Source of the DNA: Thermodesulfobacteriota bacterium
Lineage (GTDB): Bacteria; Desulfobacterota; Binatia; Bin18
Assembly (NCBI GenBank): GCA_964291405.2
Contig: OZ219926.1
Location: 1,920,001-1,984,000, forward strand
DNA length: 64,000 nt
Reading direction: 5' to 3'
The notes below the pieces were generated by a model. It worked only from the letters and a program-made list of their open reading frames with translations, searched no databases and was not told the origin of the DNA. A program made the position numbers and the translations under genes. Position 1 is the stretch's first letter; each line of letters opens with the position of its first letter. Shown here piece by piece: positions 1 through 64,000 of the stretch.

Positions 1-2
1 GC

Positions 3-683
3 GCATTCTTGATTCCGAAGCGCCTAGAGCAACTCAATACCCTGCTCGACCTCTTCCCTTGGTCGGCTGATGAACCGATTCGCGTGCTCGATTTAGGCGC
101 GGGCTATGGTGCGGTCACGGAGACGATTCTCTCCCGTTATCCACACGCAACAGTCACCTGGGTTGACGGCTCGACCGCCATGCACGAGCATGCTGAGCCC
201 CGCCTCAACAAATATGGCTCGCACGTCGAATTTTTTCTGCGCGACCTGGCTGATCTCACCTGGCATGTCGGTCTGCCCGGACCGTTTCATGCTGCAGTCT
301 CGGCCATTGCGCTGCATCACCTGACTGACAGTCGTAAAGGACAATTATGTGCTGAGGTGTTCAACCTGCTCCAACCTGGCGGTCTGTTTCTCAACAATGA
401 TGTCGTTGCCGGCGACCCGGCGTTACGCGACCAGTTTACGCCCTTGGCTGATCGAGTGATTCAGCAGCAGGTCCAGGAACAGACTGGAGAGCTCCACTCA
501 CTCGAAGACATTCGCCAAGCGCGGACCGCCCTGCCGCGTCCCGAGGGGCAGCGCAGCCACATCGCTCCGCTGGAGCCTCAACTCAATTGGTGGCGAGAGG
601 CCGGCTTTACGATTGTGGACTGCTATTGGAAGTTTCTGAATTTTGCGATTTTTGGTGGCTTCAAGCCCCAAGCCGAGAGCTGA
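3..683 (+). CDS. Class I SAM-dependent methyltransferase (probably 5'-truncated by the window edge)
   Basis: Motif I VLDLGAGYG, SAIALHHL and LLQPGGLF; the frame stays open to the window start. Confidence 0.85.
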   Translation, partial: AFLIPKRLEQLNTLLDLFPWSADEPIRVLDLGAGYGAVTETILSRYPHATVTWVDGSTAMHEHAEPRLNKYGSHVEFFLRDLADLTWHVGLPGPFHAAVSAIALHHLTDSRKGQLCAEVFNLLQPGGLFLNNDVVAGDPALRDQFTPLADRVIQQQVQEQTGELHSLEDIRQARTALPRPEGQRSHIAPLEPQLNWWREAGFTIVDCYWKFLNFAIFGGFKPQAES

Positions 684-695
684 GGGGAGCACGCG

Positions 696-2093
696 TCAGT
701 TCGATGTCAGACTCGTCTTGACGAGTTCATGCTCTTCTCCAAAAACAATCTGCCCAGCCGCATCTTGGGCGCGAATACGCGCTTCGATTGCAGAGGACAA
801 CTGCAAGTTTCGCTCCTCAGGAAACTTGTCCTTGTATAAGTGCGGGCGTAAAAAAAATTCTTCCGGAGTTCTGATTATCGCTTGAGTTTTTAAAGGTGCA
901 GGGAACCAACCGCGCCGCATGAAGTCGGGCGAGAAGAACACGTCCACGTCTTTCTGCGACCATTCTTTGACCTGCATGGCATCATGCACCGTGTAGCCAT
1001 AATAGTCTTCCTGGGCATCCCACCAGACCGCAATCAGGTTGTGATAGCCGCGATCCCCGAGGTTCGGATTCATCATTTTGGTAATCCGCTCCTCAACAAA
1101 GATGAGCTCATCCTGCCGTCCGTACACCTCCATCCGAAGCGGATAAAAATAGTGTTGCTCTAGCCAGTACACCACCTTGCTGGCGTAATAATCCGGCAGC
1201 CAGTCCGACTTTGGGCGAGCTTCAAGGACGTAGGTACGCACGCCGCCGCTCGGCTGATAATGTGGATATTCGTCTCCCATGATTTTCAGGTCCTGGACGG
1301 GCACATCGGTAAAGGACCCCTCTGGCGTCGCCAGAGTCATCACCGGTCGCGTTTTCGGAAAGCGAACCGTCTCGGTCAGGATATCGGTTCCCAATACGCG
1401 CCACGAAAACTCCCAGGCGTCGCGCCCGAGCGAGTCATCAAACGTCATCGGCCAGGTGGCCATTTTGTCTTCCCGCTGGGGTTGCGGGAAACGGCGGACC
1501 CGACGGATGGCCGGCGAATAGCCAAACAGGTCGGCCTTGGTGCGCTTCTCCCGATCGGTCCGGTAGGTAATGAAGAGCATTTGGTTGCCGTAATTTTCAG
1601 GCGGAGAGAGATCCTGCGTCAGCCAGTGAGCCAACAGTTCTCCCGGTTGTGCTGTCAGGTGACCCATCAGGCCCTCGGGTTTCCGATAATGAACCAGGAC
1701 GAGAATTTGTGCACTGGACAGAGAGCCGCTAGGAGTCAGCAGCCCCATGTCTTCGACCTGGACGCAGTTCCAGCGCGGCATATGCGGGAATTCCATGGCC
1801 CGAAAGCCCATTTCCTCAGCCGTGTACGGAGCGCGGAACGGATAGGCTTCGGCCGGCAGATACGGGATGGTCGCATCGCGCGGCGTGTCCTGTGCCATGT
1901 CGATCGCGGTCCGCTCCTCTTCAGAGAGTTCGACCAGCGTCTTCCAGGTTTTCTCCGGTCGCCCGTTCTGGTCTTCCGCGGCCCAGAGGGGCTGCACGTA
2001 AAAAATAAGGCTGAAACCAATCAGGCAGATGAGTCCTGCGCTCAGGCCGATCAGATATTCAAGCTGGTTGAGATGTCCGGGCTCGCTCCGCAT
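696..2093 (-). CDS. DUF1329-like / outer-membrane lipoprotein-sorting-type exported protein
   Basis: N-terminal hydrophobic segment; YSPAIRRVRR, DDSLGRDAWEFSW and YYASKVVYW motifs typical of DUF1329-like proteins. Confidence 0.6.
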   Translation of the reverse strand: MRSEPGHLNQLEYLIGLSAGLICLIGFSLIFYVQPLWAAEDQNGRPEKTWKTLVELSEEERTAIDMAQDTPRDATIPYLPAEAYPFRAPYTAEEMGFRAMEFPHMPRWNCVQVEDMGLLTPSGSLSSAQILVLVHYRKPEGLMGHLTAQPGELLAHWLTQDLSPPENYGNQMLFITYRTDREKRTKADLFGYSPAIRRVRRFPQPQREDKMATWPMTFDDSLGRDAWEFSWRVLGTDILTETVRFPKTRPVMTLATPEGSFTDVPVQDLKIMGDEYPHYQPSGGVRTYVLEARPKSDWLPDYYASKVVYWLEQHYFYPLRMEVYGRQDELIFVEERITKMMNPNLGDRGYHNLIAVWWDAQEDYYGYTVHDAMQVKEWSQKDVDVFFSPDFMRRGWFPAPLKTQAIIRTPEEFFLRPHLYKDKFPEERNLQLSSAIEARIRAQDAAGQIVFGEEHELVKTSLTSN

Positions 2094-2128
2094 CCAGTCT
2101 CTCCTTTCGCTTTCGTCACGCTCATGAC

Positions 2129-2902
2129 CTATTGGGCGGCATATCCCCCGTCAACCGTGAACACCGAACCAGTGACCCATGACGACTCATCCGAGGCCAG
2201 AAAGAGTCCCATGGACGCCACATCTTCTGGCGTGCCCACACGACCGAGGGGATGGCTCTTGGCCACGCGTTCCAGGCGTTTGGGATTGGAACCATGCAGC
2301 ACGTGGGCCATCATCGGCGTATCCACAGCGCCGGGACAGATAGCGTTGCAGCGGATGTTCTTGGCAGCATAGGCCGTCGCAATCGCTTTGGTGAGCGAAA
2401 CAACGCCCCCTTTGGCCGCCGTATAAGCGTGGACATTACCAACGCCTAAGATCCCGGCCAACGAAGAAACGTTGATAATCGATCCGCCTCCGACCTTGGT
2501 CATTTCTGGAATCGCGTATTTACAGCCCAAGTAAACGCTCTTGAGATTCACATTCAGAACGAAATCCCACATCTCCTCTTCAAGGTTGGTGACGGTCGTG
2601 TCGTGCTTATGCAGGACAGCCGCGTTGTTATACATGATGTGTAAACCACCGTACGCCTCGACCGCCCGGTCAACTGCCGTTTTGATATCGGCTGCATTTG
2701 AGACGTCCGTCTCTTGAAACACCGCCTCTCCCCCGGCCGCCTTGACCAACTCTACCGTCTCGTTGCCGCCCTCGACTTTAATGTCAGTGACAACGACTTT
2801 TGCGCCTTCTTGGGCGAACATCACTGCGGCGGCCCGTCCCTGTCCACCGCCGGAACCGGTAATTAATGCGACCTTGTCCGCTAATCGTCCTGGCATAAGC
2901 AT
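2129..2902 (-). CDS. Short-chain dehydrogenase/reductase
   Basis: TGSGGGQG, NNAA, catalytic YTAAK; RBS GAGGGGAG. Confidence 0.93.
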   Translation of the reverse strand: MLMPGRLADKVALITGSGGGQGRAAAVMFAQEGAKVVVTDIKVEGGNETVELVKAAGGEAVFQETDVSNAADIKTAVDRAVEAYGGLHIMYNNAAVLHKHDTTVTNLEEEMWDFVLNVNLKSVYLGCKYAIPEMTKVGGGSIINVSSLAGILGVGNVHAYTAAKGGVVSLTKAIATAYAAKNIRCNAICPGAVDTPMMAHVLHGSNPKRLERVAKSHPLGRVGTPEDVASMGLFLASDESSWVTGSVFTVDGGYAAQ

Positions 2903-3044
2903 CTCCCCTCATTCGACCTCTACGCAAACGCGACTGCAATGTGCTCTAACAGAACACGGCCAGAAGCACTATACGCGGCTGCGCCTTGGCCTTCATCTTC
3001 TGACCGATTACGATGAGTTCGCTATCCGTTACTGGACGAAAAAG

Positions 3045-3410
3045 ATGAAAAAGTCGCTTGGCTGGGTGTACCTCTTCTTTGCTTTGAGTCTTTTTGGCCT
3101 CTTTGGCTTGCATACGATCTACTTGGGAAAGCCGCTGAAGGGAGTCCTTTTTCTGCTGGCGACCTGGGCAGGACTCTGGGCCCTCACACAAGTGCTCATT
3201 CTTCCTTCGCCGAGTATCCCCCTTGTCATTGGCCTGGCGCTCCCAAAGCTCTATCAGAATTTTGTACTCACCATCCCCTCCCCGAGCCTGCCCCTGGTGA
3301 TCGGGCTGCTGATGCTGCCGGTTCTTGGAGTATGGTGGTGGGTTGATCTCTTGACCCTGCCCCGGCAGACACGAAAAGCAAACGAGAAGGTTGAAGCAAT
3401 ACTGCCGTAA
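3045..3410 (+). CDS. TM2 (NINE) domain membrane protein with an internal duplication
   Basis: KKSLGWVY..LFGLFGLHTIYLGK and WWWVDLLTLP..RKAN TM2 signatures. Confidence 0.75.
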   Translation: MKKSLGWVYLFFALSLFGLFGLHTIYLGKPLKGVLFLLATWAGLWALTQVLILPSPSIPLVIGLALPKLYQNFVLTIPSPSLPLVIGLLMLPVLGVWWWVDLLTLPRQTRKANEKVEAILP

Positions 3411-3563
3411 TCACCGCGGGCAATGGAAAGTACAGTATTTTCAGGAGGATCGCGCGCGTCACACCAGAGCGGAGCCGATTACTGGTCCGTCTGGGAATCA
3501 TCGACATCTGCCCAAACTTCCAGTACAGTGCGCGCTAAGACTCGGACAGGTGATGCAAAAAGG

Positions 3564-3653
3564 AACCCACCCCGGCCTACGGCCACCCCTCCGAGGAGGG
3601 GAGCAGCCTCATCCCCTCTTGGGAGGGGTGCCGCGACAGCGGTGGGGTGGGTT
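3564..3653. repeat. REP-like composite palindrome
   Basis: AACCCACCCC...GGGGTGGGTT outer arms with internal CCCCTC/GAGGGG hairpins; a half copy lies at 27791-27832. Confidence 0.75.
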
Positions 3654-3731
3654 ATTCCCGGCTCGGCAGTCCTCGCATGTCTGGCGAGCGCGAGTTCCTG
3701 GGAATGTGCATCGCACGTAAAAGAGGTGCGT

Positions 3732-4523
3732 ATGGATGCCGAAATCATTCAAACCGATATCAGAGACTATATTGCCACGGTCACGATTGATCGCCCCCCC
3801 GTCAATGCCATGAATCGGCAGATGTTTGATGAGATTCAAGCCTCCTTTGACGCTCTGAATAATCGGACCGATGTCCGGGTGGCCATCTTTACTGGGGCGG
3901 GGAAATGTTTTTGCGCGGGCGCAGACATGAAAGCGCGTTCGCGTTCACTGGATGACGGCGCGCAACAACCGCGTCACGGGGCCATGTGGGCCCACTCGCG
4001 GGCGGCACGCGAGGCTTTTCATTCCATTCTGGAATGTTCTGTCCCCGTCATCGGTGCGATCAATGGCCCAGCTCTCGGCGGAGGGCTCGCCCTGGTGGCA
4101 TCCTGCGATATGCTGATTGCGTCAGAAAAGGCCCTACTGGGCCTCCCTGAGATCGATGTTGGCCTGTTGGGCGGTGGCCGCCATACCCAACGCCTGTTTG
4201 GTATCTATAAGGCCCGCAAGATGATGTACACGGGCGAACGGATCGGCGCAGAAGAGTTATACCGTCGGGGCATTGTTGAAAAAGTTGTTCCGCCGGAGCA
4301 ACTCATGGACGAAGCCTTGGCTCAGGCCCAAGTGATTGCCGCCAAAAGTCCGCTGGCCATCCGGCTTGCCAAAAACGCCATGAATGCGATTGAGTTTATG
4401 GATCTGCGCGATGGGTATCGCTTTGAGCAAAATATGACGCACGAGCTGACGGGGAGCGAGGATGCCAAGGAGGCAGCCCGGGCGTTTGTGGAAAAACGGG
4501 AGCCGGTATTTACCGGACGATAA
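3732..4523 (+). CDS. Enoyl-CoA hydratase/isomerase family protein
   Basis: IDRPPVNAM, FCAGAD, GPALGGG, GLPEIDVG; RBS AAGAGG. Confidence 0.93.
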   Translation: MDAEIIQTDIRDYIATVTIDRPPVNAMNRQMFDEIQASFDALNNRTDVRVAIFTGAGKCFCAGADMKARSRSLDDGAQQPRHGAMWAHSRAAREAFHSILECSVPVIGAINGPALGGGLALVASCDMLIASEKALLGLPEIDVGLLGGGRHTQRLFGIYKARKMMYTGERIGAEELYRRGIVEKVVPPEQLMDEALAQAQVIAAKSPLAIRLAKNAMNAIEFMDLRDGYRFEQNMTHELTGSEDAKEAARAFVEKREPVFTGR

Positions 4524-4547
4524 ACACGGCGAAAAGGAGAGACGGGT

Positions 4548-5891
4548 ATGCTGTTTGGCTATTTTACTGAGCGGCCGTATCGGTGGGTCAACGAAGACGA
4601 GGTGCTTGAGCACCGGGGTTTCTTTGCCCTGCCCAACTCACGCTTTGACCGCGAAAAGGCGGCCGATGACTATAACTTCTTCCTGGACGAATACTGCTAT
4701 GCCGAAGAAGTCGGTTTCGATGCGCTCATGTTGAACGAGCACCACGGCAATCCCTTCTGCATGGGCAGCGTCATGAATGTCGAAGCTTCCATCCTGGCGC
4801 GGATTACCAGCAAGGCCAAGATCGTCCTGATCGGTAACCCACTGCCCGTGCTGAAGCACCCGCTACGCATGGCCGAAGAGCTGGCCGAGATTGATCTGAT
4901 CTCGCGCGGTCGTCTCGTCACCGGCTGGGTACGCGGGGCGGGCAGCGAGCAGTTCTTTAATAATGCCAACCCGGCCTATAACCGGGAGATGTTCAACGAA
5001 GCCCACGATTTCATTATCCAGGCCTGGACCAAGCCCGGTCCGTGGCGTTACGAGGGCAAGCATTTCCACTATCGGCACGTCAATCCGTGGGCGCTTCCCT
5101 ACCAAAAACCGCATCCGCAAATGTGGATTCCTGGGGTGTTGAGTCCGGAGACGGTTCACTGGGCGGCCCAGCATAACTATCCTTATCTGGCCTTGGTGAC
5201 CGCCCTGAGTCCGACCTGCGACCTGCTGGACTATTACGCCGATACCGCGGCTGAAAATGGCTATCAGGCCGGTACGGAAAATTTTGCCTATTTGATTGGG
5301 GTGTTCTGCGCGGACACGGATGAAAAAGCGCAAGAGTTGGGCAAAGGGTTTGTGTGGGGCGGCGGAGCGAGTGCGTTCTCCAGACCGGAACATACCCTCC
5401 CGCCGGGTTATAATTCCAAAAACGCCATTCGCCTGCTTGCCCAGCGTCCGAGCGGCGGCTGGGTCGGCGTTGATTCGGACCGACTCAAGGAGGCCCAGCA
5501 GGGCCGGAGGAAAAAGAAGAGCACGGACCTGGGTGAGGTTCGCCAAAAGCTGGAGAAATCGTATAAGCGCGCCCAGGACGACTACCTGATGATCGTCGGC
5601 TCGCCCAAGACGGTCATTGAGAAGATCAAGACCATGATTCGCGTGCTGCGGCCAGGGACGTTCGCCTGCTTCCAGGTTCAGGGGCCAGTCGGCAACGAAG
5701 ACCGGATGAACAGCATCCGTCTGATGGGCCAGGAGGTCATTCCCGCGGTCAAAGAATACGCCAAGGAAATCGACCTGGTCGATCAGTTCACCCGCGTACC
5801 GGGTTCGGTCAAACTCACGCCAGGGACCCGACGCCTGCCGGTCGTGGACCGCACGCCATTGAAGGACCTTGGCATGCAGTCGAAGGCGTAG
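4548..5891 (+). CDS. LLM-class flavin-dependent oxidoreductase
   Basis: LNEHH, HPLRMAEELAEIDLISRGR, PYQKPHP motifs. Confidence 0.9.
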   Translation: MLFGYFTERPYRWVNEDEVLEHRGFFALPNSRFDREKAADDYNFFLDEYCYAEEVGFDALMLNEHHGNPFCMGSVMNVEASILARITSKAKIVLIGNPLPVLKHPLRMAEELAEIDLISRGRLVTGWVRGAGSEQFFNNANPAYNREMFNEAHDFIIQAWTKPGPWRYEGKHFHYRHVNPWALPYQKPHPQMWIPGVLSPETVHWAAQHNYPYLALVTALSPTCDLLDYYADTAAENGYQAGTENFAYLIGVFCADTDEKAQELGKGFVWGGGASAFSRPEHTLPPGYNSKNAIRLLAQRPSGGWVGVDSDRLKEAQQGRRKKKSTDLGEVRQKLEKSYKRAQDDYLMIVGSPKTVIEKIKTMIRVLRPGTFACFQVQGPVGNEDRMNSIRLMGQEVIPAVKEYAKEIDLVDQFTRVPGSVKLTPGTRRLPVVDRTPLKDLGMQSKA

Positions 5892-5968
5892 GAGGTGGGA
5901 TGGGAGCGTGAATGAGCGAAGTAACTCCCTCCAGGGAGGGGATAAAACACCCTGTTAGAGAGGTGAGA

Positions 5969-6178
5969 ATGGCTATTGATGATCCGCATGTCCGGGAGCT
6001 GATTGAGAAAATCCGGCTCCTACCACCGGCCAAAGTCTCCGAGGTTGAAGACTTTGTCGATTTTCTCTGTCAGCGTAACGCCGACCGTTGCCTGAGCCAG
6101 GCGGCGACCAAGTTGTCCGAGTCAGCCTTTGCTCGGGTCTGGGACAATCCGGACGATGCCGACTATGACCAGCTATGA
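5969..6178 (+). CDS. Antitoxin (DUF2281-like) partner of the MazF toxin
   Basis: LPPAKVSEVEDFVDFL...WDNPDDADYDQL; overlaps the downstream toxin. Confidence 0.75.
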   Translation: MAIDDPHVRELIEKIRLLPPAKVSEVEDFVDFLCQRNADRCLSQAATKLSESAFARVWDNPDDADYDQL

Positions 6179-6506
6179 GTTTGGAGACATCGTCCTCGCG
6201 CCATTTCCTTTTACGGACCAAACCACAAGTAAACAGCGCCCGGCAGCGGTGGTGAGTTCATCCGCTTATAACCAAGATCGACCTGATCTCATCATTATTG
6301 CAATCACCAGTCAGGTCAGACCAACGTCCACGCTGGGAGAGGCCCACATTGTGAGCTGGAAAGCAGCCGGCCTTTTGAAACCGTCCATCATCAAACCAGT
6401 ACTGGCCACTCTCGAAAAAACGCTTATTCTCAAGAGGCTGGGCCGCTTAGGGGAACAGGATCAAAGGACTCTCCAAGAGATATTGAATGATATTCTTGGG
6501 AGCTAA
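6165..6506 (+). CDS. PemK/MazF family toxin
   Basis: GDIVLAPFPFTD..SKQRPA..VS, IAITSQ, GLLKPS. Confidence 0.9.
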   Translation: MTSYEFGDIVLAPFPFTDQTTSKQRPAAVVSSSAYNQDRPDLIIIAITSQVRPTSTLGEAHIVSWKAAGLLKPSIIKPVLATLEKTLILKRLGRLGEQDQRTLQEILNDILGS

Positions 6507-6530
6507 GCCTGGGCCGCCACCATCCCTACT

Positions 6531-7685
6531 CTACACCGGGGCCTCGTGCATCCGCCACGACTTTTTCCCCGCGGGTAGATTGAACAGCTTGGCGGCATTC
6601 TCCCGCATGATGTCCTGGCGTTGCTCTTCCGTGATATGGGCCGCGTGGTCGGCCAGTAATTGCTGGGAGCGCGGCCAAGTGGAATCCGTATGCGGAAAAT
6701 CACTCGCCCACAGCAACTGCTGGTGCGGCATGATATCGACCGCATGAAACGCGGTCGGGTCGTCCTGGAAAGTCATCCAGACATTGCTCTTGATATATTC
6801 GCTGGGCAGCTTTGACAGGCCGTCAATGATCCCGCCCTCGGCATTAATCCTGGCGGCGTGGTCCATGCGATACATATAGTGCGGCATCCAGCCAGCGTCG
6901 CCCTCTGCACACACGAGTTTCAGACGCGGATGGCGCTCGAAGACACCACCCAAAACCATGAGACCGACAACATCCTGGACGGCCCGGATAATGCCCAGAA
7001 AATTATTCATCTCATGGCCGCGGTGCGGCATGTTCAGGCTACCGTCCCGCGAGGTCAGAATATGAAAACAGATGGGCAACTCCAGGTCGGTTGCACACTC
7101 CCACAGGGCGTCGTAGTCAGCGTGGTCATAGTCTTCGTAGATGGGCCGACCGGGCATCATCATGCCGACCATGCCCATGTCCTTGGCGCGCCGGAAATCC
7201 TCAATCGCGCTGTCCACGCTCAATACCGCAGTCTGTGCCAGACCCAGGACGCGGTTCGGCGCTTCGCTGCACGTAGCCTGCAACCAGCGGTTATAGGCCA
7301 ACATGCAGGCGTTCTTATAGTCCGGGTCACGGTGCATGCACAGGCCCATGCCGATAGAGGCGTAAATGACCTCAGCCGCAATCCCATCCTGGTCCATATA
7401 CGAAATCCGCGCATGGCCGCCATAAGCTCCCTCGCGGATATCCGGGAATCTGATTTTTGCCGCCCGGTTGTTACGTTCCGTGACCGTAAAGCCGGCACCG
7501 TCAATGAATCCCAATTGAATCGGACGCTTCATGCCGTGGACGACAAAGGCGTCCGTGCCATCCGGTTGTTCGACGATACGCGGCGCGACGTCGCGGTATT
7601 TTGGTTCGATATAGTCGATGTAACAATTGGCCGGCTCACACACATGGCCGTCGGCTGAAATGATCCCTGCCGGTATCTCTTGCAT
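6531..7685 (-). CDS. Amidohydrolase_2 family protein
   Basis: ISADGH, FHI, GVFERHP.LK, WASDFPH. Confidence 0.9.
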   Translation of the reverse strand: MQEIPAGIISADGHVCEPANCYIDYIEPKYRDVAPRIVEQPDGTDAFVVHGMKRPIQLGFIDGAGFTVTERNNRAAKIRFPDIREGAYGGHARISYMDQDGIAAEVIYASIGMGLCMHRDPDYKNACMLAYNRWLQATCSEAPNRVLGLAQTAVLSVDSAIEDFRRAKDMGMVGMMMPGRPIYEDYDHADYDALWECATDLELPICFHILTSRDGSLNMPHRGHEMNNFLGIIRAVQDVVGLMVLGGVFERHPRLKLVCAEGDAGWMPHYMYRMDHAARINAEGGIIDGLSKLPSEYIKSNVWMTFQDDPTAFHAVDIMPHQQLLWASDFPHTDSTWPRSQQLLADHAAHITEEQRQDIMRENAAKLFNLPAGKKSWRMHEAPV

Positions 7686-7832
7686 CTTGTTCTCCGTTCC
7701 GGATTGGTCCTGACATACAAACGCTTGCGGCCCAGAGTACGGAAAGCGCGCCCTCTTTTCAAGAAAGTAGGAGAAACAGTGATTTCTACAGGGACTTATG
7801 GTAGGGGGGACACAACGTCAGAGGAGGGGGCC

Positions 7833-9110
7833 ATGCCAGCAACAACCAGCATACTCACCCAAGGACTCCGCGTCGGCATCATCGGGGGGTCGATTGCCGG
7901 CTGTACCGCGGCGGTCGAACTGCTGCGCTTAGGCTGCGAGGTGACGCTTTTAGAGCGCACGGGCGACACCCTGAAAGACAGGGGCGCGGGCATCGGCGTT
8001 CCACCCTCAGTCATGGACACCTTCATCGAACGCGACCTGGTCGATGCTGACACCCCCTTCTTCGCCGGGCATGCGTTCACACGCATCTGGCGAACAGAAA
8101 AAGAGCACCGTTACGGCTATCTTGCCTGGGACCAGCCCGCAAATTTGGCTCTGCTCAACTGGGGTGGGTTGTACCGAAACCTTCGCAAACGCGTTCCGGA
8201 TAGAGTATATCGCTCAGGGCAGCGAGCCGTGGCATTACACGAGCGACCCGATGGAACGGTTCAGGTGGAGTTGGCCGATGGGTCCACATCTGTATTTGAT
8301 CTGGTCGTCTGTGCTGATGGCTACACCTCGCTCGGGCGACGGACTCTCTTCCCCGATAGCGCCCTGAGGTATGCCGGCTATGTCTTGTGGCGGGGCTTCC
8401 TGTTTGAAGAGGAACTTGAAGAATCACAGCCGCTCGAAAGCGGTGTCCGCTGTTTAGGCTATCCGGGCGGACACGGTATTTTTTACTTTGTGCCAGGCTT
8501 GGACGGAGCGGTTGCGCCGGGTCAGCGTCTGGTGAATTGGGGCATATATGTCCCGATTGCCGCCTCCGCGCTGACCGATTTTCTGACAGACAAAGACGGC
8601 AACGCGCACTCGGGCTCGCTCCCCCCCGGCGGTATGCCCCTGGTCACTGAAGCTGAGCTGAAACGGCGCGCCCACGAACGGCTGCCCGACTATTACGCCG
8701 AGATCGTCGACAAATGCCAGGACACATTTGCCTACGCCATTTATGATTGTGAAGTCCCGGCCTACCGCAGAGGCCGGATCTGTCTGGTGGGCGACGCCGG
8801 GGCCTTCGCCCGTCCACACACGGCAGCCGGCGCGCTCAAAGGGATTAACGATGCCATCGCGCTGGGCGAAGCACTCACGACTCACAGTTCATTGGAGGCG
8901 GCGCTCAGCCAGTGGGACACAACCCGGACCGACACGAACAACGACTTGGTGAGATTTGGCAACCAGCTCGGGCGGGCGCTCGTCCTGGAAATTCCCGACT
9001 GGTCGCAGATGGACGCTCGGAGCATGGAGCAGTGGTTCACATCGATCGTGACGATCAAAACCGAAGTCCTCGATCCCGACCTGCAGAGCGCAGATGCCGC
9101 GCGGTTGTGA
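7833..9110 (+). CDS. FAD-dependent monooxygenase (2,6-dihydroxypyridine 3-monooxygenase-like)
   Basis: GGSIAG, RGAGI, CADG, YAGYVLWRG, LVGDA..ARPHTAAG. Confidence 0.85.
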   Translation: MPATTSILTQGLRVGIIGGSIAGCTAAVELLRLGCEVTLLERTGDTLKDRGAGIGVPPSVMDTFIERDLVDADTPFFAGHAFTRIWRTEKEHRYGYLAWDQPANLALLNWGGLYRNLRKRVPDRVYRSGQRAVALHERPDGTVQVELADGSTSVFDLVVCADGYTSLGRRTLFPDSALRYAGYVLWRGFLFEEELEESQPLESGVRCLGYPGGHGIFYFVPGLDGAVAPGQRLVNWGIYVPIAASALTDFLTDKDGNAHSGSLPPGGMPLVTEAELKRRAHERLPDYYAEIVDKCQDTFAYAIYDCEVPAYRRGRICLVGDAGAFARPHTAAGALKGINDAIALGEALTTHSSLEAALSQWDTTRTDTNNDLVRFGNQLGRALVLEIPDWSQMDARSMEQWFTSIVTIKTEVLDPDLQSADAARL

Positions 9111-9199
9111 CAAAATTCACACGAAAGCGTTGATTTCCGGTATTGAGAAGGAGTAGAGAGGAAAGAAGAGACTGCAAGAGTTGGGTAAAGGAGGGTTTT

Positions 9200-9322
9200 A
9201 TGCTCACCATCCTTGCGATAACAGTTTCTTTTCTGGTCTTTTTGGTTCTCGTCGGCCTACTGGCCCAACGGGCAGACCGAATACGAGACGAAGACGCTCA
9301 GGGGGAAGCAGACAGTCCCTAG
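9200..9322 (+). CDS. Putative 40-aa single-pass membrane peptide (MLTILAITVSFLVFLVLVGLLAQRADRIRDEDAQGEADSP)
   Basis: Strong RBS AAAGGAGG, 21-residue hydrophobic stretch and charged tail; too short for the ORF track. Confidence 0.5.
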   Translation: MLTILAITVSFLVFLVLVGLLAQRADRIRDEDAQGEADSP

Positions 9323-9602
9323 TCGCTACCGTAGCCTGCTGCACGTCGGGTGAGAGATCAGGGATTCACTGCGGGGCACAACCTTCCCTTCAGCATCAGG
9401 CGTGTGGAAAATCACGGCTGGCGGTTCTGATCCCAGCGCTTTCGTGCGGGTGCTGAAGACTACGGGTCTGTAGGTTGGCCGTCGTAAAACAGCAGACCAA
9501 AGATATTTGGACGCTTGACTCTTTCCTTGAGAAAAGCGGATAACAACAAAGAGCCAAACCGGCAGTAAGGTGTGTCAGTCAGAGATAAAGGGGGAACAAT
9601 CC

Positions 9603-10763
9603 ATGCCAGCGACTGCAGAACGTACACCAGAGGCACAGCGCATTTTTCAACAGGCCGTGGAAACCACGCTCCGGGAGAACGGTGAGATCGGGATGCAGGT
9701 CGCCGTGTATCTCGATGGCGAGCAAGTCGTAGATGTCTGGGGAGGCATTGCCGACGAGACCACTGGACGGGCAGTCGATGGGGATACGCTCTTCCCCTCC
9801 TTCTCCGTCATCAAGGCGACCACGGCCACCGCGCTCCATCTCCAGGCCGAACGTGGCTTGATTGAGTATGATGCGCCTATTGCGCACTACTGGCCCGAGT
9901 TCGCGGCGCACGGCAAGGACACCGCAACCGTCCGGGATGCGCTGAGCCACCGCCTGGGAATTCCGTATATGCCCGAGGGTGTCACACCGGAACTCATGAG
10001 TAATTATGACTGGATGGTCGAGCAACTGGCAAATATGAAGCCTATCTTTACGGGTGGCACTCAGAATGCCTATATGTGCTACACTTTCGGCTGGGTCATT
10101 GCCGAGTGCGTGCGCCGGACCGATCCCAAACACCGGCCCTACAGCACTTTCGTACAGGAAGAAATATGTGCGCCCCTTGATATTACGGATCTCTGGATCG
10201 GGATTCCTGAAGAAGCCGAACCACGCGTGGCGCGGCTGAAGAACGCGCCTCCACTGCCATTACCGGCAGATGCTCCGATCTTGCGTGCCATGCCGCCTCA
10301 GGTCGGAGCGACTGAGGAGGTCTTCGGCCGTTCCGATATGCGACGCGGCTGCATTCCGGGTGCACACGGCATTATGAACGCCCGCAGCTCGGCCCGGCTG
10401 TTTGCCATGCTGGCCAATGGTGGAAAACTGAACGGCGTTCGCTTACTGTCCGAAGAGCGGGTGAAGACATTTAGCACTCCGCGTCCTGATACGGATCAGC
10501 CGGACTCCGTGCTGGGTATGGCGATCCGCATGGGTACCGCCGGGCTGTGGGTCGGTGGAGTAAAAGATCCCAAATACCCGTTCCGCCTGGCCGGTTTGAA
10601 TCCACGTACGGTGTTCCATCCGGGCGCCGGCGGAGCGATTGCGTGGGCCGACCCGGACGCACGCCTGGCGGTTGCGATCTGTCACAATCGCATGGTCCAT
10701 AATCCCACGGTGACCTTCAAGCCCGTTCAGACTGCGGTCGAGCAGGTCTTTGGGGTCGTGTAA
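9603..10763 (+). CDS. Serine hydrolase, beta-lactamase family (esterase-like)
   Basis: FSVIK (SxxK), YWPEF, LSHRLG, HPGAGG..AWADP. Confidence 0.9.
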   Translation: MPATAERTPEAQRIFQQAVETTLRENGEIGMQVAVYLDGEQVVDVWGGIADETTGRAVDGDTLFPSFSVIKATTATALHLQAERGLIEYDAPIAHYWPEFAAHGKDTATVRDALSHRLGIPYMPEGVTPELMSNYDWMVEQLANMKPIFTGGTQNAYMCYTFGWVIAECVRRTDPKHRPYSTFVQEEICAPLDITDLWIGIPEEAEPRVARLKNAPPLPLPADAPILRAMPPQVGATEEVFGRSDMRRGCIPGAHGIMNARSSARLFAMLANGGKLNGVRLLSEERVKTFSTPRPDTDQPDSVLGMAIRMGTAGLWVGGVKDPKYPFRLAGLNPRTVFHPGAGGAIAWADPDARLAVAICHNRMVHNPTVTFKPVQTAVEQVFGVV

Positions 10764-10773
10764 GGAGAACGGG

Positions 10774-11268
10774 ATGACGCTGCCTGATTCTGCAATCGTA
10801 CTTCAGCGGGGAGAGGGCGACTCTGTCGCCATTGGGACCGGCACCCGGTGTACATTTAAGGTGAGGGGAAAAGACACCGAGGGTCATTTCGGCCTGTTCG
10901 AGTATATAATGGAACCTGGGACTGAGGGACCGCGCCGCCATATTCACCGTCAGATGGCGGAAATATTCTACGTTGTCGAGGGTGCAATCGAACTCCTCGT
11001 CGGGGACGAGAAGATGACGGCCCAGGCTGGAACGACCGCCCTCGTCCCCAAGGAAGCGATACACGCCTTTTCCAACCCAGGCGCACAGCGCTCCGTATTG
11101 TTGATCATGTTTTGCCCGGCCGACTCACGCGAGAAATACTTCGAGGGCCTGGCCGAACTCACCAAAGGCGGAAAACCGCCGGACCAACGCGCCCTCCTTG
11201 AGTTAATGCGCAAGTATGACACGGAGCCAGTGGCGGAACCGCTCTATGGAGAAGTAGAGACGCGGTAG
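10774..11268 (+). CDS. Cupin domain protein
   Basis: HIH....EIFYVVEG and HAFSN cupin motifs. Confidence 0.85.
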   Translation: MTLPDSAIVLQRGEGDSVAIGTGTRCTFKVRGKDTEGHFGLFEYIMEPGTEGPRRHIHRQMAEIFYVVEGAIELLVGDEKMTAQAGTTALVPKEAIHAFSNPGAQRSVLLIMFCPADSREKYFEGLAELTKGGKPPDQRALLELMRKYDTEPVAEPLYGEVETR

Positions 11269-11318
11269 ACGAGAGAACACGCCTTGAGCGCTCCCCCACG
11301 CTGGGCTAACGTGTCGGC

Positions 11319-12938
11319 ATGAACGCCCAACAGGAATACCCGCCGCAAGAGACGCTCACCTTCGATAATCGCTTTACGCGGGAACTGCCTGCCGACCCTG
11401 AAACCGGCAACACTCGGCGTCAGGTCACGCGGGCGTGTTATTCCCGTGTCCAGCCGACACAAGTCGCTCAGCCCCAGTTGGTTGCCTATGCCTGGGAAGT
11501 GGCCGAGGAATTGGGCTTTTCTCGCGCGTTTTGTGAGTCGGACGATTTCCCCCACATCTTCTCTGGGAACCGGGTGCTGGACGGCATGGACCCCTACGCG
11601 ATGTGTTATGGTGGCCATCAGTTCGGCAACTGGGCCGGGCAACTCGGGGACGGCCGGGCCATTAATCTGGGCGAACTCATCGGTCCGACCGGAAAACACT
11701 GGGTGGTCCAACTCAAGGGGGCTGGCCTGACGCCCTATTCGCGCAGCGCGGATGGACTGGCCGTCCTGCGCTCGTCCATCCGTGAGTTCTTATGCAGCGA
11801 AGCCATGTACCACCTCGGTGTCCCGACCACCCGCGCGCTCAGCCTGGTCTCGACGGGTGAACACGTCATCCGCGATATGTTTTATGATGGTAACCCCAAA
11901 CCCGAGCCGGGAGCCGTGGTGTGTCGGGTCGCGCCGTCTTTTGTGCGCTTTGGGAATTTTCAGATCTTTGCCGCCCGCGGAGAAATCGACGTCTTACAAC
12001 AGTTGGTGGACTACACCATCCGCACCGACTTTCCTCACCTGGGCGAGCCGTCCCGGGCGACCTATCTGGCCTGGTTCGAGGAAGTCTGCCGGACAACCGC
12101 CCAGATGATCGTACACTGGCTGCGGGTCGGCTTTGTCCACGGGGTGATGAACACGGATAATATGTCCATCCTGGGGTTGACGATTGACTACGGCCCGTAC
12201 GGCTGGCTGGAAAACTATGACCCCAACTGGACGCCCAATACTACCGATGCCGCGAGTCATCGCTATGCCTTTGGCAAACAACCCCAGATCGCCCATTGGA
12301 ACCTGGTCCAGCTTGCCAACGCCCTCCACCCCCTGATTGAGCAGACGGAACCGCTGGTAGAGGCGCTGAACAGCTATGGGCAGGAATTTGAGTCGTTCTG
12401 GCAATCCACGATGGCCCACAAATTGGGCCTTCAAGCCTTCAAGCCCGACCTGGACGATGGCCTGATCACCGGTCTGCTGAAAATCTTGCAACTGGCCGAG
12501 ACGGACATGACCATCTTCTATCGACGGCTGGCAAGCCTTGATCTCGACACTCAACCTGGAGACCGGATCGACGACGCCACCTTGATAGAGCCGCTACTGG
12601 ACGCCTACTACGTCCCGGAACAGCTAACCCCGGAGACAACGGCCCGTATCGCTGCCTGGCTGCGCCGCTATCACGACCGGGTGAGCGAAGACGGGACGGA
12701 TAACGAGACACGTCGGAAACGGATGAATACGGTCAACCCGAAATATGTGCTGCGCAACTATCTCGCCCAGCTCGCTATCGACAAGGCTGAGCAGGGCGAC
12801 CCCTCCATGGTGCACGACTTGCTGGAACTCCTCCGCCACCCCTATGATGAACAGCCGGACAAAGAAGCCTACGCCCAAAAACGGCCCGACTGGGCCCGCC
12901 AGCGTCCCGGCTGTTCCATGCTGTCGTGCAGTTCGTGA
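11319..12938 (+). CDS. selO: Protein adenylyltransferase SelO (YdiU)
   Basis: YGGHQFG..GQLGDGR, QLKGAG.TPYSR, HGVMNTDN, IDYGPYG, C-terminal SCSS. Confidence 0.95.
   Translation: MNAQQEYPPQETLTFDNRFTRELPADPETGNTRRQVTRACYSRVQPTQVAQPQLVAYAWEVAEELGFSRAFCESDDFPHIFSGNRVLDGMDPYAMCYGGHQFGNWAGQLGDGRAINLGELIGPTGKHWVVQLKGAGLTPYSRSADGLAVLRSSIREFLCSEAMYHLGVPTTRALSLVSTGEHVIRDMFYDGNPKPEPGAVVCRVAPSFVRFGNFQIFAARGEIDVLQQLVDYTIRTDFPHLGEPSRATYLAWFEEVCRTTAQMIVHWLRVGFVHGVMNTDNMSILGLTIDYGPYGWLENYDPNWTPNTTDAASHRYAFGKQPQIAHWNLVQLANALHPLIEQTEPLVEALNSYGQEFESFWQSTMAHKLGLQAFKPDLDDGLITGLLKILQLAETDMTIFYRRLASLDLDTQPGDRIDDATLIEPLLDAYYVPEQLTPETTARIAAWLRRYHDRVSEDGTDNETRRKRMNTVNPKYVLRNYLAQLAIDKAEQGDPSMVHDLLELLRHPYDEQPDKEAYAQKRPDWARQRPGCSMLSCSS
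12909..12938 (+). repeat. Direct repeat copy A (last 30 nt of selO)
   Basis: GGCTGTTCCATGCTGTCGTGCAGTTCGTGA, 29/30 identical to 13671-13700. Confidence 0.9.
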
Positions 12939-13050
12939 GCTTCGGCTAAATCCGAACAACGCATCGTAAACCATTTGGAAACGATTGATAGACAACAGGG
13001 ATATAAAACGCAGAAACACAACACGTTCACCATTGAGCGAAAGCAGCGGT

Positions 13051-13380
13051 ATGTCCCTTCCAAACGCGGAGCGTGCTGTAGTGGATATTCGTAAACTCCG
13101 TAACTACTGCTTGAGTCCCTTACACGACGAGGGGAAGCATAAAGCGCGGTTGTTTGCTGCTCTGAGCCTCAATGCTAACGACGCCGAGGCATTACGCGGC
13201 ATCTTACTCCAGGTAGTCAAAACCCACGAAGCGCGGTTAGGACGCCGCGACGCGTATGGACAACGGTATATTGTAGATTTCTTTCTTGTGTGGCGTGGCA
13301 AACGAGCCTTGGTCCGAAGTGGGTGGATTATCGAGCATGGGAGAGATATCCCTAGGCTCGCGACGTGCTATCCTCTCTGA
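13051..13380 (+). CDS. DUF6883-like protein (putative toxin)
   Basis: LPNAERAVVDIRKLRNYCL...H..GKHKARLF; W......PRL.TCY. Confidence 0.7.
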   Translation: MSLPNAERAVVDIRKLRNYCLSPLHDEGKHKARLFAALSLNANDAEALRGILLQVVKTHEARLGRRDAYGQRYIVDFFLVWRGKRALVRSGWIIEHGRDIPRLATCYPL

Positions 13381-13396
13381 GAAAAAGAGGTGGACG

Positions 13397-13642
13397 ATGA
13401 CAATCCCAATAAAACTGTTAGACGTAGTGGCCCTCACGGTTGACTTGCCTGACTATCAGCTGTGGCGTGGGCAGGTTGGGACGGTCGTAGAAATTCTGGC
13501 GGATGGCGAAGCGTTTGAAGTCGAATTTTGTGACCGAGAGGGCCGGACATACGAGTCGGTGGGTCTCCGACCGGATCAGATCATGGTGTTGCACTATGAG
13601 CCTTGGGTATCTCAACCGCCATCTGCTCCGGAGACTGCCTAG
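13397..13642 (+). CDS. DUF4926 domain protein (putative antitoxin/immunity protein)
   Basis: LLDVVAL..DLP...L.RGQVGTVVE....FEVEF. Confidence 0.8.
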   Translation: MTIPIKLLDVVALTVDLPDYQLWRGQVGTVVEILADGEAFEVEFCDREGRTYESVGLRPDQIMVLHYEPWVSQPPSAPETA

Positions 13643-13670
13643 AAGCTTGAATATACTCCCGGACTGCCTT

Positions 13671-13700
13671 GGCTGTTCCATGCTGTCGTGCGGTTCGTGA
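13671..13700 (+). repeat. Direct repeat copy B (orphan selO 3' end, GCSMLSCGS*)
   Basis: 29/30 match to the selO terminus including the TGA. Confidence 0.9.
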
Positions 13701-13721
13701 TGATGCGTCAGGAGGGAGAGA

Positions 13722-14131
13722 ATGGCACAACTGACCATGCTTCCGGCTGAGAGCCCAGGCGCACAGTGGATTACGGACGCGATAGAGGAATTAGAACACA
13801 TAGACGGCGAGGTGGCAGAGGATGCCCTGCCGGAAATTCATGCGGATACCAGGAAACATGCTCGGCGAATGATTCTCGTGCCGCTTCCAAAAACCAGCCT
13901 ATCGCCCCGACCGTCTACCCCACGACGGACGGTGAGATCGCTCTGTATTTTAAGTCACCGAGCGCGGCGTCTTCCGTTCTGATCCTGGTAGGAAACGATA
14001 GGCAGGCTGCGTGTTTCTCGTACATCAACGGAAAAAATCGGCGCGCCCGGTACAACAATGTGGCTGACCTCCCGGACGCATTTGTGAAGGCGCAGGTACG
14101 GGCGCTTCAGGAAGCAGCGTTTGGAGAATAA
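13722..14131 (+). pseudogene. Hypothetical gene with an apparent frameshift near 13875
   Basis: RBS GGAGGGAG and a protein-like N-terminus in one frame; the protein-like C-terminus (PTVYPTTDGEIALYF...) is in another frame. Confidence 0.5.
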
Positions 14132-14199
14132 TACGTGAACATACGACTTCTGGATTTGTAGGAATCCAAGATCAGGAGATCGTTTAGAAGGAGAGAATC

Positions 14200-15096
14200 A
14201 TGGCACATCTGACAACCCTCCCGGCAACGGCAGACACCGCGGATATCCTCCCGATCATTGAAAAGGACGGGGCGGTTATCCTGAAGGATATGCTCCTCCC
14301 TGCCGAGGTCGATCGGGTGCTGAGCGAAACCGGACCGTATATCGAAGCCACGCGCAACGGCCAGGACCCGTTCGTCGGTCTCCGGACGACACGCACGGGC
14401 GCGCTGGTGGCCCGCTCGCCGGCGTGTCGAGATCTGGTGACCAATCGGTCGGTGCTCGGAGCCGCCCAGACCTTTCTGGCTCCCTACTGCTCACGCATTC
14501 AACTCCATCTCGGCCAGATTATTCGCATCCGACCCGGCCAGCCCAAGCAGGCAATCCACCGTGACCGCTGGGCCTGGGGAACCTATCTGAAAGACATCGA
14601 GCCCCAGTTCAACACCATGTGGGCGCTGACCGATTTTACCCGTGAAAACGGAGCCACGCGGGTTATTCCGGGCAGTCCGGACTGGCCGGATGGACGCCGG
14701 GCGGATAAGGACGAAATTGCCCAGGCCGAGATGACGCGCGGCTCGGTGCTGCTGTATACCGGCTCGGTCTTGCACGCCGCAGGCGCGAATGACTCGGCCG
14801 ACGACCGGATCGGCCTGAATATCACCTACTCGCTGGCTTGGCTGCGCCAGGAGGAAAACCAGTACCTGTCCTGTCCACCCGAGATTGCAAAAACCTTATC
14901 AACCGAATTGCAGGATCTGCTCGGCTATACGCTGGGGAGTTACGCCCTGGGCTATTACACGCCACCACTGCCACCGGGAGAAGGCCCCGAGTCCATCGGG
15001 CCGCAATACGCCCTGGGCCGAGAGCAAGACGGAGAAGGCCTGGGCAGTGCGGAACTGCGCCGGGAAATCCAAACCGCAACCTATAGTAAGATCTGA
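14200..15096 (+). CDS. Phytanoyl-CoA dioxygenase (PhyH) family Fe(II)/2OG oxygenase
   Basis: HRD, WALTDFTRENGAT..PGS, LHAAGAN, WLRQEENQYL. Confidence 0.9.
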   Translation: MAHLTTLPATADTADILPIIEKDGAVILKDMLLPAEVDRVLSETGPYIEATRNGQDPFVGLRTTRTGALVARSPACRDLVTNRSVLGAAQTFLAPYCSRIQLHLGQIIRIRPGQPKQAIHRDRWAWGTYLKDIEPQFNTMWALTDFTRENGATRVIPGSPDWPDGRRADKDEIAQAEMTRGSVLLYTGSVLHAAGANDSADDRIGLNITYSLAWLRQEENQYLSCPPEIAKTLSTELQDLLGYTLGSYALGYYTPPLPPGEGPESIGPQYALGREQDGEGLGSAELRREIQTATYSKI

Positions 15097-15160
15097 TTGA
15101 TTTGCCAGTTACAGCAAACGAATCCTTTTATACTGGCTTATCAACCTTGAGGAGCGACGC

Positions 15161-16114
15161 ATGATCAATCGCAACTTTGAAATGATTCAAACAAACGGAG
15201 TCAGGCTACGCACCGTTGTAGAGGGCGACGGACCGCTGGTGATTCTGCTCCACGGCTGGCCGCAGTGCTGGTACCTGTGGCGACACCAGATTGACCCGCT
15301 CGTGGCCGCGGGCTATCGCGTCGCCGTGCCCGACCAACGCGGCTATGGCGGCAGTGAGTGTCCGCCCAACGTCTCGGATTATAATATTCGCACGCTGGCC
15401 GCCGATGTGGCCGGTATCGCCCCGGCCCTGGGCTATGATGAATTCACCCTCATCGGTCATGACTGGGGCTGTGTGGTGGCCTGGAATACCGCCCTGCTCC
15501 ACGAGGAAAGCTGTACCGCCGTGATGGGCCTGTCCGTTCCCTTTTGGCGCATGACGGACGCCGCGGTGAATCCGCCGGGCATGGACGACCAGTTCTGGTA
15601 TATGCGCTACTTTCAGGAAGAAGGCCGGGTTGAAGCCGAGCTTGAAAAAGACCTGGAACGCAGCCTGCGCATCCTGTACTACGGGCTGTGCGCCGACGCG
15701 CCGGCGCAGAGTTGGATGAAGCAACTGGAGCACCCCAGGTCGAGCGGTCTGCTGGACGCGCTGCCCGAGCCGGAGCAGTTGCCAAGCTGGCTCACCCAGG
15801 AAGACCTTGACTATTACGTCGAGCAGTACCGGACGAGCGGTTTCCGAGGACCGGTAAACTGGTACCGCAACATCCCGACGAATAATGGCATTACACCCGA
15901 GCTCGAAGGCAAGAAATTCTCTCAGCCCGCGGCCTTTGTGGCCGGGGCGGCAGACGATGTCCTGCTCTACGATCCCAACTGGCGCGCCACGTTTCCGGAC
16001 GCGTTTGAAGACCTGCGCTTTCTCGAAATCATTGACGGCGCCGGTCATTGGGTGCAGGCGGAAAAGCCGCAGGAAACAACCGAGTGCATCCTGCGCTTTT
16101 TACGCGGCCTGTAA
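15161..16114 (+). CDS. Epoxide hydrolase (alpha/beta hydrolase)
   Basis: HGWP, PDQRGYG, GHDWG, NWYRN, GHWVQAE. Confidence 0.92.
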   Translation: MINRNFEMIQTNGVRLRTVVEGDGPLVILLHGWPQCWYLWRHQIDPLVAAGYRVAVPDQRGYGGSECPPNVSDYNIRTLAADVAGIAPALGYDEFTLIGHDWGCVVAWNTALLHEESCTAVMGLSVPFWRMTDAAVNPPGMDDQFWYMRYFQEEGRVEAELEKDLERSLRILYYGLCADAPAQSWMKQLEHPRSSGLLDALPEPEQLPSWLTQEDLDYYVEQYRTSGFRGPVNWYRNIPTNNGITPELEGKKFSQPAAFVAGAADDVLLYDPNWRATFPDAFEDLRFLEIIDGAGHWVQAEKPQETTECILRFLRGL

Positions 16115-16146
16115 AACGGAGCGCCTGCGGCGCGGTCTCCGTCAGT

Positions 16147-16761
16147 CTACTTGCCCACCGCCTTGGCCCGCTCAAGCGAGGGCCGGGCATAACACGCCTC
16201 TGCCCAGCGCTGCACGTTGGTGTAGGCCGAAGAATCGAATTTTACCATCGATAGCAGCATCATCACCCCGGATACGTTGAGATCGGCGATGCTAAAGGCA
16301 TCACCAACCAGCCAGTCTTTATTGGCCAAGGTGTCGTCAAGCACCTTCAGGGGTCGGGCCAGCGTTTTCTCGGCGGCAGCGAGAACCGCCGCACTCCGCT
16401 TTTCCTCGGGCGTAAAAAACTTTTGGACCACGATGTCCATCTGGGGTGGCTCGATCTCGGTCATGACCCACACACTCCATTGCCAGACCAGGGCTTCATT
16501 GGCAGGATTGCTAGGGTAGAGATCGCCACCGTAGGTTTTGGCCAAATAGAGATTGATCGCCATGGACTCAAACAGGGTCACATCGCCATCTTGCAAGGCG
16601 GGAATACGACCGTTGGGATTCACCGCCAGATACTCCGGCGTTTTCGACTCGTCCATGAAGTTGACCGAGACGTGCTCATACTCAACGCCCACTTCCTCAA
16701 TCGCCCAGAGCGAACGTATCGCCCGCGAGCCAGGAATCCCGTACAGCTTAGGTTTTGCCAT
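16147..16761 (-). CDS. Glutathione S-transferase family protein
   Basis: NPNGRIPAL, LFESMAI, FSIADL. Confidence 0.92.
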   Translation of the reverse strand: MAKPKLYGIPGSRAIRSLWAIEEVGVEYEHVSVNFMDESKTPEYLAVNPNGRIPALQDGDVTLFESMAINLYLAKTYGGDLYPSNPANEALVWQWSVWVMTEIEPPQMDIVVQKFFTPEEKRSAAVLAAAEKTLARPLKVLDDTLANKDWLVGDAFSIADLNVSGVMMLLSMVKFDSSAYTNVQRWAEACYARPSLERAKAVGK

Positions 16762-16902
16762 GTTTGCGTTCCTTTCCGTTGCTTTTTACCGAGACGTATC
16801 ATTTTATCCGGTCAACGTCTGCCCGGTGGCACGCCCATACGCGGACCTACGACAGCGACTCGATAATCTGGTATATCGATATGTCAGTAAAGGAGACGCC
16901 CG

Positions 16903-17484
16903 ATGAGTCAGATCCGAGATGAAGTCCTCGCAGCCAACGCCGCCTACGCCAAGGATTTTGGCAAGAAAGCCGAATTACCAGCCCCGCCCGGCAGACGTTT
17001 TGCCATTCTGACCTGTATGGATGCCCGGCTCGATCCGGCAAAATACGCCGGCCTGGCGGAGGGCGACGCGCATGTGATCCGCAACGCGGGGGGACGGGCG
17101 AGTGACGACGCCATCCGCTCCTTCGTGATCTCGTATAAACTCCTGGGAACGCGGGAGTGGTTCGTCATTCATCATACGCAGTGTGGTATGGCGACCTTCA
17201 CCGATGAGGTGATGCGCAGTCTCCTCGCCAGCAGCCTCCAGACCGCAACGATGGGCGCTTCGGGCTGGCAGGATTCCGGTCAGGGCCCCGGTTCGACAGA
17301 GGGGAGCTATATCGATTGGCTGACGATCTCCGGTAGCACAAAAAGTCTGGTCGAAGATGTCACGCGCATCCGCAATCACCCCTTGGTTCCCGGCGACATT
17401 CCCATTTACGGCTATATCTACGACGTCAAAACGGGCAGGCTTGAAGAGGCGCCTGAGGCAACGGAAGCAGGGACAGTGCGGTAA
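16903..17484 (+). CDS. Beta-class carbonic anhydrase (clade D, COS hydrolase-like)
   Basis: TCMDARL, RNAGG, HHTQCG zinc ligands. Confidence 0.92.
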
Positions 17485-19662
17485 ATGGACGATCCCAAGA
17501 ACACAAAGGCCAGTACCGGCTACTGTGAACCCCTCTCACTCCGCGCCGGGGAAACAATCCGCTGTATGGCCTCCAGCCACACGCCCGGTCCTGCCCGACT
17601 CGATCTCGTCCGTATTATCTGTGGCGACCCAACCCGGAGCGGACCCGGCTTCAAAGAAATAGAAGTCCCGAGCAATCTGCCCACCGAGGTCACACTTACT
17701 GAGCAGGGTTTACAGCCCGGCTCTTACGGCGAAGTCGACTTGTCGGGTTTCTCGGTCACACGACAGACGAAATTTAAGATTCACCTCTTTGCGACGCGAC
17801 CAGACCAAGATCAGACCCTGTTTTCTGTCATCGGTGAATCTGGACCGCTGCTGGTGCTGACACTGGCGAAGAGGCGTCTTGTGACTCGTATTGGGGAAAC
17901 CGAGTTGACCCTGCGCGAGCAACCACTCCAGGCCAAGCGCTGGTACCAGGTCGAAATCGCCGCAGACCTGAAGGACGGCACTGTCACGGGAACACTCACC
18001 CCGCAGCCAAGTCGTTCACCTGGCCAAGACGTCTTTGAGCGATTCGAGCCTCATACCGTAAGCACCGTCATGAGCGCAGAACCAACGGGGTCGCCCCAAT
18101 GCTGTTTGTTCGCGGCTTCATCCGAGGGTGCTCACTTCGACGGTCGCCTTGCCAGACCCGTACTGACACTTGATGCGACGACCCTGGAATGGGACTTCTC
18201 CAAAGACATGGGAGGGAGGCAGATCGTTGACGTCAGTGGCAATGAACGCCACGGTCTCCTCCACCAGCTTCCCGCGCGAGCGGTCACGGGTCCCGATTGG
18301 GACGGCAGCCATCACGCCTGGACCGCTATGCCCTCGCATTATGACGCCATTCATTTTCATAGTGACGATATATATGACGCCGCCTGGCCGGTCACAGCAG
18401 AACTGACTGTACCGGCCGATCTTGCCAGCGGCATCTATGCCTTCCGCCTCCGAACCGCTCATGGCCAGGATCGGATACCGTTTTTCGTTCGTCCCGCCCA
18501 GCATGCGCCAACGGCCGATGTCGCCCTGCTCATGTCCTCATTCACCTATATGGCCTACGCGAATCATCGGATGCTGTTCGAAGGCGCAGACTTTATCGCC
18601 ACGCGATCCCGACTGCGGCCTGAGCATGAATACCTGCGCCACCATCCCGAAGTTGGTCGATCTACATACGAGAAACACACGGATGGCAGTGGCGTCATGT
18701 TCAGTTCTCGACGCCGCCCGGTTCTCCAACTCCGGCCTGGGGCGGACGGTTGGAATTTCACCCCGGATACGGATATTAACGCCTTCCTCGACCATCTCCA
18801 GGTTGGTCACGATATCCTCGCTGACGAAGATGTCCATGCCGAAGGGATTGACGCGCTGACTCCGTACCGGGTCATTGTGACCGGGACTCATCCGGAGTAT
18901 TGGTCAACCCGGACGCTCGACACTCTTGAAGAATGGCTGCGGCGTGGCGGGCGGTTGATGTATCTCGGAGGCAACGGATTTTATTGGCGGGTCGCGCTGA
19001 GCGACGCCTGGCCTGGGGCAGTCGAATTACGGCGGGCTGAGGATGGCGTGCGTAACTGGCAAACCGAACCAGGAGAGTCTTACCACGCCTTTACGGGTGA
19101 GTACGGCGGCTTGTGGCGGCGTTTAGGCCGGGCGCCGAATACCCTCGTAGGGGTGGGATTTGCCGCTCAGGGATTTAAACGGGCCATCGGCTATAGGCGG
19201 AGTCCAGAGAGCTATACCTCTCGTGCCGCGTGGATCTTTGAAGGTGTGACGGATGAAGAGATTGGTACCTCAGGGCTCGGCGGCGGTGCTGCCGGTCAGG
19301 AGGTTGACCGCTATAGCCAAACGCTCGGTTCCCCCGTCCACGCCGTTATCCTTGCTTCCGCAACCGAGTTTGGGCCTGACATGACCCGGACCAAAGAAGA
19401 GCTACAGGCCTCGACCATCGTGCCCTCCCCCGATCCGGTCGTCCGGGCAGATTTGGTGTTTTTTGAAACACCGGCCGGCGGGGCCGTGTTTTCAGTTGGT
19501 TCGATTTCATGGTTTGGCGCGCTTGCTCGCGACGGCTATGACAACGATATCGCTCAGATCACTGCCAATGTAGTGCACCGCTTTGCCGATCCGACCCCCT
19601 TCGCTCTACCGGAATCCGGGCCGTCTGAGCAGAGAGAAGCTCCTGAGTCGTTGCCCCAATAA
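17485..19662 (+). CDS. N,N-dimethylformamidase large-subunit-like protein
   Basis: RIICGD...GPG, AIHFHSDD, TYMAYANH, HPEYWS, YLGGNGFYW, GGAVFSVGSI. Confidence 0.85.
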   Translation: MDDPKNTKASTGYCEPLSLRAGETIRCMASSHTPGPARLDLVRIICGDPTRSGPGFKEIEVPSNLPTEVTLTEQGLQPGSYGEVDLSGFSVTRQTKFKIHLFATRPDQDQTLFSVIGESGPLLVLTLAKRRLVTRIGETELTLREQPLQAKRWYQVEIAADLKDGTVTGTLTPQPSRSPGQDVFERFEPHTVSTVMSAEPTGSPQCCLFAASSEGAHFDGRLARPVLTLDATTLEWDFSKDMGGRQIVDVSGNERHGLLHQLPARAVTGPDWDGSHHAWTAMPSHYDAIHFHSDDIYDAAWPVTAELTVPADLASGIYAFRLRTAHGQDRIPFFVRPAQHAPTADVALLMSSFTYMAYANHRMLFEGADFIATRSRLRPEHEYLRHHPEVGRSTYEKHTDGSGVMFSSRRRPVLQLRPGADGWNFTPDTDINAFLDHLQVGHDILADEDVHAEGIDALTPYRVIVTGTHPEYWSTRTLDTLEEWLRRGGRLMYLGGNGFYWRVALSDAWPGAVELRRAEDGVRNWQTEPGESYHAFTGEYGGLWRRLGRAPNTLVGVGFAAQGFKRAIGYRRSPESYTSRAAWIFEGVTDEEIGTSGLGGGAAGQEVDRYSQTLGSPVHAVILASATEFGPDMTRTKEELQASTIVPSPDPVVRADLVFFETPAGGAVFSVGSISWFGALARDGYDNDIAQITANVVHRFADPTPFALPESGPSEQREAPESLPQ

Positions 19663-19674
19663 AGGAGGAAGCAG

Positions 19675-21741
19675 ATGAGCACGTCGGCACAGCAATCACA
19701 AAGTCCCGATCTGTCACGCGTGTGGGAGCCGCTGAAGCTCGGCAATCTCACGCTGCGGAATCGGATTCTGCAACCCGCCCATAGCTCGCAGCACGGTGAC
19801 CCGCGCGACCATGTTTTCTCTGACCGACAGATCGCGTATTTTCGCGAGCGCGCCAAAGGTGGCGTTGCGCTGTGCATTACCGAAACCGTTGCGGCCGCCC
19901 GGAGTGCGCTAGGCTCGTTTTTCCATATTGTTGATGTCTGGAGCGAGAGTTGTATTCCGTCCATGAGCAAGTTGGCCGACGCCGTGCATCAGCAGGGTGC
20001 CAGCATCTTTGTCCAGCTCGCCTCAATGGGCGTCCATGATCGCGGCCGGATGTTCATCGACCGCAACAAACCCATCTGGGGCGCGTCGCGGATCCCCTCG
20101 GTCGTACACAATGAAATCCCCCTTGTGATGGGGCCTGACGAGATCGCGGAATTAACGCGTGACTTTGGGCAGTCGGCGGCAAACGTCAAGCGCGCCGGGC
20201 TTGATGGAGTCGAGTTGCACGGGGCGCATAGTTACGGCCTGGGCCAGTTTATGAGTCCGACCTATAATAAGCGCGACGACGCGTACGGCGGGACGCCGGC
20301 CAAGCGCTGTCAACTGCTCATCGAATGCGCCGAGCAAGTGCGTAAGCGGGTTGGGACTGATTTTGTAGTGGGGGTCCGGCTGTCGTGGGATGAATTCCTT
20401 GGCCCCGAAGGCGGGATTACCCCGGAGCAGGCAGAAGAACAGGTCGAGGTGCTGGCGGCGACCGGCTTGTTTGACTTCTTCAACATCTCGGCCGGGGGCT
20501 ATCACACGCTCCATCTGGCGCTGCCCAGTATGGAAGGGGACGAGCCGGATGGCTGGCTGGCGCCGTTCAGCAAACGCGCCAAAGAAATCGTTGGCGACCG
20601 TGGCAAGGTCTTTGTTGTGGGCAAGGTCCGGGATCTCCGGACGGCTGAGGCGATATTGGAAAGCGACGCGGCAGACATGGTCGCGATGGCCAGACAGCTT
20701 CTGACTGACCCCTTTACGGTGAAAAAGACGCGCGAAGGCCGCGAACACGAAATCATCCGCTGTAACCGGTGTAATGAGTGCGGCGCGCGGCTGTTTGAAC
20801 ACCGCGAACTCATCTGCACCCTGAATCCGGTCAGCGGCAGAGAAGCCTACTGGGGAGAGGGTTCACTGCAGAGCGTCTCGGAGGCAGACCAAAAGCATAT
20901 TGTAGTCATCGGTGGCGGGCCCGCCGGGATGAAAGCCGCCGCAGTTGCCGCCAAGCGCGGTCACGCGGTCACCTTGCTTGAACGCGCTGACCGGTTAGGC
21001 GGCCATTTACGTGTGCTTGAACAACTGCCGGGCCTGACCGCCTGGTCGATTGCGATCGACAACCTGGAGCGGGAGGTCGAAAATACAGGGGTCGAGGTCC
21101 AGTGTGGCGTTGAGGTCACACCCCAATCACTGCGGAATATCGAGGCATCGAGCATTGTGGTTGCAACCGGCGCCTCTTACGAACGCACCGGCGAGAGCCT
21201 CTATCGTCCTGAGCGCCAAGCCATTCCCGGAACTGATCTCTCCCACGTGCTTGATGTTGGTACGGCAACCAAGCGGGTCCTCGAAGACACCCAGGCGCTC
21301 GGCTCACGCGTGCTCATCCTGGATGAAACGGGCAGCCATTTGCCTTTTGCCCTGGCCCAGGTGCTGGCCAAAGCAGGAGTCGGGGTCGAGGTCCTCAGCC
21401 CGCGTATGTTTGCCGGCGAACGCCTCTTTCGCAACCTGGATATCATGTATATCTTCCCGAGACTAAAGAAGCTGGGCATTCGGATTACCCAGCAATATTT
21501 TGTCGAAGCGATCCGTCCTGGCGAAGTCGATGTGTATGATATCTGGGTCGGGCCGGAAGTGCTGGAAACCCGTGAGCGGATCGATAGCGTGGTGATGTCG
21601 ATTCTTCGCGCGCCAAACGATCAACTCTATGTTGCGGCCAAAGACTCTTTCCCGGAAGTCGTCAGAATCGGCGATGTGGCTGCCCCACGAGATGTGACGG
21701 CTGCCATTTTTGATGGCGAGCAATGTGGGCGCGAACTATAG
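19675..21741 (+). CDS. NADH:flavin oxidoreductase (OYE / TMADH / DCR family)
   Basis: ELHGAHSY, NKRDDAYGG, CNRCNEC Fe-S motif, GGGPAG. Confidence 0.9.
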   Translation: MSTSAQQSQSPDLSRVWEPLKLGNLTLRNRILQPAHSSQHGDPRDHVFSDRQIAYFRERAKGGVALCITETVAAARSALGSFFHIVDVWSESCIPSMSKLADAVHQQGASIFVQLASMGVHDRGRMFIDRNKPIWGASRIPSVVHNEIPLVMGPDEIAELTRDFGQSAANVKRAGLDGVELHGAHSYGLGQFMSPTYNKRDDAYGGTPAKRCQLLIECAEQVRKRVGTDFVVGVRLSWDEFLGPEGGITPEQAEEQVEVLAATGLFDFFNISAGGYHTLHLALPSMEGDEPDGWLAPFSKRAKEIVGDRGKVFVVGKVRDLRTAEAILESDAADMVAMARQLLTDPFTVKKTREGREHEIIRCNRCNECGARLFEHRELICTLNPVSGREAYWGEGSLQSVSEADQKHIVVIGGGPAGMKAAAVAAKRGHAVTLLERADRLGGHLRVLEQLPGLTAWSIAIDNLEREVENTGVEVQCGVEVTPQSLRNIEASSIVVATGASYERTGESLYRPERQAIPGTDLSHVLDVGTATKRVLEDTQALGSRVLILDETGSHLPFALAQVLAKAGVGVEVLSPRMFAGERLFRNLDIMYIFPRLKKLGIRITQQYFVEAIRPGEVDVYDIWVGPEVLETRERIDSVVMSILRAPNDQLYVAAKDSFPEVVRIGDVAAPRDVTAAIFDGEQCGREL

Positions 21742-21817
21742 GAGTCGCAGGCTTGCCAAAACGGAAGAATTCGACATCAAGCCTAAGAGAGAACCAAGAG
21801 TAAAGGAAGATTACACT

Positions 21818-23908
21818 ATGAGTCATTCGGTTACCTATACCAAAGAGGACGGCATCGGCATCATTACCGTCAACAATCCACCCGTGAACGCGCTGAGCCA
21901 GCATGTTCGCCAGGGCCTGTTGGAGAGCTTTACTGAAGCCGGTAAAGACGACACCATCGCGACGGTTCTCATTTGCGCCGGTCGGACTTTTATCGCCGGT
22001 GCGGACATTACCGAATTCGGTAAACCGCTCCAGCCGCCGAATTTTCTCGATACCATGGAGATTATTGAGAATCTCTCCAAGCCGGTCGTGGCGGCCATTC
22101 ACGGCACGGCCCTGGGCGGCGGCTTCGAAACCGCGCTATGCTGCCATTATCGCGTTGCGCTGCCCTCCGCGCGGGTTGGGCTGCCTGAGGTCACCCTCGG
22201 ATTGTTACCCGGTGGCGGCGGGACCCAGCGCCTGCCGCGTCTGATCGGTCCCGAGGCCGCCCTTGAGGTCATCACCTCAGGCGCGCCGATGCGGGCCGGC
22301 CAGGCGCAAAGTGTTGGTGTGATTGACGAAATCGTTGACGAGGGCAGTCTGCTCGACGGGGCAAAAGCCTTTGCCCGCAAGCTCGTCGCGGACGGGGCCG
22401 CACTCAAAAAAGTGCGAGACCTGAGCGACAAGGTCACTGGCGTTGACCTGGCCATCTTTGACGCCGCCCGCAAACAGGCCGGCAAGACGCGGCGCGGCTT
22501 TGAGGCACCCCAGCGCTGTATCGATTGTGTCGAGGCGGCCTGCACCCTGCCGTTTGATGAAGGTCTAGCCAAAGAGCAGGAACTCTTCCGCCAGGTCCTG
22601 ACCAGCCAGCAGTCGGCCGCTCAACGCCATATTTTCTTTGCCGAGCGGGCCGCAGCGAAAGTCGGCGACATGCCGAAAGGCACCCCGACCCGTACCATTC
22701 AAAAAGTTGGGATCGTTGGGGCCGGCACGATGGGCGGCGGCATTGCCATGAACTTTGCCAATGCGGGTATCCCGGTCACCATCCTCGAAACCGGCCAGGA
22801 ATTTCTGGACAAAGGTTTAGCAGTAGTACGCAGCAACTATGAACGCAGCGCCAAGCGAGGCCGCTTCACGCCGGAACAGGTCGAGGAGCGCATGGGGCTC
22901 ATTACGCCGACTCTGGACTCCGCGGCCCTCCGCGAGGTGGACATGGTTGTGGAAGCCGTGTTCGAGAACATGGAGGTCAAAAAGCAAGTCTTCGCTCAAT
23001 TGGATACAGCCACCAAGCCCGAGTGTATCCTGGCGACCAATACGTCTACACTCAACGTCGATGAAATTGCTTCGGTGACTACGCGCCCGGACAAGGTTAT
23101 CGGTACGCATTTCTTCAGCCCGGCCAATGTCATGCGCCTGCTCGAAATCGTCCGCGGCGACAAGACGAGCTTTGAGACCCTGGCCACGACCCAGGCGGTC
23201 GGTAAGGCCATTCAAAAAACCGGCGTGGTGGTTGGGGTGTGTGACGGCTTTGTCGGCAACCGCATGCTGCACAAATACAGCGCGCAGGCCCAGTACCTGC
23301 TGGAAGAGGGGAGCTTGCCCCAAGATGTGGATGGCGCGGTCTACGACCTGGGTCTGGCCATGGGGCCGTTTGCCATGGGCGACCTGGCCGGTCTCGATGT
23401 GGGCTGGCGCATTCGACAGGGGAAAGGCCTGCCGGACAGCCTGCCCGCAGGCGAGCGCTACTGCGCGATCCCCGACCGCATCTGTGAGCAGGGACGCTAC
23501 GGTCAAAAGACCGGCGCCGGGTATTACACCTACGCACCTGGTGATCGCACCCCCCGGCCCGACCCGGCCATTGAGGAGTTGATTGTCAACTACTCCAAAG
23601 AAAAAGGGATGACGCGGCGGCCCATCAGTCGTGAGGAAATCGTCGAGCGATTAATGTACGCCCTGGTGAACGAGGGAGCCAAGATTCTGGAAGAAGGCAT
23701 TGCCCAGCGCGCCAGCGATATCGATGTCATCTACGTCTATGGCTATGGCTTCCCGGCCTATCTTGGTGGTCCCATGTTTTACGCTGACACTATCGGTCTC
23801 AAAAAGGTGTATGAACGCGTCTGCGCCTTTGCCGAACATGACCCCTCGTCCTGGCAACCGGCGCCACTGCTCCAGAAACTGGCCGAAGAGGGCGGAACGT
23901 TTCATTAA
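21818..23908 (+). CDS. Bifunctional enoyl-CoA hydratase / 3-hydroxyacyl-CoA dehydrogenase
   Basis: [34 protein letters not shown]. Confidence 0.93.
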
Positions 23909-23912
23909 AAAA

Positions 23913-23936
23913 GGGCGACGCCAGCGTCGCCCCTAC
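23913..23936. terminator. GC hairpin between convergent genes (GTAG-REP-like; U-tract on the minus strand)
   Basis: GGGCGACG-CCAG-CGTCGCCC preceded by an A run and ending in CTAC. Confidence 0.55.
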
Positions 23937-24133
23937 CGTGCCGAGGAGTTCTTCTTCTTCGACGTGGGCCAGAGCATCACGACCCAATAACACACAACGC
24001 CGAGCACTACCGTTGCCCCGAGCGGCAGGCCCAACTCCGCCGGTCCGAAGCCCCTATGGGCATAGGCCCAAGACGGCATCAGATACGGCAGTATAAGCGC
24101 CCACGCGATCAATATCAGTGTGATGCCGTGCAT
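23933..24133 (-). CDS. Small hypothetical membrane protein (66 aa)
   Basis: RBS GGGGAGG; signal-like N-terminus, second hydrophobic helix, basic tail. Confidence 0.55.
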   Translation of the reverse strand: MHGITLILIAWALILPYLMPSWAYAHRGFGPAELGLPLGATVVLGVVCYWVVMLWPTSKKKNSSAR

Positions 24134-24244
24134 ATCAGCCTCCCCGCGTACCGTTCTCTTCTCGGAGCCGTGGCTCGGATTGAACGCTTCGTGGTATTGG
24201 AGAATCGTACCTATCGATATATCTGGCAAGGAGCGTAGGGAGCA

Positions 24245-25534
24245 ATGGATCAACACCAGTTCAACCAAGCTCTGACCGAATTCTTAGCAGCATCACCAAC
24301 CCCGTTCCACGCGGTCGCCCAGATGGCCGCACGGCTGTCGAGTGCAGGCTTTGAGCGCCTGGACGAGTCCGAGGCGTGGCAGCTCGTTCCAGGGGGTCGC
24401 TATTGGCTCAGCCGTAACGACTCGTCCATTATTGCCTGGAGGATGCCGACGCGCTGTGCCTTGTCCGAGAGTGGCTTTCGCATGGTCGGCGCCCACACGG
24501 ATTCCCCATGCCTGAAGGTCAAGCCCCAGCCCGAACTGCATCGCCACGGCTATGTGCAACTCGGGGTCGAGGTGTATGGCGGCGCATTGCTCAACCCCTG
24601 GTTTGATCGTGATTTATCGATTGCCGGGCGAGTCAGCTATCTGAGTCAGCGGAACGAGGTGGCTCACGCGCTGCTCGACTTCACCCAAGCGGTAGCCGTC
24701 ATTCCCAGCCTGGCCATTCATCTCGACCGAGAGGCAAATAAGAGCCGCTCCATCAACGCCCAGACCTATCTGCCGCCCATTCTCGGCCAGACTGACGAAA
24801 AGCCGGATTTCAAAGCGCTCCTGCACAAACGGCTCGAAGCGGACGGCGTCACCGACATGCGTCAGGTATTGGACTACGAACTGTTTTTCTATGACACCCA
24901 GCCGCCGCAGCTTGTCGGCCTGGCAAACGAGTTCATCACCTCGGCCCGCCTGGACAACCTGTTGAGCTGTTTTGTCGGTCTCCAGGCCCTGACGACAAGC
25001 GCGACCGAGCACGGCGCACTGCTAGTATGTAACGATCACGAAGAGGTCGGCAGTACGTCGGCGTCCGGTGCGTGTGGACCCATGCTGAAACACATGCTGG
25101 AGCGTGTCATGCCGGATGCGGAAGAACGCGGACGCGCCCTGGCCCGCTCCATGCTGATCTCGACCGACAATGCCCACGGTGTGCACCCAAACTTTTCCGA
25201 CCGGCACGACGACAACCACGGCCCCCGCCTCAACCACGGCGTAGTCATTAAACTCAACGCCAACCAGCGCTATGCGAGCAATAGCGAGACCAGCGCCATC
25301 CTGCACAAACTGGCCGCGGACACGGATGTACCGGTCCAGGCATTTGTCGTACGCAGCGACATGGCCTGCGGCAGCACCATCGGACCACTGACCGCGGCCG
25401 AGATTGGAGTACGAACCATAGATGTCGGCGTCCCGCAGTGGGCGATGCATTCCATTCGGGAAGTCGCGGGGACCGCCGACGCGTTTCATCTGCACCGGAT
25501 ATTGCAGCGCTTTTTCGATACGGAGCGGATCTGA
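24245..25534 (+). CDS. apeB: M18 family aspartyl aminopeptidase
   Basis: SPTPFHAV, AHTDSP, RLDNL, DHEEVGS, MHSIRE. Confidence 0.93.
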   Translation: MDQHQFNQALTEFLAASPTPFHAVAQMAARLSSAGFERLDESEAWQLVPGGRYWLSRNDSSIIAWRMPTRCALSESGFRMVGAHTDSPCLKVKPQPELHRHGYVQLGVEVYGGALLNPWFDRDLSIAGRVSYLSQRNEVAHALLDFTQAVAVIPSLAIHLDREANKSRSINAQTYLPPILGQTDEKPDFKALLHKRLEADGVTDMRQVLDYELFFYDTQPPQLVGLANEFITSARLDNLLSCFVGLQALTTSATEHGALLVCNDHEEVGSTSASGACGPMLKHMLERVMPDAEERGRALARSMLISTDNAHGVHPNFSDRHDDNHGPRLNHGVVIKLNANQRYASNSETSAILHKLAADTDVPVQAFVVRSDMACGSTIGPLTAAEIGVRTIDVGVPQWAMHSIREVAGTADAFHLHRILQRFFDTERI

Positions 25535-25612
25535 GCCTAGGGACATTTTTACTTGACCATGTCCCTATGACCATAGTAATGTTTTGGGTCCCGAAAAGAG
25601 CGCGAGGAAAAT

Positions 25613-25849
25613 ATGACTGAAACAGCAAAAAACGTATCCGCTTCGTATTTCAAAGCGCATTGCCTGGCGATTCTTGACGAGGTTGCGGAGACAGGCCTGC
25701 CGCTGATTGTGACCAAACGAGGGAAACCGCTTGCGAAGCTTGTTCCGCTCGATTCCGTTGAGCCGCCAAACCTGCTTGGCAGTGTGCGCTATCGGCGCGA
25801 GGCAGACCTCCTCTCTCCGGTTGAGGAATCCTGGGAAGTCGATTCGTGA
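25613..25849 (+). CDS. Phd/YefM antitoxin
   Basis: FKAHCLAILDEV..TG..IVTKRGKP.AKLVP. Confidence 0.9.
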   Translation: MTETAKNVSASYFKAHCLAILDEVAETGLPLIVTKRGKPLAKLVPLDSVEPPNLLGSVRYRREADLLSPVEESWEVDS

Positions 25850-26235
25850 TCGTCCTCGATACCCACGCCTGGATATGGTGGGTGAGCGATCCGGCGAAGC
25901 TATCACACAAAGCCCAGGCTGCCCTGCACTATGCAACGAGCATAGGCATCTGCCCGATCAGTTGCTGGGAGATTGCCACAAAAGTGGCACAAGGCAAGTT
26001 GACGCTTGACCGAGAAACCCGGGTCTGGATGCGACAAGCCCTGGCGCGTCCGGGCGTTGCGCTGATACCGATCTCCCCCGATATTGCCATTACCGCTGGG
26101 CAATTGGGTCAACAGGGATTCCACGGAGACCCCGCTGACCGACTCATTGTAGCCAGTGCGCTTCAGCACGGCGCTGAACTCATCACAAAGGACAGAAACA
26201 TCCGAACGTTTCCGCTTGTCCGGACCGTCTGGTGA
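25846..26235 (+). CDS. VapC/PIN toxin
   Basis: LDTHAWIW, SCWEI, HGDPADRLI. Confidence 0.92.
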   Translation: MIVLDTHAWIWWVSDPAKLSHKAQAALHYATSIGICPISCWEIATKVAQGKLTLDRETRVWMRQALARPGVALIPISPDIAITAGQLGQQGFHGDPADRLIVASALQHGAELITKDRNIRTFPLVRTVW

Positions 26236-26275
26236 TCTCTCACAAACGGACGAACGGCTCGGAACCGCTCGCCCC

Positions 26276-27769
26276 CTACCCCGTCAACTCGGGAACGTGG
26301 ACGGAGGGTTTGCGATGCCGAGTGAGCTGTTCATACGCGTAGGCCAACGAAAGGAGTTCCGCCTCACGATACGGCAGGCCAACGATCTCCAAACCCACGG
26401 GTAGGCCGTTCGGGGTAAAACCCGCTGGCACGCTCACGGCCGGCATCCAGGTCTGGGCGGCGATAAGCGTATTGGTCGGAAAGTCCATCGTGGGCCATTT
26501 GTCGGCGTCAAGCTCGGCCCGTGAGGGCGAGGGCACTTGCGAGGTGGGAAAGACGAGCGCGGTTGCCCCCACCTTGGCCATGGCATTGATGACCGTCCGC
26601 TGGAACTGCTCGCGCGCGGTATAGCGTTGATGGTGCTCGGGGTCGGCGGTGGGGTCCTCGGGACCTTCGACCAGCGCGACCAGGAGATCCAGCTTGGAAT
26701 GATATTTTTTCGCCCCGATGATTTCCTTGAGGTTTTTCATCGGCAAACCGGGACGCCCGGCCAGGAAGCGGTCGATATCGTAACGCGAACGGGCGATATA
26801 GAGCGAAGACCGTTCAATATAGTACTGGAGATCGGGCAGGGTGATATCAACCAGGGTCGCACCTGCCGAGGCGAACGTCGCCAGGGCGTCTTCGATCAGA
26901 TCGTTGACCGTGGCGGCCTGCGGGTCGGCGTTGTCGCCGAAGACTTCCCGTACCACGCCGACCCGCACACCCGAGAGGGCTGTCCGGTCAAGCAGCGCCG
27001 CATACTTGGTCTCGCCCGCTATAGCGGCGGTCGCGGTATAAGGGTCGGCCGGGTCAAACCCAACCAGCACCTCAAGCAGTTTGGCGGCATCCGTGACCGT
27101 GCGACACATGGGTCCGGCAGAGTCCTGAAAGACCACCAGCGGCGACATGCCCGCCCGACTGATGAGGCCGGGCGTGACCTTGAGGCCGACCAGATTATCG
27201 AACGAGGACGGCAAGCGAATAGAGCCGCCCGTGTCCGACCCCAGACCAATAGCACCCAGGTTGGCCGCTACCGCCGCGCCGGTGCCACCGCTGGAGCCGC
27301 CCGGATCGTGCCCTAAATCATACGGGTTCTTGGTCGTGCCGGACTTGGACGAGTAGCCGAACCAGGAGGTGGCAAAGTCCGGCAGGGTGGTCTTGGCCAG
27401 AATAATCGCGCCCGCCGCCCGGAGCTTGGTAATGACCGTGGCATCCGTCTCGGGCAGATAGCCGTCCAGGGCAATCGAGCCGAAGGTGGTCATAAGCCCG
27501 GCCGTTTCAACCTGGTCCTTGACCACAATGGGAACACCGTGGAGTGGCCCGGACAATCGGCCGGAGGCGGCGAACTCAGCATCGAGCCGGGCGGCCTCGT
27601 CCCGAGCCTGCGGATTGACGGTTACGATAGAATTGATCGTCGGACCGCTCCGGTCGTAGGCCTCAATCCGCGCCAGATAGCCCTCCACGAGGCCCACGCA
27701 GGTGACCTCGCCAGTGCGTAAAACATTATGAATCTTTGCAATGGTCGTTTCTTCCAGCTTGAATGACAT
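26276..27769 (-). CDS. Amidase signature family protein
   Basis: LHGVPIVVKD, GGSSGG, GSDTGGSIR. Confidence 0.93.
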   Translation of the reverse strand: MSFKLEETTIAKIHNVLRTGEVTCVGLVEGYLARIEAYDRSGPTINSIVTVNPQARDEAARLDAEFAASGRLSGPLHGVPIVVKDQVETAGLMTTFGSIALDGYLPETDATVITKLRAAGAIILAKTTLPDFATSWFGYSSKSGTTKNPYDLGHDPGGSSGGTGAAVAANLGAIGLGSDTGGSIRLPSSFDNLVGLKVTPGLISRAGMSPLVVFQDSAGPMCRTVTDAAKLLEVLVGFDPADPYTATAAIAGETKYAALLDRTALSGVRVGVVREVFGDNADPQAATVNDLIEDALATFASAGATLVDITLPDLQYYIERSSLYIARSRYDIDRFLAGRPGLPMKNLKEIIGAKKYHSKLDLLVALVEGPEDPTADPEHHQRYTAREQFQRTVINAMAKVGATALVFPTSQVPSPSRAELDADKWPTMDFPTNTLIAAQTWMPAVSVPAGFTPNGLPVGLEIVGLPYREAELLSLAYAYEQLTRHRKPSVHVPELTG

Positions 27770-27790
27770 GGCCTGCCTCTCCTCCATCTC

Positions 27791-27832
27791 TCCCCTCCTT
27801 GGAGGGGTGGCCCGTCCGGGCCGGGGTGGGTT
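27791..27832. repeat. Half copy of the REP-like element at 3564-3653
   Basis: TCCCCTCCTTGGAGGGGTGGCC...CCGGGGTGGGTT. Confidence 0.65.
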
Positions 27833-28270
27833 TCAGTCCTCCGGTCTTTTTGCGCCATAGCACGTGTACTGTCCGGTGAGTAGGGGCAGATTTTCAATCC
27901 ACCCTCCCATAGCGACCGTCACCCCAGCTTGGGCTTCGTGACCTTCACCGCCGCCCACAACGCGACCAGAAAAAAACTCGTCAGGAAAATGAAATCCTGA
28001 GCGACGAGGGTAAAGCCCAAGAAACACTGGGATTATGAGGCACGGACAGGCCGAAAACGCACCCGCTCAGGCGGCTGATTTTGGTACACACGTATATAAT
28101 TCCCAAGCACTTCAATATGCAAACGGCCAAAAAACAACGGGAAGAAGGGCAACCTGTTGTCTATGTGAGCATCAAACGACTTGCCTTTGATAGAGCCTCT
28201 CGACTGGTCGGAACAAAGATCGAGCGCATTGAGCACGCGGCGTGGGATCAACGGAGAGAGGCTCACTGCG

Positions 28271-28828
28271 TTAGCTCTGCTCCGGTTGCTCTCTCGTGCC
28301 GTCGATCAGCACAAACGCAATCCGACACGACCGGTCCGAGCGATTGCTCCAGGCATGATTGGTACCACGCTGGACAATGACATCACCAGCTGTGACCAGC
28401 ACCTCCGAGTCGTCCAGAACCATATGGCATTCGCCCGAAAGCACAATCGCGTAATCAATCGTCTCGGTCTTGTGCATGAGTGGATGCCGTGGCTGCTCGG
28501 AGTCGTCCAGTGCCTGCTCCGCTCCGAATGAGGCGAAGCTTTCCCGGGCGGCCTTGCGGTCTATCTGATCTATCCAGTCCTTTTCCGGCGAAAACTCGAC
28601 AATCCGAAAGACCGTACCGTTGGCGGGAGGAATCAGAGCAACCGGACCCTGTGTCCGGTCGGTTGCGTCGGTCAAACTCGCGGGCGTCCCGGTTGTGGCC
28701 CACAGATTGGTGACCTCAACACCCGGCCTGTTCTTTGGGTGGAAGACTGGCGCTGAGGTGTCGGAGAGGACTGTTGCCTGCCCGTTTGTGTCGTGTCCGG
28801 TCACGATGCGTCGTGTGTTGTTCGGCAT
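28271..28828 (-). CDS. Cupin domain protein
   Basis: RRIVTGHD, MHKTETIDY, GDVIVQRGTNHAW. Confidence 0.88.
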   Translation of the reverse strand: MPNNTRRIVTGHDTNGQATVLSDTSAPVFHPKNRPGVEVTNLWATTGTPASLTDATDRTQGPVALIPPANGTVFRIVEFSPEKDWIDQIDRKAARESFASFGAEQALDDSEQPRHPLMHKTETIDYAIVLSGECHMVLDDSEVLVTAGDVIVQRGTNHAWSNRSDRSCRIAFVLIDGTREQPEQS

Positions 28829-28981
28829 GGTGGCTCCCTTCTATGATTCGAGCGCGACTCTCCGCCCACATAAGACAGCGAGAAATTGATCGATACTCTT
28901 TTCTTTGAAATGAGAGTTGGTGTAGCCTGCACCTACCTCGATAGCCCACTCCCTCAATATGACTCTGGCGGAGGAAGAGCA

Positions 28982-30025
28982 ATGCAAGGCAAAGTAATGA
29001 CCGTTCTTGGCCCAATTGAGCCCGATACTCTGGGGATTACCCTGACGCATGAGCACCTGCTCATCGATCTCCGGGTATGGTGTGAGGAGCCCGAAGAAGA
29101 GGAACAGAAGGCGTTCGTGCACGCGCCGGTCGAAATGGAAACGCTCGGCGCGATTCGCCGTGAACCATTCGGTAATCTGGATAACTGCGTCCTCGATGAC
29201 ACGGCCCTGGCTATTGAGGAGTTGCGCCGGTTTAAGACCGCCGGCGGCAGCAGCGTGGTGGACTGTACGAATAACGGCCTGGGACGCACGCCGCTGGCCT
29301 TGGCAGAAATTGCCCAGGCGACCGAGATCAATATCGTCATGGGTTCAGGCTATTATATCGGCCGTTCTCATCCCTACGACATGGTCGATCGGTCCGTTGG
29401 GATGATCGCCGATGAGATTGAATCCGATCTCATGCAGGGCGTTGCCGATACCGGGGTACGCTCCGGCCTCATCGGCGAGATCGGCACCAGCTTCAAGGTG
29501 CGCGAGAACGAACAAAAGGTCTTGCGCGCCGCCGCCCGCGCGCAGCGGCGAACCGGAGCACCGATCAGTGTCCATCTGCTGCCGTGGCAGAAAAACGGAG
29601 TCGAAGTCCTCGATATTCTTGAAGGCGAAGGCGCAAATCCGCATCAGGTCATATTATGTCATCTCAGCCCCACCAGTGATGACCTGGAATATCATACCAC
29701 TCTGGCCAAACGCGGCGCTTACGTCGAGTATGACTTCTTCGGCATGGAATTCTACGTGGACAGTGTTGGCCGCTATACGGGCTCGGACGCCGGGAGTGTC
29801 ACCGCGCTGAAACGCCTGATCGACGCAGGCTGCTTGGAGCGGCTGCTCCTGTCCCACGATATTGCGATGAAGGTCCAACTCACCCGTTACGGCGGCTGGG
29901 GCTACGCTCACCTGGTCAAGAACGTGGTGCCCATGCTGAGTCGCAGCGGACTCAGCGCCGAACAGATCGATACTTTGATCGTGGCGAACCCTCGGCGCGT
30001 GCTGACCTGGAGCGCGCCGGTGTAG
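28982..30025 (+). CDS. Phosphotriesterase-related protein
   Basis: TLTHEHL, GEIG, LLSHD, NPRRVL. Confidence 0.92.
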   Translation: MQGKVMTVLGPIEPDTLGITLTHEHLLIDLRVWCEEPEEEEQKAFVHAPVEMETLGAIRREPFGNLDNCVLDDTALAIEELRRFKTAGGSSVVDCTNNGLGRTPLALAEIAQATEINIVMGSGYYIGRSHPYDMVDRSVGMIADEIESDLMQGVADTGVRSGLIGEIGTSFKVRENEQKVLRAAARAQRRTGAPISVHLLPWQKNGVEVLDILEGEGANPHQVILCHLSPTSDDLEYHTTLAKRGAYVEYDFFGMEFYVDSVGRYTGSDAGSVTALKRLIDAGCLERLLLSHDIAMKVQLTRYGGWGYAHLVKNVVPMLSRSGLSAEQIDTLIVANPRRVLTWSAPV

Positions 30026-30086
30026 ATAGACATCTCTCAGACAACTCACCTGTTCTTCCAGTTCTTCCCTCCACAAGATAAGTTTT

Positions 30087-30105
30087 ATAGCTATAATGTA
30101 GCTAT
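30087..30105 (+). promoter_or_regulatory. Palindromic operator overlapping the -10 box (TATAAT) and start of brnT; probably a leaderless transcript
   Basis: ATAGCTA-TAATG-TAGCTAT; TATAAT lies 6 nt before the ATG at 30104. Confidence 0.6.
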
Positions 30106-30475
30106 GCAGCTTGCTGACGACCCTGACATGGCGGCGTGGCTTTTCCAGTTTGGAGGACAACCGGACGAGTTTGATTGGGACGCTGGTAATCTCACCAAAC
30201 ATCGTAAACATCAGGTCGAGCCTGACGATGTGGAATCCTTATTTCATTATCCATACATATTTGCGGGCCGGATCACTGAACCTGAGCATGATGAGGCCCG
30301 TTGGCTTGTCCTGGGACAAAATCGACAGGAACGGCGGTTGACGTTGATATTCACTCAACGCGGCAGGAAGCTCCGACCCATCAGTTGTCGTGCAATGCGG
30401 AAAAACGAAAGGAAACTCTATGAAGAAATCTTCCAAGAGCCGGACACCCCGCCAGCGGCAGGACGCACAACTTGA
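30104..30475 (+). CDS. BrnT family toxin
   Basis: FDWDAGN..KH, E.RW..LG, LRPISCR.M. Confidence 0.85.
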   Translation: MQLADDPDMAAWLFQFGGQPDEFDWDAGNLTKHRKHQVEPDDVESLFHYPYIFAGRITEPEHDEARWLVLGQNRQERRLTLIFTQRGRKLRPISCRAMRKNERKLYEEIFQEPDTPPAAGRTT

Positions 30476-30677
30476 GGAATTTGAAACTCAGGATCTGGGT
30501 AAAGACATTCGGACTTCTGGCGTGAGACCGGTTATAGTCCAGCCAAAAACCCGACCGACCTCAATTCTGCTTGATGTGGAGCTTATTCAGCAGCTCCGTG
30601 TCAAGGCAGCCAAGCGAGGGATCGGCTATCAGACCATGTTGAAGATGATCGTGCGGGAACATCTTCACGAATATTGA
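30420..30677 (+). CDS. BrnA/CopG-type antitoxin
   Basis: TSILL...LRVKAAKRGIGYQTMLK ribbon-helix-helix motif. Confidence 0.85.
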   Translation: MKKSSKSRTPRQRQDAQLEEFETQDLGKDIRTSGVRPVIVQPKTRPTSILLDVELIQQLRVKAAKRGIGYQTMLKMIVREHLHEY

Positions 30678-30869
30678 GGCAAAGAGTCGTCGTCTGATTT
30701 CCTCGTGGGCTATGCTCATCTCAAGCCGCGGCGTCAGTAAGCTCCTGCGAGAACATCTTGCACTGTCATTCCGCCCAGTCCTATACTTCCCGTACCTAAT
30801 TAGCCGGTTCGTTTCTTTGATGACGTTCTGAGTCATACACAACCCGCCTTTCATGAAAGGAGGCCCTAC

Positions 30870-31640
30870 ATGGCCGGTAGACTGACGGATAAGATCGCTC
30901 TTGTGACCGGTGGCGCTTCAGGGATTGGGCGGGCGACAGTGCTCCGCTTTGCCGAAGAGGGGGCGGCGGTCGTGGCCGCCGACCGGAACCCGGGCGGTCT
31001 GGAGCAGACCAAAAGCCTGGTGCAAGAAACCAGCCCGGATATCGAGACCGTGACCGTCGATGTCTCCAAGCTGGACCAGGTCGAGCGTATGGTTGACACG
31101 GCGGTTGAACGTTTCGGTCGTCTGGACGTCCTGGTCAACGCGGCCGGAGTCCTGATTCTGACGCCACCGCTGGCCGAAGTCGACGAACGGCACTGGGACC
31201 TCATGATGTCCACCAACCTCAAGGGACTCTTCTTTTGCTGCAAAGCCGCCATCCCGGCCATGCTGAAAAACGGCGGCGGCTCCATCGTCAACATTGCCTC
31301 CATGGCCGGTGTCCAGGCATACAGCCAGTCTCTGCCCTACGCGGTCAGTAAGGCCGGCATCATCCATCTCAACTCGGTTGCCGCCAGCCAATACACCTCC
31401 CAGGGCATTCGGATGAACTGCATTGCCCCTGGTTTCGTAGACACCCCGCAGGCGCGCGGCAGCACCCAGAGCACCGAAGCCATAGAGAAAGCGGCCCGCT
31501 ATCATCCCCTGGGACGGATTGGCCAGCCCGAGGAGATTGCGAACACGATTCTCTTTCTGGCCTCGGACGAATCTTCCTATATCAGCGGCTCGACCTTTGT
31601 CGTGGACGGGGGTTCCTGGTCGGTTGCCAGCCGGCTCTAA
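30870..31640 (+). CDS. Short-chain dehydrogenase/reductase
   Basis: TGGASGIG, YAVSK. Confidence 0.93.
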   Translation: MAGRLTDKIALVTGGASGIGRATVLRFAEEGAAVVAADRNPGGLEQTKSLVQETSPDIETVTVDVSKLDQVERMVDTAVERFGRLDVLVNAAGVLILTPPLAEVDERHWDLMMSTNLKGLFFCCKAAIPAMLKNGGGSIVNIASMAGVQAYSQSLPYAVSKAGIIHLNSVAASQYTSQGIRMNCIAPGFVDTPQARGSTQSTEAIEKAARYHPLGRIGQPEEIANTILFLASDESSYISGSTFVVDGGSWSVASRL

Positions 31641-31649
31641 GGGGGGAGT

Positions 31650-31886
31650 ATGGAAAAGCTCATCGAGATTACCAATAAGGCCGTAGCCGATTACGGCTTT
31701 CGGCAGATCGTCCAGTGGAGCCCCGAGGACATCGTTGCCCAGTGGCAGCTCTCGACCCGCGAGACCGATATCCTCACCGGCGTTATCAAAGACGAGCTGG
31801 ACCGTTTGCCCATCCCGGTCGAACCTTCAGATGTGCCGCAAGAACAGGAGCGGGTGGCCGGTATCATCAGGCAGGCATTGGGTTAG
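31650..31886 (+). CDS. Hypothetical protein
   Basis: RBS GGGGAG, operonic with the SDR. Confidence 0.6.
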   Translation: MEKLIEITNKAVADYGFRQIVQWSPEDIVAQWQLSTRETDILTGVIKDELDRLPIPVEPSDVPQEQERVAGIIRQALG

Positions 31887-33613
31887 GGTGTCCCGGCCTC
31901 ACCGCTCCGGACCGGCAACCTGAGACGGGACGGACAGGCCGGCGTATGACAAACACTATTCGTTGCAATCCGGGGCTGCGCCAGATCGGCGACCCGGCCA
32001 AACCGGTTCAGGCTGCGGGCAAACCAGGGGAAGTCACTACTGGTTATACTCACCCGAATACAGTGACCGGGTAAAAAGACATAATGAGTGGGCCAGAGCT
32101 CCACCGCAAACCGTGTCACCGCTCCGGGGACGAGGGGCGTGGGCCGTTGCAGCGACTCCCGGTACGAGGCGCGCAGACATCCCTGGCTGACCTTCATTGA
32201 GCGGCCGTCGGGATACACATCGGTCAGCTTGACGTGCCACTCCGTGTCGTCACAATCGCTCGCAGCGAACAGGTCGATATGCGGCCAGCCCGAGACGATC
32301 ACTTCTGCCTTCAAGATATCGCTGGTGTAGCAGATGACATCGAGCCGGGCTTCAACCGCGTCCTGATTGAGCGGAATATCCTCAAGCGGATATTGCTTGA
32401 CGTCCATCTGGGTGGGGGCCGGGTCGTTCGGGTCATAGCGATAGGTCTGCGGAGGTTCATCAGATGGGGGAGACGTGGCGGACAGAGAGCCACGGGTTCC
32501 ATCGAAGTGCAAATAGAGCGCCTGCTCCGTATCACTCAGCGGCCAACGGTCCGTCTCACGCCAGACGTTTCGTCCCGTTTCAAAAAGACGGACCGGCGGG
32601 TCATTCCGAACGCCGTTGTCCCGGCCTTTGAGCCAGTGATCAAACCAACGTAAATGAACCTGATGCATATCCAGCGCCGCGTCCGGTCCGAAGTTCACCC
32701 CTGCATACTGATCGTGCGGCCAGCGGCAGTTGACGTGACTCCACGGTCCGACGATCAGCTGTTGCCTGCTGCGGGCCGGAGAGGCCTGCATCATATGCTC
32801 ATAGTGATGAAAGGCACCGGTCAGATCCTCCATATCAAACCAGCCCGTCACATGGAGACAGGGCACATCGATCTGATCGTAGCGCTCATCAAAACGCAGG
32901 GCCTGCCAGTGCGCGTCCAGGGTGTCGTGCGTCAGCATGTCGTTCCAGGTTTCCCCAACCGGGTCGATATATTCACCAATGGCGGTCAGCGGCAGGCGGC
33001 GCAGGATATCGTCCCAGTCGTGGACTTCGAGCCCGTGGAATTCGGCAATCCGCCGCCGGACGAGATACACCCACCAGCCAAAATAAAGCTGGAACACGCC
33101 CCAGGTGTACGGAATTTCCTGTTGCCAACGGCCGGCCGCAGAGGTGGAGACCATACAGCTCAGATGCGGCGGCCGTTCCGCAGCCGCGGCCCACTGGGTC
33201 CAGCCCATATAGCTTAAGCCGGTCGTGCCGACCTTGCCGGTACACCACTCCTGGCGCGCCACCCACTCAATCACATCATGCGTATCCGGCCCGTCGTGCA
33301 CAAACGCTCGCCACTGGCCCTCGGATTTCCCCCGCCCGCGCACGTCGTGCACAACGACGGCATAGCCATGTTCCTGATAAAAACGCGCCTCGTCCAAAAA
33401 GAAGGCCGTGGTGCTCTTGTCGTAGGGCGTGGACTGGACGATCGCCGGCGCGGGCAGCTCAGCCTTACTTGGAAGGTAGACATCCGCGGCCAGCTCGACT
33501 CCGTCCCGCATCGGGATACCGGTTTCAAACACGGGTCGGTCTGTCGCTGCCGCCGCGCGGATGGGCTCCTCAAAATAGCGCTGGCGAGGCGTTTTGGTGG
33601 GCATGGCAGTCAT
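31883..33613 (-). CDS. CocE/NonD family hydrolase
   Basis: MRDGVELAADVY, DVRGRG.SEG, GLSYMG, GPWSH. Confidence 0.92.
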   Translation of the reverse strand: MTAMPTKTPRQRYFEEPIRAAAATDRPVFETGIPMRDGVELAADVYLPSKAELPAPAIVQSTPYDKSTTAFFLDEARFYQEHGYAVVVHDVRGRGKSEGQWRAFVHDGPDTHDVIEWVARQEWCTGKVGTTGLSYMGWTQWAAAAERPPHLSCMVSTSAAGRWQQEIPYTWGVFQLYFGWWVYLVRRRIAEFHGLEVHDWDDILRRLPLTAIGEYIDPVGETWNDMLTHDTLDAHWQALRFDERYDQIDVPCLHVTGWFDMEDLTGAFHHYEHMMQASPARSRQQLIVGPWSHVNCRWPHDQYAGVNFGPDAALDMHQVHLRWFDHWLKGRDNGVRNDPPVRLFETGRNVWRETDRWPLSDTEQALYLHFDGTRGSLSATSPPSDEPPQTYRYDPNDPAPTQMDVKQYPLEDIPLNQDAVEARLDVICYTSDILKAEVIVSGWPHIDLFAASDCDDTEWHVKLTDVYPDGRSMKVSQGCLRASYRESLQRPTPLVPGAVTRFAVELWPTHYVFLPGHCIRVSITSSDFPWFARSLNRFGRVADLAQPRIATNSVCHTPACPSRLRLPVRSGEAGTP

Positions 33614-33632
33614 CCCGTTGACGCAAATGACC

Positions 33633-34451
33633 TCAGTCCTGCTTCTGCGCCTGGACCGCTTCCTCGGCAGTCATGACCACCACGTCGCCCGGCCCGGCGC
33701 TGACCTCGCCGCCGTCGACCACATAGGTCATGCTGGTCGCAAACATCCCGGCCGGACTGGCTAGAAATAAGGCCAGACCGGCGATTTCGTTAGGCTCGCC
33801 CACTCGCTTCTGCGGGTTGATCGGAGAGCCGCTGGTCTCAACTGCCTCGACCAAATCCTTTGCCAAGTCGGTCCGGATCAACCCTGGGGCGATACAGGTC
33901 ACCCGAATTTTATCGGCCGCCCACTCCTTGCCCAAGAGCTGCGCCATATTGATGAGGGCCGCCTTGGACAGGGCATACGTGCCGATACCCATGGACGGCC
34001 GGACACCCTCATTTGAGGTGATGTTAATCACCGCGCCTCCGCCGCGTTGGCGCATGGATTCCCGACACAGACGCGCCAAATGTAGCGGCGCCCAGACATT
34101 GGTCCTCATCACCCTGAGGAAATCCTCTTCGTTTTCCTCGGCCAGGGTCACCAGGGAAACACCGGCGGCGTTATTGACCAGGATGTCGACACCGCCGAAC
34201 TCTTCGATCGTTGCCTGATACAGCTTGTCGCAGTCCGCACTGATCGACATGTCTGCCTGTACGGTCAAGACGCGGCGACCGGTTGCCGCGACATCCTGTT
34301 TGGCCCGCTCCAGGGCTTCCGGTCTGCGCGCGGCAAGCACGAGGTTCGCGCCGTGCTCGGCAAAGGCCAGCGCAATCGCCCGGCCGATACCTTTGGAGCC
34401 ACCGGTCACGATGGCGACTTTGTCGTCCAAAGAAAAATCAACGATACCCAT
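33633..34451 (-). CDS. Short-chain dehydrogenase/reductase
   Basis: TGGSKGIG, NNAA, YALSK. Confidence 0.92.
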   Translation of the reverse strand: MGIVDFSLDDKVAIVTGGSKGIGRAIALAFAEHGANLVLAARRPEALERAKQDVAATGRRVLTVQADMSISADCDKLYQATIEEFGGVDILVNNAAGVSLVTLAEENEEDFLRVMRTNVWAPLHLARLCRESMRQRGGGAVINITSNEGVRPSMGIGTYALSKAALINMAQLLGKEWAADKIRVTCIAPGLIRTDLAKDLVEAVETSGSPINPQKRVGEPNEIAGLALFLASPAGMFATSMTYVVDGGEVSAGPGDVVVMTAEEAVQAQKQD

Positions 34452-34581
34452 ATGCTCCTCCTTTATGTTTAGCGCCTGCGTTCCTGTCTCTTACCACGAC
34501 TGAGGATAAGAGCTAAAGCGCTTTTCTCTTGACTCTGCTACCTGACGAAGACTAGCATCCGAGCAGAACAAAGGGGGCGGT

Positions 34582-35775
34582 ATGAATTTCGAGCTGACGA
34601 CCCAACACAAACGCATTCAGGCTCAGTGCCAGGAACTGGCGACAGACTTTGCCACCAGGGCGGCCGAGCACGACCGCGAGGCAACCAATCCGGTCGAGAA
34701 TTATGCTCTGCTGCGTGAGGCCGGGTTTCACACGCTCAATATCCCTACCGAGTTGGGCGGTTGGGGAGAAAAACTGTTCGGCCACTCGCTCGCCCTGGAA
34801 CAGCTTGCCCAGGGCTGCCCGGCCACGGCGCTGTCCTTCAATATGCATCTGGCCTGGGTCGGCTATCTCATGGAAAATATCGAGATTACATCTGACGTGA
34901 AGCAACGCGTGGCAGACTGGGTGGTACAGGGCAGTAATCTGGTTGCCGGTTCCACGTCCGAGGCGAGCACGTCGGCCCTGCTGGCGTCGTACGCTCCGGC
35001 CACCCAGGCAAGACAGGTCGACGGCGGCTATGTCATCAACGGCAAGAAATTTTTTTCGTCTATGGTTGGGGCGGCGGATTTCCGGGCCGTCCCGGCGCGT
35101 CGCGAGGACGCCACCACACCCGGCGCGGCCATCGTTTTTCTGGTTCCGCGGGAGGCTTCAGGGCAGACGGTGGAGGAAGTGTGGGATGTCCTGGGGATGC
35201 GCGGCACCCGGAGTGACTGCCTGCTCTTGGAAGACTGCTTTGTGCCCGAGGAATCGGTCGTGTTTGACACCGATAATTTCTTTCCTTCCATTGCTCGCGG
35301 GGCGAACTGGTTCTGGGCCTCGTATACGGCGGTCTATTTGGGGGTAGCCGCGGCGATCTACGCAGAAATCCTGAAGGTCGTTCAGGAGCGGGTGCCGAGG
35401 GGCTTTACCCAACCCATGGCCTATCATCCCGACGTGCGCCGAAAGGTTGCGGAGATGAACGCCGACCTCGAATCGGCACGGCTGAGCGTCTATCACTCGG
35501 CCTGGTTGAGCGATACCGAAGGCCCGACGCAGAACGCCATCGCGGCCCTCTATCGGGCCAAATATCTGGTCGGCGAAGCCACGGCGAACATTGGGCGCAG
35601 CGCCATGACTCTCGGCGGCGCGCACGCCTTGTTCAAGAGTTCGCCGCTGGAACGGCTATTCCGGGACGGCACGGTCGGGGCCATTCAGTTTCCGCCTAGC
35701 GATTTCTGTTTGGCGAGCCTCGGGTCGTTAGAGCTGGGTCTTGATCCGCATGAGATTCCACCGCCGATGAAGTAG
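34582..35775 (+). CDS. Acyl-CoA dehydrogenase family protein (possibly a flavin monooxygenase type)
   Basis: INGKKFF, WDVLGMRGTRS, LERLFRD. Confidence 0.88.
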   Translation: MNFELTTQHKRIQAQCQELATDFATRAAEHDREATNPVENYALLREAGFHTLNIPTELGGWGEKLFGHSLALEQLAQGCPATALSFNMHLAWVGYLMENIEITSDVKQRVADWVVQGSNLVAGSTSEASTSALLASYAPATQARQVDGGYVINGKKFFSSMVGAADFRAVPARREDATTPGAAIVFLVPREASGQTVEEVWDVLGMRGTRSDCLLLEDCFVPEESVVFDTDNFFPSIARGANWFWASYTAVYLGVAAAIYAEILKVVQERVPRGFTQPMAYHPDVRRKVAEMNADLESARLSVYHSAWLSDTEGPTQNAIAALYRAKYLVGEATANIGRSAMTLGGAHALFKSSPLERLFRDGTVGAIQFPPSDFCLASLGSLELGLDPHEIPPPMK

Positions 35776-35788
35776 CTCTGCGGAGCAT

Positions 35789-36190
35789 CTACGACTCCGT
35801 TGGTGTTTCCCAGTATTCCTCGAAGAACGGATTGTCGATCAGTGTGCGCCAGGTGCCGTCAGGCTGGCGGCGCACGACATTGACGGCCCGGCCAGAGATG
35901 GTTTCTTGTGTACCGTCGGCTCTCGTGCGCTTCATGCTCCAGGGAATCCAGGACAGGGCGATATCTCCAGCCCGCACGACGTGTCTGACCTCGACCGAGA
36001 GCTCAGGATGCGCATCGGTAAACGTGCGCAAATGCTCGCGTAAAGCCTGCTCCCCCTGGACCGGAGCCTGTCCCGGTTCGGGTACGAACACCGTGTCCGA
36101 CTCATAGAGCGCCAGCATCGCGTCAATATCGCGGGCGTTCATCGCCTCAGGGAAGAGATCTTCTACTTCCTTGGGGGTGCGAGCCGGCAT
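35789..36190 (-). CDS. YybH / DUF4440 SnoaL-like protein
   Basis: VVRRQPDGTW..LIDNP. Confidence 0.85.
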   Translation of the reverse strand: MPARTPKEVEDLFPEAMNARDIDAMLALYESDTVFVPEPGQAPVQGEQALREHLRTFTDAHPELSVEVRHVVRAGDIALSWIPWSMKRTRADGTQETISGRAVNVVRRQPDGTWRTLIDNPFFEEYWETPTES

Positions 36191-36213
36191 GGGGGTGCTT
36201 TCTCCGCGCTGCC

Positions 36214-36576
36214 TTACGGCCGGGCGCGGGTTTCTTCGGAACGGTCCGCGCGGGTCGGGTCGTATAAATCTCCAATGCTCGCGCCCAGCAGCCGGATGGG
36301 GCCGGTTGACGGGGTTTCGGCCCAGTGCAGCGTATTGGCCGGCAGGTCGAGCCGGTCGCCGGGTTTGAGGACCCACTTCTGGTCGCCGACGCCCATGGTG
36401 ATTTCACCCAGGACCGCAACCAGCACCTCGTCGTTCGGGTGGGTATGCGCCTCATAGGAATGGTTGGGTTCGTCGTCTTCGATATAGGCGGCCAGCCCTT
36501 CGGCCTCCATGGCACGAACCAGCTCTGACTGGGTCGGCGGTTCGGGCTTATTCCAACGGGTCACTTTGAGTTCCAT
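36214..36576 (-). CDS. Cupin domain protein
   Basis: HTH..DE, LKPGDRLDLPANTLH. Confidence 0.85.
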   Translation of the reverse strand: MELKVTRWNKPEPPTQSELVRAMEAEGLAAYIEDDEPNHSYEAHTHPNDEVLVAVLGEITMGVGDQKWVLKPGDRLDLPANTLHWAETPSTGPIRLLGASIGDLYDPTRADRSEETRARP

Positions 36577-36760
36577 ATCGTCCCTCCTGCCAATACGCTT
36601 AGTCCCTGAGATTCTCCTGTAGCGCCAAAGGACGGACGGGTCAACGCAAAAATCGGCAGAATTCCTCGATTTCGATTGACAAAATTGCGCCCCCGGACGG
36701 ATAATGCGGGCACAACTGTTCTTTACCATAAGACAGGGCTTTCCATAAGGAGGGAATCGT

Positions 36761-37885
36761 ATGCCAAAGCACAAAGTTATTTCGTCGGACGATCATATTT
36801 TTGAACCGCTCGACCTGTGGACGACGCGGCTGGATAAAAAATTTCGCGACCGCGCCCCACGGGTGATCCCGGCCGAGGACGGCGACTGGTGGTATTGCGA
36901 GGGCATTAAAGTCCAGACCGCGGCGGCGGCGGCCCAGGCCGGCCTGCGCTTCGAGGACCCGGACCGCCTGAGCTTTCAGGATAAGGTGGAGAATATCCGA
37001 CCCGGCGCCTACATTCCGGAAGAGCATATCAAAGACATGGACGCCGACGGCATTGACATGGGCCTAGTGTATCCGACCGTCGGGTTGCAACTCTACCAGC
37101 GCATTCAGGACAGCGAGTTGCTGACCGTCCTGTTTCGGACCTATAACGACTGGCTGGCCGAGTTCTGCGACACCTATCCGGACCGCCTACGAGGCATCGC
37201 CATGATCAACCTCGACGATATCCCGTCGGGGATCGAGGAAATGGAACACTGCGCCAAGCTGGGCCACCGCGGCATTATGATTACTATTCAGCCTTTAGGC
37301 GGCATGAGCTACGACAGGCCGGAGTATGATCCCGTGTGGGCCGCGGCCCAGGATTTGGCCCTGCCCATCAGCCTGCACGTCACCACCAACCGGCCCGACC
37401 CGAACGACCCGAGCGCCCTCCTCCTCGACGCGGCCAAGCTGTCCTTTTTTGTCAACCTGGATCACTGGCCCCGCGTGTGTCTGACCGACATGATTTTCAG
37501 CGGCGTGTTTGAACGCTATCCCAAACTCCAGGTCGGTTCGGTCGAAATGGAACTGTCCTGGGTGCCCCACTTCCTGGACCGTCTGGACTATAACTACACC
37601 CAACGTGCACGGGAGCTTGCCGGGGAACGCTTCAAAGAAGACATCATGCCGAGCGAGTTCTTTCATCGCCACGTCTTTTTGAGTTTTCAGGAAGACCAGA
37701 TGGGGATTCGGGACCGGGAGATCATTGGCGTGGACAGCCTGCTGTGGGGTTCCGACTATCCCCATTTCGAATCGACCTTTCCCAAGAGCCAAGAGTTTCT
37801 CAGTGACATGCTCGCAGACTGTACCGAAGAAGAGTGGGCCAAGATTGTCGGCGGGAATGCCGCCCGGGTGTATCAGTTGAGTTGA
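36761..37885 (+). CDS. Amidohydrolase_2 family protein
   Basis: ISSDDH, SLHV, GVFERYP, WGSDYPH. Confidence 0.9.
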   Translation: MPKHKVISSDDHIFEPLDLWTTRLDKKFRDRAPRVIPAEDGDWWYCEGIKVQTAAAAAQAGLRFEDPDRLSFQDKVENIRPGAYIPEEHIKDMDADGIDMGLVYPTVGLQLYQRIQDSELLTVLFRTYNDWLAEFCDTYPDRLRGIAMINLDDIPSGIEEMEHCAKLGHRGIMITIQPLGGMSYDRPEYDPVWAAAQDLALPISLHVTTNRPDPNDPSALLLDAAKLSFFVNLDHWPRVCLTDMIFSGVFERYPKLQVGSVEMELSWVPHFLDRLDYNYTQRARELAGERFKEDIMPSEFFHRHVFLSFQEDQMGIRDREIIGVDSLLWGSDYPHFESTFPKSQEFLSDMLADCTEEEWAKIVGGNAARVYQLS

Positions 37886-37905
37886 GGACGCAGGGGAGGC
37901 CGAGG

Positions 37906-38697
37906 GTGGAACTTCAAGAGAAAATCATCGTCGTCACCGGCGGGGCGAGTGGCATCGGCAAGGCTCTATGTCGCCGCTTTACGGCCGAGGGCGCACGGGC
38001 GGTCGTGGTGGTGGACCTGAACGCAGCCGGGGCGGCTGAGGTCGCGGCCGAGATTGGCTCGGTCGCCATGACGGCCGATGTGTCCAAAGAGGCTGACGTG
38101 GTGCGGGTGATTGACCAGACCGAGCGCGATATCGGCCCGATCGATCTGTTCTGTTCCAACGCCGGCATTGCCGCGACCGGCGGCGTGGAAACTTCGGATG
38201 CGGACTGGCAGAAGAGCTGGGATGTGAACGTCATGTCGCATATCTACGCGGCCCGCACGCTGGTGCCGCGCATGATTGCCCGGGGCGGCGGCTATCTGCT
38301 GAATACCGCCTCTGCCGCGGGTCTGCTCAATCAGATCGGTTCGGCCTCCTACGGTGTGACCAAGCATGCCGCGGTCGGCTTTGGGGAGTGGTTGGCGCTG
38401 ACGCACGCGCATCAGGGCATCAAAGTCTCCCTGCTGTGTCCCCAAGCGGTCAGAACGCCCATGCTGGTGGATAATGAGGGCACCCGAGCGGCAAGTGTGG
38501 ACGGCCTGATGGAGCCGGAGGAGCTGGCAGAGGTTGTGGTCGAGGGCCTGCGGGCCGAACGCTTTCTGATCTTGCCCCACCCCCAGGTCCTGGAGTATAT
38601 GCAACGCAAAACCGGTGACTACGATCGCTGGCTCAGGGGCATGAACCGTTTACAGGAACGTCTGGGCGCGGCCGAGGACGAGAAGGGCCTGCCATGA
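37906..38697 (+). CDS. Short-chain dehydrogenase/reductase
   Basis: TGGASGIG, SNAG, YGVTK; GTG start after GGGGAGG. Confidence 0.9.
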   Translation: MELQEKIIVVTGGASGIGKALCRRFTAEGARAVVVVDLNAAGAAEVAAEIGSVAMTADVSKEADVVRVIDQTERDIGPIDLFCSNAGIAATGGVETSDADWQKSWDVNVMSHIYAARTLVPRMIARGGGYLLNTASAAGLLNQIGSASYGVTKHAAVGFGEWLALTHAHQGIKVSLLCPQAVRTPMLVDNEGTRAASVDGLMEPEELAEVVVEGLRAERFLILPHPQVLEYMQRKTGDYDRWLRGMNRLQERLGAAEDEKGLP

Positions 38698-39914
38698 GCT
38701 TTGCCCCCAGCGATAAAGTGTTAGCCCTGCGGGAGCGGCTTGAGCGCTTCATGGATGAGCATATCTATCCGGTCGAGCGTGCCTATTACGAGTTTGTCGA
38801 GGATCAGAACAATCTGTGGCAATATCCCCCCTTCTTTGAAGACCTCAAGCGCAAGGCAAAAGCGGCCGGTATCTGGAACTGGTTCCTGCCACGTGAATAT
38901 GAGCCCTGGAGTCCGGGTCTGTCCAACCTGGAATTCGCGCCGCTCATGGAGGTCATGGCCAAGGTCTTCTGGTCCCAGGAAGTCTTCAACTGTAGCGCGC
39001 CGGACCGGGGGAATATGGAAGTCCTGGCAAAATACGGAACCCCGGCCCAGCAAGAGCAGTGGCTCACGCCCTTACTGAACGGAGAAATCCGGTCGGCCTA
39101 TGCCATGACCGAACCCCAGGTAGCCTCCTCGGACGCCACCAATATGGAACTAGCCATCGTGCGCGACGGGGACCACTATGTGCTCAACGGGCGCAAGTGG
39201 TGGATCACGGGGGTATTAAGCGAGCGCTGCAAGGTCATGCTGGTCATGGGCAAGTCGAATCCCGAGGCGGACCGCCACTCCCAGCACTCAACCATCCTGG
39301 TCCCGGTTGACACGCCGGGCTTTCGGATTGTCCGGCCGCTCAAAGCCTTTGGCAGCTATCACTCTCCCGGCGGAGAAGGCGATCTGGTGTTTGAGGATGT
39401 CCGGGTCCCCAAAGAGAACCTCATTCTTGGCGAAGGGCGCGGCTTTGAGATCGCCCAGGGCCGGCTCGGGCCGGGCCGCTTTCAGTACGCCATGATGTTT
39501 GTTGGCATGGCTCAGCGCTGTCTCGATCTCATGTGCCAGCGGGTTGGCGAGCGGGTGGCGTTTGGCGAGACCCTCATCAAGAAGACCAGCATCCAGCATG
39601 AGATCGCCCGCTCCCGGTGTGACATTGAACAGTGTCGGCTGCTGGTGCTTGCGGCGGCCGACAAGATGGACCGCGAAGGATCGAAGGGCGCGCGCGATTT
39701 CATTTCCATGGTCAAAATCGTTGCCCCGCAGATGTGCCAGACCGTGGCCGACCGGGCCATTCAGGCGTTCGGCGGCAAGGGCGTCAGTCAGGACGTACCT
39801 ATGCACCACGTGTTTCAGACCAGTCGCTTTTGTCGCATCGCCGACGGACCGGACGAAGTGCATATGTCACAACTCGGCCGCTGGACCCAGCGCGATGCCA
39901 AAGGGGTGCGCTAA
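38694..39914 (+). CDS. Acyl-CoA dehydrogenase (FadE2/ACAD11-like)
   Basis: FNCSAPDRGNME, MTEPQVASSDATN, AQGRLGPGR, DGPDEVH. Confidence 0.93.
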   Translation: MSFAPSDKVLALRERLERFMDEHIYPVERAYYEFVEDQNNLWQYPPFFEDLKRKAKAAGIWNWFLPREYEPWSPGLSNLEFAPLMEVMAKVFWSQEVFNCSAPDRGNMEVLAKYGTPAQQEQWLTPLLNGEIRSAYAMTEPQVASSDATNMELAIVRDGDHYVLNGRKWWITGVLSERCKVMLVMGKSNPEADRHSQHSTILVPVDTPGFRIVRPLKAFGSYHSPGGEGDLVFEDVRVPKENLILGEGRGFEIAQGRLGPGRFQYAMMFVGMAQRCLDLMCQRVGERVAFGETLIKKTSIQHEIARSRCDIEQCRLLVLAAADKMDREGSKGARDFISMVKIVAPQMCQTVADRAIQAFGGKGVSQDVPMHHVFQTSRFCRIADGPDEVHMSQLGRWTQRDAKGVR

Positions 39915-40181
39915 GTGGACCGGGCCGGGTCGAATCGACCGTTTATCGCCGGGATGGTCCTGACCTGCCCGGAGCCGACCTGCGGCTATGCGTTGTACGA
40001 AATTACGCGCTGGGCCCTCACCCAGGATTTACTGGAAGACAACCAGCACTATATGAAGCCGCTCCACGCGGCGATTCGCCCACGCTCAGTGTGGTCTTCA
40101 CTCAAATGCGGGTTTTGCGGTACCTCGCTCTATGATTATAAGCGGCGCGCGCTACATACCTTTGAGCTGGGCTGGTGGTAA
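39915..40181 (+). CDS. Hypothetical small Zn-ribbon-like protein
   Basis: CPEPTC and CGFC cysteine pairs; abuts the upstream stop. Confidence 0.45.
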   Translation: MDRAGSNRPFIAGMVLTCPEPTCGYALYEITRWALTQDLLEDNQHYMKPLHAAIRPRSVWSSLKCGFCGTSLYDYKRRALHTFELGWW

Positions 40182-40243
40182 GCTAGAGCAAAATTCACAT
40201 TAGAGCAAATTACGATTCCGTGTAGCCCGTCTCTCTCCTCCTT

Positions 40244-40484
40244 GAGGAGTGCGGGCTTCCAGCCCGCAAGCGGCCAAGATGGCCGCTCTCCCAGGAGGGG
40301 AGCCCCCCGCATCCCCCTGGGACGCTTGGGGCAGGCCCGTGTCCTTCCAGACGAGCGCGGACTGGCACGGCTACAACGTAGCGTAAACCGCACTAGTGTA
40401 GCGTCCAACGGCCTCCGCGCGTTGCCCGATACGTAGGGTGCGCCCTGCGCACCGGGGCAAGGTGGTGCATGGGATGCACCCGAC
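40244..40484. repeat. Cluster of REP-type palindromes
   Basis: GCGGGCTTCCAGCCCGC/GCGGCCAAGATGGCCGC unit (40244-40295) and an inverted GTAG-type pair GTAGGGTGCGCC..GCACC / GGTGCAT..TGCACCCGAC (40433-40484). Confidence 0.7.
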
Positions 40485-40620
40485 GGAACTCTGGAGAGCA
40501 CCTCGCTACACCACGGAGGAAACTGCTCACAGCCCGCGTTGCGCGGGCTGTGAGCCCGAGCGGCACTTGAGCGGTGTAAATTAACACCCTAGCGGCGCTT
40601 GAGCGGTGCAAAACCTCACC

Positions 40621-40992
40621 CTAACCTTCCGGACCCGCTTCGTTAGCGACGGTGAGCAACACATCCGCGTGGCAATCGTCGTCCAGCGGACACCAGCAGG
40701 CCAGATTCTTGCCTTTCAGGTGGTGCTGAATGGTCTCCGCCGAGGGCGGGGGCGGGAGCGTATCGCCGCCCTTAAAAAGCGCGGCCAGCCCCGGGACTAG
40801 TTGGTCGTTCAGCCACAGCTTGTACACCGCAACCAGAAAGCCCCGGTCAACGGCCATGTCGGGGTTTTCCTTGAGCCGAAAGAACGGGTTGCCCCACTTG
40901 CCGGGCCGTCCGACATAGACGGCGTTTTTCGGCATCTTCCAGTCCTTGGTACGTTTGCGCTGAATCCGCCGTGGGTGTCTTTTGCGTGCCAT
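40621..40992 (-). CDS. DUF4326 domain protein
   Basis: VYVGRPGKWGNPF and LKGKNLACWCP....CHADVL. Confidence 0.88.
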   Translation of the reverse strand: MARKRHPRRIQRKRTKDWKMPKNAVYVGRPGKWGNPFFRLKENPDMAVDRGFLVAVYKLWLNDQLVPGLAALFKGGDTLPPPPSAETIQHHLKGKNLACWCPLDDDCHADVLLTVANEAGPEG

Positions 40993-41106
40993 GCGCCCAG
41001 CATAAGATGGTCCGGCGTTCAGAGCAAGCGTTGACAGACGCTCGACAAGGCCGCCCTGAACGCAGTACGCTAGGTGCATTCATGTATCGCTCATGAGGAT
41101 ACGGCT

Positions 41107-42402
41107 ATGCCCAAGCAAATCCATCTCGCCTGCTTCGCGCTCTTTACCCCGGCTCCGCATATGCCGCTGTCGTGGATCTATCCGCGCGAGAAGATTCGTC
41201 ACAAATGGTATGAGGGCGAGTACTGGGAATCCGTGGTCCGTACGTTGGAGCGCGGCAAGTTCGACATGCTGTTTTTCGCGGACAGCCTGGCGGGAGGCAC
41301 GCAGCCCGACCAGGTGCGCTACGCCATCCAATTCCCCAGCCACGACCCGGTCTCTCTGATCACCTATCTCTCGGCGGTCGCCAAAAAACTCGGCTTTGCC
41401 GTCACCATGTCCACGACCTTTTACCCGCCGTTTCTGCTGGCCCGGACCCTATCCACCCTCGATCATCTTACCAAGGGCCGGATCGGCTGGAATATCGTGT
41501 CCTCGACCTCAACGGCCGAGGCCAGAAACTTCGGGCTGGAGAGCCTGCCGGCGCATGACGACCGCTATGAGCGCGCCGACGAGTATATGCAGGTCTGCTA
41601 CGGCCTGTGGAACAGTTGGGACCCGGATGCCGTGCAGATGGACATGGAGCACAAGGTCTTTGCCGACCCGTCCAAAGTCCACCGCGTCGATTTTCAGGGG
41701 CAGTGGTATCAGGTCCAGGGGCCGTTTACGGTCATACCCTCTGCCCGCCGGCGGCCGTTTCTTTTTCAGGCCGGCCAGTCGGACCGGGGCCGGGCCTTTG
41801 CCGCCCAACACGCCGAGGGCATCTTCAGTGCCGCGCGCGGCGTCAAGCAGATGCGGGCATTCTGCGAGGATATTGCCAGCCGGGCCGAACGCCTGGGCCG
41901 CAACCCGGACGACATTCCCATCATGTGGGCCGGCCAGCCGCTGGTGGCCGAAAGCGCGTCCGAGGCGCGCGAACGCTGGGCCGCCATTCGCGCCCGGATT
42001 CCGCTCGAAGCCTCATTGGCCCAGATGTCGATGCACTTCAATCTCGACCTGTCCCAGTTTGATATTGACGTGCCGGTCCAGGATTTGGACGTGCCCGGCA
42101 CCAGGGGCCTGTTCGAGATGTATCAAAAATACGACGTGAACATCACACTACGTGATATCGCCAAAACCTATCTGACCGGCAGCGATACCAACCCCTTAGT
42201 CGGCACCCCGTCGCAGGTGGCGGACGCCATGCAGCACTTTCTCGAAGAAGGCGGCGGCAACGGCTTTCAGATCACGCCGCCGTTTTACGCGCCCGACTAT
42301 TATGAAGACTTGGTGAATCTCTTGGTTCCGGAACTCCAGAAGCGCGGAGTCTACCGGGACGACTACACAGGCACGACCTTACGGGAACATCTGTGCGGGT
42401 AG
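41107..42402 (+). CDS. NtaA/DmoA-family FMN-dependent monooxygenase
   Basis: LERGKFDMLFFAD, LDHLTKGRIGWNIVSS, FQAGQSDRG. Confidence 0.92.
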   Translation: MPKQIHLACFALFTPAPHMPLSWIYPREKIRHKWYEGEYWESVVRTLERGKFDMLFFADSLAGGTQPDQVRYAIQFPSHDPVSLITYLSAVAKKLGFAVTMSTTFYPPFLLARTLSTLDHLTKGRIGWNIVSSTSTAEARNFGLESLPAHDDRYERADEYMQVCYGLWNSWDPDAVQMDMEHKVFADPSKVHRVDFQGQWYQVQGPFTVIPSARRRPFLFQAGQSDRGRAFAAQHAEGIFSAARGVKQMRAFCEDIASRAERLGRNPDDIPIMWAGQPLVAESASEARERWAAIRARIPLEASLAQMSMHFNLDLSQFDIDVPVQDLDVPGTRGLFEMYQKYDVNITLRDIAKTYLTGSDTNPLVGTPSQVADAMQHFLEEGGGNGFQITPPFYAPDYYEDLVNLLVPELQKRGVYRDDYTGTTLREHLCG

Positions 42403-42407
42403 AATAA

Positions 42408-42574
42408 GTAGGTCGGATTAGCGGAGCGTAATCCGACAAACCCAGGATGTCGGGTTACGCCTACGGCTAACCCGACCTACACGGCTGCCGTTCCGCGTTC
42501 GTCATGCCGGACTTGATCCGGCATCCAGAGACCCGGGGCTGAAAGCCTGGATTACGGCTTCCGCCGGAATGACG
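42408..42574. repeat. GTAG-type REP doublet (42408-42480) plus CGTC-type REP doublet (42500-42574)
   Basis: GTAGGTCGGATTA..TAATCCGAC / GTCGGGTTA..TAACCCGACCTAC; CGTCATGCCGG...CCGGAATGACG. Confidence 0.85.
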
Positions 42575-42604
42575 TTGCTAGCGGTGGCCCCAGAGGCAAG
42601 GATG

Positions 42605-43414
42605 CTACGCCGCCTGAGTGTCCTCAGGCAGCTCCATATAGGTCTCGCGCCACTCGCCGGTTTCATCCCAGCGAAAGGGCGTTTGCAGCGTCGTCAGCGG
42701 ATAGCGCGCGGTCTCAAGCAGGTCGAGGGCCATGCCGACGATAGCCCGCTGCATATCCTTATCTCCCGGCTTGCCGCACGGATTGCCGAGCGGAAAGTCG
42801 GTAAAGACAAAGCGCGGCACCCCGCACTGCTCAACAATATCGCGCGCCGAGCCGAGGACGACCGTGGGAATGCCGTGCGCTTCGAGATGCCGGGCGACCA
42901 GACTCACGGTCTGGTGACACACCGGTCACAGGGCGACCAGCAGGGCAATATCGACCCCATCCTCACGGCAGAAGTCGAGGACGGCCGGGGCATCTTCGTG
43001 CACAGTCTGCCGTGCACTATAGACCGTGGGCACGCCGTAAAAGCGCGGCGCCAGGCTGCCAAGCCGACCTTCTTCCACGTACTCGTTTAAGCGGCGGACA
43101 GGCAGAAAGGTTTCGACATCATCGGTATGGGTAGCTGTTTTGTGCCACGACAGGTGATGGGTGTAGAGCGCCTCAGGGGCAGGTCGGGTGGCCGCGGCAT
43201 ACCGACTGCGCTTCCGTCCGCCCTGCAAATCCGGAGCCGCGGTGGTGACCAAGGCGACCCGGCTTTCACTGAGCGGTTTGGTCAGCGGTACGAACGGCGC
43301 GTCCGGGTTGGACGCCCAACGGTAGGGATTGCCGTAGCCCTTCGCCAAGTAGAATTCACGCGATTTGTCGATATAGCTGACAAAGCCACGTTGGGTTGGA
43401 TCGAAATCACTCAT
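42605..43414 (-). CDS. GrdB/PrdB-like selenoprotein (269 aa; Sec at the TGA 42926-42928, UxxC motif)
   Basis: Two ORF-track pieces are in frame across a single TGA: ...ALLVAL-U-PVCHQTVSLVARHLEAHGIPT; KPLSESRVALVTTA family motif. Confidence 0.85.
42897..42915 (-). promoter_or_regulatory. Bacterial SECIS-like hairpin
   Basis: ACCAGAC-CGTGA-GTCTGGT stem-loop starting at the 11th nt after the UGA. Confidence 0.7.
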
Positions 43415-43438
43415 CGCTGTTCTCCCCTCATCACCCCT

Positions 43439-43507
43439 CCTTCGACTTCGCCCTTTGGGCGACGCTCAGGACACACCGTTCACCCTGAGCGTAGCGGAGC
43501 AAAGTCG
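43439..43507. repeat. REP-like palindrome
   Basis: CCTTCGACTTCG..CGCTCAGG...CCTGAGCG..AAGTCG. Confidence 0.65.
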
Positions 43508-43526
43508 CACGACCAGGTCACTCCCT

Positions 43527-44876
43527 CTACGCGGCCTCCAACTCGGCCAACGCCTCGGCGTCGCTGACGGGCTCGGGCCTACCGTTGGCCAGGGGCCGCG
43601 AGCCGGGTTTTTTCTCAAACGGATCAACCAGCCCCAGCGTCTTGCCGTGCTCGCGCATGGCCGGAATGACGTCGCGGTTGATCAGCTCCAGACAGCGCAT
43701 CCGATCCTTGGCCGGGACCGGGCCGTCCAGCCAGAAAGAGAAGATGCCCGGACGCAGGATATCCTGGATTTTCTTGAGCTTCGGAATCACGTCGTCGGGC
43801 GTACCCGCGATCATGACCATGTCCTTGAGGACACCGGGATAGCTGTCGTAAATGGTCTTTTTGACGGCCTCGATCTCTTCGACCGTCGTTTCCCCGCCCT
43901 CACCGTACAGCGGTCCGGCAGAGGCATTGACGCCGAAGTTCGTCCGGGCCAGCCGGCGGGTCGCCGCCTTCGAGTTATAGCCCGGCGGGAACATCCACTC
44001 GGGCCGGGCAAAGTGGGCAAAGGCGCCACCGTACAGAATACGCTTACCCATTTCTTCCGCGCGCTCCTGGCTATCGGAGACCATGACCGGTTGCAGATAG
44101 CCGAAATTCTCCGGGCCGGCCTGATAGCCCTCACGGGCCGCGGCCTGGTTGTAGAAGTCCCACAGTTCCAGGGTGGGTTCGAGCCGGGTGGCGAGCGCCA
44201 CGTAGGGGTAACGGTTCTTGGCGCACCAGGACACGGTTTCCGGGCTGATGAGGCCGGGAATCCAGAACGGTGGATGGGGCTCCTGGACGGGTAGCACCCA
44301 GGGATTGACGTGCCGGAAGTGGAAGTGTTTGCCCTCATACCGGAACGGACCGGGCTTGGTCCACGACTGGACGATAAAGTCGATGCCCTCTTCAAAGTAT
44401 TCGCGATTAAAGGCCGGGTTGGCATTATTGGCAAGCTGTTCGCTGCCCGCGCCACGAACCCAGCCGGAGATCAGGCGGCCATTGGAGATCAGGTCGATCA
44501 TGGCCAGCTCTTCGGACAGCCGGAGGGCGTTCGAGACAGTGGGAACCGGGTTGCCGAGCAGAGCCATTTTGACCCGGCTGGTCGACTTGGCCAGGACCGA
44601 GGCTTCGACATCCATGACTGCGCCCAGGCAGAAGGGGTTGGCATGGTGCTCGTTGAGCATGATGCCGTCAAAGTTCATCAGCTCCTGGTCGGTGTAGATC
44701 TTCTCATCGAGATACTGGTTGAGCAGCCGCACGCCGTGCTTGCGGTCAAAAAAGCTGTTCGGCGTGCCGAAAAAGCTGCGTTTGCGAATGATCTCGTTTT
44801 CGAGGTCGCGGTATTGCTCAGGATGTTCCTCCGGGTCGTAGTGATACGCACGTTCCGTAAACCACATGAAATGCAT
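43527..44876 (-). CDS. LLM-class flavin-dependent oxidoreductase (paralogue of 4548-5891)
   Basis: Shared NEHH.NPFC, WVRGAGSEQ, YEGKHFH and PPGYNSK segments. Confidence 0.9.
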   Translation of the reverse strand: MHFMWFTERAYHYDPEEHPEQYRDLENEIIRKRSFFGTPNSFFDRKHGVRLLNQYLDEKIYTDQELMNFDGIMLNEHHANPFCLGAVMDVEASVLAKSTSRVKMALLGNPVPTVSNALRLSEELAMIDLISNGRLISGWVRGAGSEQLANNANPAFNREYFEEGIDFIVQSWTKPGPFRYEGKHFHFRHVNPWVLPVQEPHPPFWIPGLISPETVSWCAKNRYPYVALATRLEPTLELWDFYNQAAAREGYQAGPENFGYLQPVMVSDSQERAEEMGKRILYGGAFAHFARPEWMFPPGYNSKAATRRLARTNFGVNASAGPLYGEGGETTVEEIEAVKKTIYDSYPGVLKDMVMIAGTPDDVIPKLKKIQDILRPGIFSFWLDGPVPAKDRMRCLELINRDVIPAMREHGKTLGLVDPFEKKPGSRPLANGRPEPVSDAEALAELEAA

Positions 44877-45078
44877 AGTCCGTCCTCCTACTGTGAAAAA
44901 ATTAGAAATATAAGAGACGGGCGGATGAGGCAAGAGGAAATCTGATCGGGTAGTGGTTCAGTTTGAAATCTTTTTCTTACGGGATTCCTTAGTTTAAGCC
45001 CCTGATTCTCGACCGTTCTTGACAACCTATTTTCTCTTCTGCATTTTTACGCCCATCTTGCATCGGAGAGGGAACTGC

Positions 45079-45477
45079 ATGAGAAGATGGAAATATCTCG
45101 GACTGATCGGACTCCTGCTTGTCCTGCACGGCTGTTCGGTCGGGATGGCCATGTCTGGACGGCCTGACCCGAATACCGGCGCATTGCGGGTCGGGCAGGC
45201 CCGCGATGAAGTCTTGTTACATTTGGGACAACCGACACAGACCTATGCTACGGAGACGGGCCGGACGGATACCTTGCATCTACAACGCGGGAACCAGCCC
45301 TCCACGGGCCGGGCGGTCGGCCATGCAGTCATGGATGTCTTGACACTAGGAGCCTGGGAGATCATTGGGACACCGGTGGAAGGATTTACAGGCGAAAAGT
45401 TCACGATCTCGGTCTCCTACGACAAAGAAGAGCGAGTCACAAAGATTGCGACCGCGCCAGGAGTTCCTGAATTTTAA
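45079..45477 (+). CDS. Lipoprotein
   Basis: Lipobox LHGC after a basic/hydrophobic signal; RAVGHAVMDVLTLGAWEIIGTPVE. Confidence 0.75.
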   Translation: MRRWKYLGLIGLLLVLHGCSVGMAMSGRPDPNTGALRVGQARDEVLLHLGQPTQTYATETGRTDTLHLQRGNQPSTGRAVGHAVMDVLTLGAWEIIGTPVEGFTGEKFTISVSYDKEERVTKIATAPGVPEF

Positions 45478-45501
45478 CCTTACCCCTCATCAAATGGCAG
45501 A

Positions 45502-45626
45502 ATGAGCACGTTTGGCGACGATCTGATCCAGTCTCTTAATGAGGCCCTCGCCCACGCAAAGGGCAATGGTCCTGCCATTCTTCACACTGTTGTGACTCCG
45601 CGCGAGGTTCGGAAGCAAGCGAACCT
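45502..45626 (+). pseudogene. N-terminal part of an interrupted HigA-like HTH antitoxin
   Basis: MSTFGDDLIQSLNEALAHAKG...TPREVRKQANL; the remainder is at 50111-50299. Confidence 0.8.
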
Positions 45627-45754
45627 TCGGGTTCGACAAGTTCCGCCTGCTGCCAGAAGGTCTCGTCCAACTCGGGAATATCGCTGAAGTCGATGTCCTC
45701 ATCCTCCGTGGCCGCGATTTGTCGTGGGGTGAGGGGTTTATCGTATCCGCTCAT
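45627..45754 (-). pseudogene. Truncated BrnA-type antitoxin
   Basis: DEDIDFSDIPELDETFWQQA BrnA N-terminal motif, cut at the island boundary. Confidence 0.7.
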
Positions 45755-45770
45755 GGTAAGCCTGCCTTCG

Positions 45771-46007
45771 TCATCCGGCGTCATCTTTCCCGATCCACTC
45801 ACGGAGCGCCTGGTCAATCCGTGTCTGCCATCCACGACCACCGGCCTTGAAGTAATCGATCACGTCCTGCGACAGACGGATAGTCGTTGACACTGTCGGT
45901 TTGGCGACCGGCGGCCTGCCACGGCGGACGGTCGCCGTGGCGAACTTCTCCGGCCAGCCGTCCCCGGACAGGTCTGGTGCCGTATCCCGATCAAAATCTT
46001 GTGGCAT
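45771..46007 (-). CDS. BrnA antitoxin family protein (orphan)
   Basis: RGRPP......TIRLSQDVIDYFKAGGRGWQTRIDQALR. Confidence 0.88.
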   Translation of the reverse strand: MPQDFDRDTAPDLSGDGWPEKFATATVRRGRPPVAKPTVSTTIRLSQDVIDYFKAGGRGWQTRIDQALREWIGKDDAG

Positions 46008-46293
46008 AGAGCGTTCATTCCGGTACTGGCTGAATTCGGTCACTCGGGCTCAAGCGCAGCCATTCGGGGTGATTTGAGTGGTGGCGTTTGAATGGGGGGA
46101 GTGGCTGCGTTTGGGTCGTGGGAGGGGGTGGGACGGATTCAACCTATCTTTTCCCAGTTCCCCACGGGATTGACGGAGACGGCCCAAACGAATAGGGTCT
46201 GCCCGCCAAAAATAGTATATAGATTTCCCTTCCATTCTGCACAAAGTAGGCGCTATTCCTTTAGGACCTCAACCATTTCTCTTTCCGTCATGG

Positions 46294-46325
46294 GCGCGCG
46301 GGCGGTCGTCCAACCGCCCGCGCGC
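46294..46325 (-). terminator. 13-bp GC hairpin just downstream of the secreted-protein gene
   Basis: GCGCGCGGGCGGT-N6-ACCGCCCGCGCGC; no U-tract. Confidence 0.5.
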
Positions 46326-46331
46326 TGGTCG

Positions 46332-48944
46332 TTATTCAACATCCACAATCTGGAAGTTCTGCGAAGCTTGGTGCCATTGCAGAATGACCGTGGTGCCCGG
46401 TTCAGGAAAATCCTCCACCCGCACCCGTTCACTCTCCACGTCCTCCAGAAACTCCTCATCAGAAATACGGATCACTTCCATGAGGTTCGTGTCCGGGGTG
46501 AAGGTTCCATCATCGGCTTCCCAGCCGATTTGCTGGCGGCCCACAAAAGCCCGGACGTTATAGAGACCCGCGTCCAAATGATTCAAATTGAAGGTACCGC
46601 CAAAGCCAAAACCGTGGTCCGGTTTCGGGTTACATTCCTCGGCGCGTGTCACATCGGCGCGTGGCGAGCCATAGGGCACGATGAACGCGGGAACCGCCAG
46701 ACGGTTGCGGCGTTGGTCACGAATCTCGATCCGTACGCCATTGCCATCATCCTGACAGACCCACCCGCGCACCATCACCACCCCACTGCGGATGTCGTCG
46801 TGGCCGGGTTCTTCCAAGACGCCGTGGGGGTCGGGGTCGATTTCGGTATCGGTGTCCGTGTCGGTGTCCGTAACCGGCGGTCGGGTCGTGGGCTCCTCGA
46901 CGGTGACATCCTCGGCAAAGTTGGCGGTCAGATCATAGCTCCCTTCCGTCGTGCCGGTTTGTCCCTCGACTTCCAGCAGATAAAGGCCAGGGGTCACATT
47001 GGCCGCAATGCGGAAATTGTTGTCGGACCCGCCATTATCATTCAATTGGATAGGAGTACCGTCTGGTCCATACAGCGTGGCCTTCACGTCGATCCCACCG
47101 GTACTCTGAAGATATAGCGCCCCTGCGGAGGTGACCTCGAACAGATACCGATTGCGGTCTTTTTCGGCGTTGGTACCTTGAGGGTCGATGGTTTGCCCCG
47201 TCAGAATACGTGTCGGCTGGACACTGGTATCAGTCCCGTCCACGACGGCATCGAAACGGAAACTGATCCCGTAGCTCCCATCTTTAGTGCTGGTCACGTG
47301 GACCAAATGCGGCATGTCCGCTTGTACGGGCACAGCAAACCGGAAATGGGGTGTGCGCGTATCTGTCGCAATCTGGCCGCGTGCCCCATAGAGCGCTCCT
47401 TGTGTTTGGGCAATCGGCGTTGTGGCACCATCTACCCCTCTGACGGTTAGCCAGCCAGCCTTGCCGGGTGTAAAGACAAATACGTCCTGATCCGCTTGAT
47501 TATTGTCTTCAGACCGACGTGCAATCGACAACTCCGTGTCATCATCCAGGACGGTTCCAGTCCAAGCGGGCGCAGGCTCGACCGTCACATCGGTGATTCC
47601 AGCAGTAAACATGGCAACTGCGAATGCCACATCCAGGGTGTAACGACCAGTGATATGGTCTTCTTGGCCCGCGACTCGCAGGGTATAGGCGGTATCCTGT
47701 TGCAATATTGGTACGGCCATTACGAAATTGCCGCTCGTGCCTCCGTCCTCCGCCACGATATTCATGCGATTAGCGACAGGACCCGTTGCTCCGACAAGCG
47801 TCCCTTTTGTATCCGTTTGGCCTGTGGTCTTCAGGGTCAGCAGTCCGGGGGCGGTGACGGTCAGACTATGGGAGACCACGGCTCCCCGGCTGCTGATGTC
47901 GCCCTGTCGGCCCGGCAGGGCGTCCGAGAGGACTCCATGGAACTGAACAACCAAATCGGGGGCGGGTAAGTTTGGATTCCCGTCGATGTTGGGCCGGAGG
48001 GAATTCAGCGTCGGTGTATCTGGGTCCGATTGGACGGTCACAAGAATATACTCGCCTTCCCCGGAGTTAACTGTGGCCCGAAGTTCTAAGCCTTCATGAG
48101 GGTCTTCGCTGATTGCTTCCGCTACCAAAGTAGCCGCTGCCTCTGCCAACCAGCCAGCCACCCCCGTTCCACCGTCACGGTTCGAGTTGATGGTTCCCAG
48201 GTCGCTGATTTCCATATCCGGGGTATTGTCCTTGGCGTTAGTGGAAGAAGTCGTCCCTTGGCCCTTAACCGTTTCCGCGTTTGTCTGCATGGTCCCCGCA
48301 AGTCCCCTTCTGTCGGCGGGAGCAGTTGCCCGTTCCCCCCTATCAGCACTCTCCAGGGCTTTTGAGGCGTTATCGAGGGCCGTGGCAGCCGTCCGCAACG
48401 CTGTGCGGGCATTGTCCTCGGCCTGGCTGGGATTTGGATTCGTCGTCCTATCTCTGAGGGCCGCAGCATCTGTCGCCGCCTTGACGGCAGCATCAGCTGC
48501 GTCAAAGGCTTTCTTCGCCGCACTTTCCTCGGCGATATGGTCGGACGTATAGGTCGTTTTGTAGCGAGCGCGTTCACTGGAACCGTAGCACAGCACCGCA
48601 TCGACCGGTGCCCCATCAGTGGAAAATACCCGCAATTCTCCCGCAGCTAACTGCGGGACGGTAATCTTGGTGTAGCGATAACGTGTGTTTCCCTCCCCAC
48701 TCTCCCCTGTGCCTCGTTTGCTTTCATCATCATCAGTATTCAGCATGGGGGTGATCGTGGCCACGCCCGATCCTGGGGTAATTGCAAAAGTCGCCTCTGG
48801 TGCACTGGCGGTGCCAAAAAAGTCGTTATCCGGCAGCCCTCTACACCCCGGCAGCGCCTGCGTATGCGCCCACACATGTCCACTCAACCCGAGCCACAGG
48901 ACGCCCCCCACGACTCCACCGATGATCTGCTGGTATTTCCTCAT
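46332..48944 (-). CDS. Large secreted protein (870 aa) with PPC-like beta repeats, an Ala-rich helical insert, a TD/DP linker and a C-terminal Ig-like domain
   Basis: RBS GAGAGGAGG and signal peptide MRKYQQIIGG...VWA; repeated G.L...T.G..D..G.L....D.GG...NF units. Confidence 0.75.
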   Translation of the reverse strand: MRKYQQIIGGVVGGVLWLGLSGHVWAHTQALPGCRGLPDNDFFGTASAPEATFAITPGSGVATITPMLNTDDDESKRGTGESGEGNTRYRYTKITVPQLAAGELRVFSTDGAPVDAVLCYGSSERARYKTTYTSDHIAEESAAKKAFDAADAAVKAATDAAALRDRTTNPNPSQAEDNARTALRTAATALDNASKALESADRGERATAPADRRGLAGTMQTNAETVKGQGTTSSTNAKDNTPDMEISDLGTINSNRDGGTGVAGWLAEAAATLVAEAISEDPHEGLELRATVNSGEGEYILVTVQSDPDTPTLNSLRPNIDGNPNLPAPDLVVQFHGVLSDALPGRQGDISSRGAVVSHSLTVTAPGLLTLKTTGQTDTKGTLVGATGPVANRMNIVAEDGGTSGNFVMAVPILQQDTAYTLRVAGQEDHITGRYTLDVAFAVAMFTAGITDVTVEPAPAWTGTVLDDDTELSIARRSEDNNQADQDVFVFTPGKAGWLTVRGVDGATTPIAQTQGALYGARGQIATDTRTPHFRFAVPVQADMPHLVHVTSTKDGSYGISFRFDAVVDGTDTSVQPTRILTGQTIDPQGTNAEKDRNRYLFEVTSAGALYLQSTGGIDVKATLYGPDGTPIQLNDNGGSDNNFRIAANVTPGLYLLEVEGQTGTTEGSYDLTANFAEDVTVEEPTTRPPVTDTDTDTDTEIDPDPHGVLEEPGHDDIRSGVVMVRGWVCQDDGNGVRIEIRDQRRNRLAVPAFIVPYGSPRADVTRAEECNPKPDHGFGFGGTFNLNHLDAGLYNVRAFVGRQQIGWEADDGTFTPDTNLMEVIRISDEEFLEDVESERVRVEDFPEPGTTVILQWHQASQNFQIVDVE

Positions 48945-49654
48945 GCCGTCCTCCTCTCGCGTCCGTTTTGTTTGCCTTGCCCTGCCTTGCCTGGCCCTGT
49001 TTCGCCATGCCATGCCCCTGCCGCGCCTTGCCTCGCCCCGCCCCGCCCAGAACCGTTGACTGGTGCAATACTCACCAGCGCAAACCGGCCAAAATCTCCG
49101 GACTTCTCCGGCCGCCAATCCCCGAGCCCGATGCGGCGCCCCGCGATGGTCAGCCACTGTTCCAGTTGAGAGGCGTCTACTAACTCGTCGTCCGCCTCTA
49201 CCACAAACGTCACGCCCCACTCGTCAAACTTGGCGCGCGTGCGCGGAATGCGGTTACGTTGAATGACCACATTGGTAGTGAACTGCACGGTCTTGCCCAG
49301 TTCTTCCATTGTGGTCCCGAGGGTGCGGTCATAGGAGAATTCTTCAATCTCCTCGACCAACAAGCCTTCTCTCACCTGCGGCCCCTGCTTGAGCTTGCGG
49401 GCCGCCGTCTCGATGCATGAGCGCAGCGCTGCGGCGGGGATTGTCGGGATGCCGCTCTTATCGAGCCACAGGCTCGTCTGACACTCCAATTCCTGCAACC
49501 GCTCCTCATCATGAATGGTGCGATCACGGCCGCGCCTCTTGGCAATCTCGTCCTTCTCCTTGTTGGCCGGGGAGCGTTTGTCGAGGCCCGCTTGACTATT
49601 GTGCATAATCAGCGGTCGCCGGCCGTCCAGACATATCCGGTAACGCTGCATCAT
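48941..49654 (-). CDS. Solitary Cas7/RAMP-like protein (Vipr-like)
   Basis: RAMP-like YRICLDGRRPLIMH, IPAAALRSCI, RAKFDEW, and G-rich loop AGRRIGLGDWRPEKSGDFGRF; RBS GAGGAG. Confidence 0.75.
   Translation of the reverse strand: MMQRYRICLDGRRPLIMHNSQAGLDKRSPANKEKDEIAKRRGRDRTIHDEERLQELECQTSLWLDKSGIPTIPAAALRSCIETAARKLKQGPQVREGLLVEEIEEFSYDRTLGTTMEELGKTVQFTTNVVIQRNRIPRTRAKFDEWGVTFVVEADDELVDASQLEQWLTIAGRRIGLGDWRPEKSGDFGRFALVSIAPVNGSGRGGARQGAAGAWHGETGPGKAGQGKQNGRERRTA
48974..49049 (-). repeat. GGC-NN pentamer array (15 units); candidate guide-like ncRNA
   Basis: tgGGC ggGGC ggGGC gaGGC aaGGC gcGGC aggGGC atGGC atGGC gaAAC agGGC caGGC aaGGC agGGC aaGGC, then A-rich AAACAAAAC. Confidence 0.85.
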
Positions 49655-49667
49655 CCGCGTCTCCTCT

Positions 49668-49796
49668 TCACGTCGAGAGTCCCGGCGGGGTGCCGGGCCG
49701 TGTCAACTGCACAACCGTGAGGTAATGTCTCACTTTGAAGCTTATGACCAGAAAAAATGGGGCAGTCCGCCCTCTCCCCAGCTCCCTCTCAGGCAT
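49668..49796 (-). CDS. Possible 42-aa leader ORF or gene remnant upstream of the Cas7-like gene
   Basis: RBS GAGAGGAG; its stop abuts the next RBS. Confidence 0.3.
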   Translation of the reverse strand: MPERELGRGRTAPFFLVISFKVRHYLTVVQLTRPGTPPGLST

Positions 49797-49914
49797 CGTG
49801 TTCTCCTCTCGGCTTCGAGCCCACGCGTTCGTCCGCTGATGACGAATGTTTATGTTCTCTTTTACAATGTCTTATAGATATAGTTTTGCTTATAAATCAC
49901 GTCTGGAAGACGCT

Positions 49915-49944
49915 ATACTATTACTGATAAAGATATATTGTCAA
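49915..49944 (-). promoter_or_regulatory. Sigma70-type promoter for the Cas7-like operon
   Basis: TTGACA-N18-TAGTAT in an AT-rich patch. Confidence 0.6.
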
Positions 49945-50035
49945 TAAACTATCCCCATCAGACTGTTCGCCTAACATAGTGGTCTATCCATACTGGTCTT
50001 GAACCGCGAGGCGGGTATGAATGACCGAGAGCTGT

Positions 50036-50110
50036 TAGGGGGTGTCGTCAGTTAAGGAGGATCACCGAAGCGGCGAGGTAAATGGCGCCGAGGAAGCTGC
50101 TGGCGCGTTT
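50036..50110 (-). mobile_element. IS5-family remnant (transposase C-terminus plus terminal end)
   Basis: Minus strand reads KRASSFLGAIYLAASVILLN* followed by CGACACCCCCTA. Confidence 0.7.
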
Positions 50111-50299
50111 ACCCCACGCGAGGTTCGGAAGCAGGCGAACCTGACGCAAGCTCAGATGGCACCACTGATGGGCATGAGCCTGTCCGGCTACCGGAAATGG
50201 GAACAGGGGACACGGCGGGTCAGCGGCCCGGCCGCTACCCTGCTGCGTGTGCTCGAAAGGGAGCCGGAGGCGGTCAAGCGTGCATTGCTTGGCTCATAA
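50111..50299 (+). pseudogene. C-terminal (HTH) part of the HigA-like antitoxin
   Basis: VRKQANLTQAQMA..MGMS....RKWEQG.R.VSGPAATLL. Confidence 0.8.
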
Positions 50300-50384
50300 G
50301 GACGGCTGACCGGGACCATCTGATACAAAACCGGGATATAAATCCTCATTATGAGAAGAGGCCATAGTAGCTATTACAGCTCTC

Positions 50385-50636
50385 ATGAAAGAAATGGCTG
50401 CCAGGGACGCCAAGAACCGCTTTAGCTATTTGCTGGATGCCGTGCAGAGGGCGCCCGTGCGTGTGACCAGGAAAGGCAGAGCGGTCGGCGTGATGATGTC
50501 GGTGCAACACTATGAGCGCCTTCGCGGCGCTGCCTGGGAACGTCTGACGATGACGATGGACGCTTTGGGAGAGGAGGCATCCGCGAGCGGCTTGACGGAG
50601 GCCAAGCTCAAGGCGCTTCTCGCGGATAAGAACTGA
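50385..50636 (+). CDS. Phd/YefM antitoxin (orphan)
   Basis: AARDAKNRFSYLLDAVQRAPVRVTRKGR; no toxin follows. Confidence 0.85.
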   Translation: MKEMAARDAKNRFSYLLDAVQRAPVRVTRKGRAVGVMMSVQHYERLRGAAWERLTMTMDALGEEASASGLTEAKLKALLADKN

Positions 50637-50662
50637 GACTATCGTTCCCGACACCAATTAGT

Positions 50663-50693
50663 CCACAATACGTACCTCGTGCCCGCTGCATAC
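50663..50693 (-). repeat. Direct repeat copy (orphan 3' end of the EthD gene, VCSGHEVRIVD*)
   Basis: 30/31 identical to 51498-51528. Confidence 0.9.
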
Positions 50694-50761
50694 GCCTGTA
50701 AGGTCATTGTCCCACAAGGCACTACGGTCTATTGTAGCCGTAGTGGTTCACCTTGAGGGAT

Positions 50762-51007
50762 ATGATGCACGAGGTTCAATTACGCGACGCAAAGGCTAGA
50801 CTCTCAGCGCTGGTAGAAGGTGCGGCCCATGGAGAGACGACGATCATCACTCGCTACGGCAAACCTCGGGCCGTCATCCTTGGAATCGATGAGTGGAATC
50901 GTCTCTGCAAAGTGCCGTCCTTTGGCCGATTGCTGCTCTCTGCACCACTGGAGGACGGGGACCTGCCGCCGCGTGACATGAGCCCGTCACGGGACGCGGC
51001 ACTCTAG
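50762..51007 (+). CDS. Phd/YefM antitoxin
   Basis: LRDAKARLSALV..A..GE..IITRYGKP.AV; upstream inverted repeat CACTACGG/CCGTAGTG. Confidence 0.9.
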   Translation: MMHEVQLRDAKARLSALVEGAAHGETTIITRYGKPRAVILGIDEWNRLCKVPSFGRLLLSAPLEDGDLPPRDMSPSRDAAL

Positions 51008-51016
51008 GAACGATTC

Positions 51017-51457
51017 TTGTACCTGGTCGATACCAATGTACTGTCGGTTGGGGCTCCCGGCCGGGTGGGTCGGTCCACGACATTGATCGACTGGATGGAG
51101 ACGCATTCGAGCAGGCTTTTCCTGTCGGTCGTCACCGTGGCCGAGATTGCCGACGGGGTGGCCAAGCTGAAACGGACCAGGTCCGCCGCCAGGGCTGCTG
51201 CCATTGAGGACTGGCTCCAACTTGTGCTCCGTCTCTATGGCAGTCGCGTGCTGGCATTTGATGCTGCCGCAGCCCGGCTGGCGGGGGAACTGACAGATAA
51301 GGCGCGAGCGGCGGGTCATGCTCCTGGCTTTGCCGATATCGCCATCGCGGCTACAGCCGAAAGCCATGGCCTGACGATCCTGACGCGCAACCTGCGCCAC
51401 TTTATGCCGCTCGGCGTCCCGGCAACCGATCCCTTTGCTGGATTACCCCGCTCCTGA
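51017..51457 (+). CDS. VapC/PIN toxin
   Basis: YLVDTNVLS, SVVTVAEI, DIAIAATA, LTRNLRHF. Confidence 0.92.
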   Translation: MYLVDTNVLSVGAPGRVGRSTTLIDWMETHSSRLFLSVVTVAEIADGVAKLKRTRSAARAAAIEDWLQLVLRLYGSRVLAFDAAAARLAGELTDKARAAGHAPGFADIAIAATAESHGLTILTRNLRHFMPLGVPATDPFAGLPRS

Positions 51458-51492
51458 CAACAAGCAGGACCATCTCATATTACTGAGGGCCA

Positions 51493-52161
51493 TCAGCCCA
51501 CAATACGCACCTCGTGCCCGCTGCATACCAGCATGGGCTCGACCAGCTCGCCGAAACCGTCCGGCTCATAGCCCTGGATGTCGGCGAAGGTGGCGTTGGG
51601 GTGATCGATGCAGATTTGCGCCACACCGTCGTAGGCGCGCTCTCGCTTAGCATCGTCCAGGGCAACCAGGTCCACGGAATAACGCACCGCGTCCGGCGTA
51701 TTATTGATGGCCGCGACAACGTTCGGCACATGGACGTTCAGCCAGTAGTCGTCCAGATGGGCGCGCTCAATGCCCTGGCGTCGCTTGATAAAGAAGACGA
51801 GCTTGGTGGTGTCGCGGGTCGTCGGCCCGTCAACGTTGAGATGCTCGGTCACAAACAGATTGCAGCCCGGCTGTATGGTGGCATAGGTGCTGAATTTGTC
51901 GGCGTCGATATTGGGTGGGGCCTGCTGGCCGATCGTAGTCTCAAAATGTTCCCTGTCCCGGAACCACAACTCGGCCATACCGTCCGGCGGACGGCTGTCC
52001 GCATCGGCACCGTCCGAGGGCGGATCAAAGAAGGTGATGCGATAGCGTTCCGGCTTGACCAGCGAAACAACGTGCGGGGCGTGCACATGCTCCCAGACGT
52101 GCACCAACTCGTCATGCGAAACATGCTCCAGACGCCGAACAGCGCCCATAAACTTTAACAT
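51493..52161 (-). CDS. EthD domain-containing protein (two domains)
   Basis: W..VHAP, DGMAELWF; second copy YWLNVHVP, YDGVAQ. Confidence 0.8.
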   Translation of the reverse strand: MLKFMGAVRRLEHVSHDELVHVWEHVHAPHVVSLVKPERYRITFFDPPSDGADADSRPPDGMAELWFRDREHFETTIGQQAPPNIDADKFSTYATIQPGCNLFVTEHLNVDGPTTRDTTKLVFFIKRRQGIERAHLDDYWLNVHVPNVVAAINNTPDAVRYSVDLVALDDAKRERAYDGVAQICIDHPNATFADIQGYEPDGFGELVEPMLVCSGHEVRIVG

Positions 52162-52171
52162 GGGTTCCTCC

Positions 52172-53026
52172 TTAGAAGCGTGCCTGGGGTACGGGCAGCC
52201 CAGGGATATCCGAACGCGTCCGAAAGACGCTGCCCTTGAGCTCGCGTTGATCGTTGTTGGCGGTGACCACGTACAGGTCCGACATGTCGGGCCCGCCAAA
52301 GGCCACGCTGGTGACCGTTTTGGCCGGCACCTTAATGCGTTGATCGACCGTGCCGTCCGGCTTGAAGCGTACGATTTCACCCCGCCCGGCCACCGTGGCG
52401 ACCCACACTCCGCCTTCGACATCAACGGTCATGCCGTCGGGCATGCCCTCGGGGAGCTGCGCGAACAGTTGGCGGTCACTGACCGTGCGGTCGGCCCGCA
52501 CCTCATAGGCCCAGACGGCCTTGGTGGTGGAATCACAGTGGTAGAGCAGCTTGCGGTCCGGACTGAAGCCCAGGCCGTTGGTCACCTCGACCCCCTCCCA
52601 GAGGTGCGTCACCTGGCCCGGCGGGTCAATGCGGAAGAGCGAGCCCGGTGGCGGCGTACTCTTGAAATCAAAGGTATGAATATCGCAGCCAAACGAACCG
52701 ACCCAGATACTGCCCTGGTCATCCATGGTGAGGTCGTTCAGGCCGAACAGCGGCTTTCCCTGCCATTCGGCAAAGATATCCCGCAGCGCGCCGGACTGCT
52801 CATCCCAGTGCGCCAGAGACAGACCCGTCACCAGGATGCCGCCGCCCGCGTTCAAGGCGATGCCGCCAACAAACTTCCGATCCGCTATTAAGGTTTCAAT
52901 CTCGCCGTTGGGGCTGCGCCGGAAGACACCGCCGCCGCGCACATCGCTGTAATAGAGCCGATTCTGCTCATCGGTCCGTGGCCCCTCAACGAGTCCGTAG
53001 CCGCTGGCCAAGGTTTCGAATTCCAT
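52172..53026 (-). CDS. SMP-30/gluconolactonase family protein
   Basis: EGP, NGLGFSPD, PDGMTVD, TSVAFGG. Confidence 0.92.
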   Translation of the reverse strand: MEFETLASGYGLVEGPRTDEQNRLYYSDVRGGGVFRRSPNGEIETLIADRKFVGGIALNAGGGILVTGLSLAHWDEQSGALRDIFAEWQGKPLFGLNDLTMDDQGSIWVGSFGCDIHTFDFKSTPPPGSLFRIDPPGQVTHLWEGVEVTNGLGFSPDRKLLYHCDSTTKAVWAYEVRADRTVSDRQLFAQLPEGMPDGMTVDVEGGVWVATVAGRGEIVRFKPDGTVDQRIKVPAKTVTSVAFGGPDMSDLYVVTANNDQRELKGSVFRTRSDIPGLPVPQARF

Positions 53027-53183
53027 ACGCTCCCTCCTTGTGTGTGGCCGCCCTCGTGAACAGCCGCCTGATGGGGCGAGGGTAATAGCTCCGAGGACGG
53101 AAGACAATGGGCGGGCGGCCACAGACAAAGCCGCCGACTTTGTATAAGGTGCGCCTCTACATCTGTCATCACGACACTATCCG

Positions 53184-54506
53184 ATGCGGCAAAAAGAATT
53201 TCCCTTTTATTATGGTTGGGCGGTGGTGGCCGTGGCCTTTATTACGCTGGCCATTGGCGTGAACACGCGCACGACCTTTTCCTTGTTGTTTCCGCCCATT
53301 CTGGAGGAATTCGGTTGGGACCGGGGCAGTACGGCCGCGGCCTTTTCTTGCGGTTTTCTGGCGGCAACCGTGTACGCTCCCATGGTCGGTATGCTCATGG
53401 ATCGCTGGGGACCGCGCCTGGTTATCCCGCTGGGTGCGGTGCTGGTCAGCAGCGGCATGGTGGCGATTACCCTGGTTTCTCAGCCGTGGCACCTGTATCT
53501 CACCTTCGGCATCCTGGTTGGTGGCGCGAGTACCTCCATCAGCTATCTCGGTCACTCCCTGTTTTTACCCTACTGGTTTGTACGGCGCCGTGGCCTGGCC
53601 CTGGGGATTGCCTTTTCCGGGGTGGGTGTCGGTTCCATTCTGCTCTTTCCGTGGATCCAAAGCATTATTGACCAGGCCGGCTGGCGTGAGGCGTGTTGGG
53701 TGGTGGCTGGGACCCTGATAGTGATCGTGTTTCCGTTGAACGTGATCCTGCAACGCCGGCGGCCCGAGGACCTCGGCTTGGCACCCGACGGAGACCACGC
53801 CCCGCACGCTGCTCACGGTGCGCAGCGCCCGGCTGACAATATCGTGGACCACGCCTGGGCCGCAACGGATTGGACCCTGGCCCGCGCCATACGCACCTCC
53901 CGTTTCTGGTGGCTGGGCGCCGCTTTCTTCAGCAGTCTGTACGCCTGGTACGCCATCCAGGTGCATCAAACCAAATACCTGACCGATAGCGGCTTTTCAT
54001 CCGAGGCGGCGGCCTTTGCCCTGGGCTTGGTTGGACTGACCTCCTGTGGCGGTCAGATTGGGCTGGGCCTGCTCTCCGACCGAATCGGACGTGAATGGGT
54101 CTGGACTATCAGCATGATGGGTTTTGTCCTGTGCTACGTCATCCTGCTCGGCATGCCTGAGCAGCCCAGTCTGGTGCTGTTATACGCCATGGTCGCGGCC
54201 CAGGGCGTATTGGGCTACGGGACTGTCTCGGTGTTCGGAGCCATCCCAGCCGAGATTTTTCAGGGCAAACAGTACGGCCGCATCTACGGCACGCTGACCA
54301 TTGCCGGCAGTCTGGGCGGCGGGACCGGGCCCTGGGTGACCGGTCTGCTCTTTGACCGCACCGGGAGTTATACGGTTGCCTTCTGGATTGCGCTGGCGTT
54401 TGCCTTTATCTCCATTGGCAGCATGTGGATGGCCGGTCCGCGCAAGGTGCGTGTGGTGGCCGGTCAGGTGAAGCATCTGGCCGCGCGGCGGGCTCTGGCG
54501 GAATAG
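53184..54506 (+). CDS. MFS transporter (OFA-like)
   Basis: About 12 hydrophobic segments, DRWGPR, SDRIGR. Confidence 0.92.
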   Translation: MRQKEFPFYYGWAVVAVAFITLAIGVNTRTTFSLLFPPILEEFGWDRGSTAAAFSCGFLAATVYAPMVGMLMDRWGPRLVIPLGAVLVSSGMVAITLVSQPWHLYLTFGILVGGASTSISYLGHSLFLPYWFVRRRGLALGIAFSGVGVGSILLFPWIQSIIDQAGWREACWVVAGTLIVIVFPLNVILQRRRPEDLGLAPDGDHAPHAAHGAQRPADNIVDHAWAATDWTLARAIRTSRFWWLGAAFFSSLYAWYAIQVHQTKYLTDSGFSSEAAAFALGLVGLTSCGGQIGLGLLSDRIGREWVWTISMMGFVLCYVILLGMPEQPSLVLLYAMVAAQGVLGYGTVSVFGAIPAEIFQGKQYGRIYGTLTIAGSLGGGTGPWVTGLLFDRTGSYTVAFWIALAFAFISIGSMWMAGPRKVRVVAGQVKHLAARRALAE

Positions 54507-54567
54507 AAAAAGCTGGTCCTGGGAGAAACCCGCTCTCCCGAGTTTACCTTGATTCTCCAGATACAAT

Positions 54568-54582
54568 ATGTACAGTGTACAT
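54568..54582 (+). promoter_or_regulatory. Palindromic operator upstream of brnT
   Basis: ATGTACA-G-TGTACAT immediately before the ATG. Confidence 0.6.
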
Positions 54583-54876
54583 ATGGATGAGTTGCGGTTT
54601 GAGTGGGATGGGCGGAAAAACAAGGGAAACATCAGAAAGCATGGGGTCGCCTTTGAGGAAGCCCGAACGGCTTTCTTCGATGAGAACGCGATCCAGTTTT
54701 TTGATCCGGATCATTCCGAAGAGGAAGATCGTTTTATCCTGCTTGGGATGAGCTTCAAGCTGCGGGTTCTCGTTGTCTGCCATTGTTTCCTCGAAAGTGA
54801 GACGACGATACGCATCATCTCTGCAAGAAAGGCTGACAGAGCTGAGGAGCAGGATTACTGGAGGCGACAGACATGA
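54583..54876 (+). CDS. BrnT family toxin
   Basis: FEWD..KN..N.RKHGVAFEEA, HSEEEDRF, RIISARKA. Confidence 0.93.
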   Translation: MDELRFEWDGRKNKGNIRKHGVAFEEARTAFFDENAIQFFDPDHSEEEDRFILLGMSFKLRVLVVCHCFLESETTIRIISARKADRAEEQDYWRRQT

Positions 54877-55091
54877 GAGACCATTATGACTTCTCAAAAA
54901 TGAAGGGGCGGAAAAACCCGTACCTCAAGCATCTCAAACAGCCAGTGACCATGCGACTGGACCGGGACACGATTGCCTACTTTAAGTCTCTGGCCGAGGA
55001 AGTAGGCATTCCATATCAAAGCCTCATTAATTTGTACCTGCGTGACTGTGCCATGAATGAACGCAAACTCCGCATGAAGTGGGCCCCGTAG
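54873..55091 (+). CDS. BrnA antitoxin
   Basis: YDFSKMKGRKNPY, VTMRLD, PYQSLINLYLRDC. Confidence 0.92.
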   Translation: MRDHYDFSKMKGRKNPYLKHLKQPVTMRLDRDTIAYFKSLAEEVGIPYQSLINLYLRDCAMNERKLRMKWAP

Positions 55092-55169
55092 GTCTTCGCC
55101 TTTCCGACCTTGACTGCCCAAATGATATGTGAGGGCGTGGACCGTCGATCGGGGGAGCGAGAGTGTACC

Positions 55170-55967
55170 TCACCGGCTCAACGCACCGCCGTTATTTTGA
55201 ATCGTAAAGCCGCCGTCAACAACCAGCGTGGCTCCGTTGATGTATGACGCGGCCGGCAGGACGAGGCTCAGGGTTGCGTGGGCGACTTCTTCCGGGTCGC
55301 CGTAACGCCTGAGCGGCACGCGCCGGCGGGCAAAGATGTCTTTTGCCTTGTCCGGGATGGCGGCGGTCAGGCCGGTATGAATCGCGCCCGGACAAATGCA
55401 GTTGACGGTGACACCCTGGGTCGCCAGTTCCACCGCCAGCGCCCTGGTGAGGCCCATAACGCCATGCTTCGCCGCAGTATAGGGGCTGGCAAAGGCGCTG
55501 CCGCCGACCGCTTCGGTCGAAGCGATATTCACGATCCGGCCGGCCCCGCTTTTCGTGAGATGCGGCAGGGCGGCGCGAATGAGACGCTGGTGGGCCGTCA
55601 GATTCACACTGAAACAGCGCTCCCAGACCTCTTCGTATCGGCTGCTCTGAATACGGGCGGAGGCATCGATACCGGCATTATTGACCAGAATGTCGAGCCC
55701 GCCGAAATGTTCGACGATCCGGGTCAGCGTCGGTTCGATCTCCGCAGCGTTGGCGAGGTCCAGGGTCCACCCCATGGCCGTTCCACCGGCTTGGGCAATC
55801 TCCTCGACGACTCGGGCAACGCCTTCCGTGTTTCTGTCCAAAACGGCAACCTGAGCCTCTTCGTCTGCAAAGAGATGGGCGGTTGCCCGTCCCATGCCGC
55901 TGGCGGCCCCGGTCACCAGCGCAATTTTTCCTTTGATTGAGCGACTCAGCTTACTCAGGCGTGGCAT
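55170..55967 (-). CDS. Short-chain dehydrogenase/reductase
   Basis: TGAASGMG, NNAG, YTAAK. Confidence 0.93.
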   Translation of the reverse strand: MPRLSKLSRSIKGKIALVTGAASGMGRATAHLFADEEAQVAVLDRNTEGVARVVEEIAQAGGTAMGWTLDLANAAEIEPTLTRIVEHFGGLDILVNNAGIDASARIQSSRYEEVWERCFSVNLTAHQRLIRAALPHLTKSGAGRIVNIASTEAVGGSAFASPYTAAKHGVMGLTRALAVELATQGVTVNCICPGAIHTGLTAAIPDKAKDIFARRRVPLRRYGDPEEVAHATLSLVLPAASYINGATLVVDGGFTIQNNGGALSR

Positions 55968-56130
55968 GTTTTGTGGCTCCTTTTGTCCCTCTCATCCATC
56001 CCGTCCATACTTATCTGTGGCCGGATCGATACAAAAGGCTCCAGCGGCGTCGGATTCCGTCGCGCACGCCCCTTTCTTGTCTTGCTCTTCGGTCTCATCC
56101 CGAGTACACATGCCAGCGAGGAGGGGAGTG

Positions 56131-57132
56131 ATGAAATATCGAGCCATGGCATTGCCGGTAAGCATGATCCTCGTGACTACTCTCATGCTGGAACGTCCAA
56201 GCGTCGCTCGTGCGGCAGACCCCCTCCCCCAGCTCACGGCGGCGACGCTGGAGCAGTGGATGGCCAGCCTCTCGAATTGGGGACGCTGGGGAGAGGACGA
56301 TCAGCTCGGCACGCTCAATCTGATTACCTCCAAGAAACGGCGTCAGGCCGCCACGCTGGTGACCGAGGGCGTCTCGGTTTCTCTGGCCTTTGACCTGGCG
56401 AAAGAGGCCGGCACCAATAATGAGTTCCCGCTTGAGCATAGCCTCCTGGTGCATGATGACGACGGCAACGTCTTTGCCGAGGATATCTATACGATCCGGT
56501 ATCACGGCTTTGCCCATTCGCATGTGGATGCGCTGTGTCATATTTTCCATCAGGGCAAGATGTACAATGGCTTCCCGCGTTCGGCGGTCAAACCTTCGGG
56601 CTCGGAGCAACTCGGCGTACAGACCATGCACCAAGGGATTTTCACCCGCGGTATCCTGGTGGATATCCCCTGGTTAAAGGATGTGCCTTATCTCGAACCG
56701 AGTACCGCGGTCCGCGTCGAAGACCTGGAAGCCTGGGAGCAAAAGACCGGCATACAGATCGAGAGCGGCGATGTACTGCTGGTGCGTACCGGACTGTACA
56801 AACGATACCGGGAGGTCGGCTCCTGGGACCTCACCCAGGGGGCTGCAGGCCTGCACGTTGCGGTCGTCCCCTGGCTCAAGGCGCGCGACGTGGCAACGGT
56901 TGGCTCCGACGGCACGAATGAAGTCTTCCCGTCCGAGATTGAGGGTATGCCGTTTCCTATTCATCGCCTGGCCGTGGTCGCCCTGGGCATGCCGCTGTTG
57001 GATAACCTGAACCTCGAAGACCTGGCCCGCGAAGCGCAGGCACGCCAGCGCTGGACCTTTCTCTTTGTGGCCGCGCCCCTGCGGGTCCCTGGCGGAACGG
57101 GCTCGCCGCTCAACCCGCTAGCCCTGTTTTAA
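56131..57132 (+). CDS. Cyclase (kynurenine formamidase-like) family protein
   Basis: NWGRWG.DDQLGTLN, HG..HSHVDALCH, GTGSPLNP. Confidence 0.9.
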   Translation: MKYRAMALPVSMILVTTLMLERPSVARAADPLPQLTAATLEQWMASLSNWGRWGEDDQLGTLNLITSKKRRQAATLVTEGVSVSLAFDLAKEAGTNNEFPLEHSLLVHDDDGNVFAEDIYTIRYHGFAHSHVDALCHIFHQGKMYNGFPRSAVKPSGSEQLGVQTMHQGIFTRGILVDIPWLKDVPYLEPSTAVRVEDLEAWEQKTGIQIESGDVLLVRTGLYKRYREVGSWDLTQGAAGLHVAVVPWLKARDVATVGSDGTNEVFPSEIEGMPFPIHRLAVVALGMPLLDNLNLEDLAREAQARQRWTFLFVAAPLRVPGGTGSPLNPLALF

Positions 57133-57178
57133 GATAAGGATGTTTTAGGCTGATGATGCAAGGCCGCGGAGGTTCATT

Positions 57179-57856
57179 GTGTTGAGCGTCGAAACAATAC
57201 GGAACGCCCTGAAGAGGGAACGTGTCCTTCAAATCTCCTCTGAGAAAGTTGGACACGTTTCCCCTTTGGCCGCTCGTCAGCCTACGCCCGGTCGTCTCAA
57301 TGCTGATCGCAGTTGTGCCGCGGTAGCCCTGATACTCGCGGGGCCGGAGGACAATCCCGAGCTGTGCGTGATCCGGCGAGCCGAAAAATCGGGCGATCCC
57401 TGGTCGAGCCATATGGCCCTTCCGGGTGGACGCTATTCTCCCGAGGATGCCGACCTTCGCGTCACGGCCGAGCGTGAAACGCGCGAAGAAGTTGGCCTGC
57501 ACCTGGACCCGGCCCACCGTCTGGGGTCGCTTGCCCCCCTCTCCATCTGGCTGAGCGGACGGGAACAGCCCCTGGCCCTGTTTCCTGCGGTCTATTATCT
57601 GGGACCAACCATTCCGACATTGACGCTGAATCATGAGGTCGCCGCGGCCTACTGGATGCCGCTGTCGCATCCCTGGGAGGCCGAGAACGCCACTCACCTC
57701 AAGCTGTCTGCGGACGGCAAGACGCTCTACTATCCGGCGATTCGTCTTCAGGACCAAGTGATTTGGGGTATCACCCTACGCGTCCTGACCCTGTTCTCCG
57801 ACGTGCTGGGCCGCCCCTTGCCGCATTTGGAAGAAATTCCGGGACTCGGGCACTAG
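57179..57856 (+). CDS. Nudix hydrolase (CoA pyrophosphatase-like)
   Basis: LPGG......D...TAERETREEVG, IWGIT. Confidence 0.88.
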   Translation: MLSVETIRNALKRERVLQISSEKVGHVSPLAARQPTPGRLNADRSCAAVALILAGPEDNPELCVIRRAEKSGDPWSSHMALPGGRYSPEDADLRVTAERETREEVGLHLDPAHRLGSLAPLSIWLSGREQPLALFPAVYYLGPTIPTLTLNHEVAAAYWMPLSHPWEAENATHLKLSADGKTLYYPAIRLQDQVIWGITLRVLTLFSDVLGRPLPHLEEIPGLGH

Positions 57857-57881
57857 CCCGTCCATGTCAAAGGAGGGAAGC

Positions 57882-60113
57882 ATGGAAATTGTTGGTTATG
57901 CCGATCAGTTCAGTGTCGCACCGGGGGAGACCGTTCGATTTCATGTGAGCTGTATGCAGCCCACCTACCAGGCCGACATTGTGCGTTTGATCCATGGCGA
58001 CCCCAACCCAAAGGGCCCGGGCTTCAAAGAGGAACTCGTTGCAACACCGGTCAGCGGCGAGTATCCGGGCCGTCGCCAGGATATCCACACCGGCTCACAC
58101 GTTCTCGTGCCCGATACGCCGCTGCTGGGTCTGCGCGACGGCTTCACCCTGCACGCCTGGATATATCCCACAACCCCACAAAAAGGTGTGCAGGGCATTC
58201 TCACCAAGTGGTCCGAGGCGGAAGGCGGCTATGGTCTGGTGCTCGACGAGGGTGGGGTCTTGGCCGTGTGGCTGACTGACCCGTCAGGGCGCACCGAGCA
58301 GGTACGGATCAATACCCCGCTCCGCTCCGTGGACTGGTATTTTGTGGCGGCCACGTTTGACACTCGCAGCGGTCAGATCGCCGTGTATCAGGAGCCGCTG
58401 CGCACGTGGCCACAGGACCAGACCCGGGCGACCGCAACGGCCACGACCCAACTCCAGGCCACCCCCACGACTCCGGTCGATTGCGTGATGGCCGGCCTGT
58501 GGCAGACGGGCGAGGACGGCGAGTCCCGCGTTGGCCGCCATTTTAACGGCAAGATCGACCGCCCGGGGGTGTTCCGGCGAGCCCTGAGTCGGGACGAGTT
58601 GCTCTCGCTCCAGCGCGGAGCCTCGCCGCTGGCCTTTGGCGATGATCTCGTCGCGGCCTGGGATTTTTCGGCCGAGGTTGCCTCCGACACCGTCATCGAC
58701 ACCTCACCCCACGGTTTACACGGCCGAGCGGTCAACATGCCCGCCCGGGCCATGACCGGTTATAACTGGAGCGGACAGGAGACGGATTTCCGCAATACTC
58801 CACACGAGTACGGCGCGATTCATTTTCATGACGACGACCTTGAAGACGCCGGCTGGCAGGTCGATTTTAGCTGGACGCTGCCGGTCGAGTGTCGAAGCGG
58901 GGTGTATGCCGCGCGCCTGCGGACCGAGGGCGGCGAAGACCACATTCCGTTTTTTATCCGTCCGCCACGGGGCCGGGCCACCGCGGACATTGCCTTCCTG
59001 GCCCCGACCAACAGTTATCTGGCTTATGCCAACGAGCAACTCACCACCCTGCCGCCGGCACTGTTTCCCAATCGAAAGCAGGGCGAGCTTGCACCGGACG
59101 ACCACTACATCAGAGAGAACCACTTGCTGAGCCTGTACGACAGTCATGCCGATGGCAGCGGGGTGTGTTATTCCAGCCGTCTGCGGCCCATCATCAATAT
59201 GCGCCCGCGCTACCACATGCGGGCGCTCAACTGCCCCCATCAGCTTCCCGCGGACCTGCACCTGATCGACTGGCTCGAGGCCAAGGGCCACGCCTATGAC
59301 GTGATTACCGACGAAGACCTGCATGCCGAGGGCCTGGACCTGCTCGCCCCGTACAAGGTCATCATCACCGGCAGCCATCCCGAGTACTGGTCCGGGCCGA
59401 TGCTGGACGCTTTGGAAACCTATCTGAACACCGGCGGGCGGCTGATGTATTTGGGCGGCAACGGGTTTTACTGGATCACCTCGTTTGCTCCCGGTCGCCC
59501 CCACGTGGTTGAGGTTCGACGCCGGGTCGGCACCCGGAGCTGGCATGCCAGGCCCGGCGAATACCACCACAGCACCACCGGCGAACCCGGCGGCCTCTGG
59601 CGGGACCGGGGCCGAACACCCCAGCGCCTGGTCGGTGTCGGTTTCACCACCCAGGGCTTTGATAACAGCGCGCCATACGAGCGTAAGTCCGACAGCTTTG
59701 ATCCGCGTGCGGCGTTTATTTTTGAGGGGATTAGCGACGAAGAAGCCATTGGCGACTTCGAGTCCCTGGTCCTCAACTACGGGGCGGCCGGTTTCGAGTT
59801 GGACCGGGCCGAACGTTCCCTGGGAACACCGGCCCACGCCCTGGTGTTAGCCTCCTCCTCCGGCCATTCGGACTCCTATCAGCATGTGATTGAAGAGGTC
59901 TTGCTGAGCGACTCGCAACAGGGCGGCACCGTCAATCCCAGGGTCCGGGCCGATATGGTGTATTTTGAATACCCCCAGGGTGGAGCAGTTTTTTCGGCCA
60001 GTTCTATCGCCTGGGACGGAGCCTTGTCTCACAACCAGTATGAGAACACCGTCTCGCGCATTACCGATAACGTCCTGCGCCGCTTCGCCGCCGAGGGGCC
60101 GCTGAGCGAGTGA
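57882..60113 (+). CDS. N,N-dimethylformamidase large-subunit-like protein (second copy)
   Basis: VRLIHGDPNPKGPG, AIHFHDDD, YLAYANE, HPEYWS, YLGGNGFYW. Confidence 0.88.
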   Translation: MEIVGYADQFSVAPGETVRFHVSCMQPTYQADIVRLIHGDPNPKGPGFKEELVATPVSGEYPGRRQDIHTGSHVLVPDTPLLGLRDGFTLHAWIYPTTPQKGVQGILTKWSEAEGGYGLVLDEGGVLAVWLTDPSGRTEQVRINTPLRSVDWYFVAATFDTRSGQIAVYQEPLRTWPQDQTRATATATTQLQATPTTPVDCVMAGLWQTGEDGESRVGRHFNGKIDRPGVFRRALSRDELLSLQRGASPLAFGDDLVAAWDFSAEVASDTVIDTSPHGLHGRAVNMPARAMTGYNWSGQETDFRNTPHEYGAIHFHDDDLEDAGWQVDFSWTLPVECRSGVYAARLRTEGGEDHIPFFIRPPRGRATADIAFLAPTNSYLAYANEQLTTLPPALFPNRKQGELAPDDHYIRENHLLSLYDSHADGSGVCYSSRLRPIINMRPRYHMRALNCPHQLPADLHLIDWLEAKGHAYDVITDEDLHAEGLDLLAPYKVIITGSHPEYWSGPMLDALETYLNTGGRLMYLGGNGFYWITSFAPGRPHVVEVRRRVGTRSWHARPGEYHHSTTGEPGGLWRDRGRTPQRLVGVGFTTQGFDNSAPYERKSDSFDPRAAFIFEGISDEEAIGDFESLVLNYGAAGFELDRAERSLGTPAHALVLASSSGHSDSYQHVIEEVLLSDSQQGGTVNPRVRADMVYFEYPQGGAVFSASSIAWDGALSHNQYENTVSRITDNVLRRFAAEGPLSE

Positions 60114-60282
60114 GGTAGGCTGAGAGGAGGCGTGTGGCTAATGGGAAAAGAAGGCCGTGCGTTTAAGATGTGAATAAAGTGGCATTTAGAGATCAGCAGT
60201 AGTCGTGTCAGCAGGAAGAAGCTTGAACCATTTACATGGTTGTAGCGTGGACACTAAACGGTAGCATCGTCACTGGCGCTCT

Positions 60283-61443
60283 CTATTGAACAAGCTGTCG
60301 ACTTACTATCAGCCAAGACTCATAGGCCACTCCATCATCCGCAAGGACTGCCTTTGGTCGCGCTTTTATGGGATCAGCGCTTACCGCAATACGTTCGATG
60401 ACGGCATTGCGAGTTTCATCAGATAGACTCTTCCACCAATCAGGTTCCATGTGAACGTTTTCGCAATGTGTGAAAAAGAACCGTAACAACGCAGCCGTTA
60501 CGAACTCATCCGGTATTGCCTTCAAACTCTCAACGAATGCACGGCAGGTCCGGTCGCTCTCCGCTAACCAGGAGAACGCCACGGCACCACGTTCTCCTCC
60601 ATGGAATGAAGTAAAACAGAGGAGATCCGGGGTATTTCGGATATCTGCAACATCTTGCAGTTCAACGCCTCCGAAATCTTGCTCGGGATAGACCGCCCCG
60701 CTACACATGACAGGAGGTGCAGTCTCGAATTCAATGATATACGCTTGGACGGTTTTGTATTCCTGGCTTTCGAGAAGTCCATCGTATAGTGATTTGTAGT
60801 GGTCTGTGTCCCGGAGGGCTGCTTCAAGACCAATATTGTGAAGTTGAGCCATCGATTGAATCTGGACCTGTTCCGCGAAAGTCTTTCCTTTATCCATGTC
60901 TCGATATAATCCCCGGAGTCTATTTGCAGCACGTTTTGTATAAAACTCCCTGACTAGGGCGCGATAGCCGAGTAAGAAGCATTGCTCCGGTGTACCGCAG
61001 AACGGTTGCTGCTCCAGAGGTGCAAAAATGGCGCTGTCATGATGAGCGCAGAATCCCGTAAATGTCGAAGCCTTCTGAATACCAAAGAGTTTTGGAACGA
61101 GTTTACCCTGGTTCTTCCTCAGATTCTCTGGACTTGGATCAAAGGAGTAGACGTGCCCGTTCCGCGCGATCTGTTCAAGACTCCCGGATTTTGGCACGGT
61201 ATGGGCTCTGGAGATTGGGCCCTTACACTCGTTCTGCCACGCTTCCGGCACCAGGCATGTCTTGACGGAAAACGCTTGCTTGAATTTCTTAGAAGCCTCC
61301 CAAGGCTGTATCGGAGTCTGTATCTCTCGGTCTAGGTGGCAACGTTTATACTTCTTCCCTGATTCGCACCAGCAGGGATCGTTACGGCCGAGCCTTCCTT
61401 GTCTTTGACGAGGTATTCGTCGTTTCTTTTGGTTAGCGGCCAT
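60283..61443 (-). CDS. SEC-C motif-containing protein
   Basis: GRNDPCWCESGKKYKRCH; second Cys/His set (C, AHT, FCAHHD). Confidence 0.8.
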   Translation of the reverse strand: MAANQKKRRIPRQRQGRLGRNDPCWCESGKKYKRCHLDREIQTPIQPWEASKKFKQAFSVKTCLVPEAWQNECKGPISRAHTVPKSGSLEQIARNGHVYSFDPSPENLRKNQGKLVPKLFGIQKASTFTGFCAHHDSAIFAPLEQQPFCGTPEQCFLLGYRALVREFYTKRAANRLRGLYRDMDKGKTFAEQVQIQSMAQLHNIGLEAALRDTDHYKSLYDGLLESQEYKTVQAYIIEFETAPPVMCSGAVYPEQDFGGVELQDVADIRNTPDLLCFTSFHGGERGAVAFSWLAESDRTCRAFVESLKAIPDEFVTAALLRFFFTHCENVHMEPDWWKSLSDETRNAVIERIAVSADPIKARPKAVLADDGVAYESWLIVSRQLVQ

Positions 61444-61482
61444 CGCTGTAGTAGGTGAGTAAGGTTTCTCTTGGAGGGGCGG

Positions 61483-61893
61483 TCAGGGTTTGATCGAATG
61501 TCGTTCCACGTAGCTGAGCGCCGCGCGGGCGAGAAAGCCCGAGCGCGTTTCTCCTTCGCGGGCGGCAGCTTCGTCCACGATCGCCAGCACCCGCGCCGGT
61601 ATGGTGATATTGACTCGTTTGGCCTTGCTCGACAGCTTTGAGATATCAACCGATACGAGTGCCCAGGTTCCGCCTCTGAATTCCTTGTTGGTGCGGTGAG
61701 CTTCCAGCGGTGCTTGCTCGGGAATCGTTTCCCCATCCATCAGCAGCCCTTCAAGATGGCAAGTAATGGCTTCGTGTGTCGAGTCGATGGCTTCGTCCAG
61801 AGAGTCGCCAGCCGAAAAGCAACCGGGTAGATCGGGCACGGTGACACCGTAGCCGCTATTACGGTCTTTATGGATAACGATTGGAAAACGCAT
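61483..61893 (-). CDS. hicB: HicB antitoxin
   Basis: YGVTVPDLPGCFSAGD, KRVNITIP. Confidence 0.92.
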   Translation of the reverse strand: MRFPIVIHKDRNSGYGVTVPDLPGCFSAGDSLDEAIDSTHEAITCHLEGLLMDGETIPEQAPLEAHRTNKEFRGGTWALVSVDISKLSSKAKRVNITIPARVLAIVDEAAAREGETRSGFLARAALSYVERHSIKP

Positions 61894-62087
61894 CAGCGAT
61901 CCTCCCATTTCCAGTCGGCCTGTCGAAAGATGTTGCGCAGTGTCCCGATTGGAATATCCTTTGTCGGATGCTTGACCGTCACCCGTCCAGACTTTTGGGG
62001 GTGAACGAACTGGTGGTGGCTCCCCTTGGTGTTCCGCACTACCCACCCCTCTCGCTTGAGCTTCCGAATGATATCCCCGCTGGTCAT
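61893..62087 (-). CDS. hicA: HicA toxin
   Basis: GW......GSHHQFVHP..SGRVTVKHP.KDIPIGTL. Confidence 0.92.
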   Translation of the reverse strand: MTSGDIIRKLKREGWVVRNTKGSHHQFVHPQKSGRVTVKHPTKDIPIGTLRNIFRQADWKWEDR

Positions 62088-62218
62088 GCTTATTGCAATG
62101 TGTATAGTACGCATTGCCCGAAGCTTGTCAAACTCTCTGCCGATCCGCCCGAAGATTGACAGCCGGCGCGTCGGCAGGATAAGGGCTTGCAGATAGGGCT
62201 GTGCCCAAAGGGGGGAAT

Positions 62219-62767
62219 ATGGAGCAGGGTGTCCACACCGACCAGACGGCCGAGCCGTTGCTCGCCTTTACCGCCAAAGCGGTCGAGATGATCAGGCACG
62301 CCATGCGGCTGAAGGGCCTACGGGACGGTGGCATTCGGATGACGGTCGCGGGCGGCGGCTGCAAGGGCTTCCAGTACAGCCTGAACCTTGAGCGGACCGC
62401 GCAAGCGGACGATACGGTGGTCGTACAGGACGGGATCAAAGCCTTCCTCGACCCGAACAGTGCCCAACATCTCCAGGGAACGCGGCTGGATTATGTCACC
62501 AATCGTCAGGGTACCGGATTTCATTTTTTCGGGATGGAGTCGTCCCGGACCATTGGCTGTCGGTCTACGGTTCTGCTGCGGTGGTGTATCGAAAACAACA
62601 CCCGGACCGAGGGCTGCATCCAGTGCGCCAAGCGCCCGCTGATGGACATAGACCTGGAGGCGGCGACACAGTTTGTGGACAGCAGACAGAGCATCTCCCA
62701 TCCCGGTCTGCGCCCGATGCAGCTGTGTGAGAAGTGCCACTATGTCATCTGTCAGTGTGATAATTAG
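62219..62767 (+). CDS. Atypical IscA/HesB-family Fe-S carrier with a Cys-rich C-terminal extension
   Basis: FTAKAV, GGGCKGFQY, LQGTRLDY; the canonical CGCG motif is degenerate. Confidence 0.75.
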   Translation: MEQGVHTDQTAEPLLAFTAKAVEMIRHAMRLKGLRDGGIRMTVAGGGCKGFQYSLNLERTAQADDTVVVQDGIKAFLDPNSAQHLQGTRLDYVTNRQGTGFHFFGMESSRTIGCRSTVLLRWCIENNTRTEGCIQCAKRPLMDIDLEAATQFVDSRQSISHPGLRPMQLCEKCHYVICQCDN

Positions 62768-63132
62768 ATTTGGAGCCCCGGCCACTTCGAGAATTCCGTA
62801 TAGGTCCAGTCCGTCGCGATTTTCCCATCGCGGCAGGTGAGTACGGCGCAGAAGGGCAGTTGCCAATTCGCGCCCTGGTCCGGGTCGAGTAGCACGGCTT
62901 CGACCACGACAACGTTTCCGGCTGCGTGCTTGCGGTCAACCCGCATCTTTCGTTGTGGGGCGGCCTGGAGGACCTGCCGTTCAATTTGGATGAGCTGTTC
63001 GTGCCCGCGAATAAAGCCCCCGTTCACTTCGCAGTCAGGGGTGTAGACCTCAAAGACAAAGCGTTCGATGTCGTTGTTGTACATATCCTCATACGCCTGG
63101 GCGACTGCAAGACTGCTTTCTTCCTGTGTCAT
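62764..63132 (-). CDS. SnoaL/NTF2-like protein
   Basis: YNNDIERF..Y.PD, GNVVVVE, RDGKI..DWTY. Confidence 0.75.
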   Translation of the reverse strand: MTQEESSLAVAQAYEDMYNNDIERFVFEVYTPDCEVNGGFIRGHEQLIQIERQVLQAAPQRKMRVDRKHAAGNVVVVEAVLLDPDQGANWQLPFCAVLTCRDGKIATDWTYTEFSKWPGLQI

Positions 63133-63300
63133 CTTTCCCTCCTTTGGAATGCCGACAATTTGAAGATGCAAACGACCATTTGTCAAGGACAGAAATTCCT
63201 CCCTCGGTCTCCTTTGCCCAGGGAAGGCCAGTTGTGATATGGGTAGGGCGCCTATGTGGCCGCTCAGGCCGCTACTGAACAAATCTGGGAAGGGGAAAGT

Positions 63301-64000
63301 ATGGGCGTATTATCTGGATATAAAGTTGTTGAATTCGCGGGCATCGGGCCTGCTCCAATGTGTGCGATGCTGCTCTCGGATATGGGAGCGGAGGTGCTGC
63401 GTATAGACCGGGCCGAAGATGCCGACCTCGGCGTGCCGACCGACGCCAAGTTCAACCTGCTCGGGCGCGGGCGCCGCTCGGTTGCGATTGACCTCAAGAA
63501 ACAGGAGGGGACGGAGGCGGCGCTCAAGCTGATCGAGCAGGCTGACGCGCTCATCGAGGGCTTCCGGCCCGGGGTGATGGAACGGCTGGGACTCAGCCCC
63601 GAGGTGTGTATGGCCCGCAACCCCCGCCTGGTCTTTGGGCGCATGACCGGTTGGGGCCAGGAGGGACCGCTGGCCAACGCGGTTGGTCATGACATTAACT
63701 ATATTGCCCTGATTGGGGCACTGCATTCGATTGGGCGTAAAGGCGAAGCGCCAGTGCCGCCCCTGAATCTGGTTGGTGACTTTGGCGGCGGCGGAGTCTT
63801 CCTGGCGCTGGGCGTGGTCGGTGCCCTGCTGGAAACCCAGAAGTCGGGCAAGGGTCAAGTCATTGACGTGGCCATGATCGATGGCGCGGCGTCGCTGATG
63901 ACCGCCATCTACGGTCTGCGCGCGGCCGGCAAGTGGACGGACAACCGTGGAGAAAACATTCTGGATACAGGCGCGCATTACTACAATGTGTATGAGACCA
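63301..64000 (+). CDS. CaiB/BaiF CoA-transferase (alpha-methylacyl-CoA racemase-like), runs off the window end
   Basis: [35 protein letters not shown]; absent from the ORF track because no stop lies in the window. Confidence 0.92.

What the first reader, a model, noticed from the sequence alone, without database searches (positions are those of the whole stretch)
48974..49049. The pentamer array looks information-bearing rather than like a microsatellite
On the minus strand the variable positions read tg-gg-gg-ga-aa-gc-(agg)-at-at-ga-ag-ca-aa-ag-aa. GGC is conserved in 14 of 15 units, with one AAC variant that stays in register and one 6-nt unit. Slippage would homogenise whole units, but here only positions 3-5 are fixed. 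A 5-nt period is not explained by codon structure. The array ends in an A-rich tail (AAACAAAAC). The two irregular units could be decay or boundaries between sub-guides.
Basis: partly seen in the sequence, partly recalled or inferred. Interest (0 to 1): 0.85.

Follow-up and report, generated by a model that had tools for sequence, protein, structure and literature searches.

The report
VIPR guide RNA aimed at host paralog
The five-base repeat is the guide RNA of a VIPR system (a recently described CRISPR relative), and here its variable letters appear to spell the start of a gene in the bacterium's own chromosome, a sister copy of the gene next to the guide.

Summary
In detail: 15 NNGGC units on the minus strand, far beyond chance. 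The array is the repeat tract of a VIPR vrRNA, a class described in 2026 preprints. This scan met such arrays before on other DNA (notes e1-5468532, e1-3271538, e1-6094811, e1-5909014).

- **Membership.** The adjacent 237-aa gene has a Cas7-like fold. It is homologous to the Vipr of phage SUSP1 (E 2e-17) and keeps the published GGY-contact residues.
- **Distribution.** Same-strand NNGGC arrays accompany homologues in 59 of 82 loci across several phyla.
- **What is new.** Read by the published 1-nt-skip rule, units 1-6 and 8-9 match exactly (16/16) one site in the own genome. That site is the ribosome-binding site and start codon of a secreted-protein gene (A2) beside a type II secretion cluster, about 994 kb away. 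A2 is a paralogue of the gene just downstream of the guide.
- **Independent support.** Three other guides from related Binatia VIPR loci hit the same A1-A2 operon. Every Binatia locus carries a paralogue of the gene its guide targets.
- **Gaps.** No HNH accessory gene, no structured tail, no RNA data.

I file it as a new variant of a known kind.

The parts
48974..49049 (-). Repeat tract of the vrRNA (guide): 15 NNGGC units. NN = TG GG GG GA AA GC AG(+1) AT AT GA AG CA AA AG AA.
   Evidence: Sequence read. Beyond chance. Same-strand arrays lie next to homologous genes in related loci.
49014..49019 (-). Irregular 6-nt unit 7 (AGGGGC). Its position is conserved in orthologues as AGGTGC or AGGCGC.
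   Evidence: In the own-genome target this is the only mismatched unit among units 1-9.
48999..49003 (-). Degenerate unit 10 (GAAAC): GGC has decayed to AAC.
   Evidence: Orthologues show GAGGC (L016) and GAAGC (L015) at the same position.
48941..49654 (-). vipr gene, 237 aa. The conserved Cas7-like domain is residues 1-~195 (49654-~49070). The C-terminal ~40 residues are only the read-through of the repeat tract.
   Evidence: phrog_4652 E 1.5e-29, profile ends at residue 193. AlphaFold2 pLDDT 83.8, residues 204-231 below 50. Foldseek top hits Csm3/Cmr4/type VII Cas7, E 3.6e-6. BLASTP to SUSP1 Vipr E 2e-17. dN/dS 0.05-0.15.
48945..48973 (-). 3' flank of the repeat tract (AAACAAAACGGACGCGAGAGGAGGACGGC). 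It includes the ribosome-binding site of the next gene. No conserved or stable structure was found.
   Evidence: Fold z-score -0.26. Flanks differ among orthologues.
46332..48944 (-). Cargo gene: 870-aa protein with an N-terminal signal-peptide-like segment (judged by eye) and no Pfam family. It is a paralogue of the predicted target gene A2.
   Evidence: 33% identity to A2, E 1e-54. An A2-type gene lies next to vipr in the 8 Binatia loci with A2-type guides.
49915..49944 (-). Promoter-like site (TTGACA, 16-18 nt, AATAGT/TAGTAT) in a conserved AT-rich leader upstream of vipr. It is a candidate promoter of the vipr-vrRNA-cargo transcript.
   Evidence: 3 promoter-like sites against 0.6 in shuffles. 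The region 49828-50039 is 84% identical to L018, while vipr itself is 72%.

Best explanation
The array is the guide part of a VIPR vrRNA. The neighbouring gene (48941-49654, minus strand) encodes Vipr, a small Cas7-like protein.

**Published mechanism.** One Vipr protomer binds each GGC, and the filament presents the NN dinucleotides. These pair with double-stranded DNA with one target base skipped between pairs. Binding blocks transcription.

**Proposed role here (inferred).** This VIPR is a chromosomal cassette of vipr, one vrRNA and an adjacent secreted-protein gene. The conserved 5' units of the guide spell the ribosome-binding site and start codon of gene A2 in the same chromosome (G000:C3:975146-975103, minus strand, about 994 kb away). 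A2 is a paralogue of the cassette's own secreted-protein gene and lies beside a type II secretion gene cluster. The cassette would therefore silence the resident copy while its own copy is co-transcribed with the guide.

**Shown and inferred.**
- Shown by sequence: family membership, the repeat code, the target matches and their convergence on one operon, and the pairing of guide type with paralogue type.
- Inferred: that the RNA is made and processed, that Vipr binds it, and that binding represses A2.

I put VIPR membership at about 0.93 and the A2-silencing role at about 0.6. The confidence given for this field (0.7) is for the statement as a whole.
For: **Membership**
- Cas7/RAMP fold: pLDDT 83.8; 69 PDB matches at E<=0.001; top hits Csm3, Cmr4 and type VII Cas7.
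- tblastn finds the family in 129 phage records.
- The window protein matches SUSP1 28474-29061 (E 1.5e-13; BLASTP 26% identity, E 2e-17). That gene is flanked by NNGGT arrays upstream and downstream, as the paper describes for Vipr.
- The published GGY-contact residues H17, R138, D177, W178 and R179 align to H18, R140, D179, W180 and R181 here. All five are invariant in 20 of 20 aligned homologues.

**Array linked to the gene**
- In 82 related loci, runs of at least 5 NNGGC units number 119 on the gene strand and 4 on the other strand. Control motifs give 1-2.
- 59 of 82 loci have such a run (my count of that listing).
- NN entropy is 3.8 of 4 bits over 1617 units.

**Not coding**
- The stop codon position varies among orthologues.

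**Target of this guide**
- Units 1-6 and 8-9 give one exact 16/16 site in the own genome. Only 2 of 400 unit-order permutations give any exact site, and skips of 0, 2 and 3 bases give none.
- The site covers GGGGGAGAG and the ATG of A2.
- In G015, that genome's own guide matches its own A2 site 16/16 over units 1-8, and this is the only hit in that genome.
- The window guide matches the G017 allele at 25/30. The best random score in the own genome is 21/30.

**Independent guides hit the same operon**
- G010 guide: 16/16 in the A1 5' UTR, in 4 of 5 genomes, with 0 control hits.
- G002 guide: 19/20 over a TTGACA-17-TATGGT site upstream of A1, one hit each in 4 of 5 genomes, with 0 control hits.
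- L040 guide: 12/12 on the antisense strand of the A2 signal-peptide codons.
- The 1-nt skip gives the top score for 10 of 11 guides tested.
- In G000 the three sites lie within 2.5 kb.

**Guide type matches neighbour type**
- 10 of 10 Binatia loci carry, next to vipr, a paralogue of the gene their guide targets. L020 and L021 carry an A1 type; the other 8 carry an A2 type.

**Conserved guide**
- The first 8 NN are identical between the window and L018, although dS is 2.6 and third-position identity is 46%.
Against: - **Weak match in the own genome.** The match to the own A2 site is only 20/30 overall. Unit 7 is 0/2 and units 10-15 are 4/12. This is below the 80% NN match the paper used.
- **Post-hoc choice.** Treating unit 7 as free was decided after seeing the match. 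Without it, 16 of 18 is expected by chance in roughly one genome in five (my estimate). The case therefore rests on the site's location and on the other guides.
- **No overall enrichment.** The half-guide search over 55 genomes gave 22 hits against 15 for the reversed control (my tally of the control columns). The six key hits are one homologous site, not independent events.
- **Sequence bias.** The G-rich NN resemble Shine-Dalgarno sequences.
- **Frame.** The skipped bases fall on codon position 2, not on the wobble position as reported for most published targets.
- **Missing features.** No RNA data exist. No structured 3' tail was found. No accessory gene of the published kinds was found.
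- **One blank.** The G013 guide found no target.
Confidence: 0.7

Rival explanations
1. It is a VIPR vrRNA, but the natural target is a foreign phage or mobile element that is not in the collections searched. The A-locus matches would then be by-products, for example of shared ancestry of the elements, without regulatory effect in this genome.
For: - Published VIPRs target phages, satellites and prophages (720920 Results).
- The own-genome match is only 20/30, while another strain's allele is matched better (25/30).
- Earlier scan notes e1-5669338 and e1-5326739 describe guides aimed at rivals' copies of a gene that the element itself carries in diverged form.
Against: - No viral or metagenome match extends beyond its seed. 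Of 76 seed hits for units 8-15, the best extension was 9/14. Of 9 seed hits for units 1-8, the best was 6/14. The single metagenome seed hit reached 22/30.
- Four different guides converge on one host operon beside a type II secretion cluster, with no integrase or phage gene among the 10 neighbours scanned.
- G015, G010 and G002 each match their own genome's site at 16/16, 16/16 and 19/20.
Confidence: 0.2
2. It is a decaying, no longer functional VIPR relic: one unit has lost GGC, one unit has gained a base, and no accessory gene or tail remains.
For: The GAAAC unit and the 6-nt unit. No HNH-like gene in the window or in the Binatia loci. No structured tail.
Against: - vipr is under strong purifying selection (dN/dS 0.05-0.15), and all GGY-contact residues are intact.
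- The 5' NN are conserved beyond neutral expectation.
- The 6-nt unit is conserved in position across orthologues, so it is not random decay.
Confidence: 0.08
3. The array is simply the coding sequence of a glycine/alanine/arginine-rich C-terminal tail of the 237-aa protein.
For: The frame stays open through the array, and its TGA overlaps the next ATG. L003, L008 and L009 also read through.
Against: - A stop lies before the array in L005, L006 and L007 and inside it in L004.
- The family profile ends at residue 193, and the tail is predicted disordered.
- Arrays also occur upstream of the gene or in tandem sets without open frames.
- A 5-nt period is not a codon constraint.
Confidence: 0.02
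4. It is a protein-binding or structural repeat that carries no guide: a slippage microsatellite, a G-quadruplex tract, or a TRAP-like binding-site array in which NN are mere spacers.
For: The strict 5-nt period and the G-rich strand. This was my first working idea, before the fold search.
Against: - Units are not homogenised (NN entropy 3.8 bits).
- NN of four guides match one operon specifically under the 1-nt skip and not under skips of 0, 2 or 3.
- The partner protein is a Vipr homologue.
Confidence: 0.02

Closest known systems
Type II VIPR system of Escherichia phage SUSP1 (vipr = YP_009199429.1, with vap1 and four vrRNAs); bioRxiv 10.64898/2026.04.26.720920 and 10.64898/2026.04.26.720927
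   Same: - Homologous Vipr protein (26% identity, E 2e-17) with the same GGY-contact residues.
- Guide made of 9-16 YNNGG repeats on the gene strand.
- The 1-nt skip reading gives specific matches.
- No nuclease, so silencing rather than cutting is expected.
   Different: - Y is C here and T in SUSP1.
- There is a single guide, overlapped by the vipr reading frame.
- No vap1-like gene and no structured pseudoknot tail were found.
- The locus is chromosomal in a Candidatus Binatia genome, not on a phage.
- The guide is conserved among species rather than hypervariable.
- The predicted target is a host paralogue in the same genome, not a satellite phage.
Host-encoded VIPR types III and V (defence islands, nuclease accessory genes, some with a single vrRNA); 720920, Results section 9 and figure legends S20-S22
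   Same: Chromosomal location and a single vrRNA. 57 of 82 related loci carry an HNH-like small ORF directly upstream of vipr, which fits the nuclease-associated types. Toxin-antitoxin genes lie nearby in the window.
   Different: The window and all 10 Binatia loci lack the HNH-like gene. Their guides match their own chromosome, not viral sequence. I could not assign a type, because the classification tables are in supplements that were closed.
Class 1 CRISPR backbone proteins Cas7/Csm3/Cmr4 on crRNA
   Same: Same fold. One protomer binds per repeat interval of the guide, and a thumb interrupts pairing periodically (720927 Results).
   Different: None of the 6 neighbouring ORFs scanned matched a Cas family in Pfam; I did not search for a CRISPR array. 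The guide is a 5-nt repeat scaffold rather than a spacer, and two bases are read per five.
Endogenous gene repression by CRISPR machinery (Francisella Cas9 with scaRNA repressing lipoprotein genes).
   Same: An RNA-guided DNA binder of a defence-type family is aimed at the 5' region of a gene for an exported protein in the organism's own genome.
   Different: A different protein family and guide logic. Here the silencer travels with a replacement paralogue of its target.

Membership tests
VIPR (Vipr + vrRNA) | Vipr protein: minimal RAMP/Cas7-like fold (RRM core, G-loop, thumb) | tested here: met
   AlphaFold2 model pLDDT 83.8. Foldseek against PDB gives 69 matches at E<=0.001; top hits are Csm3, Cmr4 and type VII Cas7, TM 0.45-0.54.
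VIPR (Vipr + vrRNA) | Sequence homology to an experimentally characterised Vipr (SUSP1) | tested here: met
   Search of the SUSP1 record E 1.5e-13. BLASTP 26% identity over 194 columns, E 2e-17. The SUSP1 gene sits between NNGGT arrays, as the paper describes.
VIPR (Vipr + vrRNA) | GGY-recognition residues (H17, R138, D177, W178, R179 in 720927) | tested here: met
   They align to H18, R140, D179, W180 and R181. All are invariant in 20 of 20 sequences of alignment A1. K33 aligns to D35 and is not conserved.
VIPR (Vipr + vrRNA) | vrRNA of about 9-16 YNNGG repeats on the vipr strand, flanking vipr | tested here: met
   15 units directly after the conserved domain. In 82 related loci there are 119 same-strand and 4 opposite-strand runs.
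VIPR (Vipr + vrRNA) | NN hypervariable while GGY is fixed | tested here: met
   NN entropy is 3.8 of 4 bits over 1617 units in 192 distinct runs (GGY was fixed by the search pattern). Exception: within the window's Binatia clade the first 7-8 NN are conserved.
VIPR (Vipr + vrRNA) | Conserved, structured 3' tail after the repeats | tested here: not met
   The 60 nt after the array fold no better than shuffles (z -0.26). Flanks differ among orthologues. Many other clades end in NNGGA plus a short motif, or in a hairpin. The paper shows the pseudoknot only for the SUSP1 clade.
VIPR (Vipr + vrRNA) | Accessory vap gene with a DNA-related function (the paper says 'typically' present) | tested here: not met
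   No HNH-like ORF in the window or in the 10 Binatia loci, against 57 of 82 loci by motif and 64 of 82 by clustering. The constant neighbour here is a secreted-protein paralogue.
VIPR (Vipr + vrRNA) | Targets specified by NN with one skipped base | tested here: met
   One exact own-genome site for units 1-6 and 8-9, against 2 of 400 permutations and none at skips 0, 2 or 3. The 1-nt skip gives the top score for 10 of 11 guides. Related guides match at 16/16 and 19/20 with 0 control hits.
VIPR (Vipr + vrRNA) | Discrete ~100-nt RNA that co-purifies with Vipr | not testable with these tools
   No run listed as RNA holds the stretch.
VIPR types I-VII | Placement in the published Vipr phylogeny and vap synteny | not testable with these tools
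Only section 20 and the figure legends were read.
CRISPR-Cas class 1 | Other cas genes next to the Cas7-like gene | tested here: not met
   Pfam on 6 neighbouring ORFs found only toxin-antitoxin and HTH families.

The most novel reading that the evidence does not exclude
In these sponge-associated Binatia, VIPR has been turned into a 'replace and silence' cassette. Each copy carries a variant exoprotein gene (A1 or A2 type, probably a substrate of the neighbouring type II secretion system) together with a nuclease-free RNA-guided silencer. The silencer is programmed against the promoter, 5' UTR or start codon of the resident copy of that same gene. This would be RNA-guided paralogue exclusion, a form of expression switching, by a CRISPR relative acting on its own host chromosome.
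Probability: 0.5. Interest if true: 0.85.

Novelty: new variant of a known kind. Interest (0 to 1): 0.68.

Why it matters
VIPR was described only in 2026, as a weapon between phages and as host defence. In the texts I read (720920 Results, Discussion and methods sections 20, 26 and 27; 720927 Results part 1; term searches in 759431), guides are aimed at mobile elements. No self-targeting was found on the guides' own contigs.

Here a nuclease-free chromosomal VIPR is conserved under purifying selection. It appears to be aimed at the translation start of a host gene that is the sister copy of its own cargo gene. Three further guides from related species point at the same operon.

If this is confirmed, it would show three things:
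- VIPR can be domesticated for endogenous gene control.
- There is a natural example of start-site and promoter targeting by this system.
- The system may be a way of switching secreted proteins in sponge symbionts.

It also gives a simple, testable guide-target pair in a lineage that cannot be cultured.

Tried and rejected
- **First working ideas.** A TRAP-like RNA-binding-site array, a phage cos/pac site and an sRNA sponge were dropped once the fold search and the VIPR papers explained the period.
- **Family libraries.** Rfam on 44000-54000 gave only a chance-level snoRNA hit (E 0.62). Pfam, NCBIfam and PADLOC gave no family for the 237-aa protein.
- **Full 15-unit guide in the own genome.** The best score was 21/30 at the 1-nt skip, no better than the other skips.
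- **Full guide in related genomes.** With at most 3 mismatches, 0 hits in 401 genomes of the class.
- **Viral contigs, units 8-15 as seed.** 76 hits, best extension 9/14, at chance level.
- **Viral contigs, units 1-8 as seed.** 9 hits, best extension 6/14.
- **Metagenome contigs, units 1-10 as seed.** 1 hit, 22/30, on a 38% GC contig with no further match.
- **Guides against the fetched loci.** 63 guides from all loci, searched against about 1 Mb of loci with the arrays masked, gave 0, 1, 3 and 0 hits at >=85% for skips 0, 1, 2 and 3. There was no enrichment.
- **Other guides.** The G013 guide gave no hit in 5 genomes. The full-length G002 guide with at most 3 mismatches gave no hit, but its units 2-11 did.
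- **Covariation.** I looked for covariation between guide unit 6 (GC or GA) and the site (ATGCA or ATGAA) genome by genome. It could not be shown.
- **RNA evidence.** No RNA holder is listed among 24 runs.
- **Strain variation.** Contigs of three of the four runs laid cover the array with no listed difference in 48974-49049, so no strain variation in NN was seen.
- **Cargo function.** The protein-atlas search for the cargo protein gave only weak leads (scores <=0.82; PPC or glycan-binding-like domains).
Full report
**1. The observation**

On the minus strand, 49049->48974 reads as 15 units NNGGC. One unit is 6 nt long (AGGGGC, 49019-49014) and one is degenerate (GAAAC, 49003-48999). The tract is followed by AAACAAAAC.

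The four-unit GGCNN pattern occurs 5 times in the window, all inside the array. Shuffles give a mean of 0.05. The six-unit pattern occurs once in the 4.95-Mb genome, and the reversed control never occurs.

**2. Setting**

The array lies in the 3' end of a 237-aa open frame (48941-49654, minus strand). The frame's TGA overlaps the ATG of an 870-aa gene (46332-48944) whose product has an N-terminal signal-peptide-like segment.

- The 237-aa protein has no Pfam, NCBIfam or PADLOC family. It matches phrog_4652 (E 1.5e-29), and that profile ends at residue 193, before the array.
- Of 904 homologues found, most are 197-200 aa long.
- In orthologues from the same genus, the stop codon lies before the array (L005, L006, L007), inside it (L004) or after it (L002, L003, L008, L009).

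The array is therefore kept as nucleotide sequence, not as protein.

**3. The array travels with the gene**

I fetched 80 genome loci and 2 viral loci that encode homologues. By record title they come from Candidatus Binatia, Dehalococcoidia/Chloroflexota, Alphaproteobacteria, Vicinamibacterales and one Gammaproteobacteria MAG.

- Runs of at least 5 NNGGC units number 119 on the gene strand and 4 on the other strand. Three control motifs give 1-2.
- 59 of 82 loci have such a run (my count of that listing). Nearly all runs lie within about 1.2 kb after the gene.
- A distant homologue (L010) has one array upstream and four in tandem downstream.
- NN entropy is 3.8 of 4 bits over 1617 units.
- The only other conserved neighbour is a small HNH-like ORF upstream, present in 64 of 82 loci by clustering and in 57 of 82 by motif. 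It is missing in the window and in all 10 Binatia loci.

**4. What the protein is**

An AlphaFold2 model (pLDDT 83.8; the array-encoded tail 204-231 is below 50) matches Csm3, Cmr4 and type VII Cas7 chains (best E 3.6e-6).

Earlier notes of this scan pointed to VIPR systems. I then read two preprints. From bioRxiv 10.64898/2026.04.26.720920 I read Results, Discussion and methods sections 20, 26 and 27. From 10.64898/2026.04.26.720927 I read Results part 1. They describe:

- Vipr, a minimal RAMP protein.
- vrRNAs made of 9-16 YNNGG repeats plus a 3' tail.
- One protomer per repeat, holding GGY.
- NN pairing with DNA, with one skipped base per unit.
- Transcriptional silencing as the outcome.

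I tested membership directly.

- The window protein finds the SUSP1 gene 28474-29061 (E 1.5e-13; BLASTP E 2e-17). That gene lies between NNGGT arrays.
- The published contact residues H17, R138, D177, W178 and R179 align to H18, R140, D179, W180 and R181. All five are invariant in my 20-sequence alignment.
- vipr is under purifying selection (dN/dS 0.05-0.15 against six orthologues).

The structured tail and a published-type accessory gene were not found. RNA evidence is not available.

**5. Targets**

The full 15-unit guide has no good match in the own genome (best 21/30). It has none in 401 genomes of the class at 3 mismatches or fewer. Viral and metagenome contigs, searched by exact seeds, gave nothing either.

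The Binatia orthologues share the first 7-8 NN, although synonymous sites in vipr are saturated. I therefore searched for the conserved half.

- **Family search.** In 55 genomes of the family it gave 22 hits against 15 for the reversed control, so there is no overall enrichment. Six of the hits were one homologous site in the genus.
- **What the site is.** It is the Shine-Dalgarno sequence, ATG and first codons of a secreted-protein gene.
- **The own genome's copy.** The orthologous site is at G000:C3:975146-975103 (minus strand). Units 1-6 and 8-9 match 16/16, unit 7 (the 6-nt unit) 0/2, and units 10-15 4/12.
- **How rare that is.** It is the only exact site in the genome. Only 2 of 400 unit-order permutations give any exact site, and skips of 0, 2 and 3 give none. 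Leaving unit 7 free was a post-hoc choice. With any one of nine units left free, the chance is about 0.05 (my estimate).
- **Other genomes.** In G015, that genome's own guide matches its own site 16/16 over units 1-8. The window guide fits the G017 allele at 25/30.
- **Distribution.** The site region is present in 12 of 28 genomes of the genus, and in 6 of the 8 that carry vipr.

**6. Independent guides converge on the same operon**

| Guide | Match | Place | Controls |
|---|---|---|---|
| G010 locus (different NN) | 16/16 | 5' UTR of A1, the gene just upstream of A2; in 4 of 5 genomes | 0 hits |
| G002 locus | 19/20 over units 2-11 | a TTGACA-17-TATGGT site about 160 nt further upstream; one hit each in 4 of 5 genomes | 0 hits |
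| L040 | 12/12 | antisense strand of the A2 signal-peptide codons | none run |

- By my reading of the L040 site, the match resumes in register for three more units (6/6) after two degenerate units.
- Across the 11 guides tested against the A-locus regions, the 1-nt skip gave the highest score for 10.
- In G000 the three mapped sites lie within 2.5 kb of a 4.95-Mb genome.
- A1 and A2 follow a type II secretion cluster (GspF, GspL-like, GspM and the GspD secretin). Among the 10 neighbouring ORFs scanned, none matched a phage or integrase family.

**7. The cassette rule**

The gene next to vipr is always a paralogue of the targeted gene.

- The window's 870-aa protein is 33% identical to A2 (E 1e-54).
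- The G007 neighbour is 36% identical to A2 over its full length.
- The G010 neighbour is 47% identical to A1 (E 5e-135).
- In tblastn, 8 of 8 loci with A2-type guides carry an A2-type gene. It lies downstream of the guide in L015, L016, L018 and L019, and directly upstream of vipr in L014, L035 and L040; L017 shows no hit because it is cut at the vipr end.
- 2 of 2 loci with A1-type guides (L020, L021) carry an A1-type gene.

Closely related loci are not independent. At least four guide families are.

**8. Reading**

The array is a VIPR guide. The most likely role of this nuclease-free chromosomal variant is to sit on the start region of the resident A2 gene while its own paralogue is expressed with the guide. 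Loss of the HNH-like accessory gene in exactly the clade whose guides match its own chromosome fits silencing rather than cutting. That link is an inference.

The weak points are these:
- The match to the own allele is only 20/30.
- The skipped bases fall on codon position 2.
- The NN resemble Shine-Dalgarno sequences.
- There are no expression data.
- The supplements could not be read.

The main rival reading is that the real targets are alleles in other strains or elements, as earlier scan notes describe for phage guides aimed at rivals' gene copies.

**9. Novelty**

A full-text search for 'vrRNA' found 6 papers, of which 4 were listed. In the parts I read, and in term searches of 10.64898/2026.10.15.759431, targets are phages, satellites, prophages or other VIPR loci. 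Guides did not match their own contigs. I found no statement of host-paralogue targeting, but the supplementary target tables were not visible.

I therefore file this as a new variant of a known kind.

Noticed in passing
window 49828-50039 (minus strand), upstream of vipr: An AT-rich non-coding leader is 84% identical to locus L018, more than vipr itself (72%). It holds a promoter-like TTGACA-16/18-AATAGT/TAGTAT site (49944-49915) and a terminator-like hairpin with a T run (49772-49760).
   Followed up: partly
window 50036-50110; L040 7612-7686 and 10574-10500: A 75-nt stretch at the end of the HTH gene region is 87% identical to two inverted copies about 3 kb apart in locus L040. These may be ends of a mobile element.
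   Followed up: no
window 50042-50299 (+), 50753-51007 (+), 51017-51457 (+): An HTH_3/MqsA-like gene and a Phd/YefM-PIN toxin-antitoxin pair lie just upstream of the VIPR cassette (Pfam). This is a variable-island-like neighbourhood between metabolic genes.
   Followed up: partly
loci L023-L038 and others, about 5430-6260: The HNH-like ORF upstream of vipr (CxxC...HH...CxxCH) stays open for about 85 codons in a second frame over the start of vipr in many loci. The ATG of vipr lies inside it.
   Followed up: no
L056, L058, L066, L076 and others: Many arrays in Chloroflexota loci are chained, with short delimiters such as GAGGACATC or AGGGAAATC. Single arrays often end in a unit with a purine at the Y position (AGGGA, GAGGA, AAGGA). 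The published structure says the Y pocket excludes purines, so this may mark the end of the filament.
   Followed up: partly
L075, L077, L079, L080, L082; L078, L081, L083, L092: Some Vicinamibacterales MAGs carry 4-5 copies of the vipr module. The copies share 0.9-2.9 kb at 84-99% identity in otherwise different contexts, which suggests recent mobility of the module.
   Followed up: partly
window 46332-46850 (C-terminal ~160 aa of the 870-aa protein): This C-terminal domain has 27 further tblastn matches elsewhere in the own genome, several in tandem. It has no Pfam family.
   Followed up: no
L188 (G017:C1 about 3567846): The A2 allele that best fits the window's guide (25/30) has an open frame of only 54 codons, so it may be a broken gene.
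   Followed up: no
G000:C3:980700-981700 and L186 1-90: The region between the secretin gene and A1 holds repetitive sequence. A repeat of about 50-80 nt from L186 matches dozens of places in the own genome.
   Followed up: no
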